A stretch of DNA of 63,760 nt, counting the filler, from Sluysia triapertura (taxonomy: Eukaryota): assembly GCA_046118255.1 (NCBI GenBank). It is 5 parts of 5 records of this genome, joined end to end, with 100 filler letters (N's around TTAATTAATTAA, not from the genome) between each part and the next. Parts side by side here need not be neighbours in the genome. Positions count along the whole stretch, not along the records: positions 52,487 to 63,760 come from JBJNIA010186514.1; 4 more parts are not named here. One strand, 5' to 3'. Both the position numbers and the translations under genes were made by a program. Positions 1-63,760 of the stretch are shown here, piece by piece; positions within the stretch are counted from its first letter, which is position 1, and every line of letters begins with the position of its first letter. The notes under the pieces are model-generated. The model had not been told where the DNA came from and searched no databases. It worked only from the letters and a program-made list of their open reading frames with translations.

Positions 1-13292: not shown

Positions 13293-13904
13293 GTAATTTT
13301 TAACACTTTTTTAATTGATTGTTCACCGATTTTTCTTTTGATTGCTAATTAGTACTTATTAATTCGTACTTATTCAAAAGTTAAATTGTTTTTATTTAGT
13401 TAACTTTTTAAACTTTTTTAATGAAATTTTTGAGACAAAATTTTAAAAGAGAAAAGACGAATAAAAATAGTTGTAAACCTCTAATATTTGATAAATTAAA
13501 ACCCTCCACAATGACCATTCAAATAACAATACTCTTGGTACTCACGCTGATCACTACATTATTCAATCTCTATTGACTGTTTGGATAACGATATGTTTAA
13601 TACTCACATGGAAACCTCAAAAATATTTTAAAATAAATTATATTACATTTAATTAATTATAATTATATTATAGAAATTAAATTCACTAAATGTAAAAATG
13701 TGAAATAAATAATATTTTCATATATTTTGTTATAATGTTTAAAATGATGATTATTTACGTATCCTTTTTTTCATATAGTATATAATTGAAATTTTTTAAG
13801 AAACATATTTTGTTTCCATAAAATTTTTATTTGAGATATTTTTAATCGAATGTTTTATGTCTTTAAATATTTTTTATAAAATTTTTTGAAATTGTTTTTA
13901 TATT

Positions 13905-15883
13905 ATGGCGTCGTTATCTTACGAAGAAGTTGTATCATTTTTGGATTCCTTTCATTCAAATAATAGAGGTGTGATTCAGAATTTATACGTACGATTGGAA
14001 AAACTTTCTAATAATTCAGAATTTGTTAAATTTTTAATGCAATCAATGTTAGATGAGAATCTGTCACAAAGTTGTAGAATATCTGGAGCAATACAATTAA
14101 AAAATATTATTGATAAACAGTGGGGAAAAGACATGTTAATTAATAATGAAGATCGAAGTTTTATTCGAAATTCATTATTGAATTGTATTTTTTCTGAGCA
14201 AGATAAGCAATCAAAATATTACTCAATTGTGTCAGACATTGTTAATAAAATAGCTCGTTCTGATTGGGACACCAAATGGTCAGATTTATTTATTAAGTTA
14301 TATTCTAACGATGAATGGATAACTATTTATCGTGTTTGCCAAGGACAATCCAGTAGAAGAGTTGGGCAAGGAGCAATTTTATTTAGAAATTTGGGAAAGT
14401 CATTAACGAAAGAAATTGCATCAAGATGGATTCAATTTCAGTCATTCATTAATACACTATCATACAATGATTTAAAAAATGAGTTACTTATGTTTTCATA
14501 TCAATTAAAAACAGTTATCTTATTTTTAAGATATAGTTATTTGATAGAATCTCAAGATTCTGATTTCTGCCCTTCGGTTTGCAGTATAATTGCTTCAATA
14601 TTTGCTAATATGACTTTATATTTGGATACATATTTTTCTTCTTATTCAAAAGAATTATACAAATTAACTAAATCTATGATGTTATTTATTATATACTCTA
14701 TTAATAAATTACCTTTATATTTCAAAGAACAAAATTTAAATTGTCATTCATATATTATAACAGTTTTCATGAAAATAAAAGAATTGGAAGTATCTGATAA
14801 ACTTGTGATTTTACACTTAAACTTTTCAAATATGTGTTTATCTTTATTAGATATCAATCAAAAAACATATGTTTACAGTTTTGATTCTATAAGTACTTTA
14901 CAACAATTTTTACTAAAGTTATCAAATAAACAAATATTCATTGATGCTGAGAATTACTTTCTTGAAACTGGTAAATCAATAGAGGATTCTATTCTTTATG
15001 ACTTTGAAACATTAAGTGAAGAATTTTTATGCAAAATTATAGAAAGAAAGTTAACTGAGTCTCTAGAGTCGTTGTTAAATTATATTAGAGTAAATTTTAT
15101 ATTTATTTTTTAAATATTCTAGAATAATGCTGATAAAACATCAAAAATGGCGTGGGAAGAGCTTGAAGCATTTATTCATTTTTTGGGATTTTGTATAGAG
15201 AAAATACCAGAAGACAGTTACAAACAATATCCAAAATATTATAAATATTTAAATTGTCCTTTGATTGTCAATGTAATTACTGATGAAATACAAAAACAAA
15301 ATATGCAAGACATAAATAAAAATTGTTTTGAGCTGATTATTAAGCGATGCATATGGCTATTAGGAAGATGGGTAGTAAATGAAAAAAGGTAATTTTTATG
15401 TTTTATTGTTTTTGTCAAATATAAATTGAGAAAAATTAATTTTCTAGTTAAAGTAAGCTGTATTTTTTTAAAAATGTGTAACATATTGCGTGATTTTAGC
15501 TGTACTTCCAAAGAAAGAATAACTGAAGCTTCTCAATGGTGTTTTCAAGTCATGTCATCTTATCCAAGTTCTATAAGAATCAAAGTTGAAGTGGCATTAT
15601 TCATTGATCGTGTTGTAAATAGTTTGTTGAACACAAGTTCCGATTTTACGGATTGTAAATCTTTACATGAATCATTTATTAATCCAGCTACCAATGCTAT
15701 AGTTTCCATAATTGATGTTAATATTATTTTAATATTATTATTATTTTCAGTCAACAACAAATTGTGATAGTCACAGGAAGTTAATAGATATATTGAAAGA
15801 ATTATTGCATATGACAAATATGTGGAATAATTTAGAGTTGGTAAAAAAGTGTGTTAATTCAATATATAGTATATGGATTGGAA
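13905..15883 (+). CDS. IPO11: Importin-11 (Kap120)-like karyopherin, 5' part; exons ~13905-15089, 15123-15388, ~15431/15458-15716, 15751-15883
   Basis: IBN_N motif RISGAIQLKNIIDKQW, IARSDW.KW.DLF, SSRR, KRCIWLLGRW. GT-AG introns 15090-15122 (33 nt) and 15717-15750 (34 nt) join the ORFs in frame; the intron 2 acceptor is ambiguous; GTAAGT donor at 15884. C-terminal exons not found. Confidence 0.75.
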
Positions 15884-15984
15884 GTAAGTACATAATACTG
15901 AATATTCAAGATAGAAATTACTTAGTAGTTATCATATATTATCTCAATTTTTTAATACATTCAGTCATTTAACTTATTTTTGTG

Positions 15985-16400
15985 ATTCCAATAATGGTTG
16001 CCAATAAAAGCAAGAATAGAATTTAAAATCATGACAATAATTTACAAATGCTTACATTACGGAAGTGCTGAATATCTTTTAGAAATAATACGAAAATTGG
16101 AAACCAAGATGAATATTTCATTGAGACATAATAATAATCTATACAGAATTCACAGTGATAACAAGCTAGGTGATAGGTTGTATACTGTTTATGTCTCAAA
16201 AATATACAACCAGTTACCGGAGAATGTCAAATTGCTGAAAGATTATGAAATATCTAAGAAAAAAGCAGAGTTCTTTCTGTTTCAGAAATATTATGGTGAA
16301 TGATTTACCTTAAGCGCTTTTGAGTATTTTCGCAGTAGATAAGAGCGTAATATAAATTAATATATTATATTATTATATTATATAAATTAATATTAATATT
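15985..16400 (+). mobile_element. L2/CR1-clade LINE, 5'-truncated 3' end
   Basis: ORF2 C-terminus WLPIKARIEFKI...GDR...YNQLP...KKK...LF; 3' UTR stem-loop AGCGCTTTTGAG...AAGAGCG-TAATATAAAT followed by an AT-rich tail. Confidence 0.8.
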
Positions 16401-17888
16401 ACAATATTTACAAATTAAATTACACATTTAATAAAACATAATTTACAACTATAACAGATTGCTTCACGTTTAATAAATTCCATTACATTTAATTTCGAAT
16501 TATTTCAAAAATTAATAGCAGCCGTCATTTATGATTCTGTGACTTATAATTACTGTTTCTCTTGGTATTTTCTGAGAATGTTTATCTTCCCCATTACTAA
16601 TCTCAGAAAATTAGAACCAATGCTTAAAAGACAAACAACCTTGGCTCAAAACATCTTAACAGACTTCTACACGTGAGTTATGCATATATTCGAAAGTTTT
16701 CATGCGAAACTTAAGTCCTAAAACTAGACGTGACGATCTGGAAAGTTGGTGATCAAAATAAACACCTTCACGTAATGCTGAACTGTAATATATCAGTTTT
16801 AATCAGTTTCCATGTTGAACATTGGAAAGAACTCCGTGTTGTCGTTTCTTACTTGCGATGAGGCATCAGAGTCCATCGGATTTTCTTCCACCGGGATTTG
16901 TTCAATTTTGGAGTTGCATATTCCTAGAAAAAATATACAAAAAAAACTGTTTGTGATCTGGATATATGATGGGTTTTACAATATGAAACGTTAAAGTAAA
17001 TATGAGATCGCCTGTGACCTTAAGACTTACGCACTTAAGGCCTTATTCACAGGATTTGTACAATTTATAATAAAATTTATTAATTACTTTTATAATGATA
17101 ACTTCGTTTTAAAATGAAGTGAAATAAAATGATTTTACTCTTTTTATTAAATAGGAGACGAAAAATGATAAAAAACATTAAAATCCTAAGATTTTAACTC
17201 CGTATTAAAATGAAGTGAAAAGACCGTATGATTTTGTTGGATTAAAAATAAAATTCTCAACTTGTCTGAATTAATATTTTGAATCAAATGTAATACAATC
17301 CTTTTAAATGGCATAAGGATAAATAATCAGAATAAGAATTTTAGATTTTTGAAGTGATTAACTTTAAATATTGTGATTTAAAATTTTTGAAAGTTATTTT
17401 TCGACGCTTTAAAATTTTGAAAAGATATTAACTGTGATTTTAAGCACCGTTAAATGGTTTAAAAACATACAAATGAAATTAATGATAATATTTAAAAATT
17501 TTCTGGAAATTGTATTTCATTCCATTTTTTGCTGCGCGGTTATTATGTAGCTTGATAGTTGTTTGTCAGCGATATCGATTAGATTATTTGAAAAAATTCT
17601 CTAATTTTTCTGACGTTGGTCGAACAGAGGTTTTAAAATTTTAAATCTGGTTCCTTTTTTGTGTCCTATTCCAATATTTGCTTGCTCTATATACTATATT
17701 TTTGTTTCAAAATAGCAGCTATTTAAGTATTAATTTAATAACATTTTACTTCAAAATAAATCTGATTGATTTAATTACCACATTTTACTTACTTTATTAA
17801 AAGTTTAATTATTGATATTGAAGTTTTTCTAATTTTTTTACACCTACAGGTGTTTTTTCACAAATAATTTTAATTTACAACAATTTTA

Positions 17889-17946
<58 letters not shown>

Positions 17947-18279
17947 GTCAGTTTCACTTCAGTTTTTATGTTACTGATATTGATGATATTATTATTTGAC
18001 ATAACTTCCTTTTCAGTAAAATTAGTTCTTAATTTAGGATAGGGATATGAATATTAATATCACTAAAATAAATGAGAACTATAAAATTATAGAATGTACA
18101 ACTATTGCTTATAAATAAAATGTAAATAAAAATCACAAATCGTCATTTATGCACGGTAAATATTCTTCTCGTTCAGCGGTAGCAATCCTTAACGTCAGTT
18201 TCGTCTAGAACTACGTTTGGATATGTAGAAAAATCAGCATACCGTGGCTTCTTTTAGTATTGGAATAGAAAAGGTTGAT

Positions 18280-20137
18280 GCTTACGTTTTTTGCTTTACT
18301 GATTTATTTTTTATTTTTTTAATATATATCTTTTGTGAGTCTTCTGACACTGGACTTATTCACTGAAGGGCCAGCGCATACATGTCAGCGTCGAAAGAAA
18401 GAATGGAGAGTTGGATAGTATGGATTTTTGTTTATAAATTTGATGTACCACTTTTATTTATGATCAGAAATGAACTGAATGCTTTGAATATTTAATGTAT
18501 TCTCCTTATTACAAGTAGAAGGCTTTTTAGTTCCTTACAATAAGAATGAACAGCTGTAATACAATTATTTATTATTAGGAATATAATACACAAAATATAT
18601 GATATCAGCAAAATTCAATGAAATATAGTCATACACAAAAATATTACACCTATTTATGAATAAAAACTAATGAATTATACGATATGAATCAAATTCGATA
18701 CACAATAATATTAAACGTTAATAAATTATATAATAAAATTTTTACTCATCACACGTACTATATAAATTGTAGTCAGAATTTTATAACGAAAGCTTATTAA
18801 TAATATTAATTTGTAATTAATATCTCATGTAATAATAATGTTATAAAAGGAATTATATCGCAAATAAAATTTACAAAGATTTTTTTAGTTTAATTTTAAG
18901 TGTTATTTATTTTTTAAAATTATCTTAAAAAATATAAAACTAACGGTTTCAAATGAATCATTTCTCAAACAAGCAATCAATCTATTTATCAATCAATTAG
19001 TATTTATTCTCTCTAATTTGAACGAGGAGACAAAATTGAATAAAATTACAGGGTATTCGATTAATTTTTTCCCAATAATAAATTTCTAATCAATATCTTA
19101 TTTTAAATTCAACGATTTAAACAATATAAAATAATATATGTAGCTAAGCAGTAAGTATTTTAGTATTAAGAGAGTAAACAAAATTTTCAACATATTTATA
19201 GTATTTATCGCTGTAAGCAAATAAACAAATGATAGTTTACCTTGGCTTCAGTATTGTTTTTAAATAATGATATTTTTTAGATAATGATAATAATAAATAA
19301 TAATTTCGATTTAATAATAATAATTCCAATTTCATTTTAATAATTTAATTTAATAAAGATTTTAATTATTATTTAAATATTTAAAGATTATTATTTATTA
19401 TTTAAAATTTTAAAGATCTATCATAGTAATTAAATAATTAAATTTAATTAGCTAACACGTAAGTGGCATATAAAAGATAATTAATCGTATAACAATTAGA
19501 ATCGTTGACAATTTTTTAAACTACTTGGAGGTCAAAGTACGAAAAAGATTTTAATTCAAATTTGGCAATTTAAGATATAAAATTACAACAATTTTTTAAA
19601 AGACTGAATGAAAAAATCTTTTAATTAATATTTTAAGTGTAATTCTCAACAAGTTTAAACTTTGATAATCTTATAACAAATTCAACTAACGATCATTATA
19701 TAAGACTAATCGTTGGAAATCCTTGTAAAAACTAATTCTAATAACATCGCAATCCTTCTTCGATAAACAATATTGAAATCGTAGACAGAAAATCTTTCTA
19801 ATCAAATTTTTATTAATCAATATTTATAATTAAATTCTTACTAATGATTTTGTCTTTAAGTGTTTATGAATTTTATATTCATTTGTCAATGTATATAAAC
19901 AATTAATTATTATTATTATTATTATAAATTATTATTATTATATTATTGTTTCATTTACAAATAAATTGTTAGTTAATTTTTTTAATAAAAATTTTTAAAT
20001 AATAACAAATGTTACTTAATAAACTAAAATTTAAACTAAAATGTTAAATTATAAAATGTTAATATATAAATAAATAAAATTCAAGTTGTTAATATAAATA
20101 AAATACAAATCAATGAGATGAGAGAATGAACTTGACA
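18280..20137 (-). repeat. Degenerate gypsy-family LTR (copy B)
   Basis: Starts with TGT after a purine-rich tract (TAGGGAAAA); 18780-18945 aligns with 21730-22010; conserved motif at 18335-18400 matches 21303-21370. Boundaries approximate. Confidence 0.55.
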
Positions 20138-20199
20138 TAATTTTCCCTAATTTTAACAATAATTATAATAAATGTTCACCGCATAAGTTAATAATATCA

Positions 20200-20496
20200 A
20201 TGCAATCAAACACTCGTCTTCATTTAAATCACCACCCAGAGCGCCATAAATCACATCATCGAAATCGCTGTCATCTATCGAATTGGGTAGAGATTCTTCT
20301 TGACCTTATTCTGGTTCATCCTGATCGTCAAAATTCACAGACGAGATTCAATGTTATGCCTTTTCATAATTGTCTTTAATTGCCATTCTTTTATTTTTAT
20401 GTTGTATGTCTGATATATTTTGTGCCTCAAATGATCATGTAGAAAAGTTGAAAATATTACCGCTATTATTTGTGCAGCATGTTTTTTGTACAGTAC

Positions 20497-20556
<60 letters not shown>

Positions 20557-21020
20557 GGTTTAGAGATAGATTTCTCAAAATTATTAATTGTGATGATCTC
20601 TCGACTAACTGTGGCAAGAATGATGTGTCCCTTTCATTAAGTATATCAAAAAGCGACACCATGTTCTTCACTAGTTGGTCACAAGAGACGCGTGGTGGAA
20701 AATGTGAGATAATCAAAAGATTTGTACAAGTGAGGTTAACGATGCCTCACAGCCATCCGTATGGTACGTGGTGTCCGGAAAAAATGCCACTAGGATTTTA
20801 TCATACAGAGCTGACATCCAAAAATGTCGAATTTCAGATAAATCCTTTGCTTCTTTTAGGTTTTCTTCTTTTAACCCATGTTCTCCCGTAATAAAGTTTT
20901 TTATTCTTATCCTTGGACGTATAATTTTATCCGAGTGAAAGAGTTTAGGGTATGGTATCAAAACATGCTCGGATAATTTCATGTTTATCATTAAAGTCAA
21001 GGGCCAGCTAAACTATCTAA
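20200..21020 (-). pseudogene. Retrotransposon 3' accessory ORF remnant (DnaQ/DEDD-like domain plus acidic tail), copy 1
   Basis: PYPKLFHSD..RPRIRIKNFITGEHGLKEENLKEAKDLSEIR..YDKILV, then HFPPRVSC..VSLFDIL; frameshifted and interrupted by (AAT)n; paralogous to 22500-23300 and 34150-34540. Confidence 0.65.
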
Positions 21021-21255
21021 GATGGATATGTGTGAAGTATGCGTGAAAGTCACGCATTCCTGCCATTTATAGATGTTATCAGTGTCTGTTTCGTATTGTA
21101 GTGGGAATTGAGAAAAATCAAGGGGATTGTCGTGCGAAGGTAACAGGTAGTTCTTGAATTCCTATTTGGATCTTACAGTTACTAGATAATTTTTTTATAT
21201 ATTATGAGGTAAATCCCTGCAATCAAAGAAATTGGTCCATGAAGATAGATACTTT

Positions 21256-22434
21256 TGTGAGAATTTTGCTTTAAAAATATATTTTATGTTAATATATCTT
21301 AAGTGAGTCCTCTATGACACTGGGATTACGCACTCAAGGGCCAGCGCACAGATGTCAGTGTCGAAAGAAATGAATAAGGAAAAACTGGAGGTAATATGTT
21401 ATAATAGTTAATCGTCAGATTTTATTTAAGATCTAAAATGATCTACTTGATTTTATTATTTTCTTTGTTAGCATAAAGAAAATTATAACTATACACTTTG
21501 CCAATGAAATACCATGTTAAAATTGGGCAGATTACAATTACTCAAATGCAACTATTTATTAATAAATTTGAGACAAAAATATGCAATATTTTTAGGACAG
21601 GATGCAACTATGAATTTAAGACAAAAAAATACACAATATTCAAAAGTTCAAATAATTATTTAATAAAAATATAATCATACAAAATGTTTAAAAACAATAA
21701 TCAATGTTACCCATAAATATAAGTTTAATACAAAAATGATTTATTAATAATATTAATCTTTTAATTAATATTGTATCTAGGAATATTATGAGATGATATT
21801 ATGTAGTAAATAAAATTTACAAATATTTTAATTTGATTTTATGTTGTAGTAAAAGGTCTAAAGTGCCATTTGGTAAAATTGTTAGACGAGGCTGATAGCT
21901 CAGTGGTAGAGCATCGAATTGCGTAGCGAGAGGTCTCGGGTTTAACATTTGCGTTAAATTTATTTTCTTGTAAAATGAAATATCTTAAAATATATGAAAC
22001 TAAAGAATTTTTAATATATGACCAGTAAATAATCAGCCAGAAAAAATAGCAGTCTAAATTAATTTAATCTAGTCAATCCACAGAGTTAATTTATAATATT
22101 TCTTAGACAATTTTTAAGATTTATAAAAAAATTATAATTTAACTTGTGTGTTTATAACAATTATTCTACTGTATTTATATTAATTTTGTTTTATGTTGAT
22201 GACAACGAAGTAACTATAAACAAACAAATAAATAATTCACATTATTTTCACAATAATAATAAAATTTTCTTAATAATAATAATTTCAATTGTCTTAATTA
22301 TTTTAATTTATTAAAATAAAATTTTATTTTATTAGTATGCACATAAAAGTTTTGATTTAATTTAATTTAATAATTCCATTTAATAATTACATAAATAATG
22401 ATTATTATTACATATTACATATAATACGCTTACA
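21256..22434 (-). repeat. Degenerate gypsy-family LTR (copy A)
   Basis: Preceded by GAGACTAATTTTCCCTGATAGGGAA (22466-22441), starts TGT, ends ...TTCTCACA like the LTR at 41242; homologous to copy B. Confidence 0.6.
21842..21947 (+). mobile_element. Internally deleted solo LTR of the tRNA-containing TRIM, nested in a gypsy LTR
   Basis: TGTTGTAGTAAAAGG...TGTTAGACGAGGCTGATAGCTCAGTGGTAGAGC...TAACA; flanks TTTA/TTTG (3 of 4 match). Confidence 0.8.
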
Positions 22435-22499
22435 TATAACTTCCCTATCAGGGAAAATTAGTCTCTAATAGATTATTATTACAAAAATTTGAATAAAAA

Positions 22500-23300
22500 G
22501 AATTAAGTATCAACAATGTTAATAACATCGTCATAGTCAAAATAATCATCATTATCTGGGTCCAAATCAATGATACTAAAGTCATCTTCACCAAAAAGTA
22601 CAGAATTGTCTTCATCTAGCCCATCCTTTTCATTCATTTCGTTGTCCACGTCATCATAGATCTTTTGTCGCCCTCAGCATTCAGCAAGTTTAATGTTATA
22701 TCTTTATGTTTTATTCCTTTATGCGGAAGATGTTGTGCAGCATGTGTATTATGCAATAAAGAACAAGATTTCGAAGTAGATGGAACCTGGATATCCAATG
22801 GTTTATTAATCATTTGCGGTAAAAATGATGCATCTTTTTGTCTAATTAAATCAAAAAGCGATACGTAATCCTGAGCTAATTTTATGCAAGTACCTCTTGG
22901 TGGAAAGCTTTAAAACTTTTCTAGCATGATTTGACGGATGAAATAATGAATATGACACTAAATTTGTGCAAATGAGATTGATAATACCTCTTAACCACCC
23001 AAAGAAAACAAGTACTTTATCATACATCGTAATTGACCAAAATTTTCTTATTTCTGCTATATCTTTCGCAGTTTTTAGATCGTCATCCTGCAATCCATGC
23101 TCCATTGTAAGAAAGTTCTTATTTCTCATTCTTGGTTTTATAAGTTCGTCAGAATGGAACAGTTTATGATATGGTGTAAAACAAGTTCGGATAATTTGAT
23201 GTTTGTCCGAGAAATCTAAAGCTAAATGGATTGCTACAAAAATTAGATTATTTTTATCATCTATATCCTCATGTGGTAAATTAGAACTTCTTGCCAATTG
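22500..23300 (-). pseudogene. Retrotransposon 3' accessory ORF remnant (DnaQ/DEDD-like plus acidic tail), copy 2
   Basis: ORF 22851-23297 (LIFVAIHLALD..TCFTPYHKLFHS..TMEHGLQDDDLKTAKDIAEIR..YDKVLVF), continuing after frameshifts into FPPRGTC..VSLFDLI and a D/E-rich tail just before the PPT. Confidence 0.7.
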
Positions 23301-23499
23301 TATAAGTTATCAACATCTGATTCAACAATGGAAAACTTGTTAAATCTAGTGTCAATTGAAAATGTTTGTTAAGAAAATTTCGTTTCATATCAGTATATTT
23401 TGTCAAGTTTGATGAATAAAGTATAACCATTGTTATTAATTGAATAAATAATAATATTCAGGTTATTATATAGAGAAATTTATTCTGAATCCCTCTTAC

Positions 23500-24980
23500 G
23501 AACATTATACTACTGCTTCTATCCTTGCCATTGTATGTTTCTACACCAGATGTATTTGATTGCGAAGTTGGAAAAATAGTAGTGTCCTACCAATGGAGAT
23601 TTTCCCAGTTTGGGGTTGGTCTTGTGGTCTTGACGGATTTAATGGAGAAATTTGATAATTCTGTTGAGGTGCTAACGGAGGCATTGCTCTCGTCATTGGA
23701 AGTAAAACTAATTGCGGTAATACTATATGTGCTCCAAGTAGTATTTTGAGAAATCCTGATCTTCCATGTGCTACACATTTTCTTACTTAGTACATCCATG
23801 CCTGTTATTACGTCATAGGGACATATATCTCATATTGTTACAAATATATCTACATCTAAAATTGTAATATTCCATTGAACATAATATTCTAACTATCTAC
23901 TGTAAATAATCGTATACCAACTTCTTGTAACACACTAATTTCTAAAGCGTTTAATACATTATAATTGATAAAGGATTATTTGAACAGATCTTGCTCATCT
24001 TTGATTAAATTTAATACTTTGTACTAAATGATTTTGTATATCATATTTATTGTACTTTTTGATTTATCTATCATTTGTTTAGGTGGTTTTCTCTACCTTT
24101 AATCTTTGGTTTAACTTTTAAAATACTTTTTGTTACTTTTGTCTCTTAAATTATATTCTTCTTTTGGTACTAATTTGCAACGATTTACGTGTACAACAAA
24201 AGTTTCGGCGTTCATATCATTACTTCGTATGGTCATTTGAACGGCTTATGTAAGTTTGGAGAATATCCTGTTTTAGCTATTGGATAATCTACTAATACTT
24301 TATCTCCTATTTTAAAATTACGTTCATTTACTTTTTATCACAAGTATCTTTATAAATTTCTTGTGAATATCTTATTTGTAATCCAGCAAGTTTCCACGCA
24401 CTTCGTAAGTTAAAGGTTTATGATCGGTACATAAAAATACTCTTTATCCTAGTAGAAAATGTATAAACAATTTGTATGTATACACTATTGCTAGACTATT
24501 GTAGAATAGTTCGTTTCTGCTTTATTTAATCTTTTACTTGCATATGCTATTACCCTTTCTAAATTTTCTTAATTTCTTTGTCGTACTATTGCTCCTATTG
24601 CAAAATTTCTGGCATTAGTTGTTATTTCTTCTCTTTGTTTTCTCTTTTTCCTTAGAGCATTTAATTGAGATGATATAAGAGAAATTTAGCTAAGAAAGGA
24701 AAACATCCAAGTATTAATTTCCAATTAAAACCTACTACTGATAATATTTGAGATATTATAAGAGCAATGACCTTAATTATTACATATAAACCTATTAATC
24801 CTGAAAATGCTTGTCCTATTACTAAGAAAATTCCCATATATGTTTTAAAGTATTATGTGCCGCTTTCTTAAACTGGTCGGGTCCCAGTAGTAATTCGAAA
24901 TTCACCTTACCATCTTTTTCTACAAATGCTTTACCAACTTTATCTGTAAGTACTTTTGGCCTTTTAATAGGAAATAATAT
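23500..24980 (-). mobile_element. Internally deleted sister copy of the env-gypsy element: glycoprotein C-terminus, RNase H, integrase tail, second protease
   Basis: Reverse-complement translation gives ILFPIKRPKVLTD..NFELLLGPDQFKKAA..GQAFSGLIG (matches 57126-57330), TTNARNFAIGAI..IAYASKRLNKAETNYST, FVVHVNRCKLVPKEEYNLR and CPYDVITGMDVL, in the same order as the plus-strand element. Confidence 0.85.
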
Positions 24981-24987
24981 TCATGCC

Positions 24988-25320
24988 TGTAGGGAATTCA
25001 TCACATCAAATCCATTATAATTCACCACATAAAATTTATGGAAACTCATCACGTAAAATTCATCACAATTCATCACATAGAAACACTCCACATATACACA
25101 AACTATTAAACAAACTATTAAACTCATTTAAAAGTAAACACGACCATCCCATCTAACTATCATGGACTGTCGCTATTGTTATTACGATTCATATCAGCTT
25201 AAAATATGTGCAACAATTATAACCATTATTGTTATATAATAAATATCAAATAATAACTTTTATAATAACTTTAATAATAATTTGTATGACAAAACTTCAT
25301 AATAAATTTCAACAATCCTG
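24988..25320 (+). repeat. Dispersed LTR-like repeat, family 2 (TGTAGGGAATTCATCACA...)
   Basis: Aligns over ~280 bp with 36633-36915; both start TG; internal TTCATCACA repeats. Confidence 0.7.
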
Positions 25321-25409
25321 TATTAATGAACATAATAATCACATAAATGTTATCATTATTATTGTTATTTTCTTTTTTATCCTTATTATTAATCTATCTC
25401 TCTGTTTGT

Positions 25410-25825
25410 TTTAATTTTTCTTTTATACTTTATCCAGAACTTTTTGCCAACACAAATTTAGAACATGTACTTTTAGTTCTATTCTTTATTATGATACTTT
25501 GTTTGTGTTTTGATAATCAATTGGCTTTGTTTGACTGTATTGTTATTGGATTGATGGACGACATAACACAAATACTAAAATGGAGTTGTATTAGACAATC
25601 GATTTTTGTAACAATTCATATATTGTGCTTCATTGCGTCGTTATTATTCATCACAGAGACGGGTTTCTATTGGTTTGTTTTGTATCAAAAATTTTGTGTC
25701 AGTATTCAATTAATAATTGTCGTATTTTTAGAATCGATTTTGATTAGTCATGTTTATGGTTTCGAAAATTATGACTGTGATATTCGATTAATGAATGGTG
25801 AAACTATTTATGTGTTTTGGAAATA
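25410..25825 (+). CDS. SLC6 / sodium:neurotransmitter symporter family transporter, partial (about TM8-TM11)
   Basis: FSFILYPE..VLFFIMILCLCFDNQ..LFITETGFYW..FLESILISHVYGFENYDCDIRLMNG..YVFWK matches the SLC6 pattern AFIAYPE..LFFLML..LGLDSQ..GG.Y..E...I.W.YG..F..DI..M.G..FW; truncated by a gap. Confidence 0.75.
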
Positions 25826-28800
25826 NNNNNNNNNNNNNNNNNNNNNNNNNNNNNNNNNNNNNNNNNNNNTTAATTAATTAANNNNNNNNNNNNNNNNNNN
25901 NNNNNNNNNNNNNNNNNNNNNNNNNAACATATACAAAACAGGTATGAATAATCGAGGTTGCGAGGAACAAGCAAAATTCCGTGGTGTATGCTTACTTCTT
26001 ATCGAACTAATTATTTTATTTTTATTCTTAGTGTTATATTTATTATATATTTTTACAAACGTTATGGTATTAACAAATCATGTAGTTATATTAAATTTAA
26101 TTAGTGTTTCTTTGTTCTCAGTTGTTTCGGGCCTTAAGCCCATGTTTGTAAATATAAAATCAATGTTCATAAGTTTTTATGTTTTAACTGTAATTTATTT
26201 TAAAATTTAATTTAAAATTTAAATATGTTTGGCCCCCGACAATATAATAATAAAAATGGAAATAAATAAATAATGCACAAAAATTCTTTCTTTACTTAAA
26301 ATTTCTTTTTCTTTTAAAATTCTTTTCTTTTGTTTAAAGTTTAAAATTTAAACATTTATTTAATATGTGAAAATAATACAAAATAATTTAAAATAACATT
26401 TAAATTTAATAGTAAAAATGCATAAACTTATTTTCTTTTAAAACATAAATCTTTAAATTCTTTTGAATCATAAAACTTATAATTACTTTTTCTTGAAAAT
26501 AAATTCTTGTAGCCAATAATTAAAAGTTGAAATTGTTAAAGAAATAATAGTGTGAACATAAAAATGTGAAGAATAAAAATTATAAAATGAAATTAGTAAA
26601 AATTGGAAATGATGAAAGAAATTCCACTTTGATTATAATATTTTACTTAACTTTGAAATGTAGATTAGATGATTTTCGATGTTATTAATAACTTTAATGT
26701 TGAAGAATTGTGAACTTAAAATGTGTTGAAATGTCTAAAATTTTAATTGTCTTGAAGGAATAATAGGTGAAATGTGATTTTAGTGTGAAGTGATAAGGTT
26801 GGCCACTATACGTGGTACTTATTTAACAATGCATTTATTAATAAAATATATGAACGTTATCCAATATATCCTGACAAACTTTACAAACGGAACCTGCAAA
26901 CATCAAGATGACAAAATTGACACAAGTGGCTGTTAATTATTATTTTGACACAATCCAGTACATCAGTTACCACAAGAACATTTCGTAAATCGCATTTCAA
27001 CTCCATAGACGAAGAAATATTTTGTTCTTTATGTCAATTACGATCTTTTGATTTTTATTATTTCTTTTTAATTGATGATTATTTTTATCTTAGTTTTCTA
27101 AAGTCCCGTCTCCGAAATGTTCACAGACCCTTATATATTTTATGTTTAAGCATTTGATATATCTCGCACTTATTTTAGACAAAATGTATTTGATTTAGTT
27201 TACATTTTGAATAAATGCCTTTTAGATCGCTTTTATTACTTTTTGTAGTAAATTTAATTTTAATCTTAGAAGTTGTAAAAGAAATTTTAATAGAAATATT
27301 TTAATAATCGATTTTAATAATTATTATCCAAATAAACTTTTACCAAGTAACAATTTAACATCTTTCAATAATACACCACCAAAATGGTCTAGCCTGAATT
27401 ATCAAATGTATATTTTATGATTTTAAACTTTAAATTAGTCTTTTTGAGGTCTAATCTAAATGATTAAATAATTTAATTATAATAACAAATTAAATTTTAT
27501 TATTAATACACACTTAAAGAAAAAACGTAACATAAAATGTATAATATCGATATAATTTTAGTCTTAATATTCAGAATCTACTGTTCTGGTAATAAATTTA
27601 TTTTAATTTAAAATTAAGCTAACTGTGTAAGGTCTAGCGTATATCAAAAAAGATTTTAAGTAGATTTTGACTCTTCTAATTATAGTAAGAGTAAAAAAAC
27701 TTAATGGGAACCAATTTACTGCTTCATGTATTTTCTTTTTGACTAGCTAAAACCGGTGTTGGATTTTGTCAGAAAATTACGTGTTAAAAATTGTGTCATT
27801 GTAAAAAATTCAATCTATTTATATTGTAAACTGCCATCTTGTTTTTTAATATAATTAGTTCGAATAAACAGATTCGAACATTTTAAAATTAAAACTACTT
27901 CTTAAACATTTAATTTATTAATCATTTATTAAAAATATTAATGATTTAATAATTTATATTTTACCAACTAATTTTTTATTTAATTTTATGTTTATAATAA
28001 ATATATATATTTTAAATAAAACATTAAAAACAAAAATATTTACATAATTATAAATATATAAATACATCGATAATCAGCACTCTAACATACTTATAAAAGT
28101 TAAAGTATGATGGGTTCGCCTATAGTAGATAACTTGTATCCTGATGGAGGATGATAGACGATTATCCGCGATTAAACCTTAAGATTAAGGTAATTGTACT
28201 TTGAGAGGGCAAGCTATAGTTTACTTTTTAATCTACTTAACTTTTTACTCCAAACTTTGTGCCTTGATCATTTTCCTAACTTTCATGATTTTTGTAGTTC
28301 ATATTCTCATTGCTGTTGTTATTTTTATCGACTTCTACGGTATTTAACAGAGTAATTGATTTAAATCTTGAAACCAGTTCTTCATCATTTAAAATATAAA
28401 ATGAAGAGTCTTCATTTTTGATAGTTTCATCATTAAATTTTAATTCTAATTTACGCAAATTTGCGGTTGAAGTCAGTGGTAAATTATCTGATCTACTAGA
28501 GGTGGTGGTAATTCAAAATCTAATCCTTTGAGACTATTTTCTGTTTCATTTTTTGGAAATATTTTCTTTTTTACTCCTATGGGTTTTAAATTAGGACTTG
28601 GAGTTAAATTAAATGCTTCAAATTTAGCAACTTTTTTTGATAGAACCAGTCAAAGAATTACGAAAATCGGTATTTACCATTTGGAGTTTTGAATGTTGTA
28701 CAGTATGGATTTTCTTGTATGGTCGCTGCTTTCTGTTTAGGAGACAACATTTTATCTTCCAAATTGCACATTTGTACTTTCAATGCCATTTAATCTAAAG

Positions 28801-29052
28801 CTTTCTCTGTTTTCATTGCTATTCGAGAACGATCATTTGCTCATTCAATATTTGACACATCAGAATTATCTTCGCTATTCATTTTTTTGTAGGTCATATA
28901 AAAATTTTTGAAACGTCAATAAATTTATATATGTTTATTAACCCATATAGTATATAATAAAAACATTTAAAAGTTAATAATCAAACTTTAGCAATGTAAA
29001 AATGTAGTCATTAGATGATGGAGTAATTTGTGATTGGAGTGATTCATGATTT

Positions 29053-30735
29053 TTAAATTGTATGTGAAAGGGGTCGGCGAGTGGCCTGTGTAAGACATTT
29101 ATTTGTGTTGGTAATGTTGGTACCAATATCGTGTGCGATTAAATGTTTTTGACTTGTGCAAAAGGGTTTGTGTGTTGTATTTGCGTTAGGTGTTAGATGA
29201 GGGAAAAAGTTTTTGTAGTGTATGTTAGGCGTTGTGATTTGTTTTTGTGATGGAGTGTGTTCAACTTGTCGTGGTGGAGTTGTGTGTTTATTAGAGTTTG
29301 AAGTAATGTTGTTATGTAGGAGTTGATTTGATGGTAAATTAATACTCGTGTAGTGTTGTGTTATATCAGAGCGTATTTGTTCTAGATCTTTATTAAATTG
29401 GTTAATGAGGTGCGATAAATGACTTCGGTCCGTAGTGTCTGTGACAGTGCACTTGCCAATGTTCCTTGGCTTATGTGGTTTTGTATTGGATGGAATTGTG
29501 TAAATTTTGTTAGTATGAAGTGCCCATTGAACGTGTTTTGGTTCGGTGGTATGTTGCTTAAGATGTTTAGCCGTATTGGTGTTATTTGGTTGTTTAAGAA
29601 TTGATTTAAAATTTGGCTTATCGGGTATGATTGGTGTGGACAATGTACATATAGATGGTGAAGCTACAGAGTTGATATTTGTGCGTTTTTGTTTATTGAT
29701 GTTCTTTGAAGAGTAGCATGAAAAAGTGTAAATGGGTAAGTTTATGTTGGTTGTAGTAAAGCCGTAAGGTATAATCTTGTTATTTTTATTCCACTTATGG
29801 TTGTGGGAGGAATTTTTACTTTGCGTATAAGTGTTTGAGTGGCGATTTTGATGAGGTGAATATGACGTGAAGTCGGAGGTATTTTGTGTGTGAGGTCGGT
29901 GCGTTGTATCTGTTGGACATAAGTCTTTTGTTATACATGGGTATGATTTATGTTTGTTTATAGCTTTGGTTAATGTGTGATTGTGATTGTTAATGTTATT
30001 GATCGTGACCCGATGTTGTGATATAATATGTTGTAAATTATATTGTGTTGAGTTGTTGTTATTCAAACAATCTGATATATTAAGTGGGTGTTTTTGTGAA
30101 AATGAATTAAGGGGTTTAAAATTTATGGTAGGAATGTGTTTAATTTGATTGAAATTGCTTTTAGATTGCTCATTATTCGCTGGAACATATAAGTCCTTGT
30201 AATAATTCGTAATACCCAAAGAATTTAATGCGTATAGATTAATGGGGTTGACATTAAAATTTTGTCTTACATAGGATTTTACTGAGTACATATTAGCTAA
30301 TTTAGAATTTATGTTTAAATCATTTCTAATTTGGTTGAACTTTGTTGAAATAAAAAATTTTAAGATTTTAAAAATAATATCAAAATTATTATTGAAAATT
30401 ACACAAAAAATTACTTTATCTCCGGGAGTGTCACCTTTTCCTTGGTTGAATTGAAGGTAGAATGAAGCATAATTAGAAGTGAAATGTGTGGTGCTTTTAG
30501 AAGTACTTTTCTCCTGACACCATTGTTGTGATGGCCGGTATACGTTATAATTGAAATTGAATTTAGATTTATAATAAAATTTATAATTAAATGTTATTAG
30601 TTTTGAAACATTAAAATTTAACGAAAAGAAATAAACAATATAGTAGTTATATTCACATTTAAAAATAAAATCAACGTTTAAATTACAAAAGGGTTTGTAA
30701 TAATACAGCAATTTAGGCTTCCAAAGCCCATACAT
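29053..30735 (-). CDS. Orphan 560-aa ORF rich in N/H/T/K/P, low complexity
   Basis: Longest uninterrupted ORF in the window; strong C/A strand skew; no family recognised. Confidence 0.4.
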   Translation of the reverse strand: MYGLWKPKLLYYYKPFCNLNVDFIFKCEYNYYIVYFFSLNFNVSKLITFNYKFYYKSKFNFNYNVYRPSQQWCQEKSTSKSTTHFTSNYASFYLQFNQGKGDTPGDKVIFCVIFNNNFDIIFKILKFFISTKFNQIRNDLNINSKLANMYSVKSYVRQNFNVNPINLYALNSLGITNYYKDLYVPANNEQSKSNFNQIKHIPTINFKPLNSFSQKHPLNISDCLNNNNSTQYNLQHIISQHRVTINNINNHNHTLTKAINKHKSYPCITKDLCPTDTTHRPHTQNTSDFTSYSPHQNRHSNTYTQSKNSSHNHKWNKNNKIIPYGFTTTNINLPIYTFSCYSSKNINKQKRTNINSVASPSICTLSTPIIPDKPNFKSILKQPNNTNTAKHLKQHTTEPKHVQWALHTNKIYTIPSNTKPHKPRNIGKCTVTDTTDRSHLSHLINQFNKDLEQIRSDITQHYTSINLPSNQLLHNNITSNSNKHTTPPRQVEHTPSQKQITTPNIHYKNFFPHLTPNANTTHKPFCTSQKHLIAHDIGTNITNTNKCLTQATRRPLSHTI

Positions 30736-30999
30736 TTCACGTGGTTTAGCAAAAGAAACGATATAATGAGTAACTGTCCAAACGTCCGTGCACAGTCACG
30801 ATCGGAGAGTCAGTAGAGTATCGCACTGTATGCATTCTTCCAAAACATAAGGGCATGTGTATGCCGATGTATTATTATGATCAAAATTAAAATATTCTAT
30901 GTTATCTTTATTAAGATCAACTTTAAAATACTTTATATTATCTTTTTACGATTTCGCGTTTAAATGAAAACGTTAAAAGTTATATTTTGCTCTGTTACT

Positions 31000-31945
31000 A
31001 AACTGCACCAATAATTCACTATAAATGATTTTAATAAGAATTTAATAAGAACCTTTTTTAAAATGTTCATAAAATGAATTAACAAAATTAAATATGAGGA
31101 TATATTAATACAATGAAAAAATTGTAGATACAATAAAATATAATAATAACAATTTAGTGAGATTATTATGTTAATAATCTTATGTAGATTGAATTTAAAT
31201 AAGATTTTATTTGGTTAACAATTTAAACATTAACCTCAAACAAGATTATAATGATTTTAAGTCTATTTTACTTTGCATTGTGAAACTATCGCTTAAACTT
31301 ATACGAATAAAACTAACGACAATTAAACTGTTTGCTTTCAGAAATTTAGAAATAGAGAATTAAACTTCAACAAATTTTTAAAATCAATGGTAATGTTTAA
31401 TCTGTCAAAATTGTTATTGTATTTATATTAGAAATAGTTAACCTTGACTTACATAAACAAAAATTTATCGTTAGTTTAGAGATTATTAAATAAATAACTT
31501 TATTTTCATTCAAAATATTAAATTTATTTTCTATTAAAATATTAATACAAATTAAACTTATATTTAAATTAATTCCTAAACATAAATCATAAACATATCA
31601 AACCATCAATATATCAATAAACCAATAAAATAATAATATCACATAGTATACACTAAATTAATTTTTCTGATCATGGTACATTGCATACATTGACACAACA
31701 CTGACATACATTTCCCATCAGGAAAAATTAGTCTCTTAATTTTAACAACATAAGTATCATTAGTGTTTGGAAATGTCAAAAGATTCGCCGTCCGATAAAT
31801 CAGCTCCAAGTTTACCAAATTCGTCACTCAATTCGATTATTTCTGGTTCGTCGTCCAAATCCACTTTATATTCCACACTAGTCCTTTTAGCAGCTTCTTT
31901 TATTAGTGCCGACTTCGTTGGATGTTTAACTGTTTTCATCATGTT
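31000..31945 (-). mobile_element. 3' end of a gypsy-family copy: acidic polyprotein tail, PPT region and start of the 3' LTR
   Basis: DDEPE..GKLGADLSDGESFD resembles DEPE..GALGGDLNEDE near 20230-20330; GAGACTAATTTTTCCTGATGGGAAA then TGT (31735-31708) matches 22466-22434. Confidence 0.6.
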
Positions 31946-34149
31946 ATAAGAAAATGTTTGTTTGATTTCTATTTAATGTATGATTATTAAATGAAAAATT
32001 AAATTTTATGAAATTACAATTAAAATAATAAATTTCATTAAAATCTTTAATAACTAAAGATCTTTCAATAAAAATTTCGTAAAATAATGAACAAAAATAA
32101 TCAATGAAGCCTGATCTATTTTGAACTATAAATGACACCAAACACATTGAGAAACTGACATCACGAAAATGAAAGAAAAAGAATAATGTTAATAATAGAA
32201 TCAGAAGTTATTACTTGATTAGACTTTATTTTAACAGTTGCATAATTCAATAAATAGAAGCGGTAAAACTGATTGACAAATGTTCTTTTTCTACGTTGGT
32301 GGTACACTTATATCACGGCTGTTTTAGTTTTTTCGTGGAAACACACGTTGTTCATATACTGTAGTTTTTCATGGATCTCGTTAACTTTATGAACGAGAAA
32401 ATCAATCTTGCTCATTTGGATAACTTTATGTAAAACTAATTTTTCACTTGAAACTAATGTCTTAATTTAAACAGCTTACTTTAATAATATGAACTTTATT
32501 TCTACTTGACTTAATAATTTCATAGAATAGTTCTAATTTATTAACATAAACATTATTTATGTTAGACTTGCTAACTTGATTTTATTTAGATGGACGTTAT
32601 CTTCGGTCGACTTGATGATTTTTTGATTGAACTTTATTTTATCTACATAGACATTAATAATGGTTGACTTAGTGATTTCATTAATAAGTTCTAATTTATT
32701 AACATAAACTATCTTCTCTTTTATGTGCGCATAAGAAATTAGGTAGAAGTTTTCCATTTAAGCGACTAAATTATTACACTAAAAATTAACTCTTGGCTTT
32801 CTGTATAGTTACTCAAAATTATTTTTAATCGTAGATTTGTGGCGTTACTAATTTTGTAGTAGTAATATACATGCGTTGGGGTTATTTATTTTGGGCTTTT
32901 ATTATTATTATTATTGTTGTTATTAGATTTAAAAACTAATTCAAACTTAATAAAATTCGATGCTTAATTATTATTCTTATTGATGATAATTTAGTCTTAA
33001 TAAAAATCAATATTATTATTTGCAAAGCTTCAAATGTCTCTGGATACTTTGTGTAAACAAATTAATAATAAATGTAAACAATACAAATTCTGTAAAACGG
33101 TTCTAGTTCATTTTTTACTTCCAAACAGGAATGTTTATTTGAGATGTGTGTAATATTGTTTGATTTATTTGGTGTTTGCTTTTCTTTTTCTGCAATACGC
33201 TCAAAATTATTCAATTCATTTAATGTTACCACCACTCGAATTGTACTAGTATCTCTTTGCCTTTGAGCGTCAATTTCTTCACGTACGTCCTTTCTTTCAA
33301 CTTATTAAACATACTTGAAACTTCGCCCCAGATATATTTCTAGGCGAACCAACAAATGTTTGTTTTGTAGACACTTCAGCATTTTCAACGTTCTATCTTT
33401 TGAGTAACAATACTGGATCATTATTGCAACCGAATACTAAACTTAGAATAATTTTGAATTTGAATTTTGTACAGATTTAACTTTATCCTTTAAGCCTGAT
33501 TTAATAAAGTGAAGTTTCTTTGATATCGTTAAAGCTTTATTATTTTACCTTTTGCTAATAATTCATAAACTTGCGCCAAACAGAATCCTTCAAGTTTTAA
33601 AAATAAAATGATAAATTGTCCAGAAAAACAATATCAGATAGACGCGTTAGAATATAATGATGACTAGATAATGTTGCAGAATACGATGCATCATATAGAA
33701 GAGAATTAGAAAGAGTATAGCAAACATGAGTTTAGAAGACGAACAGATAGGAGGCTAAAAAGAATGAAAATGACTAAAAGAGGGTTGGTGGAATTGAACA
33801 TGTTTTATGGAAATTTCATTTTGTTTTTTTTTGAATTTTAAAATAAATTTAGTAAGTTTAGATCTAATGAGTAAATTTAGATATTGTGTAGTGTGTTTGC
33901 GTGGATTTGTAGTTTTAATGTGTTTGTGTTTACTTGTACGAGATGAAGTAGAAGTAGGTGAAAAAGTACTTTCACATGTTATGTCGGATTGTGAGAGAGG
34001 AGTAGTACATAAGTCATTTAAAGAGTTTTGTGATGCAGAAGAACAAGGGAGAGAAACAGGTGAAAGGAGATTGGCAATAGTAGATTGATAAAAATATCCT
34101 AAATTTGTGGTTGAAACGATACATCATTAACAACCAAAATATCAGACAG

Positions 34150-34540
34150 AAATCAAATCTTTAGACATTTTGGTGGAATGGATATAAGATGCGTAGAACC
34201 CTTCTTGCTCTAGACACAAAATTGAGCGATGTGTGTGACGCGAGGTTGGCATAAGTCAGATTTATTGTGCCACGTAACCAATCGTAAGGGATCTTAAACG
34301 TGTGAGGAGAAACCATGATTTCGTCATATGAGGCATTCAACTAAAAGATCCGGACGTTAGATAGATCCTTAGCCTTATGCAAATCCGCTTCTTTATACGG
34401 ATTCTCAGCCGTATCTCCTCTGAATGGAAACGTTTGTGATAAGGAGTGAAGCAGGTTTTTATTACATGGTGTCTGTCATCAAAATCTAACGCCAATTGCA
34501 CCGCAAAGAAGATCAACTTGCTTTTGTCAGTCATTGAAAT
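34150..34540 (-). pseudogene. Retrotransposon accessory ORF remnant (DnaQ/DEDD-like), copy 3
   Basis: DKSKLIFFAVQLALDFDDRHHVIKTCFTPYHKRFHSEEIRLRIRIK is clearly paralogous to the 22851-23297 ORF. Confidence 0.7.
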
Positions 34541-35856
34541 ATGTGGGTTATGAATAAAAGTTATTCGCTCAACCTACTTGTAAAGTTTGTGTCTGATTCA
34601 TATAACAATGGTTACTTAACTGTGTCTAAAAGTAATTAATAAAATTTTATGTTAATAATAATAATTATTATAATAACTTGATAATAATAATAACAATAAC
34701 AATATTGTTATTATTATTATCAACACTAAAAGAAAAACGCATAAATCTCTTGTTTCTTAACTAACATTAACTTGCTTTTAGTACTTTCATATTCTTAACA
34801 TATTTTAAATCTAGAAATGGTTAAATTGAATTCTATAACAATGACGACAAAAGAAACGGTTTTAAAGTTATTATGGTTATTAAATTACATAAATTGCTGA
34901 ATTCTTTAAAATTATACATGATCTTCCTTTAAATCCTTTAGATTTCTTCATATATTGCGATAAATTTAAATATATTTAAAACTAAAATATCTGAATAAAG
35001 ATTAGTTTAAATGAATTTGCATTTGTGATTAACGTTTTAAGGTATGATAGCAGTTTTATGTCGTCTAGTGAAATGGAAAATGTTAGAATGGATTCTTAGG
35101 TGGTGATTTAAGTTCTTGATTGAAAGCGACATTTGAGTATTGGCAGATTGTGAATAAAAGACCTATTGAGAAGAATGTGGTTTAGTAAATGTGAAAAGGT
35201 AATTATAATACAACTCTTGGTATATTTGAAAGCTTATTGTGCAATGTTTTACGTGATTTGTTTATTTATTGTTTTTAAGTGGATAATTTCAAATGTGGTT
35301 GTTGTGAATGTCGAGTTATATGTTTTTGCTGGATTTGTTGATGTAAATTGGTAGTATTGGATGTAAATGAGATGTTTAAGCTGTAAGATTGTGAATTGTT
35401 CTATGGGTGTAGAAAAGATGATATGTAAATATTAGAATGTTAGGAGTTATTTTTGTCAAATTTAATAATATTAAGTGTTGACCACCACATATACCGTTAT
35501 ATAAGGAAATCAGTTACTGATAATTTGCGTGTGGTTTTGCTTGTGTTTGATTCATTTCTGAATGAAAAGAGTAGGTTGGTAAGAATTGAAAGTATTAGTT
35601 ATGTTAATTTAATATGTGTTAGTTTTATATTAATTACATTTTTATTTAAGTCATTAATTACCTATGTATTTTAGGAAGAATGACAATTAATTTAGATATG
35701 ATTTTTATTGAGGAATGGATTTATTGTTCTAGTCTTATTCTTTTTATATAAGCCGGCTTTCTTATATAGACGCCTTATTTGTCTGCGACGTCGATTATGC
35801 CTTTGAGATTTTATTAACCCAGTAGGATAATTTGGTGGAGGTATATTTATTGAATG

Positions 35857-36125
35857 TCACTTGTTTTGACTTATGATATAATCTGGTTGGATTACTTTTA
35901 CCTCAATAATTTCAATATTCTGATCAATAAGATTAAAAGGAATATCTTCTAAGATGTAAGTATGTCTATATTTACCCTTATAAAATACCTGTATTTCATT
36001 TATTGAAGTCCTGCAAAGTGGACACTTCATATACTCAGTAGATGACAAATAGAAACGATTGAGTATGCTAACAAGGATGTTTTGTATAATGCTTATGTAT
36101 GGAGTGTTGATATATTGGACGATCG
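35857..36125 (-). pseudogene. Decayed RING-finger-like ORF
   Basis: KCPLCRT motif with upstream R(C)PIY(C)...PC*HT across a frameshift. Confidence 0.4.
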
Positions 36126-36632
36126 AGTGAAGTATATTGCCAAATTTAAGAAGAAAATAAAAATAAAATCAGATAATAATATTTTAAAATTAATAAAATT
36201 GTTAGTTTAAATGATATAGTTATGATCCTAATTATGGATATAGCTAAAAATTATGTTATGAACAATAATTTTTTAAAGTTATGTGACCGGTTGGACAGAA
36301 AATAACCGTCAACATCGATCACTCGTAAATTTTGTCATACAATTACTCGTTTAAAATTAGATGAAACTCATGAAGATAATTTTCTAAGGTTTTTTCGAAA
36401 TGTGAAACCACTCGATAATTCCGAAAAGCAAAACATCGAAACAGTGAAAATATTTTTAGTGTTACTCTCATCAAATTGAGAAAAAGTGTATGAATTTGGA
36501 ATTGAAGTTGTAATTATTTTATTTGAAAACCCTCCAAAAATCAGTATTGTGGTTGAAGCAGTTAAAAATTAATCATGACAACGTATATTTTGATTCATCA
36601 GATGAAATTGTAAAAGACAAAGATAGTCTAAT

Positions 36633-36915
36633 TGTAGGGAATTCATCACATAAAATTCATCACACTTCATCACATAAAAACACTCCATACGTACACAGAC
36701 TATTAAACAAACTACTAAACTCATTCAAAAAGAAACATGATCATCATGTCTAATTATCATGAACTATCGCTATTATTATTACGTTTCAGATCATATCAAA
36801 ATATATATAATAATTATAGTCATTATTGTTAAATAATAAAAATACCAAATAATAACTTTTACAATAACTTTTATAATAATTTTCATAATAAAATTTCATA
36901 ATAAATTTCAATGAT
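36633..36915 (+). repeat. Dispersed LTR-like repeat, family 2, second copy
   Basis: Homologous to 24988-25320; cut by a gap. Confidence 0.7.
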
Positions 36916-37119
36916 TNNNNNNNNNNNNNNNNNNNNNNNNNNNNNNNNNNNNNNNNNNNNTTAATTAATTAANNNNNNNNNNNNNNNNNNNNNNNNNNNN
37001 NNNNNNNNNNNNNNNNATACATAAAAATAATGAATTTAATTTCACTTTCCATTATTTAATTAATTTTCTATTTTTCACACCCAATTTTCTAATTAAAAAG
37101 GTTTTAAGGTTCTTATTCT

Positions 37120-37730
37120 CAAACGAACCATTTTACAAACATTTTGAGTTCACTTATGGATTCTCGTCTTTCATAGCAATCATCTCATATTTCATTCATC
37201 ACATTTACATCACTCTAAGTATTAAAAATTTAACATTCCATAAATAAAAATTAATTAAAATTTGACTTTGATCAATAATAAACCTTTTTTTTTCATAAAC
37301 TCGGTCAAACTATACCTTCACCGAAAGGTTTTTAAAACAAATATATTCACAGTTTCACATTCAAACGTTATTCACAAAAATGTAATTAAGTTAATTAATC
37401 TATTTTTGACTTATTATTATTTTACGTTTAAAGGTTTTATTTAGACTCTAAAGTTATTTATTAATTTACAAGACATTCAGGAGACTAGATGTTTCACCTT
37501 CAATAATATAATTCCTTTTTCTACTTCTTCATGTTAATTATTATTACACCAGATTTACTATTAACAGTGATATTATTTCTGAAATATTTTAAAGATTTCA
37601 GAAGCTTATCAAGGTTTCAAGTCTCATAAAGGTTCATAAAGTCTCAGATGATCTTAAGGTTTACAAGTTCAAAGGTTGTCTAATGCCTTTAAAAGTTTTC
37701 CAAGTCCATATCAAGCTTCCCCAATGTCTC
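37120..37730 (+). repeat. Dispersed ~600-bp repeat (copy 1)
   Basis: Colinear similarity to 52488-53165, e.g. CATAGCAATCATCTCATAT, AACTCGGTCA, CTAGATGTTT(T)CACCTTCA, ACAAGTTCAAAG. Confidence 0.75.
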
Positions 37731-38123
37731 ATGTGGTGCCATCCTCAAAATTTATAAAATTTCATAATCAACCTATTCACTTCACTGTTACTTTCCCACA
37801 TTAACATAAACTATAAATCATGCTCTCTAAATTCCAAACCTCACACTAAAATCATTTGTATCAATATCACAGTTCCTTTCCCTCTGATTATCATCCACAC
37901 CATCATCATCACTCTCAATTTTACCTTTACTATTTTATTATTTCTATAATTTTTATTATTATTATAATTGTCATTACTTTAATTATTTTTATTGTTTTTA
38001 TATATCTATATATCTTAAATACATCTAATTTATTTACATAATCTATTTTTAGCTTTTAAACAAGATAAAAATGAAGAATATATGTAGCGAAGACGACGAA
38101 TTGTTAGAAACTCGTTTCAATGA

Positions 38124-38630
38124 GGTTACAAATCCTTTAAATCCTATTTTAATGAACAAGTAGCAATTGCGTTTTGTGAACAAGTTATTAATGAAGTTGA
38201 AAAGTTTACTCAAAATTTGCCAGCAGATTTAACCATTGGTGTTTTAAAGAAGTTATTAGAATCAAAATTAAATGTTCCCGACCTAAATCAAAAATTAATC
38301 TTATACGGGATACTAGCTGATAATGTTACTCTAGGTGAATTAAAGTTAAATAAATCCTGTAAAGCAATGGGTGTTAGCTTATCTCAAAATGAAAGTGAAA
38401 GTTTATTTAAAATGGAAGCTGATGTTGAAGCTGTTTTACTTGCTCATTTAGATAAAATATTTAAAAAGATTTCGATAGTTCAGACACGTGACATGAATAC
38501 TAATGCAAATAAAGCGTTTACTTTTGATGTTAGTATGATATATCATAAGGCAATTATGACAGAAACCGTCGATTATGGGGTCCTGCAAATGCAGATTAAT
38601 CTCCAAGACGAGCAACTTTCTGGCCAGTAA
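38124..38630 (+). CDS. BAG1-like protein (ubiquitin-like domain plus helical BAG-like region); start unclear, possibly a pseudogene
   Basis: TIGVLKKLLESKLNVPDLNQKLILYG.LADNVTLGELKL is a UBL fold; the following SESLFKMEADVE..HLDKIFKKISIVQ resembles the BAG1 linker and first helix. The upstream ATG at 38071 is out of frame. Confidence 0.5.
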   Translation, partial: GYKSFKSYFNEQVAIAFCEQVINEVEKFTQNLPADLTIGVLKKLLESKLNVPDLNQKLILYGILADNVTLGELKLNKSCKAMGVSLSQNESESLFKMEADVEAVLLAHLDKIFKKISIVQTRDMNTNANKAFTFDVSMIYHKAIMTETVDYGVLQMQINLQDEQLSGQ

Positions 38631-39758
38631 GACTTTCATAAATTCAAACTTTTATTCTACGTCAAGATTGATGGTATGCTTTGTACGTATTGATTTTTTT
38701 TCGCGAAATAGATAAACTGCATGTTTATCTTGTTTAATTAAAAAGATAACTCACGGCCATAAGCCTATGTTTTATTTTGAACTAGTAATATTCGTTAAGT
38801 CCAAATTTTGTAAATTAATTTTAAATAATTTGATCAATATATTTTTAAAATTACTATTATCTTTTGTTAAAAACACTTGCTAGTTACTGATTTTTTAATG
38901 CAAATATTTCAATACTATACCACCCGACCACAGCACTCAACAACTTATGTAAATCTTTGAAACTCAAGTATTCTTCAACTCTCAACATGACTACAATTAT
39001 TGCCATCTTCATTACCATCCATTCTCCATCCAACAATATTTTATTGTTTATATTCATCATTTTATTGTTTATGTTCTTCATTTATTTTATAGTTCTGTTT
39101 CTTACTTATCTCTGATCCACAGTTGGAGAATCCCAATAATTACCTCCACATGCGATTATTTCATTACATTAAAATTATTTTTATTTCATCTATAATTATT
39201 GTTACATCATCTACATCTATTTCCTTAATAGTTAATACTGGTGCTTCATGATTATATTATATTTCGGACTTTGTATTTTGTTATCACTTGTATAATTAAT
39301 GCTATATCTTTCTTCATTCGAAGACCTTTCAATAATTTTTAACACGATCGCTACCAACTAAGAGTTAGCTTGTAGATCGAAGTTTGTGTTTGACCCCAGC
39401 TACAACTTAATTCGTAGAATTTGTTAAACTTTATTGGCTTAGTGTACCTGTTTTTGAAAATGTTGCGAATGTGTTAAATTAAATCCATTTACCAACTTTA
39501 TGAGATATAATTTTATTTCCATTTCTCTCTCTTTCACCCATATATTTATAAGTCATAACATTTTGCAAACAAAATTGGCAGATTTTGTCTAACGGTTTGC
39601 TTATATTATAGTACCAATTGTTAAAATTGTACTTTTATCCTACTCAATACTCCAATGTGATTTATTTACCTTTTACACAAAATGAAATTCAAAAACTGGT
39701 ACCTGTCTAATCAAATGCCATATAATCATCTAACTTAAGAGATGAAAAATAACAATAC

Positions 39759-39837
<79 letters not shown>

Positions 39838-40499
39838 TAATAGTTGTAGTAGTTTTATTCACACATTGATTCCGTTCAAATTTAAGTTAAAATATAATGT
39901 GCATTTATATAACCAATATTTAAAATTAATCAATTTTTATGGCACCATAGATTTTTCTCAAAAATTTGTATGACGCATAAAACCCGATAGTGCCTGTTAA
40001 TAGCCAAAATGAAAATACTATCATCATACTATATGAAAAATATACCAACGTTGGTATAAAACCAGTTATTTGTAGCTAAATTAAAAGAATTATATAAATA
40101 GTTTCATAGTAATCATTTATAAAATTATCTTAAAGATTGTCAAGTTGTATTAATATAGGAATTTCATTGATTAAATACATACATTGATTGATTATTTGGA
40201 TTTGATAACAATGAATTAATATTGTCACATATTGATTTTTATTTTATGTAAATATTTGATTTTCATTTTTATGTAAATAATTTAAATTAATATTCGAAAC
40301 CATATTAATTTTTAATCGGAATTTAATATAAAGTAGGAATTTATGATAATATTTTTAAGATATTTTTCAATTAAAGAATTTATTATTTTTAAAAATATTT
40401 TTCAATTTACTAACGTGATTATTTCAAATTATTTTAAATTATTACCATTTTTTGGTTTGTTTTAGTCTGACCAGGGTCGGACTAAAACAACTATATAAG

Positions 40500-41242
40500 C
40501 ATCAAAATATTAACACATAATTTGACAAAATATTAAACAAAATTTCTAAGATTTTTACGAGATATCTATTCATTCGGATCAAATTTTTGTTACTTTATTA
40601 ATCACGTTAGTTTAATTATATTAAGGTAGATATTTTAAAAAATATCATACGAAAATAAACTTAAAATCATTTAAAGCAATGGCATCATATAGCAGATCCA
40701 TTGTAAAATCTATTTCTAAATTATAATTATAATTATTATTATTATCAACTATTTATTTGGTATCAATTTTTGCGTATAATTTAATAATAAATTTTTCTTG
40801 TCTATAATTATTTAATCATTTAATTTTTATAGTCTCAAAATATCCTAAAATTTAGCACGACAATTGCTTTCAAGAAGCTAGAATTTAACTATAACAAAGT
40901 AAAATCTGATATAACGATTCCATATAACGGAATCTACGAAAAATCATTAAATAAATTTCAATTTTCATTTTACGCATTAAAGTTTTAAGCATTTCTTATT
41001 AAATATTACAATATAAAATCTTCAAGTTAACTTACAGAGAACCTCAACTTGACAATTACTAAAGGATCTTAGCACTACAGTAGACATAAATAAAGTTTAC
41101 CTCCAGATAGGATTAAAGTTTTTTAGCATATCTTGAGACTTCACTTTACAAAATCCAACGGCTGGCCGTAACTGGTAAGCCCAGAACGTTGTTGAACTCA
41201 CTTTAAGTTAAGTTATATTTTATTTGCTTTACTTTTCTCACA
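40500..41242 (+). repeat. Gypsy-family 5' LTR (3' part)
   Basis: Similar to the reverse complement of 18700-18950; conserved motif at 41161-41201; ends TTCTCACA; followed by a PBS. Confidence 0.55.
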
Positions 41243-41252
41243 TAGAATAAAC

Positions 41253-41272
41253 TGGTGCCCCCAAACTGAGGA
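41253..41272 (+). promoter_or_regulatory. Primer-binding site
   Basis: TGGTGCCCCCAAACTGAGGA just after the LTR end; complementary to a tRNA 3' end (...GGGGCACCA), loosely like elongator tRNA-Met. Confidence 0.6.
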
Positions 41273-42580
41273 CCAATATTGCAAAAAGATTTTAAGAATA
41301 TAAATAATTATAAGTTTTTTTAGAAGAATTGGCAAGATTTTTAAGAAGAATAAATATAAAGATTAAGTAATTAAGAAGATTTTTGAAACAGTATTGATAT
41401 AAGAATTAAGTATTTAAGAAGAATTTAAGGATTAATATTGAATTTAAGAAGAATTTAAGGATTAATATTGAATTTAAGAAGAATTTGAAAATTAATATTA
41501 AGATTTTTGGAAGATTTCGTTAAGAATGATAAATTTAAGCAAAATTATTACTCCCTAAGCTAATTATTGATATATTAAGTAAGTTTTAAGAAAAATAGAG
41601 AAGCAACTTGTATTATACGAAGATTATAGATCAAAATTAAGGAATTATATGGCTTTACCTAATGAATTTAAGAAATATATGGGATAATTAGCCAGAGAAA
41701 TGCGTCCAATGTTCAGAATTAAGTGATGATCAAGAAGTAGAAACAGATATAGAAAATACCTTTAATAAAGAAACAGATGATGAAGAAATACAAGCAGAGG
41801 AAATAGAAACAGATTAAGGTGCTTATAACAGTGCCACAGAAGAAATGGAATCAATGCGAATAGCTGATAATGATAAAATAAATATCGCAGAAACTAAAAC
41901 TAAGGAAATTGATCAAAAAGTTGAAGAATTTTTATCAAATATGACTCATGGTAAAGACTTAAATGAAGATTTAAATGACTTATTCAATTTAGAATTAAGT
42001 TTACAGAATGGACATGATATTAAATTAGTATTAGCTATTTTAAACAAAGAAGATAGTTTATATAAGACAAAAGGAAGAAAATTATTAAGAAAAATAGGAC
42101 AAAAAGAAAGAAAAGATAACCCTAGGAACTAATGAAAATAAGTATAATTATTAATAATGCTTTGAATATTACTACGGAACTCTCAGTTACTTCAATTGAT
42201 AAAGATATTATAGAATTACTTAAGTCAAATGACCCTGATATTACTGATGTTGATTTATATTTTTATGGCAGAAAACTATTACCTAATGATTACATAAATG
42301 ATTACGGTTATCCATCCATGAGGAAGCATCAATGACTTCTGCAGCATAATGACATATACTAAGCCTTCCGATGATTTAAGAAAATTAGATGAATAAATGA
42401 TGACAATGATGTTGATTTAGGCAGAACTCCACTTTTACTACTAAGAGAATTAATGGAAGACAATTATAATGAAAATAATAACCATAATGAAAGCAAGATT
42501 ATAGATATTACCAATGACAATGATGATTATATCGAAGATAAACCCGATTATATAATAGATTTAAATAAAATTCAATAACA
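41273..42580 (+). mobile_element. 5' internal remnant of the env-gypsy family (leader with 30-bp tandem repeat, acidic region, UBL domain)
   Basis: ORFs 41845-42335 are paralogous to 54455-54900 (FNLELSL..KGRKLLRKI..ERKDNPR.LMKISI..SNDP..VDL.Y..YP); 30-bp tandem repeat at ~41415-41487. Confidence 0.75.
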
Positions 42581-45500
42581 AATCAATATGTGAACAAAAT
42601 ATTAATTTATTGTTACCAAATCAAAATAATCAATCAATGTATGTATTTAATCAATGACAGGAATGATTATGTTAATCCAAATTAAATAAATTAAAATTTT
42701 AAAATGTAGTGCATTTATGAAATAATTAATACAAAATTAATGCACTAATATTTATGATTTTGATATCAGAAAACATTCAATGATTTTCACATGATCTTTC
42801 ATTGCGCAATATAATTGCAACTTATTTTAATAACTTGTTCCTACCACAAGCAATTCAAGATTTGACATAAATAACAATTCCATTAGATATACATTGTTAT
42901 TAATATTTTAATGATTTTCCTACTTCTACTAGAAGTGACTATTCAAGCCTAAAGATTATCAGGTGCTCACCAATAACTAAAACTGGCAATTTTAACAATA
43001 ATTCCAGTTTAGAACGATGCTAAATAAATATTTTATTAACTTGCAGATTTATTCTTTTGGAATGGCTTTTGAAAATTGACCAATTACAATTTCCTTTAAT
43101 ACAGTATCACCAATGGATATCGTATCATATAAATACTTTTCATGTATTTATATGAGTTTGCATAAGAATTTTTAAATGTTTACCATCCTACCTGACAAAA
43201 ACAATTTTTCATTATTTTTTAAAAATTCTAATTTTTTATCTATTGCTTTTACTATTTGCACGATTAATTAAATTAACAGTGTAATGCACGGACCATTTAT
43301 CTTCAGTGACTCCAAATAATCTCCGGAAGTATAAATTCCAGTCAAAAATATCATATCATGACTAAGGAATTAAAAGAACGAAGCCCAAAAAATTGAATGC
43401 ATTACTCATTGATAACTTTCATGCTAGATTACTGAGTAGTGATTTCAAATGTCAGTGCATATAATTTAGATTTAGAAAACAAACAATACTAAAAATATTA
43501 TTTATTTAGTAAGCGACTGACAATTCATAGTTTAGGCGGTAAATTGTAATAGTGATAATTTATGAAAATAAGTTGAATGCATATTTGGAACAATGTATCT
43601 TTATCACTAACACAAATGCGAATGACGGTAACATAACCTCAACGATTTCGTCTTTCATGTAAGCATAACAATACAAAAAAATACATAAAATTAATAAAAA
43701 TATAAGAGAAATTAAATGAATCATATATTCAACAAGAAATCTCCAACAAACACATCACGTGACAATTTTGTTATGTCACCGAACAGTACAATGTGCTTAT
43801 GTATTATTAGAAAATTACATATTTATGTACATAATTGAATGAGCTACAATATAGCTATAAATGTGCTATCATTTCATAATAAAAGCAGCTATTTGAGTTA
43901 AAAATGTTTCCAATAATTTTGACGTTCTTGTACTAATATTTATTATTAAAAGAAAATTTCGTATTTATGGTTACTTTTACATGACTTTTAGAATCAACTA
44001 GGAATTGAACAATTTGTATGATTTGAAGAGCTTTCTTTTTATTATTCGAACTAGATGAGATATTTATAATGATACTTTAATCATGTTATACATTATGTGA
44101 AACCAAAGATTCCTAATTATGGGAAAACCATTAATTTTTTTCTAAGAAAAATTTAAATTATTTTAATGGCAACAGAAATGGAAATCAATGCATCTTTAAA
44201 GGAAGCGCTCCTGTAGCAGTATTCGTAAATGCTTAACTGATCACGATTAAACACAATTAATTATTTAATTAATTAAATAATCTTAATTTGAAACATATTC
44301 CAAGTATGAAAAAACGTTTGCTTAGCTTTCAAAAAAGTAATTCAACGATTAAAAATAATTCAAAATTATAACACATAATTTCATTTTAAATACCATCGGT
44401 TATTTACATGTATCACTGCCAAGTAAATGTTTTCAAATATTTACAAAATATATTTTATACTTGTTTGAAAACAGGCGCTTTGTCGAAATACTAGTTTTTG
44501 CCTCACGTACTCACATTTCATATGTACAATTGAAAAGTAAGAGAATTGTAAGATACACAAAATGATAAAGAGAACAAAGACTAACATAAAATCAAAAAAG
44601 AGATTAAGGATTTTCAAAAATTTCTCAGAGTCTCACTTCTGATTATTACTCATTTTCGGTTAACTTATGATAGAATTATGCAATTTTGAAATATTATACC
44701 AAATTGACGATAAATAAAATCTGTACAAAGATACAAAACACTACTGAAAATTCTTTACTAAAATCCGTATCGTAAAATAAATTTAATATTTTTACTAATG
44801 GAATTAATTAATGATCTACCTCTCTTAAACTAATATATCATTCTATTAACCTATGTGGCAAAGATTCACATAATCTTTTTGAAGCTACCTCTACCTTTCG
44901 TAATACTAATACATTACATTGTACATTTTCTGTCATAAAACTATATAATGTTAAATCATGTTTCACGAAATTTAAATAATAATTGAAAGTAGAATAGTCG
45001 CGAAACTTATCGATATTTCCGCATAAAAATATTGCTATGATTTGTTATTGATAAAAATAATAAACTTCAATTATTTCATTTAGTGTTGGTGTTGCTAATT
45101 TTGTATTAAACAATTAATCACTATTTTATGTTAAATAATCAAATCAGTATTGATTAGAATACAGTATTTCACATCTTAATAATTTCAGACTAACAACGCA
45201 TTAAACAAGCTAATAGCATATACTTTAGTATCTAATCACTAAAGTGCAACATTATAAGTTAACATATCATCTCACATTAAATAATATAACATAAATAAAA
45301 TTATTAATTTAATGTAAAATATATCGATTACTATTACTATTAATAATTATGATTATGATTATTATTCAATATTGTTTAAAAATCTTGCAATTAATATATA
45401 ACAATAAAGCTTTTAGAAATATTTTTCAAAAGTTTTATTAACTTTTATTAATTCGTCAAGAATAAGTAATAATGCAAAGCAATTGACTGTTTTATCAATT

Positions 45501-48500
45501 AGATTTACATTGTCAAAGTGTGACTTTGCTTAGTCGAAGTTTTAATCGCTGAATAAAATGAAACGCAAGCAATTACTTATTCTGAAAAAGATTAATAACT
45601 CAGTATTTTCAATAATAGAAACAATAGCAAGAAAAACATTTGCATAAGAGAAAACAATGTATACAAAATGTATGAAAATAGATGCAACTAGAAACAAATT
45701 ATATTCTCTTTGCAATTTCTGCCCAAATTTCAAAATGAAACAATATTATTTTTCATATCAAGAATAGAAATATTTTTCAAAATACCTATTAAAAATTAAT
45801 AATCAAAAAACAATAACTGTAAATGTAAGAAAATAAAAGTTGAAATTAACTTCATTTAAAAGCAAAATCTTAACGCAATTAAATAATAGATAAAACAGAC
45901 ATCTAGATATCTAGACCTTAGATTGTTTCATTATTACTCACTGCCTTATTGATGATCAATTGGTTGGACATTATTTACCTATTAGATATGACCCACTACT
46001 CTAGATTTTATGAAAATTATTGATTTTACACCGTTCATTAACTAATCATTGAATATATTTAACATTCGTGCGATTGATACACTCACATTACTCGTATCTT
46101 AATTTGGACATTATTGTTAATTTACAAATTACTCCATTATTCAATTTGTTGGCTACTTTATTGATCATTTTGGCATTATTAATTCATGGTGTTACTCACA
46201 TTATTCGGTGGTTAATATATCGATATTTTGATGTTACTTATCTCAAAAATACTATTCGAATCACTTATATTACTCAGGTAATATGAGTTGATACTATAAA
46301 TTGCCTAAATTGTAATTAAATAAATAATAATCATTTAAAAATAATTTGTAATCTAAATTCAAGTTTTAGAGTTTAATATAAAATCCTTAATTAACTTCAA
46401 AGTTAATTTCAAAGTTATTATATTATCCAATAAGTTCTTTCATTGGAATATATCTTAATGTCTTTGTAAATTAACTTGACAGGGATTTTAGTGATACAAA
46501 GATTGAGACTCCAATTAAGATTCAATTATAATGAAGCACCAAATAAGTATTAAAACAACTGAATGTTAAAGCATTAAGTATTAGAGCAGTTAAACTAGTC
46601 TACTTAATAAAACATAAATATTTACGACAAGTGAACAAACGCTGTGTAAAACACAAAATTCCAGTACGTAACACCCCATAATTCATAACATATACGAAAA
46701 TGTCCGATTTTAACATCATAGATTTTAAGTCATATATTTAATGTATTTACCAAGTTCATAAACATATACAAATATTATACCTAAACAACGAAATCTTTAC
46801 CAGATATATTAATTAGTATTAGTGACAATTTTGCAGAATTATTATATTTATTGGCAAATTCCACACAGTATTATTCTTAGGATTACACGAACCAAACAAA
46901 AAACGTTCTCGTAGTAGGATTTGATCTCTTTGTTGATCAGTTGTGACATCGTAAATCAAATAAAAATGAATATGCAAAATAAATTGACACATTGTTTGTA
47001 ATCACAAAATAGTTTGACAATATTAGTATTGAGACTTAAGAACGATTAAAGAATCGAGAAAAGCCCGCGGAATCAAAGGCTATGTTTGTAGAAATCAAAG
47101 TAAAAGATAGTTTCAACAATGAACAATTAATTATTATTGAATCAACAAGCAATCAACAATTCAACATAAAGATTATCTTGATCCTGATATTGCGGTACCC
47201 AAATCCAATTATGTTGACGTGACGTTTGTAAGTATATTATTTTTAGTGAATTGTCTATGTTTGACTTTTGTCTTAGTTTTAATTGTCATGTATTAATCTA
47301 TGAATGTGTTTATTATTATTTTAGGGTAGATCTGAGACCCATTAAAGTAACTGTAAATTTTATGCGTATAGTAGAGATAATGAATGCAATAACAATGATA
47401 TTGTTATCATCTGGAATTCAAATTGAAATAAATGTGAGCCAAAGTTTGAAACTGAATTAAAGTTATAAGTGATAACTTATGTAACGAAGCAGATCAAGCT
47501 TATGATTAAACGTGATAAAATTATATTTAAATAAATTATATTTAATAAAGTAATGATAATAAAAAATTCTTTTGTATTGTACACATATGTATTGATGAAG
47601 TTTTATGTTTTCACTCACTGAGAAGTAGTTCAAAATTACACCAAGCTCCTTCTCATCAATATATTAAGGGAATGAAATTCATGAACAATTACTTCATAAG
47701 CAACACCGGTGTTATTATTCTTATGAAAGCATTAAGTAATATATACGAGGCACATTCAAATTCAATAATTTCAATTCGGCCTAACCGCATTTCATTCCAA
47801 ATAATTACATTAACAGTAACTTTTAAAAATACACACACCTTATATAAATCTTTAACTTCACAAAATGCTAAATATAGTCTACTCATAAAGCAACTTTAAA
47901 CGTTGAAAAACGATTTTCATCAAGGCAAGCATTGAATAAAGCCCAGATAGAGTTAAATAATTTAAGTGATGAAACCATTAAGAGAAAATTAATGAAATAA
48001 GTTACAATAACTGCAAAGGAATAGATTTTGTTTTGTTAATAGATTTTTTAATTTTCGTCAACTTTATCTTTTAATGTATTACAAAAGTTTCAAATTTTCA
48101 TTAATTCATTAAGTCAAAAAATAGTTTGACTATTGTTACTGCGTAAGAAAATGAATATAATTCCAAAAAACAATAACTTCAACAGTCAAGTGAGTCTATA
48201 CTTCAATAAGTTAAGTTCTGAACAAGAAAACTACTACGTTTATGAAAACGAGAATAAACAAGATAATATACGATGCATAAAAATATCTGTTATACTAATG
48301 AAATAAAGTTAAATTATTCAAAAGAAGCATAACAAGAAAATAGTGGAATCTCAACATTCACAAATATGACAAGTTATTTGAATAATAGTACAAATATAGT
48401 GTTATTGCGAAATATAAAACTTTTGATTATGCAATATATCTAGCCTTAATTACTCCAAAAAATTCCTCAATTGGATTCAGCTAAGGTGTATTTATAATTT

Positions 48501-50113
48501 ATAAACAATTCCATTGGGCGTCAAGAGACAGCTAATAGCACACATTAGGCTTTATTCTCTTTCATTTTTTATACATTTTTATAAAATATTTTTTATTTCC
48601 TAATCAAAAATTGTATTTTGTAAACAAAATTTTTATATTTCGTAATAACACTTTAAATAAAAAAACAAATAAATAAATTAGAATGTAGACGAATTATTGA
48701 ATAATAAATCGAAAATAGTATTAAAATTATTGTAAAAATGAAAACCATTAAGAAAATGATAAAAGATACTGATATTTGTATTTTATTTGATTATTTACAA
48801 TTTTCGTAAATTGTGTCAGAAAAGTTATGAATTCAAAAACAAAGAACATTTCTACAAATGAAAAAATAATTTCTGCTGATAATAAATTAGAAATACCAAC
48901 TGAAGAAGTGCTCAGAATCGATAAAAAATTTGAGAGTGAACAAATCAAAGACTAGAATTTCTTTTATTTTTAAAATTTTCTGTACATTTTAAAAATTTTT
49001 CTAAAATGAGATTGCTTAATATCATAATTAACGGATTTAGTATTTTCTTTATCAGCAAAATCAATTAATATGTTGCTACTTATGATTTTCTACAATAATT
49101 AATTCTGGAGTTTTTAAAATATTTTAAATATTCAGAACACCTTTTGATATAAAAATTATAAAAATTATCTGTTTTATCTAAATTTTGCGTTTAATTTTTA
49201 TTTTATTTTGACTTTTGATTTTCATTCTTTACAACTGTTTATCATCAATTCTGAACATCTCTTCATTTGGTTTTTCGAATTCCTTATTAACATAAATAAT
49301 TTTTTAATTTATATTTTCTTGTAAGCAAAATCAAGTAATCAGTTTCAACTCTAGGTTTCTTACAATTATGTACTTTTTTTGAAAATACTTTCCAAATCCA
49401 GAACACAAAATTTAAAAATTAAAATAAATTTTTTACTTATAAATAACTTTTAATTATTTTTATTTTTAACATTTGTATTTATGAAGTATTAATAAATTTG
49501 AAACAGTCTGTAATATTAACTTAATTGCCAAAATTGGAAATCATATATTCATTGACATGTTTAATAAAATTTGGTTTTAAACTAAAATGAAAATATGTTT
49601 GTATTTCATTATTCCTAATACAACTTTTTATACACACTGTTTTAAACATTCAATTATAATTAATATTTCTAACTTTAGTAATAAAATAGAATATTGAATA
49701 TCCAAATATGTAAAACGCAGAACCTCCCGATACGATAAATGTGCGCCACCACCAATGATAATCCTGAATAAAATTAAAATGTTAAACAAAGTAAACAAAA
49801 TAATCTAAAAATAGAGATTTTCAACAAACTAAAATAAATAGAAACGTGATACCTTTGAGACACTAGGAGTTATTCAGTTGTTTATTTTCATTCGAAGGTT
49901 AAAAAACTCGTTTAAATTTAATAGATAAAAGGTTACATTTATCCAATTTGGTTTAATTAGAATATTTTAATTTCGAAAAATAACTCACTTCTGAGCATAA
50001 CTGCAAATAAACCATTGCTATAGAAACTTGTGCTACAGATATGACCAATATTAAAAACACAATGAAAAGGAATCCAAATAAATAATAGAATTGTTTTTCC
50101 CATATAGCCTATA

Positions 50114-50150
<37 letters not shown>

Positions 50151-50629
50151 TAATCATAGAAATAAAAAAACTAAAACTAAAGAAAAACTAGAAAAACTAA
50201 ACATAATGGATTTATTAGCAAAAACAATAATTAATAAAATGAGCATCAATTCTTTCTTGACTATGATAATTTTAGTATAACGCAAAGTTTCTTTATGTCA
50301 AAAATTTTAAACAAAAATTGTAACTCGAATAGTCCCTTTCGCGGTTCTGTTTTTTTGAATCACATTTAGAAATTTGATGACATTGGAATTAAAATAAATT
50401 AAAGACTGAAGAGCTATCTCGATATACTTTATTTTAATATCATTTCCCTTATGACATTTTTTTATTATATAAGTGTCATTTTTCGATACATGCGTAGTTG
50501 TATCACATTTGGTAATCTAGTGACAGTGGCATTTTAACATTTTCACGCTGACTACGACTACATGCATAATGACAATTTGCTTAAAGCAATCACTTTCGAA
50601 AATTACGTTTCTTTTATTGGGTTCTTTTA

Positions 50630-51238
50630 TGTTCTTAAAGAACGAAATTTGCTTCTCAAACGTCAAGAAAATGATCCATTTTTGAAATGAATTATTACTG
50701 GCGACGAGAAATGGGTTGTTTACAAAAAATGTTAAGCGCAAGAGATGAACCAGCTCAAACTATTTCAAAGGCCGATATCTGTTTGGTGGGATTCCGCGGG
50801 CAATACCACGATTAATCATGAAGTTTATTGTGATCAACTGGACAAATTGAACGATTCACTCAAACAGAAAAGACTAGAATTGACCAATAGAAAATGTATA
50901 GGTTCCACTATAATAATGCGAGACCTCAGACAAGTTTGGCATCTGGCCAAAAGCTTTTGCAACATATTCTTCAGATTTGGCCCCTTCAGACTATTACATG
51001 TTCCAGTTTCAGCAAAATTCTTTGGACAGGAAGACCTTCACTTCACATCAGGACGTCAAATGTCACTTGAACCAATTTTTTGCCAAAACAGATCAGAAGT
51101 TTTATGAGCGTGGAAGCATTCTTCTGCCCGAAAGATGGCAAAATGGATAATATATAATTTAACAAACTGTTTATAGACTAAAAAATATCTTGTTTCATTT
51201 TCACCAAAGAAACGAAATTATTTTCCGAACTCAATGTA
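50630..51238 (+). mobile_element. Mariner transposase remnant with 3' TIR
   Basis: NDPFLK*IITGDEKWV, VWWD, VYCDQLDKL, NNARP, YSSDLAPSDY (YSPDLAPSDY motif), LPERWQ; TIR-like AAACGAAATTATTTTCCGAACTCAAT. Confidence 0.9.
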
Positions 51239-52348
51239 ATATAATTAGAAAATAGAAAATCTTATATGCAAATTTTAATAATTAACCAGGCAAAATATAA
51301 GAAATAAAATGTTTGGTTATCTATCGTACATATCAAACTATCTTTTAAATCCAGAAAATCGCTTCTTTCAATCAAAAAAACAATTTATGCCGTAGATCAG
51401 GTGCCTTCAACATTTAAGAAGACTAGGTTTGATTGATGCCGCAGTGCGACATTTCGTAGGACAATGAACAAATTGTTATAAATAGTATTAATTAATCGAG
51501 AATAGTGCTTAAACACAGAAGATAAAATAACTGATTTAAGGCCAGCAAATATTATTAAACAAAAATTTTTATTCCCTTCATATCGACTTCTACATTAAAG
51601 CATAAGAGACTCAAAGCAGATTTAATGTGATCATTATGATCATTACAAATGTCAAACAAAAAGAAACCTCTAACTTCAACTGAATCGATACATTCTGCAA
51701 ATTTTAATGGGAAATCATGATACTTTGATTGACTACTATCATTCTTTTCTTCGTAGACCTGTACTATATCCTTTCCTCGTAATTTACGTACTTGACGCTT
51801 ATTTCTCACAATTAATTGATATGAGGACACAATTTCAGAAATGCCGTAAGGAGATAGTATTAGTGATATCTAGGTTTTCTTGCGGATCATGAATTTATGA
51901 TTAACATTTAAACCTACAAAATTTAAAAACTTTCTGAAATGTTCATCGTTTTTATAGTGTCTTGACGATCAAAAATAGGATCTTTCAAAGTTCTAATTAT
52001 GTTAAGATTAAAGCAATGGGATGTAAGATGTATGGAATGTTTCGTAGATGTTTATAGAGGTTTAGTAGGTATTGAGTAATATCAAGCACTGAATTTATTT
52101 TGACGCAAATTTCTAACATTAACATGGTTTATTGAAAATCAAAATTATTGATTTTTTTATATTTATTGAAGTCAATTGAAAATTGATTTTATTGAAAATC
52201 AAAAATATTTTGTTTTACTTTTGACTTTCAAAACGACTATACTATTTGTTATTTTGTAGAATGTTATATAAACATTGCTATACTTAAATTAACATACATT
52301 ATTGTTAATTTTTTAAACGTCACACTCAAACTTTAAATCACTATGTTC

Positions 52349-52385
<37 letters not shown>

Positions 52386-52487
52386 TNNNNNNNNNNNNNN
52401 NNNNNNNNNNNNNNNNNNNNNNNNNNNNNNTTAATTAATTAANNNNNNNNNNNNNNNNNNNNNNNNNNNNNNNNNNNNNNNNNNNNC

Positions 52488-53165
52488 AAACAAACCACTC
52501 TACAAACATTTCAAACTCACTTCTAGATTCTCCTCTTCCATAGCAATCATCTCATATTCAATTCATTATATTTGTATCATTCTAAGTATAAAAATGTCAA
52601 CATTTCATAATTAAGAATTAATTAAAATTTGAATTTGCTCAATATTAAGGCTTTCCTTGTATGAACTCGGTCACACCATACCTTCATCGAAATGTCTTTT
52701 CAAAATAAATGCATACACAATTTCAAATTTAATATAGCATTCCGCATTCAAACTTTATTCACGAAAATGTATTTTTCCTTAATTAATTAAGATTTTAATT
52801 ACGATTTTAGACTTAATTTTATTTTATGTTTAAAGGTTTAATTAAGGTCCTAGAGTTATTTAGTAGTTTATGAGGTATTCATAAGACTCTAGATGTTTTC
52901 ACCTTCACCGCCCTGATTCCTTTATCTACTTCATTATGTTAATTATTACCATAGGAGATTTATCTTTGATACCAATAACAATGATTTTATTTCTCAAATA
53001 TTTTAAATACTTTATAAGGTTACTAAAGGATCTCAAATGCTTATCGATGTTCCAAGAGTACTTAAAGGTTACTAAGGTCTTAAATGATCTTAAGGCTCAC
53101 AAGTTCAAAGTTACCTTAATGCTTTGAAAGATTTTCAAAGTCCATCTCAAACTTCCATCTCATGT
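52488..53165 (+). repeat. Dispersed ~600-bp repeat (copy 2)
   Basis: Homologous to 37120-37730. Confidence 0.75.
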
Positions 53166-53339
53166 CTCAAACTCTTATATAGGTGTGGGGAGGGCTTTTT
53201 ATACCTTAAAATTAACAAATTATAATTATTTTTGTTTATTTCTTTTCTTTGTAAACAGTTATTATAAAAATGAAATTTTGAAACTGTAAATAATGCAATC
53301 TAAATAAAAATTTGTAAATAATTTAAATTTAAGTGAAAA

Positions 53340-54100
53340 TTTGTAAAAAATGAAGCAATGTTAATAAATAAACTTAAGAATGGTCTACGACCCGAATTGC
53401 AAGTATTTGTAAGTTTAAGAGATAATATACCGTTTAAAGTAGTGGTAAAGACATTAAGGGGTATCGAAATATCACAAAAAGAAACTGAAAAACCACGAAA
53501 AGAAAAAGATAACATAAATTATATAGATAATAATGTTACAACTATTAGGTTACACCTAAAAACAAGTCTAGAGATTATTTCGAGGATAGTGATTTTGAAA
53601 CAAATAAATTTCAAGAAAATAAAAGAGGTTTAAATAGCTATAATTCAAGAAACAATTATCACAATCAAGGAAAAAATTACCAAAATTCAGGGAGAGATTA
53701 TCACCTTTCAGACAGAAACTATCAAAATACAAGAAGAACTACAAGAGGATTTGCAAGAAACTATTCGAACAATGCTTCCAGAGATTATGAGCAACGACTA
53801 CTTCCAAGATGATAGACAAAAAAATAAAAGTCCATCTAGACCAAATTATAATAATTACAAAACAAGAACTAATACAGAAGGAGAAATAATATGTCATGGT
53901 TATAACAAACCAGAATACTATGCTCGCAATTGCAACAAATTGAAATCCGAAACTTTCAAACAAAATTTCAATAAAAATAGACAAAGCTCTCCAGGAAGAG
54001 TAAAGTTTGAAGGCAAGGGACAGATCACTTGTAATTACGATGAAGATTACGAAGATTCTGGTTATGAAAAATATCCAAGAGGAAATGTTACGTAGAGCAA
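53340..54100 (+). pseudogene. gag: Gag, C-terminal part
   Basis: LKNGLRPELQ helix, heptad-like RNYQN repeats (53650-53740), decayed zinc knuckle ICHGYNKPEYYARNC (CX2CX4HX4C). Confidence 0.7.
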
Positions 54101-54689
54101 AGTTAGATAGTATGGATATGCACAAAGAAAGGAGAAAAACAAAGATAGATCAAGAAGAGGATGAAACATTCATTAATTACTTTTTTCGGAAAAAGGAGAA
54201 TGAAGATAAAAAGAGAATAGTGAAAGTAGTAAAGGAACAACAGAAACTGACCACACAAGAAATAGAAGAAAAGAAAAGAGCCGAAGCAATTATTAAAAGA
54301 TGGGAAAAAGATAATAATATAATAAACGAAGAAGAGTTAAACACCCAAGCAGATGAATCAATTAATGAAGATGACTTAGTTGATGATATAATTGAGGATA
54401 TCGATTCGATAATTATATTAGGTAATGAAGAGGAAGAGCCAATAGTTGACTTAGATGATAAAAGAAAAACGTACACTCCCGAACCATCAGGCATTTCTTA
54501 CTGAATTAGAAAATGATGATGATATCGATAGAAATTTGGATAAATTTTTGAATTTAGACTTAAATTTGTTTAATACGCAGAGTATCAAACCAAGCTTAGT
54601 TATATTAAGTGAAGCCAGCAATCCTCATCAATATAAGGCAAGAAAACTATTAAAAAAGATTGCATTAATGGAAAGAAAAATAGATCCAC

Positions 54690-54890
54690 GAATGTTAATG
54701 AAAATTAATATATCTTTAAATGGACTTATCAATATTTTCATGGAATTACCAGTAATTTCCTTGATTTCAAGACATTATTAACATAATAAAATCGAATGAT
54801 CCATCCATTTTGAACGTAGACTTATTCTATGATAATATATATTTAATACATACAGATTTTCTTAATAATTATGTTTATCCATTAGGAAAC
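54690..54890 (+). pseudogene. Ubiquitin-like domain within the retrotransposon polyprotein
   Basis: Paralog at 42132-42310 reads MKISIII..TELSV..LYFYGRKLLPNDYINDYGY, compared with ubiquitin LIFAGKQLEDGRTLSDYNI. Confidence 0.45.
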
Positions 54891-55687
54891 CACGAAAAAA
54901 TAATAAAAGCTGTTACTACTAACAAGACTGCCGAATACGAAACCTTATTCCAAAATAAATCGGATGATGAAGTAAACGCGAACCCTCAGACAATTAATGG
55001 ATGAAAATGATAGTGAAATAACGAAAAATAATGATAATGAAATAACTAAAAATAATGACACAATAGAAGAACCTGATTATATGGTGAATCTTAACAAAAA
55101 TCCAAACATTGAAACCAGCGACAAGGAAACAAATACAATTAAAAGATGGCCCTGTCGGCCAAGAAAAAGTGAAGAAGATATATTAATAACGCTGAATCCT
55201 GTTCGAAAAAAACGTTATAGATTTGACAAAAATAATAGACGAAAATGATGAAGAACCAATGGAATTAGATACAAACATAGTGTATGCGTTTTTATCTAAT
55301 ACGTTTACAAACTTCAGTAAGTATAAGAAATTATTACCCAAACTAAAGAGTACAATAATAAAACTTATAAAACAATTAGAGAAATATAAGGACAAATATG
55401 TTATTGATTTTATAGAGAATGGAGAGTATAAATCAATTATTAATAAACAACTTAGTAAGGGAATAAATAGAGAAAGATTTAAAATAATTTTAGCTTACGC
55501 CGTGTTTCAATGCAATAAGGAAAGGATAATTGATAAGAATAAGATAAATAAGGTTTTGTTAATAAGAAAACAAAGTTATGGATTGAAGAACAAGGAGGAT
55601 TGAGAAAAGAGAATCAAAAAATCGACGAAACGTCAAAATAACATGTTAAATACTGCTATACCACGATTAGGAAACTCAGAAAACAAT

Positions 55688-57460
55688 ATGCTCTTTGTGA
55701 TAATATTGTTATCTATGTTTGGTATAAACAAATCTTGTGCAATAAAAGCCTCTGACTGTAATCAACCACAAGTTGGCAGGAAATTCTCATTACTTGGCCC
55801 GGAATCAAGACCAAGCAGGATCCAAATAAAATAAACTAAAATCTTTAGTACATATCAAGAAGGAAATCTAATAACAGCTCTGGTTAGAGAATGTTTGGTA
55901 AAAAGATCAGTGGTGATATGGTATTATGGTCATCATAGCCATTCATCGATAACAGAATTACCACATGTATTAAAACCATTCAAGATTTTGTCGAATAATT
56001 GTAGAGATGCCTTCGAAACAGGATATATCGGATTGGTAAAAGGTGATAAATTACGAGTGAGAAATAATGAAAAAATTATTTATAACATTAGAACTGCCGG
56101 AAATGTACTAACAGATGGGACTTGCGAATAAGGATCAATCGAGTATGAAGGGAAGATTTATCATAATGTAGTCGCTCAAGAAACTTTTGTAGTAAGCTTA
56201 AAATCTTTTAATGAATGTTTTGATATTGGAAAAGGCGCAATGATGTCTAGATCATTTTGCCGAATGGATCAAACAAGTTGTGATACAGGTGAATCCACTC
56301 TAATATATGAATTGGATAAGTTCCAGTGTTCTTTAATATTTTTAAAACAAATAAAATTTAATTTAGTATCCGGATAATGATGATCTACCAATTGAAGAAA
56401 TAAACAAAAAGGAACAAGTACAACGTAAAACATTAGATCAAATAGAAACTCCTACCATTATGATGGTCAGTAAAGAAGAATATGGTTCGATCTTTATATC
56501 AAAAGGAACGATAATAAGATGTGGAAAAGAAATTATCGAAACCAATTATCAAGGTATTTACCTTTCTGAAAAAACAATATTACAAGCAAAAAAATGAATA
56601 GATTCAAAAAATATAAAATTAAATAGTTATTTTAATAATATGACAGACTTCTACTACCATCTTGGGTTAATGTCCTTAGAAAAAATTTATTAAATTATGA
56701 TTGCTCGGGATTGCCAGCTGAACAAAGAAATACTACGTACAAAACTGGCAGTGGCCATAACAAATCACGATCTGGTCGCATCATTATTACCATTAGAAGA
56801 AGGCGTATTTGGTACTATACACTTACAAATGTAAAATAGTGGAAGTTCAACTAAGACCAGCGACAGAATGTACAAATGAATTACCAATAATATATGGAAA
56901 AATAGAAACTTATCTAGAACCAGTAACAAGGGTAATATTCCCTAGTGATAAAATTATAGAATATATGAAAACTTATGGATTTTGCTACCACACAGAACTC
57001 AAGTCAAAGTACCGGAAATTATTGAATTAACGGAATTAAAAGGAAAATTGAAATTTTTAGCAACAAAAAATATATCCCATTCAGCTATGTACACAAATGA
57101 AGATATACAAGCGGCGTGGCGGTAGATACTGTTTCCTATAAAAAGATTAAAAGTACTAACAGATATATTAGATAAGGCGACAGTAGAAAAAGACTGAAGA
57201 ATAAACTTTGAATTATTGTTAGGACGAGATCACTTTAAGAAGGCTGCTCAAAATACATTAAGACAGATTTGGGGTAGTTTTTTAATTCTAGGTCAAGCCT
57301 TTTCAGGGTTAATTGGTATTTACATAATAATTAAGGTGATAGTGTTAATAATATCTCAAGTTTTCTCTGTTGTCGGAATTTATAAGATTTCAGGTTTTAC
57401 ATGGAAATTGATAATAGGCTGATTTCCATTTTTGGCGAAGTATCTGTTACACCATCATGC
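55688..57460 (+). pseudogene. env: Env-like class III fusion glycoprotein, chuvirus G-like
   Basis: Signal peptide LFVIILLSMFG..CA, then IKASDC, ECLVKRSVVIWYYGHHSHSS, AG..TDGTC, NVVAQ, CGKKIIETNY, DCQLNKEIL, CKIVEVQLRPATECTNELPI..YLEPVTRVI and TM region IWGSFLILGQAFSGLIGIYIIIKVI. The motif order matches chuvirus-type G (GYDC, YYCGMHSH, DG.C, C..V.V.....CYNELPV..L.P..RI, W..F..FG..SAG..GI). Confidence 0.8.
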
Positions 57461-57694
57461 TAACTCACAAATAAATGCATTAAGAAAAGAAAGAACAAGA
57501 ACTGAAAATGAAAATGTGGCATTACAAACAATTCAAAATGATGAAAATGAAGAAATTGAAGAATTAAAGGAAAATCTTAAAAGATCACAAAAGGATACAC
57601 AAAGGGATAAAATTTATCCAAATCCCCCAACATCACCAGTGCCAAATGTGGTTTATATGATAATATGTGCAAATAACAACTATAATAATTCTAA

Positions 57695-58010
57695 AAGACC
57701 AATGGCCAACGTCTAAATCAATGGAAGAATAATATTGGAACTTGTAGATACAGGAGCAGTGGCATCATTAATTAATGAAAACCAGCTAACAGAAGAAGAA
57801 CAAGGGAACCTTGCAAATCATTTTTCACATTTATCAGGAGTCACTGGAGACGCCATACATTTTATTGGAGTAATGAAAGCCATATGCGAAGTAGGACAGA
57901 ATAAAGTTGAAGTAAAACTAAGAGTAATGAAAAAATGTCCAGAAGACATGATATTGGGGATGGATATACTATCACAACTAAAAGGAGTAATATTGGATTT
58001 TGATATTGAA
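57695..58010 (+). pseudogene. Aspartic protease 1 (retropepsin)
   Basis: RPMANV*INGR..LVDTGAVASLI...CPEDMILGMDIL. Confidence 0.9.
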
Positions 58011-58539
58011 TAACTAATGGATAGTTATTCAAACAGAACTATCGATGACGATGATGTTTACGTTGATGAACCATTATGGTTATTAAGTAGAACCGAATAC
58101 ATAATGCCAGCAAAAACAAATAGTTCATTAACTGGCCTAATTACGTTTATAGCTTCAGAAACTAATCAAGGGAAATTGGATATAGGTATTGCAGATTCAA
58201 TCTATAATAATTGCGAAGGAAAGATACCCGTTCGAATTATAAATTATACGAATGATAATAAATGGTTATTTAGAGGAACTAAATTAGGAAGAATTGTTAA
58301 TTATAAAATACAAACACATATTAATGTAGTGACTGATACGAAAAGCAATACAATAAAATTAGCGCGACATACAAGAAGAAGATTATGGAGAAATTCAAAT
58401 TAACAACAAAAATCTAACTAAAAGACAAAAGGAACAACAATATGAAGTTATACATCGGTATCCAAGAGCAATTTCAAAAAACAAATGCGATATTGGAGAC
58501 TCTAATTATAAAACACGAGATACCACTAACAGAGGATAA

Positions 58540-59330
58540 GTAATTCGAAGGAAACCTTACAGAATTCCTATTTGCAATCAAAAAGAAATGCAAGATCAAA
58601 TCGATACTATGAAGAAGACTGGATTAATAAGACTTAGTTTCTCTCCTTTTTCATCATCAGTATTACTAGTTAAAAAGAAGGACGGTACGACGCAGTTCTG
58701 TATAGATTTCAGAGAATTGAATAAAAAACACGAAAAGATGCATTTCCACTACCACGAATAGACGAGATGTTAGATAAATTAGGGAATTCTACATATTTTA
58801 CAACTTTAGACTTACAAAGCGGATATTGGCAGATTTAAATAGCAGAAAAAGATAAACACAAAACAGCTTTCACATACGGAAACGAACTACACGAATGCGA
58901 AAAGATGCATTTGGTCTAACCGGCGCACCGGTAACTTTCCAACGTTGTATGAATTTTGTGCTATCAGGATGTAAGAATGTCATGGTATACATAGATGACA
59001 TCATAATATTTTCAAAAGATTTTAAGACTCATCTAGAAGACATCGACAATATTTTAAAAAGACTAGAAGTTACAAGACTTAAGATAAAACCTACAAAATG
59101 TGTATGGGCAGAAGAAAAAGTATCCAAAGATGGCATTAAACCAAACCCAAGAAATATCGAAAAGGTAATTAAGTTCCCTCAACCAGATAATGTTAAAAAG
59201 GTTCAGAGTTTTTTTAGGTCTAGCTAACTATTATAGAAGGTTTGTTAAAAATTTTGCAAAAATCGCGCAACCTCTCAGAAAGCTAATAAAGAAAAATGTA
59301 GAATTTAAATGGACTGATGACCAAACCAAA
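58540..59330 (+). pseudogene. pol: Reverse transcriptase (Ty3/gypsy)
   Basis: [80 protein letters not shown]. Confidence 0.95.
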
Positions 59331-59394
59331 GCGTTCAAGGAATTGAAAGAACATCTCACCTCAGCACCAATACTAATTTTTCCTGATGTTAGTA

Positions 59395-59730
59395 AACTGT
59401 TTATATTAACTACGGATGCTAGTAATTATGCTATCTGCGCAATTTTAGGCCAAAAAGATAAAAATAATCTCGAAGCAGTCATAGCACACGCCAGTCGGAG
59501 ACTTAACAAAGCAGAAATGAATTATTCGACTGTAGAGAGAGAATGTCTAGCGATTGTAAATTGTTCAGACATTATTTGTTAGGACAAACCTTTGCTATAC
59601 TTGTATAATCACACAGATGAAGTCAGTAGACTTAACAGATGGTTTAATAAATTGTCCGAATTTAATTTGGAAATTGTTTATAAGCCAGGTAGCTTAAATA
59701 ACGGAGCTGACTATATGTCAAGATTAACAT
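59395..59730 (+). pseudogene. RNase H (Ty3/gypsy)
   Basis: FILTTDASNYAICAIL, NYSTVERECLAIV, RLNRW, YKPG..N.GADYMSR. Confidence 0.9.
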
Positions 59731-59949
59731 ATGTAGATGATAATGGGAACATAAATTTAATTCAAATTATGTCAGTATCGGGAAAAATGCAAAATTCTGA
59801 AGAAATTATTAAACATCAGAGAGAAGATAAAGAGATAAAGAGAAGATAAAGAGATAAAGAGAAGATAAAGGGACCTTAAACGATTTACAAGCCAACAGAT
59901 TAGCTATTATGGATGGGATATTAAGATTTAATAACAATAAAGATAAATG

Positions 59950-60870
59950 GAAAACGATTATCCCAGAATCATTAATTATACCCATTTTAATACAATTTCA
60001 CGATGAGTCACTTATCAACGAGAAAGACATCAAGAATTAAAAGTAAATACTACTGAGACGTAAAAATACAGGACAAAAAACTAAAGTACCGTTAAAACCT
60101 GTGCCAGTACCATTATCACCAATGGAATTTACCGCTATGGATATTATGGGTCCTCTCCCAGAGACTATCAGTGGTAATAAGTATATAATAGTATTCGCAG
60201 ATTATTTGACAAAATGGCCCGAGGATTATCCAATGCCCAATCAAAAAGCCGAAATATTGGCACAAATATTGGTGGAAAAGATAATATTCAGATATGGAAC
60301 TCCTAGAAAATTATTAACAGATCAAGGAACTAACTTTACCAGCGATGTAATCAAGTTAGTGGCTAAAATTTTTAATATTCTTCGACTTTATACATCGCTT
60401 TACTATCCAAAACCGATGGACTGGTGGAACGTGTGAACGAGAGAGAAACAGACTAGGATTTATATATAGCACTGTCTTTTTGCACATAGAAGTTCTGTAC
60501 ATCCATCAACTAATTTCACTCCTTTTTATTTAATGTATGATAGACATTCTAATATGCCAGAGGATTTGAAATAGGTTCCACAACGTGACAACATGAGAGA
60601 ACAATTACAGGATGCATGGAAACGGGCAGGTCTTCAAATTAAATATTCTCAAGAAATATATAAAGACGCATACAAAGCAGCTAAAGAACATACTTTTAAA
60701 ATAGGTGACGATTATCCAATAACTAAACCGGGTCAATAACTTAAGTTACATAAACCTTTTAAAGAGCTTTATTTAATAACAAAAGTTACTGATACAAATG
60801 TATTTGTTAAGGATCCTAATAAAATTAATTCTGAAACGTTTGTAGTGCATGTCAATAGATGTAGATGGCA
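59950..60870 (+). pseudogene. Integrase
   Basis: MDIMGPLP..GNKYIIVFADYLTKWPE, LTDQGTNF, Y.PKTDGLVERVN, TPFYLMY, FKIGD, VVHVNR; HHCC region partly deleted. Confidence 0.9.
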
Positions 60871-61029
60871 ACAAAAGAAGAATATAATTTAAGAAACAGA
60901 AAGTTACAAAAATCAAAATTGAAAATTCAGCCAAGACACAAAGATCGAGACAAACCACCTTCATTTCATGCACTAAGACATAAACAAGTAATATTTATGA
61001 TGCATTCCCATGGAAATGACTTGGCTCAC

Positions 61030-61320
61030 ACAATGCAAAACGTACGATTCAATGGGCGTTGGGTTAGAGCACTTATAGATACCGGCGCTACCATTTCAGT
61101 GGTTCATAAGAACTTTTTAACTACCTGGGAATCAGTGTTCTTAAATAGACCAAGATTGATAACATAAAATGTCAATCCAACACCAATAAATATCAATGGA
61201 GCTCTATTATGCTATATAGAAGTATTATGGCAATATGTACAAGTTTTAGTAAATGTTTGGGAAGTAGCCTATACGAATTAATATTAGGTATGGCTGTTAT
61301 CAATAAATTAGAAGACATGG
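61030..61320 (+). pseudogene. Aspartic protease 2, downstream of integrase
   Basis: VRFNGRWVRALIDTGATISVV ... YELILGMAVI. Confidence 0.8.
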
Positions 61321-62150
61321 TCATTTACATTAAATATGGCTTTATAAAAGTACCACCAGGTTCAAACATGATTATACCACAATTAATAGTTCCACAAGTC
61401 GGTGATGAATTAACCTTACATCAAATGCCAATTTCGAATCCACCATTACAAGTTCCAGACTTACCATTACCTGATATCGTATATCTACACTTAATTTATC
61501 AGATGTATCGTGTGGATCTTCATCAATAGTTACATCAGAACGAAGTTTGGACTCATCAGGAATTGGCTCAGATGTTCAAGATACAGTAATGATAATGACC
61601 CATATAAGGAAAAGAAATTGTTTCAATAGAAATTGTTTTAGAAAAATAACTTGTTGGCTTTATATCTTAATTGTGATTTTTCTATTACTTATAACTAATG
61701 CTATAGCAACGGAAACAGATGAAGAATACAAAAATATGATGGCAGAGAACAAAAAATAATGATTACCAATAATTATAATCAATATTGGAAATTTGAATTT
61801 ATTTCCAAGAAAATGATTGCGCGACACAAATTTGAAATTTATTGTATCTATTTAAAGCCATTACTAGTGGGGAGACCACATCATTTAAACGATATTCCAC
61901 ATTGTCTGCATTATGGATGCAGACATGTGTTAATAACTTTTTCTTCAGATACCCCAATAAATACACGAGATATTTGGAAATTTATCAAAAAAGTAAAACA
62001 TTTGGAAAATGGAGAAACCCATGTCTACCGCATAACACTAATAATGATGACGACGACGCGTATACAGTTCCACATCGAAACAATTACGCTCCTCCACCGG
62101 GCATGCCAATAGTTCCACCTCCAATTTATGAATACGCTACATATAATTAA

Positions 62151-62882
62151 ATGCCACTCATACGAGACTGGCAAATGACTCAAGTAAAATCTACAATCTT
62201 GATATTTATCTATCTATCTTATATATCAAGTACGAATTACTTATCAGAAAACACCACACCTAGAATAATTTTAGTATCTACTCAAAAAGATGTCTATACT
62301 AGAATATTCATAGATAAAATTAAGTTATTTTCTGTTCAAATAAAATGTTGCATAATGGATTGGTGTGAAATTGAGACAAGGGCAAGTAAACAGGACTTCT
62401 ATTTGTTTATATTTTGCATGGATCAACTAATTAGTGTAACAATAACTATGGAACTGGAATATGACTCTCAGAGTGACTCCAGAACTATCTTGATAAGAAC
62501 TAAACCATTTGTTTTCCGTCAAGCTTCAACAGTAGTTGAGTTTCCAATGATCATCTATCGCTATCTCAGAAATGTACGTATTCATAACCCACCACACAAC
62601 AATACATTAATAATTGCATATGAACTACTTGACGGTTTACGTTACGGAATGATATTGCCTAACGATACGATTCGTTTATATCATATTCCAAATAATAAAC
62701 TCGTTTATCAAATTTTGGATATTAAGAAAACAGAAACACATGACTCAAAAGGATTCTGGCCAACAATCAGATATAACGACGTGCAAGTACCAGTTATAGA
62801 TAAGTATGAAAATGATTCGGATACGAATTCAGAGAAAACGGCTAAAATCAATAAAAATTTTACGAATATATTTACAATATAA
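62151..62882 (+). CDS. Orphan 243-aa ORF in the 3' accessory region of the retrotransposon
   Basis: Uninterrupted ORF on the element strand, flanked by hydrophobic TM-like segments (61650-61710 and 62980-63070); no family recognised. Confidence 0.4.
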   Translation: MPLIRDWQMTQVKSTILIFIYLSYISSTNYLSENTTPRIILVSTQKDVYTRIFIDKIKLFSVQIKCCIMDWCEIETRASKQDFYLFIFCMDQLISVTITMELEYDSQSDSRTILIRTKPFVFRQASTVVEFPMIIYRYLRNVRIHNPPHNNTLIIAYELLDGLRYGMILPNDTIRLYHIPNNKLVYQILDIKKTETHDSKGFWPTIRYNDVQVPVIDKYENDSDTNSEKTAKINKNFTNIFTI

Positions 62883-63760
62883 ACATGAATATAAGTTCGA
62901 ACACTACCAATATAAATACGAATGTCAGTAAGGAAAGTATTGAGTGCCCAGCTATAGTGAAATCCAACAATAATTTCATCATAACTATTAATTATATTTT
63001 AATAATAATTTCTTTAGTGACAGTAATTAATTTTATTATTCCAAAATTTTATTTATTAGGCATAGGGCTCATTTCTTCATATAAATCCCAAGTCATATTG
63101 CATAAATGACCATATGTAATGGTACTCCCATTCATTAAAATCATAAGGATTAATATTAAATTTGTTATTAACAAATAGTAAGGATAGTGCAAATGACTGT
63201 ATGTGATTGTTTACCATTCATTTCGATTCATGCAAAAACTAAAATATTACTTAACTTTTATTTGGGATTAGGATTTTTTAATTTTTTATAAAATTAAAGC
63301 TTTTACTAGTAGATTCGATTCCGTCGCAGATTTTGTTAATAAACACTAGAAATCCTCTGTCGATCAGTTCTTTCTTTATCAAGCTGTTCAGTATCATATT
63401 GGTTCAAGTACCTTTTGTTGTACTCATCATATGCGTTAAATACTTGACTCTGGTTAGATTCATCTTAAATGGAATAATGATTCTTTAAAAGCATCTTAGG
63501 GAAAGTATCGTTTTAATTCAGCATTTCTGGTCATTACCACATTGACTTTAAAATTACTGATTATAAGTTGAATACTTTGCGTCTTGGGTAAATCGTAATT
63601 ACTTATAATGATGCATCGTTGATCATTGAGAAGGACATAACTATCAACTTTGACGAAATATGTGATTTGAAAGTGTGACATATAAACCATTTCTAAAGTT
63701 AACATACTCTCTAATGATAAATTCATATAACTATCTACGATTGATTGTAGGCAAACAAAA

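Follow-up and report, generated by a model that had tools for sequence, protein, structure and literature searches.

A decayed, envelope-bearing Ty3/gypsy retrotransposon copy in Sluysia triapertura with a likely second-protease remnant and an exonuclease-like open reading frame

Copy A and its plus-strand sister

The minus-strand sequence at 24987-22435, here called copy A, no longer functions and has lost much of its length; it derives from a Ty3/gypsy retrotransposon that bore an envelope gene and was probably of the GAG-ENV-POL type (Table 1). It was analyzed as part of a 63,760-nucleotide stretch of Sluysia triapertura DNA (the window), which is AT-rich eukaryotic DNA (GC 21-32%). Four identical linkers of the form N44-TTAATTAATTAA-N44 (13193-13292, 25826-25925, 36917-37016, and 52387-52486) join five pieces, and linkage across each is not implied. 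Copy A is in piece 2 and its plus-strand counterpart, copy D, is in piece 5, with N-linkers between them; copies B and C are, like A, on the minus strand.

Table 1. Features of copies A to D and of the repeat that borders copy A
Feature	Coordinates	Strand	Evidence or remarks
Repeat R, high copy, begins TGTAGGG	24988..25316	+	right end not fixed
A: G C-terminal part, HSV/gB-type (Monjiviricetes-type), with membrane anchor	24629..24987	-	PF24664, blastn
A: RNase H fragment, after ~1.9-kb deletion (first protease, spacer domain, and RT missing)	24428..24625	-	PF17917 E=5.5e-11
A: integrase C-terminal tail, after ~1.0-kb deletion (integrase core missing)	24085..24411	-	blastn to D 60613-60960
A: likely PR2 remnant, retropepsin-type	23782..24065	-	position of D's PR2; C-terminal GMDVL kept
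A: linker common to A and D, with P/Q-rich and S/T-rich frames that overlap and a hydrophobic helix after them	23400..23784	-	DNA z 4.2
A: decayed exonuclease-like (candidate DEDDh/DnaQ-like) accessory ORF	22700..23390	-	frameshifted, probably 5'-truncated
A: acidic tail	22505..22661	-	40% D+E
A: 3' motif GAGACTAATTTT..CCTGAT..GGGAA, then T-rich/TGT start	22435..22465	-	likely polypurine tract and LTR junction
Copy B: exonuclease-like ORF, a (TAT)n expansion, an acidic tail, and a faint trace of the 3' motif	20130..21140	-
Copy B: exonuclease-like ORF	21140-20600	-
Copy C: exonuclease-like ORF (34610-34000), ~2 kb of other sequence, acidic tail, 3' motif	31700..34610	-
Copy D core: G, protease, spacer, RT, RNase H, integrase, PR2, shared linker	55604..61790	+	Pfam
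Copy D: accessory ORFs X and Y	61723..63100	+	no family match (Pfam, PHROGs)

In copy A, the G C terminus, RNase H, the integrase tail, and a protease remnant follow one another in the order of D. Self-blastn and tblastx within the window gave four matching blocks, again ordered as in D, and a chained alignment, the short blocks of which match partly by chance, aligned 1,391 of the 1,651 bases in A 24990-23340 to D with 70% identity. Relative to D, copy A lacks ~1.9 kb from the first protease through RT (D 57507-59415) and ~1.0 kb comprising the end of RNase H and the integrase core (D 59588-60601). The domain order, minus strand, and large internal deletions claimed in the earlier note are thus confirmed by the alignment with D and the Pfam matches. 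Stops, frameshifts, and deletions are found in both copies.

The earlier note had also raised the possibility that the pieces are separate adjacent insertions. That this holds for all of them, or that they are an assembly artifact, is very improbable. The window does consist of five joined pieces of a very repetitive genome, but A lies wholly inside a single piece that is free of gaps, five of its domains follow the order of D, and contigs of sequencing run X1 (possibly the source sample) match 23295-23966 and 22392-22825 with zero differences. A search of sequencing runs matched one run, and no RNA run was among the matches listed. Collinearity on one strand from G to a hydrophobic helix (see below) makes a single insertion well supported.

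The 5' end of A is cut by repeat R, which truncates the copy inside G. Repeat R is 84% identical to 36637-36911, the two sharing their TGTAGGG boundary (24988 and 36633), and reaches a summed contig depth of 131,000 to 326,000. Neither a 5' LTR nor a target-site duplication was found around A. Beyond repeat R lies a fragment of a sodium:neurotransmitter symporter (25347-25823, plus strand; PF00209 E=1.5e-22) with a summed contig depth of 500 to 1,000, suggesting many related copies. A short, very high-copy repeat with a tRNA-like look occurs at 5086-5474, 12493-12643, and 21842-21942, with a summed contig depth of 233,000 at 21780-21964. A 407-amino-acid open frame at 13890-15113 (plus strand) contains an importin-beta N-terminal domain (PF03810 E=7e-11); a homologue search found no longer homologue, which suggests a very divergent host gene.

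The core of copy D contains many stops and frameshifts. Its pieces match PF24664 (E of 4e-18, 7e-10, and 1e-25), cover positions 3 to 651 of the model, and lie upstream of the first protease (PR, here PR1). The tail of G and this protease read in one frame, with stops present (57000-58400). The order of pol domains typical of Metaviridae is found in D (PF00077, PF00078, PF17919, and PF00665 in sequence), and A keeps RNase H ahead of the integrase tail, which fits that order. A degenerate Cys/His stretch is visible by eye at 53337-54092, where gag would be expected and which had no gag or CCHC Pfam match; 58014-58400, between PR and RT, had no dUTPase Pfam match; and a homologous-protein search with the G-PR stretch of D returned zero matches. 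Further relatives of the 5' region of D lie at 37120-37731 and 41800-42320 (plus strand); they share 72% DNA identity with 52487-53169 and resemble 54768-54881 at the protein level. Between these two relatives is a ubiquitin-like ORF (38124-38630; PF00240 E=2.6e-6); Burro, a planarian element discussed below, reportedly has a ubiquitin-like domain.

Selection on the envelope and pol genes

G precedes RNase H in A, and its C-terminal part (24987-24629) is 71 to 75% identical in DNA to D 57110-57506 over four main blocks, with one frameshift near 24835 and a region near 24733 that is 18 nt shorter than in D. The blastn match to D 57126-57456 has E=1e-36. The PF24664 match of A itself (24834-24670) has E=1.4e-3, below the curated cut-off, while the corresponding stretch of D matches at E=1.2e-25.

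Selection on G was assessed in three ungapped blocks, with 99 of 101 codons used and two with stops dropped. Thirty-nine codons are identical between A and D, 36 differ only synonymously, and 24 change the amino acid. Differences at codon positions 1, 2, and 3 number 15, 11, and 52. The resulting pN/pS was 0.17 (bootstrap 0.11-0.25; pS 0.745, pN 0.125), with pN biased somewhat downward by taking the codon blocks from similarity matches and upward by postinsertion decay; frame-shifted controls gave ratios of 1.3 and 2.0. The Jukes-Cantor-corrected omega of 0.04 was not relied on because pS is at saturation. In the GQAFSGLIG segment, four of nine codons differ and every change is synonymous, as the earlier note had read it. 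The dN/dS comparison that it had proposed gave a value far from 1, and its claim of purifying selection on G holds, given this ratio, the excess of third-position differences, and the shifted-frame controls. These results support purifying selection on G before decay, as expected for an element with an extracellular step.

The pol fragments behave in the same way. RNase H has a pN/pS of 0.31 over 42 codons, the integrase tail one of 0.24 over 60 codons, and the two jointly one of 0.26 over 102 codons, which shows that pol was under purifying selection before decay. The integrase tail matches D by blastn at E of 1e-10 and 1e-12 and PF22938 at E=0.1 only. Since synonymous sites are saturated between them, we conclude that A and D belong to sister lineages of long standing, which separated while still coding and fell into decay afterwards.

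The region after the integrase

In D, a second protease domain, PR2, follows the integrase (PF13975 E=3e-5, PF00077 E=4e-4). Together with its upstream flank, it shares 32% identity with PR1 plus flank (57579-57800 and 60910-61131), and the protease parts of PR1 and PR2 align with a z of 17; this likeness is consistent with an old internal duplication. The earlier note had reported PR2 in A as well. Its position and the GMDVL motif stand, while the statistics are weak and the catalytic D-T/S-G motif is not readable: the sequence compares with D's PR2 at a DNA z of 2.0, with the C terminus of D's PR1 at a z of 8.0, and with D's first protease at a phmmer iE of 0.14, and A's PR2 is closer to D's PR1 motif than to D's PR2 (scores of 57 and 34). 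We accept it as a likely PR2 remnant on its position, with homologous sequence on both flanks.

The earlier note held that unrelated ORFs follow PR2 in the plus copy. This proved incorrect for the first ~400 nt, which are common to both copies: A 23784-23340 aligns with D 61312-61790 at a DNA z of 4.2, a value reached by 0 of 100 local shuffles. Two frame pairs of this linker match in one register, each at a score reached by 0 of 200 shuffles. Of the overlapping frames, one is rich in proline and glutamine (P+Q of 0.27 in A and 0.25 in D); the other is rich in serine and threonine (S+T of 0.39 in both) and ends in a hydrophobic helix (KD19 of 2.56 in A and 2.54 in D). Protein matches in two different frames indicate that the DNA register is the same in A and D. 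Only past the helix are the copies unrelated (z of -0.3).

Beyond the helix, D carries ORFs X and Y. The end of ORF X is proline-rich and contains PPxY (62080-62150, plus strand), which we take to be a viral budding (late-domain) motif. ORF Y encodes 243 amino acids with a hydrophobic N terminus, and a hydrophobic stretch lies downstream in another frame. The whole tail of D is repeated in run X1; the start of ORF X (61721-61960) has a contig depth as high as that of the integrase. One X1 contig skips D 61808-63133, which means that deletion forms of the post-helix region exist. D runs off the window at base 63760 before any PPT motif, and the plus strand has none, so the 3' end of D lies outside the window; D may carry an exonuclease-like gene beyond the window end.

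Beyond the helix, A carries an exonuclease-like ORF that occurs in three copies within the window, all on the minus strand. Over 108 codons each, pN/pS was 0.33 for A-B and 0.35 for A-C, which shows that the ORF was a selected gene before decay; the antisense mirror frame gave 0.39, the expected third-position shadow. The DnaQ-like identity proposed earlier holds as a lead only. Its top Atlas matches were RNase_T/DEDDh clusters at 0.88 (the line being 0.9), with 10 of the 10 best family matches in one clan and one cluster commonest in Platyhelminthes. The ORF had zero matches in Pfam, PHROGs (nothing below E 0.08), or the PDB (three chance J-chain matches at E>1), and zero in a homologous-protein search. 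A related-locus pattern search returned one metagenome match and five viral matches, none confirmed. AlphaFold models had mean pLDDT values of 43.5 and 47.4, both under 50. One homologue, P0002 (365 amino acids; E=7e-8, 32% identity over 133 amino acids), came out of a search of 1.84 billion proteins; about 185 of its residues lie N-terminal to the matched region. A and P0002 share an aligned D-x-acidic triplet, which is not seen in C and whose register is not fixed.

Each exonuclease-like copy lies upstream of an acidic stretch. The acidic tail reported for A is real, and those of B and C (31942-31762) contain 28% and 23% D+E. The PPT and LTR of the earlier note fared unevenly: the PPT-like motif of A (22465-22440) recurs in C (31735-31710, minus strand; z of 5.6) and leaves only a trace in B (z of 2.7 with C and 0.4 with A), but the sequence beyond it does not align (z of 0.8 for A-C, 2.1 for A-B, and 2.7 for B-C). 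Given the acidic tails in each copy and the shared 3' motif, the exonuclease-like gene probably stood at the 3' end of the coding region of an LTR element, with a candidate LTR behind it.

The surroundings of the ORF differ among the copies. In C, the 2 kb upstream is unlike the ORFs of D (best z of 1.8), and about 2 kb of extra sequence separates the ORF from the acidic tail; together these indicate that the 3' region varies between copies. Upstream of copy C, 36400-35860 (minus strand) contains pieces, C-P-T-G-H and C-P-L-C-R, that resemble a RING finger and have no Pfam match. A 580-codon stop-free frame at 29053-30795 (minus strand), rich in N, T, and H, with strong GC skew and no Pfam match, is possibly the shadow of a low-complexity repeat.

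The join of helix to exonuclease-like ORF is found in copy A alone. Upstream of the exonuclease-like core, A and B compare at a DNA z of -2.2 and a best protein z of 2.7 (3 of 100 shuffles), and neither B nor C has significant upstream similarity to the flank in A. Because the likeness of A and B ends upstream of the core and P0002 has ~185 extra residues, the junction in A looks like a break. The boundary between the copies lies ~400 nt later than supposed. With this break-like junction and the 3' end of D outside the window, the exchangeable cargo module of the earlier note is unproven, and a third deletion in A is likelier than a swap. The two large deletions already present in A and the X1 contig that lacks D 61808-63133 favor the same reading, which we consider somewhat probable; no sequence here shows X and Y followed by the exonuclease-like gene.

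An alternative that we hold possible, at rather low probability, is that A and D represent two subfamilies that differ in the accessory module following the shared helix: one has the exonuclease-like gene and the other ORFs X and Y. The lack of relationship past the helix would fit this, as would the repetition of both tails in run X1, the diverged X1 contigs that join the helix to ORF X, the synonymous saturation expected of old, separate lineages, the surroundings of the ORF in C that differ again from both A and D, and the family-specific gain of ORF3 documented in the text of PMC5408684 for rotifer gypsy elements. The exonuclease join, however, is seen in A alone, with no bridging diverged contig among the matches listed, D is cut by the window end, and the A junction looks truncated against B and P0002.

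Copy A could also be a chimera in which the region from G to the helix derives from the D family and the exonuclease, acidic tail, and PPT form the 3' end of another LTR family, brought together by deletion or recombination of nested insertions. B and C have no recognizable pol or PR2 upstream, the window is dense in nested fragments, and summed contig depth, which is no copy number, is 173,000 on the integrase tail and about 1,000 on the exonuclease-like ORF. ORF Y of D has a similarly low depth (about 2,000 to 5,000), however, and all of A lies on one strand, in the order expected of a retroelement, as far as the PPT-like motif; we judge the chimera improbable.

Under the preferred reading of a third deletion, G in the active element would have been a class III fusogen placed ahead of the protease, PR2, placed after the integrase, would have processed a 3' accessory region encoding membrane proteins, and the 3' LTR would have been preceded directly by the exonuclease-like gene. 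Once inserted, A would have lost its 5' half at repeat R, the segment from PR1 to RT, and the integrase core. Probable loss of D's post-helix ORFs as well would have left the exonuclease-like gene beside the linker. A broader model, which we put forward tentatively and regard as unlikely as a whole, is that in a planarian GAG-ENV-POL lineage PR2 processes the element's own 3' region, and a post-helix hand-over point swaps surface-protein genes and a DEDDh-like nuclease between subfamilies.

Comparison with known elements

Copy A, which diverged anciently from the plus copy, is a second witness that the envelope before pol, the post-integrase protease, and the helix linker characterize the family and are not peculiar to the plus copy. 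PR2 and the shared linker, now found in two old lineages, are apparently undescribed, and PR2, if intact copies confirm it, would extend knowledge of accessory-gene expression in planarian retroelements, with a possible RNA-degrading counter-defense enzyme among the genes concerned. In the literature searched, no description was found of a post-integrase second protease or of a planarian LTR element with both env and exonuclease; subscription papers and Repbase may hold either, and figures may hold the former. The available portions of PMC8532177 and PMC6338049 contain nothing on PR2. The main text of PMC13524379 uses "protease" once and "exonuclease" never and does not describe PR2 or 3' accessory genes, and the text portion of PMC6431247 yielded no second protease or exonuclease, although its figures may hold one.

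Accessory genes are known from other gypsy elements, here compared through portions of the cited papers. The bdelloid elements Juno and Vesta carry a DEDDy exonuclease, ORF3, downstream of pol (PMC5408684). They resemble the present element in having an exonuclease-type accessory ORF after pol as repeatedly gained, family-specific cargo. Their exonuclease is of the DEDDy type and retains its catalytic residues, and those clades lack env (PMC5408684); the present ORF is a DEDDh-like lead in an env-bearing element, and its catalytic residues are not placed. The sORF2 of the MDG1 group, a small hydrophobic accessory ORF in gypsy elements without env, offers an analogy only (PMC11952523). Troyka was rejected as a relative, since it has no env and has CG..CG termini, while env is present here (PMC12440569).

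The layout of copy A is already published for the GAG-ENV-POL errantiviruses of Schmidtea and for Burro. According to the portion of PMC13524379 available, Platyhelminthes contain GAG-ENV-POL elements with a gB-type ENV, six of them in S. mediterranea (Smed_errantivirus_1-6, none with LTR coordinates in the table). Our element is like these in its gB-type env ahead of pol, and the G of D shares motifs by eye with Smed_errantivirus_3 (CDTGES..IYE/K.DK, TPT.M, and CGK...ETNY.GIY.S; PMC13524379). Such motifs, shared with Schmidtea ENVs, lend indirect support to a likely planarian host; as to the C1a cysteine-bridge type, the observation is this by-eye motif match to the Smed ENVs. Unlike the Smed elements, A and D are decayed and fall short of "intact ORFs in multiple >98% identical copies" (PMC13524379).

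Burro/GYPSM1 are giant gypsy elements of planarians in which env lies in frame between gag and protease and matches mononegavirus fusion proteins, a dUTPase-like domain lies between PR and RT, and decayed fragments occur in a related planarian (text portion of PMC6431247). As in Burro, the env of D is in frame with the protease and a spacer separates PR from RT. Burro differs in its internal region, which can reach 25 kb and encodes BIR, BCL2, MATH, and ankyrin domains (PMC6431247), whereas D, which may be deleted, spans about 7.5 kb from gag to integrase and has no BIR, BCL2, MATH, or ankyrin Pfam matches in the ORFs scanned. We conclude that copy A is a decayed representative of an already known type of element.

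Follow-up and report, generated by a model that had tools for sequence, protein, structure and literature searches.

The window analyzed here (63,760 nucleotides of joined Sluysia triapertura records, filler included) contains a Ty3/gypsy retrotransposon copy, decayed and truncated at its 5' end, in which a chuvirus-family glycoprotein (G) lies between gag and protease. Its active ancestor probably made a single polyprotein that would have been threaded through the endoplasmic reticulum (ER) membrane and processed by the host's signal peptidase as well as by the protease of the element. The contig ends at 52487 and 63760, gag is truncated on its 5' side, and the coding remnant is ca. 9.8 kb. 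Coordinates refer to the plus strand unless stated otherwise.

The envelope gene and its junctions

We translated the three plus frames of 53200-63200 with stops as X, and the env span (55688-57445, ca. 586 codons) matched PF24664 (Monjiviricetes_fusion) with an E value of 1.4e-34, followed along the window by RVP, RVT_1, RT_RNaseH, and rve. A sequence-only reading had proposed a chuvirus-type glycoprotein of ca. 580 codons with a signal peptide and a transmembrane (TM) segment; the PF24664 match and two hydrophobic peaks, at 55688-55744 and 57297-57353, bore this out. The first is an internal signal-like segment, N-terminal to the ectodomain (hydropathy peak of 1.99), located where stand-alone chuvirus-like G proteins carry their N-terminal signal peptide, and it is followed by the same A[YF]DC start found after the signals of those proteins. 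The ectodomain (55739..57270), of the gB-type chuvirus family, is broken by three frameshifts and six stops, and its assignment is based on PF24664, 60 protein matches at an E value of ≤1e-3, and collinear tblastn blocks. The second peak (hydropathy of 2.62) falls in a membrane-proximal and TM block (57270..57445, stop at 57420) common to nine polyprotein relatives and six stand-alone G proteins. Hydropathy and homology were the sole basis for assigning the signal and TM segments. A class III fold has been described for HSV/gB-type errantivirus env by AlphaFold analysis (PMC13524379). Solved fusogens were absent from the best 60 of the 61 sequence matches of one relative (P0003) to solved structures at an E value of ≤1, which were all of the Bcl-2 family, and protein homologue searches with the env-protease piece and with the env N-terminal piece returned none (weak negatives).

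Within env, the frame switches near 56375, 56810, and 56950, so that the N-terminal and C-terminal halves differ in frame, and stops lie at 55832, 56129, 56595, 56691, 57123, 57195, and 57420. With three frameshifts and seven stops, the proposal that G is in frame with gag and protease holds piecewise, at the junctions, and fails for the copy as a whole. Both junctions, with the upstream domain and with the protease, share a frame and are stop-free in relatives. On the downstream side, the ORFs starting at 57216, 57432, 57735, and 58017 lie in one frame, as had been read, with a single stop between each and the next (57420, 57714, and 58011); the stop at 57714 falls within the start of the protease. 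The env tail and linker (57446..57698) is open in the protease frame, and the 97 codons between the env hydrophobic block and stop 57714 are open as well (P of ca. 5e-5 from the off-frame stop density). On the upstream side, ORFs 55223 and 55643 also share the frame attributed to them, with one stop between, at 55601.

Over the homology-supported frames, 20 of 1,874 codons were stops, compared with 386 of 3,794 in the other frames, a descriptive comparison since the segments were picked by homology. Carrying these 20 stops and ca. eight frame changes from 55196 to 60865, the copy falls outside the intact-frame inclusion rule of the survey in PMC13524379. The broken frames mark a dead copy, not another kind of element. 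No flanking direct repeat (LTR) was found among the repeat families listed (20 of the 29 direct families).

Flanking domains, further copies, and intact relatives

Gag-like remnants lie at 53337-53950, 1.3 to 1.9 kb upstream of ORF 55223. The ORF at 53337..53550 is a likely C-terminal capsid remnant, mostly on the grounds of its position (phmmer matched it weakly, iE 0.33, to P0011 in the gag region). The next stretch, 53760..54095, is nucleocapsid-like; its zinc knuckle, near 53890-53935, is degenerate, and phmmer matched it to P0005 in the CCHC region (iE 0.0016). Neither matched a Pfam gag family, and the 5' part of gag was not found within the window. An acidic, low-complexity linker follows (54004..54504, from the ORF translation), with acidic stretches at the matching position in P0005 and P0011 (by eye), and then a helical segment and a likely ubiquitin/SUMO-like domain (54500..54920, frame change near 54765). 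The latter had no Pfam match of its own and was assigned weakly, via P0011, which at this position matches Pfam ubiquitin (E value of 0.031, weak), and via a paralogue. This paralogue is a third fragment of the element, covering the pre-env helical and ubiquitin-like region (41818..42330; 69% by blastn, tblastn to 54635-54881), and its sole Pfam match was PF11976 (Rad60-SLD) at 42132-42326 (E value of 0.064, below the curated cutoff). In pestiviruses, a ubiquitin-like domain serves as a host-protease cleavage signal; we rejected such a role here, the di-glycine end being absent in the window and in P0011 (by eye).

Directly ahead of env, ORF 55223 (55196..55603, stop at 55601), in frame with the env signal, is likely a Bcl-2-like accessory domain, judging from its alignment with relatives. 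In P0001 and P0003, one unbroken alignment runs from this ORF across stop 55601 into env; P0003 matches Pfam Bcl-2 (E value of 9.6e-4), and a profile of ORF 55223 and four relatives had Bcl-xL as its best match (E value of 4.5e-4; five sequences, below curated cutoffs). Alone, ORF 55223 gave no Bcl-2 match, and an Atlas search with the 55196 ORF gave scores that were all <0.8. It had been taken for gag; it proved to be neither capsid nor nucleocapsid and aligns with the Bcl-2-like region of the relatives. Between it and the Gag-like remnants, we counted ca. seven frame changes (overlapping ORFs, by eye).

Downstream of env, Pfam and tblastn recovered the PR-RT-RH-IN order of Ty3/gypsy (Metaviridae). 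The aspartic protease (57699..58010, DTG motif, stop at 57714) matched RVP (E value of 4.5e-9). The spacer between protease and reverse transcriptase (RT) (58014..58340), at the place where Burro reportedly has a dUTPase-like domain, aligns with P0002, P0006, P0038, and P0061 and had no dUTPase Pfam match at an E value of ≤1. The RT (58375..59215, YIDD, several frameshifts and stops) matched RVT_1 (E values of 2.8e-12 and 7e-6) and three solved chains at an E value of ≤0.01, the top two being the RT/RNase H chain 4ol8 (1e-11) and Ty3-G Gag-Pol (5.7e-11). From these matches, the RT appears to be nearer Ty3/gypsy than other retroelements; gypsy-type RT_RNaseH models also match, the best RT match was Ty3, and no BEL/Pao-specific Pfam family matched at an E value of ≤1. 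The connection and RNase H region (59193..59840) matched RT_RNaseH_2 (2.5e-28) and RT_RNaseH (1.4e-18), and the integrase (59879..60865), which is interrupted by stops and lacks some of its zinc-binding part, matched rve (1.3e-7), with tblastn blocks of 37 to 43% to P0002, P0006, and P0061.

After the integrase comes a second protease-like domain with a DTG motif (60949..61250; Pfam gag-asp_proteas, E value of 3.1e-5). We dropped the reading of this protease motif (61050) as a nested element because P0006 and P0061 carry the same domain directly after their integrase (E values of 7e-4 and 0.005, respectively); along its chain, P0061 has extra protease domains, with eight motif matches and seven Pfam stretches. 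By hydropathy, a membrane region of broken ORFs follows (61652..63110), with a signal-like segment (61652-61708), a 243-codon ORF (62151-62882), and a TM-like segment (62972-63040). No homologues of this region or of its ORF were found (a weak negative), and a single-sequence model of 62226-62879 was unusable (pLDDT of 34.5). All four relatives that reach that far have a second signal-ectodomain-anchor unit after the integrase, and from this similar layout we infer that the region belongs to the element.

On the minus strand, a sister copy (24159..24980; 69 to 73% by blastn, with tblastn blocks) is internally deleted and keeps the env C terminus, an RNase H piece, and the integrase tail. At the position of stop 57420 it is open (24980-24629), as had been claimed. 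Its env tail is joined to the RNase H piece, and therefore it provides no test of the env-protease junction. In run X1, 36,256 contigs covered 30 of 30 bins, env included, and were mostly 85 to 95% alike, as expected of a diverged multicopy family; their summed depth was not taken as copy number.

Intact chains are found among the relatives. Of the 60 protein matches, 13 were at least 1,000 amino acids (aa) long, and all 13 were scanned with Pfam. Env is followed by protease in one stop-free chain in 10 of them, with RT and RNase H in 5 and with integrase as well in 4, whereas none has RT or integrase ahead of env. A Gag marker precedes env in six (four by Pfam, two by CCHC pattern), five combine a Gag marker with env and protease without a stop, and two (P0002 and P0024) run from zinc knuckle through integrase. 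P0061, a cluster member of 4,844 aa, has env-PR-RT-RH-IN without a stop. Three long relatives stop within or at env (P0011, P0016, and P0047) and five have a protease without an RT match, and therefore these do not display the whole chain. The relatives are 22 to 38% identical to the window in env, and no intact copy of the same family was seen. In a descriptive tblastn comparison of six proteins, those closer in RT were mostly also closer in the env N-terminal block: P0002, P0006, P0038, and P0061 had 62 to 67% in RT (one block) and mostly 30 to 36% in that block, while the more distant P0021 and P0024 had 42 to 43% in RT and 24 to 25% in env.

A polyprotein model and its alternatives

In the model that we favor, one mRNA would encode, in order, Gag, acidic linker, ubiquitin-like domain, Bcl-2-like domain, signal, G ectodomain, TM, tail, PR, RT, RH, and IN. 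The internal hydrophobic segment would direct the G ectodomain into the ER lumen, and cleavage behind it by signal peptidase would leave the Gag/Bcl-2 part anchored in the membrane at its C terminus. The env TM would halt transfer, so that Pol would be made in the cytosol and stay tethered to the env tail until released by the protease. Gag, trimeric G, and Pol might then come together at the same membrane, from which an enveloped particle would bud and carry the element between cells, and the chain would likely reenter the membrane after the integrase to yield an accessory surface protein. The sequence-only reading had put forward such a Gag-signal-G-TM-PR-RT-RH-IN polyprotein; the stop-free relatives uphold the single chain, whereas its threading through the ER is a step that we infer. 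The decayed copy itself is capable of none of these steps. More tentatively, and with somewhat less than even confidence, we suggest that the chain crosses the membrane four times, that the env signal also serves the Gag/Bcl-2-like part as a tail anchor, that the second surface protein is fast evolving, and that the extra proteases cut the chain. If true, the element would represent a reverse-transcribing virus that has two envelope proteins and processes its polyprotein much as flaviviruses do.

Chance insertion of a chuvirus G gene into a gypsy element, or a nest of elements whose shared frames are coincidental, is highly improbable. Chuvirus G fragments adjoin Gypsy fragments in arthropods (PMC10084718), and 6 of the 20 matches of at least 600 aa are of stand-alone G size, but the best env matches are polyproteins rather than stand-alone G, and the recurrence of env followed by protease in 10 of the 13 long relatives, stop free, refutes chance insertion. 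Along similar lines, env is linked to pieces of RNase H and integrase in the sister copy as well, and the repeats listed (20 of 29 direct families and 25 of 273 inverted pairs) include no repeat or duplication flanking env.

Given that retroelements usually regulate the Gag/Env/Pol ratio and that a 1:1:1 output would be wasteful, we also weighed whether the same gene order could be expressed otherwise, with env translated mainly from a spliced message or from an internal start, or with a programmed frameshift after gag setting the Gag:Env-Pol ratio. Methionines lie at or shortly ahead of the env signal (55643 and 55688), likewise in several relatives, and a programmed shift is possible in the stretch from gag to 55196, where the decayed copy has ca. 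seven frame changes. The main text of PMC13524379 speaks of three ORFs, never of a "single ORF," "polyprotein," "in-frame," or "fused," and is silent on whether GAG, ENV, and POL form one frame. We nevertheless regard this as unlikely: in 5 of the 13 long relatives a stop-free chain spans Gag marker, env, and protease, and Burro ORF1 is one frame of 4,873 to 5,140 aa (PMC6431247). Moreover, all nine polyprotein relatives compared extend beyond the first 95 residues counted from where the env hydrophobic block begins, and therefore a subgenomic env message would also continue towards Pol. Quite unlikely, in our view, is an env retained in frame without infectious particles, acting instead to fuse cells, load vesicles, or block receptors while the element spreads inside cells. 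The available text of PMC13524379 and PMC6431247 reports no particle or infection for these elements, and PMC7642597 proposes that solo chuvirus G blocks receptors in mosquitoes. Against it, signal, ectodomain, and anchor are all retained across relatives as divergent as those described above, and Schmidtea mediterranea members reach up to 215 near-identical copies (PMC13524379).

Comparison with known systems

The gag-env-pol layout is real yet already published, and the decayed copy joins a known kind. The architecture had been claimed as undescribed; that did not stand, as in-frame gag-env-pol appears in section 7 of PMC6431247 and GAG-ENV-POL in PMC13524379. Burro/GYPSM1 are giant gypsy-like LTR retrotransposons of planarians in which env, flanked by gag and pol, is in frame with them (Arkhipova and Yushenova 2019, PMC6431247). 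Burro env matches mononegavirus glycoproteins, and the Burro order Gag, Ubi/SUMO-like (PF11976), Bcl-2-like, Env, PR, spacer, RT, RH, IN agrees with the order read here, in which the Ubi/SUMO-like and Bcl-2-like domains are putative. Burro is larger (internal region up to 25 kb versus the 5'-truncated remnant here) and has LTRs; for the present, dead copy, none were found among the repeat families listed. The MATH, Smc, BIR, and ankyrin domains of Burro had no Pfam match in the window, where truncation or decay could hide them, and the second protease-like domain and post-integrase membrane region found here are unmentioned for Burro in section 7 of PMC6431247. We file the element as Burro-like rather than Burro because the giant size and these domains were not seen, possibly masked by truncation and decay.

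Gypsy GAG-ENV-POL elements with gB/chuvirus-like env are described from Platyhelminthes, Nematoda, and Bryozoa (Chary and Hayashi, eLife 2026, PMC13524379; preprint 10.1101/2023.10.26.564294). Like these HSV/gB-type errantiviruses, the present element has an env of the same chuvirus/gB sequence family between gag and pol, the gag side being weak in the window and strong in relatives. Smed_errantivirus_1-6 of S. mediterranea have the same gene order and a Ty3/gypsy pol, and they share, in order (by eye), the env domain I-II motif series YQE, EC, C..AF.T, G.C, C...Q/E.SC.TGES, C.L..LK...F....G, TP, and CG....TNY.G.Y.S; they are intact, in 1 to 215 copies, whereas the present copy is decayed.

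With its layout known, the decayed copy adds little as a discovery. What it still offers is a testable model of how a retroelement could produce its capsid, fusion protein, and enzymes from a single frame that spans a membrane. Such elements abound in the host group, likely planarians, and might move between its stem cells. The Bcl-2-like domain before the anchor, the repeated proteases, and the post-integrase surface protein are leads that the available text of PMC6431247 and PMC13524379 does not cover; likewise, the four-crossing topology, the extra protease-like domains, and the post-integrase unit were not found in the literature available to us on Gag-Env-Pol elements.

Two BEL/Pao systems complete the comparison. 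Anakin (Dezordi 2020, PMC7642597) is an LTR retrotransposon that captured the same glycoprotein family, but it is a BEL/Pao element of mosquito hosts, whereas the present one is Ty3/gypsy. Atlas virus (Belpaoviridae, PMC9094657) resembles it in having a single stop-free polyprotein, of 2,828 residues, that includes the envelope protein, but its order is Gag-Pol-Env, with a terminal env and a class II phlebovirus-like fusogen.

Reading frames and domain order of the env-bearing copy

A Pfam scan of three plus-strand frames, with stops translated as X, placed PF24664 Monjiviricetes_fusion (E = 1.4e-34) ahead of RVP, RVT_1, RT_RNaseH, and rve, in this order along the window. The element lies in the last piece of the window (52487-63760), and its env, when compared by eye, resembles published Schmidtea sequences. 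The reading frames named in the sequence-only reading were found as described, and the minus-strand sister (24159..24980), an internally deleted copy that lacks the protease, is open at the position matching the stop at 57420, as had been claimed. That reading had also put env in frame with both of its neighbors. The 5′ half does share the frame of the upstream ORF and the 3′ half that of the protease, but the two halves are out of frame with each other because of three frame switches within env, which also contains seven stops, so that no single frame runs through it.

The assignment of the upstream ORF as Gag did not hold: this ORF is likely Bcl-2-like, and Gag-like remnants lie further upstream (53337-53950). 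Here, a degenerate knuckle matched the CCHC region of P0005 (iE = 0.0016) and a capsid remnant weakly matched P0011 (iE = 0.33), both relatives recovered with the env query; neither remnant was detected in the window copy by the Pfam scan. An acidic linker follows, and after it two domains that are likely ubiquitin/SUMO-like and Bcl-2-like, respectively. A paralogous fragment at 42132 had PF11976 as its sole match (E = 0.064), P0011 displayed the order CCHC, ubiquitin (E = 0.031), Bcl-2 (E = 0.055), and env, and the relative P0003 had Bcl-2 (E = 9.6e-4) ahead of env. A profile of the window ORF plus four relatives ranked Bcl-xL chains at the top (best E = 4.5e-4); since no Bcl-2 match was found with the window ORF by itself, this signal comes mostly from the relatives. 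Based on these sequence matches, individually weak and consistent in position, both domains are likely to precede env.

Relatives with Gag, env, and Pol in one chain

Searching with 55196-56374 against 1.84 billion representatives (phmmer, E ≤ 1e-3) gave 60 matches (13 of at least 1000 aa, 7 of 600-999 aa, and 40 shorter), and the domain scan took in 22 of them (all 20 of at least 600 aa and two shorter ones) plus one further cluster member. Among the 13 long relatives, env was followed by protease in a single stop-free chain in 10, extending to RT and RNase H in 5 and also to integrase in 4, while the chain terminated within or at env in 3. A Gag marker was located ahead of env in 6 of the 13 (four by Pfam and two more by the CCHC pattern), 5 of the 13 combined Gag marker, env, and protease in one chain, and 2 (P0002 and P0024) ran from knuckle to integrase. 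RT or integrase was found upstream of env in none of the 13. P0001 and P0003 gave one unbroken alignment over the 55601 stop. Of the seven matches of intermediate length, six were stand-alone G-like proteins, all with lower scores than the top polyproteins. The env of the relatives was 22-38% identical to that of the window copy; given this distance, the one open frame seen directly in the group is something that we only infer for the window's own family.

The NCBI record of P0002 (knuckle-env-PR-RT-RH-IN) assigns this hypothetical protein to a Flavobacteriaceae MAG, likely through eukaryotic contamination of the MAG bin. Another relative, P0047 (1259 aa), had N-terminal Cys/His clusters and then a chuvirus-like env in one chain. 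We take these clusters to resemble BEL/Pao gag knuckles, and gag-env fusion may thus have occurred outside Ty3/gypsy too.

One public sequencing run (X1) covers the stretch in part, with 36,256 contigs over all 30 bins, env included; it may be the window's own source and does not count as independent data. Most contigs were 85-95% alike, and their spread and divergence fit a diverged multi-copy family.

Post-integrase region and predicted membrane topology

Pfam and hydropathy placed a second protease-like domain, then signal-like and anchor-like segments, at 60949-63110 (+). This protease-like domain matched the post-integrase domain of P0006 and of the cluster member P0061. The extension after integrase exceeded 400 residues in four of the five relatives examined, all four with at least two hydrophobic peaks, and the fifth stopped 20 residues on. 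P0002, P0006, P0021, and P0061 had a second protease-like domain and a signal-ectodomain-anchor layout there, as in the window. No relation was detectable between the relatives' post-integrase ectodomains and the window ORF at 62151, for which a homologue search gave no match and the structure model was unusable. A Pro/Tyr-rich, tail-like stretch of the window ends at 62150. Aspartic-protease motif matches per chain numbered 8 in P0061, 5 in P0005, and 3 each in P0006 and P0001; P0061 had seven Pfam protease stretches as well as ankyrin and C2H2 matches. The element may have had four membrane passes and a second surface protein.

A hydrophobic run preceded the A[YF]DC-type start in all 21 pattern-matching proteins of >400 aa in the set analyzed, N-terminal in the five stand-alone G proteins and internal in the polyproteins. 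The C-terminal hydrophobic block of env also occurs in stand-alone G, with a short tail after it. From this layout and established membrane-insertion rules, the Gag side is predicted to stay in the cytosol, the env ectodomain in the lumen, and Pol in the cytosol. Signal peptidase would free env from Gag, the Bcl-2-like domain would keep a C-terminal anchor, such as cellular Bcl-2 proteins have, and the element's own protease would release Pol from the env tail. A literature search, with most subscription journals outside it, found nothing on the topology or processing of Gag-Env-Pol polyproteins. The sequence search with P0003 showed no solved fusogen among the matches listed, and the putative class III fold of env rests on PMC13524379.

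Setting and classification

The window has the composition of AT-rich eukaryotic sequence (GC of 21-32%) and four assembly gaps. Judging by this composition and by the resemblance of env to Schmidtea sequences, a planarian flatworm is the likely host. It includes host genes of the importin-beta family (13890-15764, +; IBN_N, E = 7e-11) and the SNF transporter family (25347-25874, +; E = 1.5e-22), together with a mariner-type transposase fragment (50736-51104, +; PF01359, E = 6.2e-6). A 168-codon ORF (38124-38627, +) with a ubiquitin-family match (E = 2.6e-6) may be a host gene or an element fragment. The stop-free 580-codon frame at 29056-30795 (-), rich in N, T, H, and K and with strong strand skew, had no match in the Pfam scan; our guess is a 5′ ORF of a non-LTR element. 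Two decayed coding fragments (20438-21012 and 22637-23306, -) resemble each other in translation, and a 56-nt repeat lies close to them (18345 and 21315). Non-coding repeats at 52487-53156 and 37120-37731, 76-82% alike, each open their piece directly after an assembly gap and had the top contig depth in X1; they may represent an LTR or else a repeat unconnected with the element.

The window copy is genuine and decayed and belongs, as a Burro-like form, to the GAG-ENV-POL gypsy elements, and its layout, which the sequence-only reading did not know as described, is already known and not new. It works like Burro, the planarian giant gypsy-like elements, but we class it only as Burro-like, since the giant size of Burro and its MATH, Smc, BIR, or ankyrin domains were not found in this copy.

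Follow-up and report, generated by a model that had tools for sequence, protein, structure and literature searches.

In the canonical Pol of LTR retroelements and retroviruses, a single protease precedes the reverse transcriptase (RT). The DNA analysed here, a window of 63,760 nucleotides from Sluysia triapertura (assembly GCA_046118255.1; five parts joined by filler), contains a retroelement with a further retropepsin, PR2, downstream of integrase. A sequence-only reading of the window had taken PR2 to be fused to integrase, to be a feature of the element family and possibly to process a long C-terminal accessory polyprotein. This raises the questions of whether PR2 belongs to the element at all, how widespread such an arrangement is among related elements, and what a second protease might do.

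Results

Anatomy of the window element

The element lies in the part at 52487-63760 and is a decayed Ty3/gypsy retroelement with many stops and frameshifts. Translation of 52500-63760, Pfam searches and hydropathy give the order gag, envelope, PR1, RT, RNase H, integrase, PR2 and signal peptide (Table 1), and the Pfam matches RVP, RVT_1, RT_RNaseH and rve follow one another as in a Ty3/gypsy (Metaviridae) Pol. This copy is broken throughout and holds no intact ORF; among its relatives, L003, L004, P0010 and P0013 are open from envelope to integrase. It is 5'-truncated at gag, near an assembly gap, and may run beyond the window. The gag remnant gave no Pfam gag match, and a repeat search found no direct repeat between the element's ends and no LTR. 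A repeat whose two copies (52487-53169 and 37120-37731) are 72% identical borders the truncated 5' end and assembly gaps; it may be part of an LTR or have nothing to do with the element.

Table 1. Features of the window element and of its sister copy
Feature	Coordinates	Strand	Basis
Sister copy with deletions (envelope tail, part of RNase H, tail of integrase, protease remnant lacking DTG)	23780..25055	-	blastn, tblastn, profile
gag 3' part (capsid end, degenerate zinc knuckle near 53890)	53330..54000	+	translation by eye
Broken accessory region between gag and envelope	54004..55603	+	ORF pieces; no convincing Pfam match
Broken gB-type (class III) envelope glycoprotein	55650..57630	+	PF24664, relatives' envelopes, hydropathy
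PR1, Pol retropepsin, LVDTGA with D at 57747	57700..58010	+	RVP E 3.1e-11
PR1-RT spacer	58014..58403	+	tblastn homology to L003, L004, L007, L008
Reverse transcriptase and RNase H, broken	58450..59850	+	RVT_1 E 7.6e-14, RT_RNaseH_2 E 2.7e-30
Integrase, broken, ending VHVNRC	59906..60862	+	rve E 1.1e-9; tblastn of P0003-P0006
Integrase tail motif YNLR and linker	60865..61030	+	short hydrophobic strand like that before PR1
PR2, second retropepsin, LIDTGA with D at 61078	61030..61330	+	Pfam and clade protease profile
Hydrophobic internal signal-peptide-like stretch after PR2	61652..61708	+	hydropathy 2.54
Broken remains, likely of a second membrane protein, with Pro-rich tail (PPPIY near 62115)	61720..62150	+	position, ORFs
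243-codon open frame, probably a downstream accessory gene	62151..62882	+	ORF call

The envelope is covered by four pieces of PF24664 (Monjiviricetes_fusion) that together span profile positions 3-651 of 653, with E values from 9.6e-26 to 1.7e-7, and is 33-41% identical to the envelopes of L003 and L004. Hydropathy places its signal peptide at ~55688 and its transmembrane (TM) helix at ~57297, and on translation the cytoplasmic tail shares one frame with PR1. The PR1-RT spacer occupies the position of Burro's dUTPase-like domain, and a dUTPase Pfam match was obtained in 0 of 5 sequences. Past PR2, the signal-peptide-like stretch recurs at the matching position in L008, P0010 and others. The broken remains that follow it matched no profile; in L003 the corresponding region looks FN3-like, which is no more than a lead. 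The 243-codon frame, which had no match in Pfam, the protein atlas or the relatives' loci, is still open though the rest of the element has decayed.

Elsewhere in the window, a host gene at 13890-15113 has a 407-codon frame with an importin-beta N-terminal domain (E 7e-11), and another at 38124-38630 encodes a ubiquitin-like domain (E 2.6e-6). A search with host genes retained 0 of 5072 candidates. Short tRNA-like repeats at 5086-5474, 12493-12643 and 21842-21942 are possibly a SINE family, and a 580-codon His/Thr/Asn-rich frame at 29053-30795 (minus) has no Pfam match. What is presumably a mariner-like transposase fragment, recognised by eye from a motif, lies at 50736-51107.

PR2 in the window and in its sister copy

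The second retropepsin is found where it had been reported, with the catalytic D of LIDTGA at 61078 and ILGM at 61281-61292; the reported distance of about 3.3 kb from PR1 likewise holds (3331 nt between the two catalytic D positions). The N-terminal half of PR2 matches the Pfam families gag-asp_proteas (E 3.9e-5) and RVP (E 6e-4), both slightly short of the curated cut-offs. A clade protease profile, built from 18 relatives' domains with zero window rows and run on all six window frames, scores PR1 at 75.7 bits and PR2 at 41.7 bits (iE 5e-13, profile 2-79), and the ILGM piece corresponds to profile 80-99 in the other frame at 4.4 bits. PR2 is itself damaged: a stop stands at 61165-61167, ILGM comes only after a frame break, and near 60862 integrase and PR2 cease to share a frame. 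In this frame-broken distal part the residue after ILGM departs from the clade motif hydrophobic-G-x-[DNE], a motif kept in most relatives. The breaks in PR2, the envelope upstream of PR1 and the signal peptide past PR2 were all absent from the sequence-only reading.

The sister copy is 68-73% identical in DNA to the focal copy by blastn, and translation of its minus strand bears out that FVVHVNRC runs in frame into KEEYNLR. The protease remnant claimed there stands in part: two collinear weak profile matches are present (23978-23844, iE 0.14; 23856-23782, iE 0.079; 5.0 and 5.8 bits), with no catalytic DTG. They are the next best matches in the window after PR1 and PR2, all others scoring at most 3.9 bits, and the DNA similarity between the PR2 part of the sister copy and the focal PR2 is not significant, its score being reached in 24 of 300 shuffles. 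The proposal that KEEYNLR is the start of PR2 has to be given up. By eye, Y-x-[LF]-R follows integrase in 17 of 18 relatives, with PR2 present or absent, and the argument for fusion drawn from KEEYNLR is rejected because the motif is also found without PR2. Downstream of the sister copy, a duplicated segment at 20785-20989 and 22851-23306 (minus) is weakly like the post-polyprotein ORF of L003 and probably represents 3' accessory genes.

Further copies of the window's own family were sought in a single sequencing run that contains the stretch and may be the window's source, hence is not independent; 40,534 of its records aligned to the element and 2,534 to 60500-62000. Among the matches listed, pieces at 81-91% identity tile 60777-60990, 60816-60994, 60952-61151 and 60979-61309, and diverged family copies therefore carry the linker and PR2; no single piece among those matches spans the integrase end to the DTG. 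One contig, which may derive from a PR2-less copy, joins 60863 to 61748 around unidentified sequence. At or adjoining the breaks of the window copy the other copies read differently, which suggests that these breaks are copy-specific. A check for an LTR or gag between integrase and PR2, proposed with the original claim, returned neither, the integrase end and the DTG being only ~210 nt apart, and translation, Pfam and blastn found no gag, LTR or RT beside PR2 in 60860-63760.

Post-integrase proteases in related elements

Relatives came from three sources: an integrase-core search (7 proteins, 4 of them at 62-67% identity); a metagenome scan (25 loci, 8 at 56-64%), whose hosts are few because 7 of the 8 close loci share one sample prefix; and a phmmer search with P0006 against 1.84 billion representatives, from which the best 150 were taken. 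In all, 154 proteins were examined. One had no integrase match, 11 scored at least 144 bits against the window integrase, and the next scored 128. No single-element protein among the 142 more distant ones carries a post-integrase protease, 49 of the 142 having at least 150 residues past integrase; because the protease profile draws largely on this clade, it may miss some distant proteases. P0041 and P0105, which show a protease after integrase, have two RNase H and two to three integrase domains and were set aside as multi-element gene models, and P0119 was rejected as an extra-protease case on account of one split protease. A PR2-only search for longer proteins passed 0 of 59 candidates, and among viral contigs 35 pattern matches included none that is related. 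The longest related contig whose DNA was analysed measures 16.6 kb.

In six relatives an open frame runs from integrase into PR2, with the catalytic motif 53-73 residues past the integrase end; in the window this distance is ~70 residues. L006 and L007 share one layout (PR-RT-RH-IN-PR-pseudoPR-ankyrins-signal peptide-ectodomain-TM, where RH and IN are RNase H and integrase), L008 is shorter (PR-RT-RH-IN-PR-signal peptide-TM), P0006 and P0023 read RH-IN-PR-C2H2-PR and IN-PR, and P0010 has proteases at both ends of Pol (env-PR-2xC2H2-PR-RT-RH-IN-PR-signal peptide-ectodomain-TM). Elsewhere the additional proteases precede RT, as in L003 (gag-env-PR-PR-RT-RH-IN-membrane protein, 3703 residues, gag recognised by zf-CCHC), L004 (env-PR-PR-membrane protein-PR-RT-RH-IN-membrane protein) and P0005 (C2H2-PR-PR-RT-RH-IN-membrane protein). 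P0013 has a single protease (env-PR-RT-RH-IN-membrane protein).

An RNase H-integrase tree of 25 rows, from which P0012 was dropped (99.8% identical to L007), places the window within a 19-row clade with support 100/100. A post-integrase protease occurs in 7 of these 19 rows, intact and in frame in 6 of the 7; its distribution needs at least 4 changes, and grouping the PR2 bearers as one clade is rejected (p-AU 6e-6). Among the 12 rows without PR2, 3 have extra proteases before RT, 1 (P0013) has a single protease, and 8 start so far downstream that the envelope-protease region is not covered. Integrase leads straight into a signal peptide, with no PR2, in L001, L002, L003 and L005, and P0014 lacks PR2 despite 77% identity to L008. 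The claim that PR2 is a family feature is thus upheld as regards its fusion after integrase, in frame in six relatives, and not as regards its generality: PR2 is optional within the clade, where extra proteases that change position are the stronger pattern.

Several other observations concern the relatives. A second type I membrane protein ends the polyprotein in L001-L008, P0005, P0010, P0011, P0013 and P0014, with an ectodomain that in L003 is FN3-like, again only as a lead (atlas 0.85). Val is the last residue of most chains, several of which finish with the PDZ-binding-like T-x-V, and PPSY occurs in the tail of three. L004:2-10279 has a whole signal peptide-ectodomain-TM module between its extra proteases and the Pol protease, besides the C-terminal one. 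Two weak ubiquitin/SUMO-like domains lie in the gag-envelope interval of L003 (1840-2100 and 2611-2880). Among separate downstream ORFs (L004:10617-12104, L006:8592-9920, L007:9043-10371, L002:2684-4135), those of three loci encode an RNase_T (DEDD-type) exonuclease domain and that of one locus a RING finger. The clade member P0003 is labelled as a Turicibacter metagenome-assembled genome, which is likely animal DNA in a bacterial bin. In the more distant gypsy element L010:3-9107, a baculovirus F-type envelope comes next to Pol on its downstream side, and beyond it lie gag and protease belonging to another element.

Relationships, fold and conservation of the extra proteases

A first protease tree (22 rows) was mostly unresolved. 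In a second of 24 rows, without L011 and two pseudo-proteases, the relatives' 12 extra proteases fall on one side of a branch supported at 94/92 (LG+G4) and 88/89 (mixture model), neither value being starred. The post-integrase proteases do not form a clade of their own (rejected, p-AU 0.010), and the first post-integrase protease of P0006 is sister to the post-envelope one of P0010 (100/98); protease modules have therefore moved between post-envelope and post-integrase positions. Leave-one-out profiles classify correctly 12 of 12 extra proteases, 7 of 7 Pol proteases and the window PR1, which groups with Pol proteases at -20 bits. The window PR2 lies between the two groups, both in the tree and by profile (-1.0 bit). 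Its best match is its own PR1, at 30% identity and by a small margin, and in the comparison of PR1 and PR2 phylogeny proposed earlier a clade of the two is not rejected (p-AU 0.33). In view of this score and of this test, the window PR2 may be a separate duplication.

The catalytic D[ST]G is kept in 12 of 12 of the relatives' extra proteases, although the pairs compared are 25-57% identical. The extra protease is predicted to have a retropepsin fold: the structure modelled for L007 PR2, from a relative and not from the broken window copy, has a pLDDT of 88 and matches Ddi1 RVP and retroviral proteases with TM 0.54-0.71. The dN/dS comparison suggested with the original claim was run on L006 and L007, a single pair with dS near saturation, and gave for PR2 a dN of 0.29 and a dS of ~1.1, with dN<dS in 100 of 100 bootstraps. 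For the same pair dN is 0.05 in RT, 0.06 in integrase, 0.25 in the C-terminal half of the Pol protease, 0.46 in the linker and 0.44 in the pseudo-protease. The last is a second post-integrase domain (L006:3748-4044, L007:4161-4448) in which E-V-G replaces D-T-G; the two copies are 45% identical and are followed by ankyrin repeats. A single-sequence fold of the L007 protease/pseudo-protease tandem reached a pLDDT of 30.5.

By eye, a short hydrophobic strand precedes most proteases, including both in the window, and resembles the strand at the RNase H-integrase junction. We take these strands to be putative cleavage sites, and the one in the window linker is a possible candidate for such a site. 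The extra proteases lie mostly between Pol and a membrane segment, either after the envelope TM (L003, L004, P0010) or before the internal signal peptide (window, L008, P0010, and L006/L007 with ankyrins between). In L006/L007 the distance from PR2 to the signal peptide is ~600 residues, and the recovered parts of P0006 and P0023 contain no TM stretch. C2H2 zinc fingers adjoin the extra proteases in P0005, P0006 and P0010 and share their moves between post-envelope and post-integrase sites. Tandem proteases 80-190 residues apart are found in L003, L004, P0005 and P0010.

Discussion

On balance, we favour a processing role, in which PR2 probably helps to separate Pol and cytosolic cargo from the end of a giant polyprotein that is anchored in the membrane. 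Such a chain has the envelope upstream of Pol and a second signal-peptide protein downstream; the envelope TM would hold Pol on one side and the next signal peptide on the other, so that both of its ends would be fixed to the membrane and cytosolic cuts would be needed on either side. An anciently duplicated protease may have been relocated between the post-envelope and post-integrase junctions, where it could dimerise with its counterparts in adjacent polyproteins and cleave sites close by. Since PR1 alone is enough in some relatives, PR2 would be an optional helper. The six in-frame fusions, the placement of extra proteases at junctions, the catalytic motif conserved in all 12 and dN<dS in L006/L007 support such a role; the 12 of 19 rows without PR2, the single protease of P0013, the lack of PR2 in P0014, the PR2-signal peptide gap in L006/L007 and the lack of a TM stretch in the recovered parts of P0006 and P0023 count against it, as do the position of the window PR2 between the two protease groups and a dS near saturation in the one pair compared.

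The main rival, which we consider unlikely, is that PR2 is a cargo effector that cuts host proteins, such as defence, apoptosis or ubiquitin-pathway factors, in the manner of the host-modulating cargo of Burro-type elements. Its optional presence, its movement together with C2H2 fingers (P0005, P0006, P0010) and ankyrins (L006/L007), and the separate lineage of the extra proteases in the trees would all suit an effector, as would the BIR, BCL2-like, SUMO-like and ankyrin domains that Burro carries (PMC6431247). However, PR2 evolves in L006/L007 at a rate like that of the Pol protease, with no dN>dS, it sits at domain junctions with cleavage-like strands, and no host substrate is known.

It is improbable that the extra domains would instead form pairs within one chain, among themselves or with the Pol protease, and so time maturation, dead copies serving as brakes. 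The tandem proteases and the E-V-G copies of L006/L007, which have stayed 45% identical, would fit this, but in the window ~1100 residues lie between PR1 and PR2, and a search downstream of PR2 detected no dead copy. We give equally little credence to the idea that the extra proteases are roleless, redundant by-products of frequent internal duplication and shuffling. Their patchiness (four changes among 19 rows; L008 with PR2 vs P0014 without) and the rejected single origin of the post-integrase proteases are what such shuffling would leave, whereas a catalytic motif kept in 12 of 12 at 25-57% identity, dN<dS in L006/L007 and a lineage old enough to stand apart from the Pol proteases speak against it. 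Finally, that PR2 is the leftover of another element nested after this copy's integrase is very improbable: the out-of-frame junction and the contig joining 60863 to 61748 around unidentified sequence would fit it, but the sister copy has a remnant at the matching place, the short integrase-DTG interval is free of gag, LTR and RT, no element remnants flank PR2, and the open frames of L006, L007, L008, P0006, P0010 and P0023 across the junction largely refute it, as the sequence-only reading had anticipated.

Beyond the processing role of PR2 itself, we tentatively raise the possibility, which we hold with less assurance, that these elements run two proteases as a dedicated system, the second being an accessory retropepsin lineage of ancient origin that differs from the Pol protease, has been shuffled among junctions and has substrates of its own (membrane-proximal polyprotein sites or host proteins), with a dead pseudo-protease in some elements. 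Some RNA viruses process their polyprotein with two proteases; if the proposal is true, reverse-transcribing elements would do so as well.

Comparison with known systems

The nematode NERV elements of Sacco et al. 2022 reportedly have the order gag-env-pro-pol, the envelope preceding protease and Pol as in the window element. Also among the closest known systems are the planarian giant gypsy elements Burro/GYPSM1, whose envelope lies in frame between gag and PR-RT-RH-IN and which bear, besides the cargo domains listed above, downstream accessory ORFs (PMC6431247). Burro elements exceed 30 kb, have long LTRs and also include MATH among their cargo domains. By the published description the window element resembles a Burro-type gag-env-pol element: it shares one long polyprotein, a mononegavirus-like envelope between gag and PR, and downstream accessory ORFs. 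Cargo domains of known family gave no Pfam match in the window; the likeness in cargo is seen in relatives, with ankyrins in L006/L007 and weak ubiquitin/SUMO-like domains in L003 (E 0.007-0.03). The difference lies in the proteases, one being named in PMC6431247 and two to three occurring per element here, one of them after integrase.

GAG-ENV-POL errantiviruses with an HSV/gB-type ENV are reported from Nematoda, Bryozoa and Platyhelminthes in the excerpted passages of PMC13524379. They too place a gB-type envelope between gag and a Ty3/gypsy Pol, and by eye the window envelope shares cysteine spacing and motifs with Smed_errantivirus_1-6. Those passages name a protease only within the canonical Pol scheme and mention neither an extra protease nor a second membrane protein. 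Among clan AA retropepsins, the model of L007 PR2 is most readily compared with Ddi1 RVP (5yq8, E 1.2e-6, TM 0.71) and also matches the EIAV, HIV-1, MPMV and XMRV proteases; unlike these and the canonical Pol, the elements described here carry an extra paralogue past integrase or past the envelope.

The literature searched, with key Burro papers lying outside it, yielded no report of retrotransposons whose protease is duplicated, arranged in tandem or joined by a further one, and the passages drawn from PMC13465017 and PMC8532177 contain nothing on proteases. Extra, mobile retropepsins are a real feature of this clade and apparently an undescribed one. They add a paralogous retropepsin lineage and a pseudo-protease to studies of protease duplication, and warn annotators that a protease after integrase need not signal a nested element. 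This clade, with its two or three proteases per element, shows that the one-protease rule bends when a polyprotein comes to span thousands of residues and a second membrane protein is added to it. This gives a testable account of how Burro-type polyproteins might be cut and their cargo released, which matters because a Burro1 element is reported, in work cited in the passages of PMC13465017, to protect planarian stem cells.
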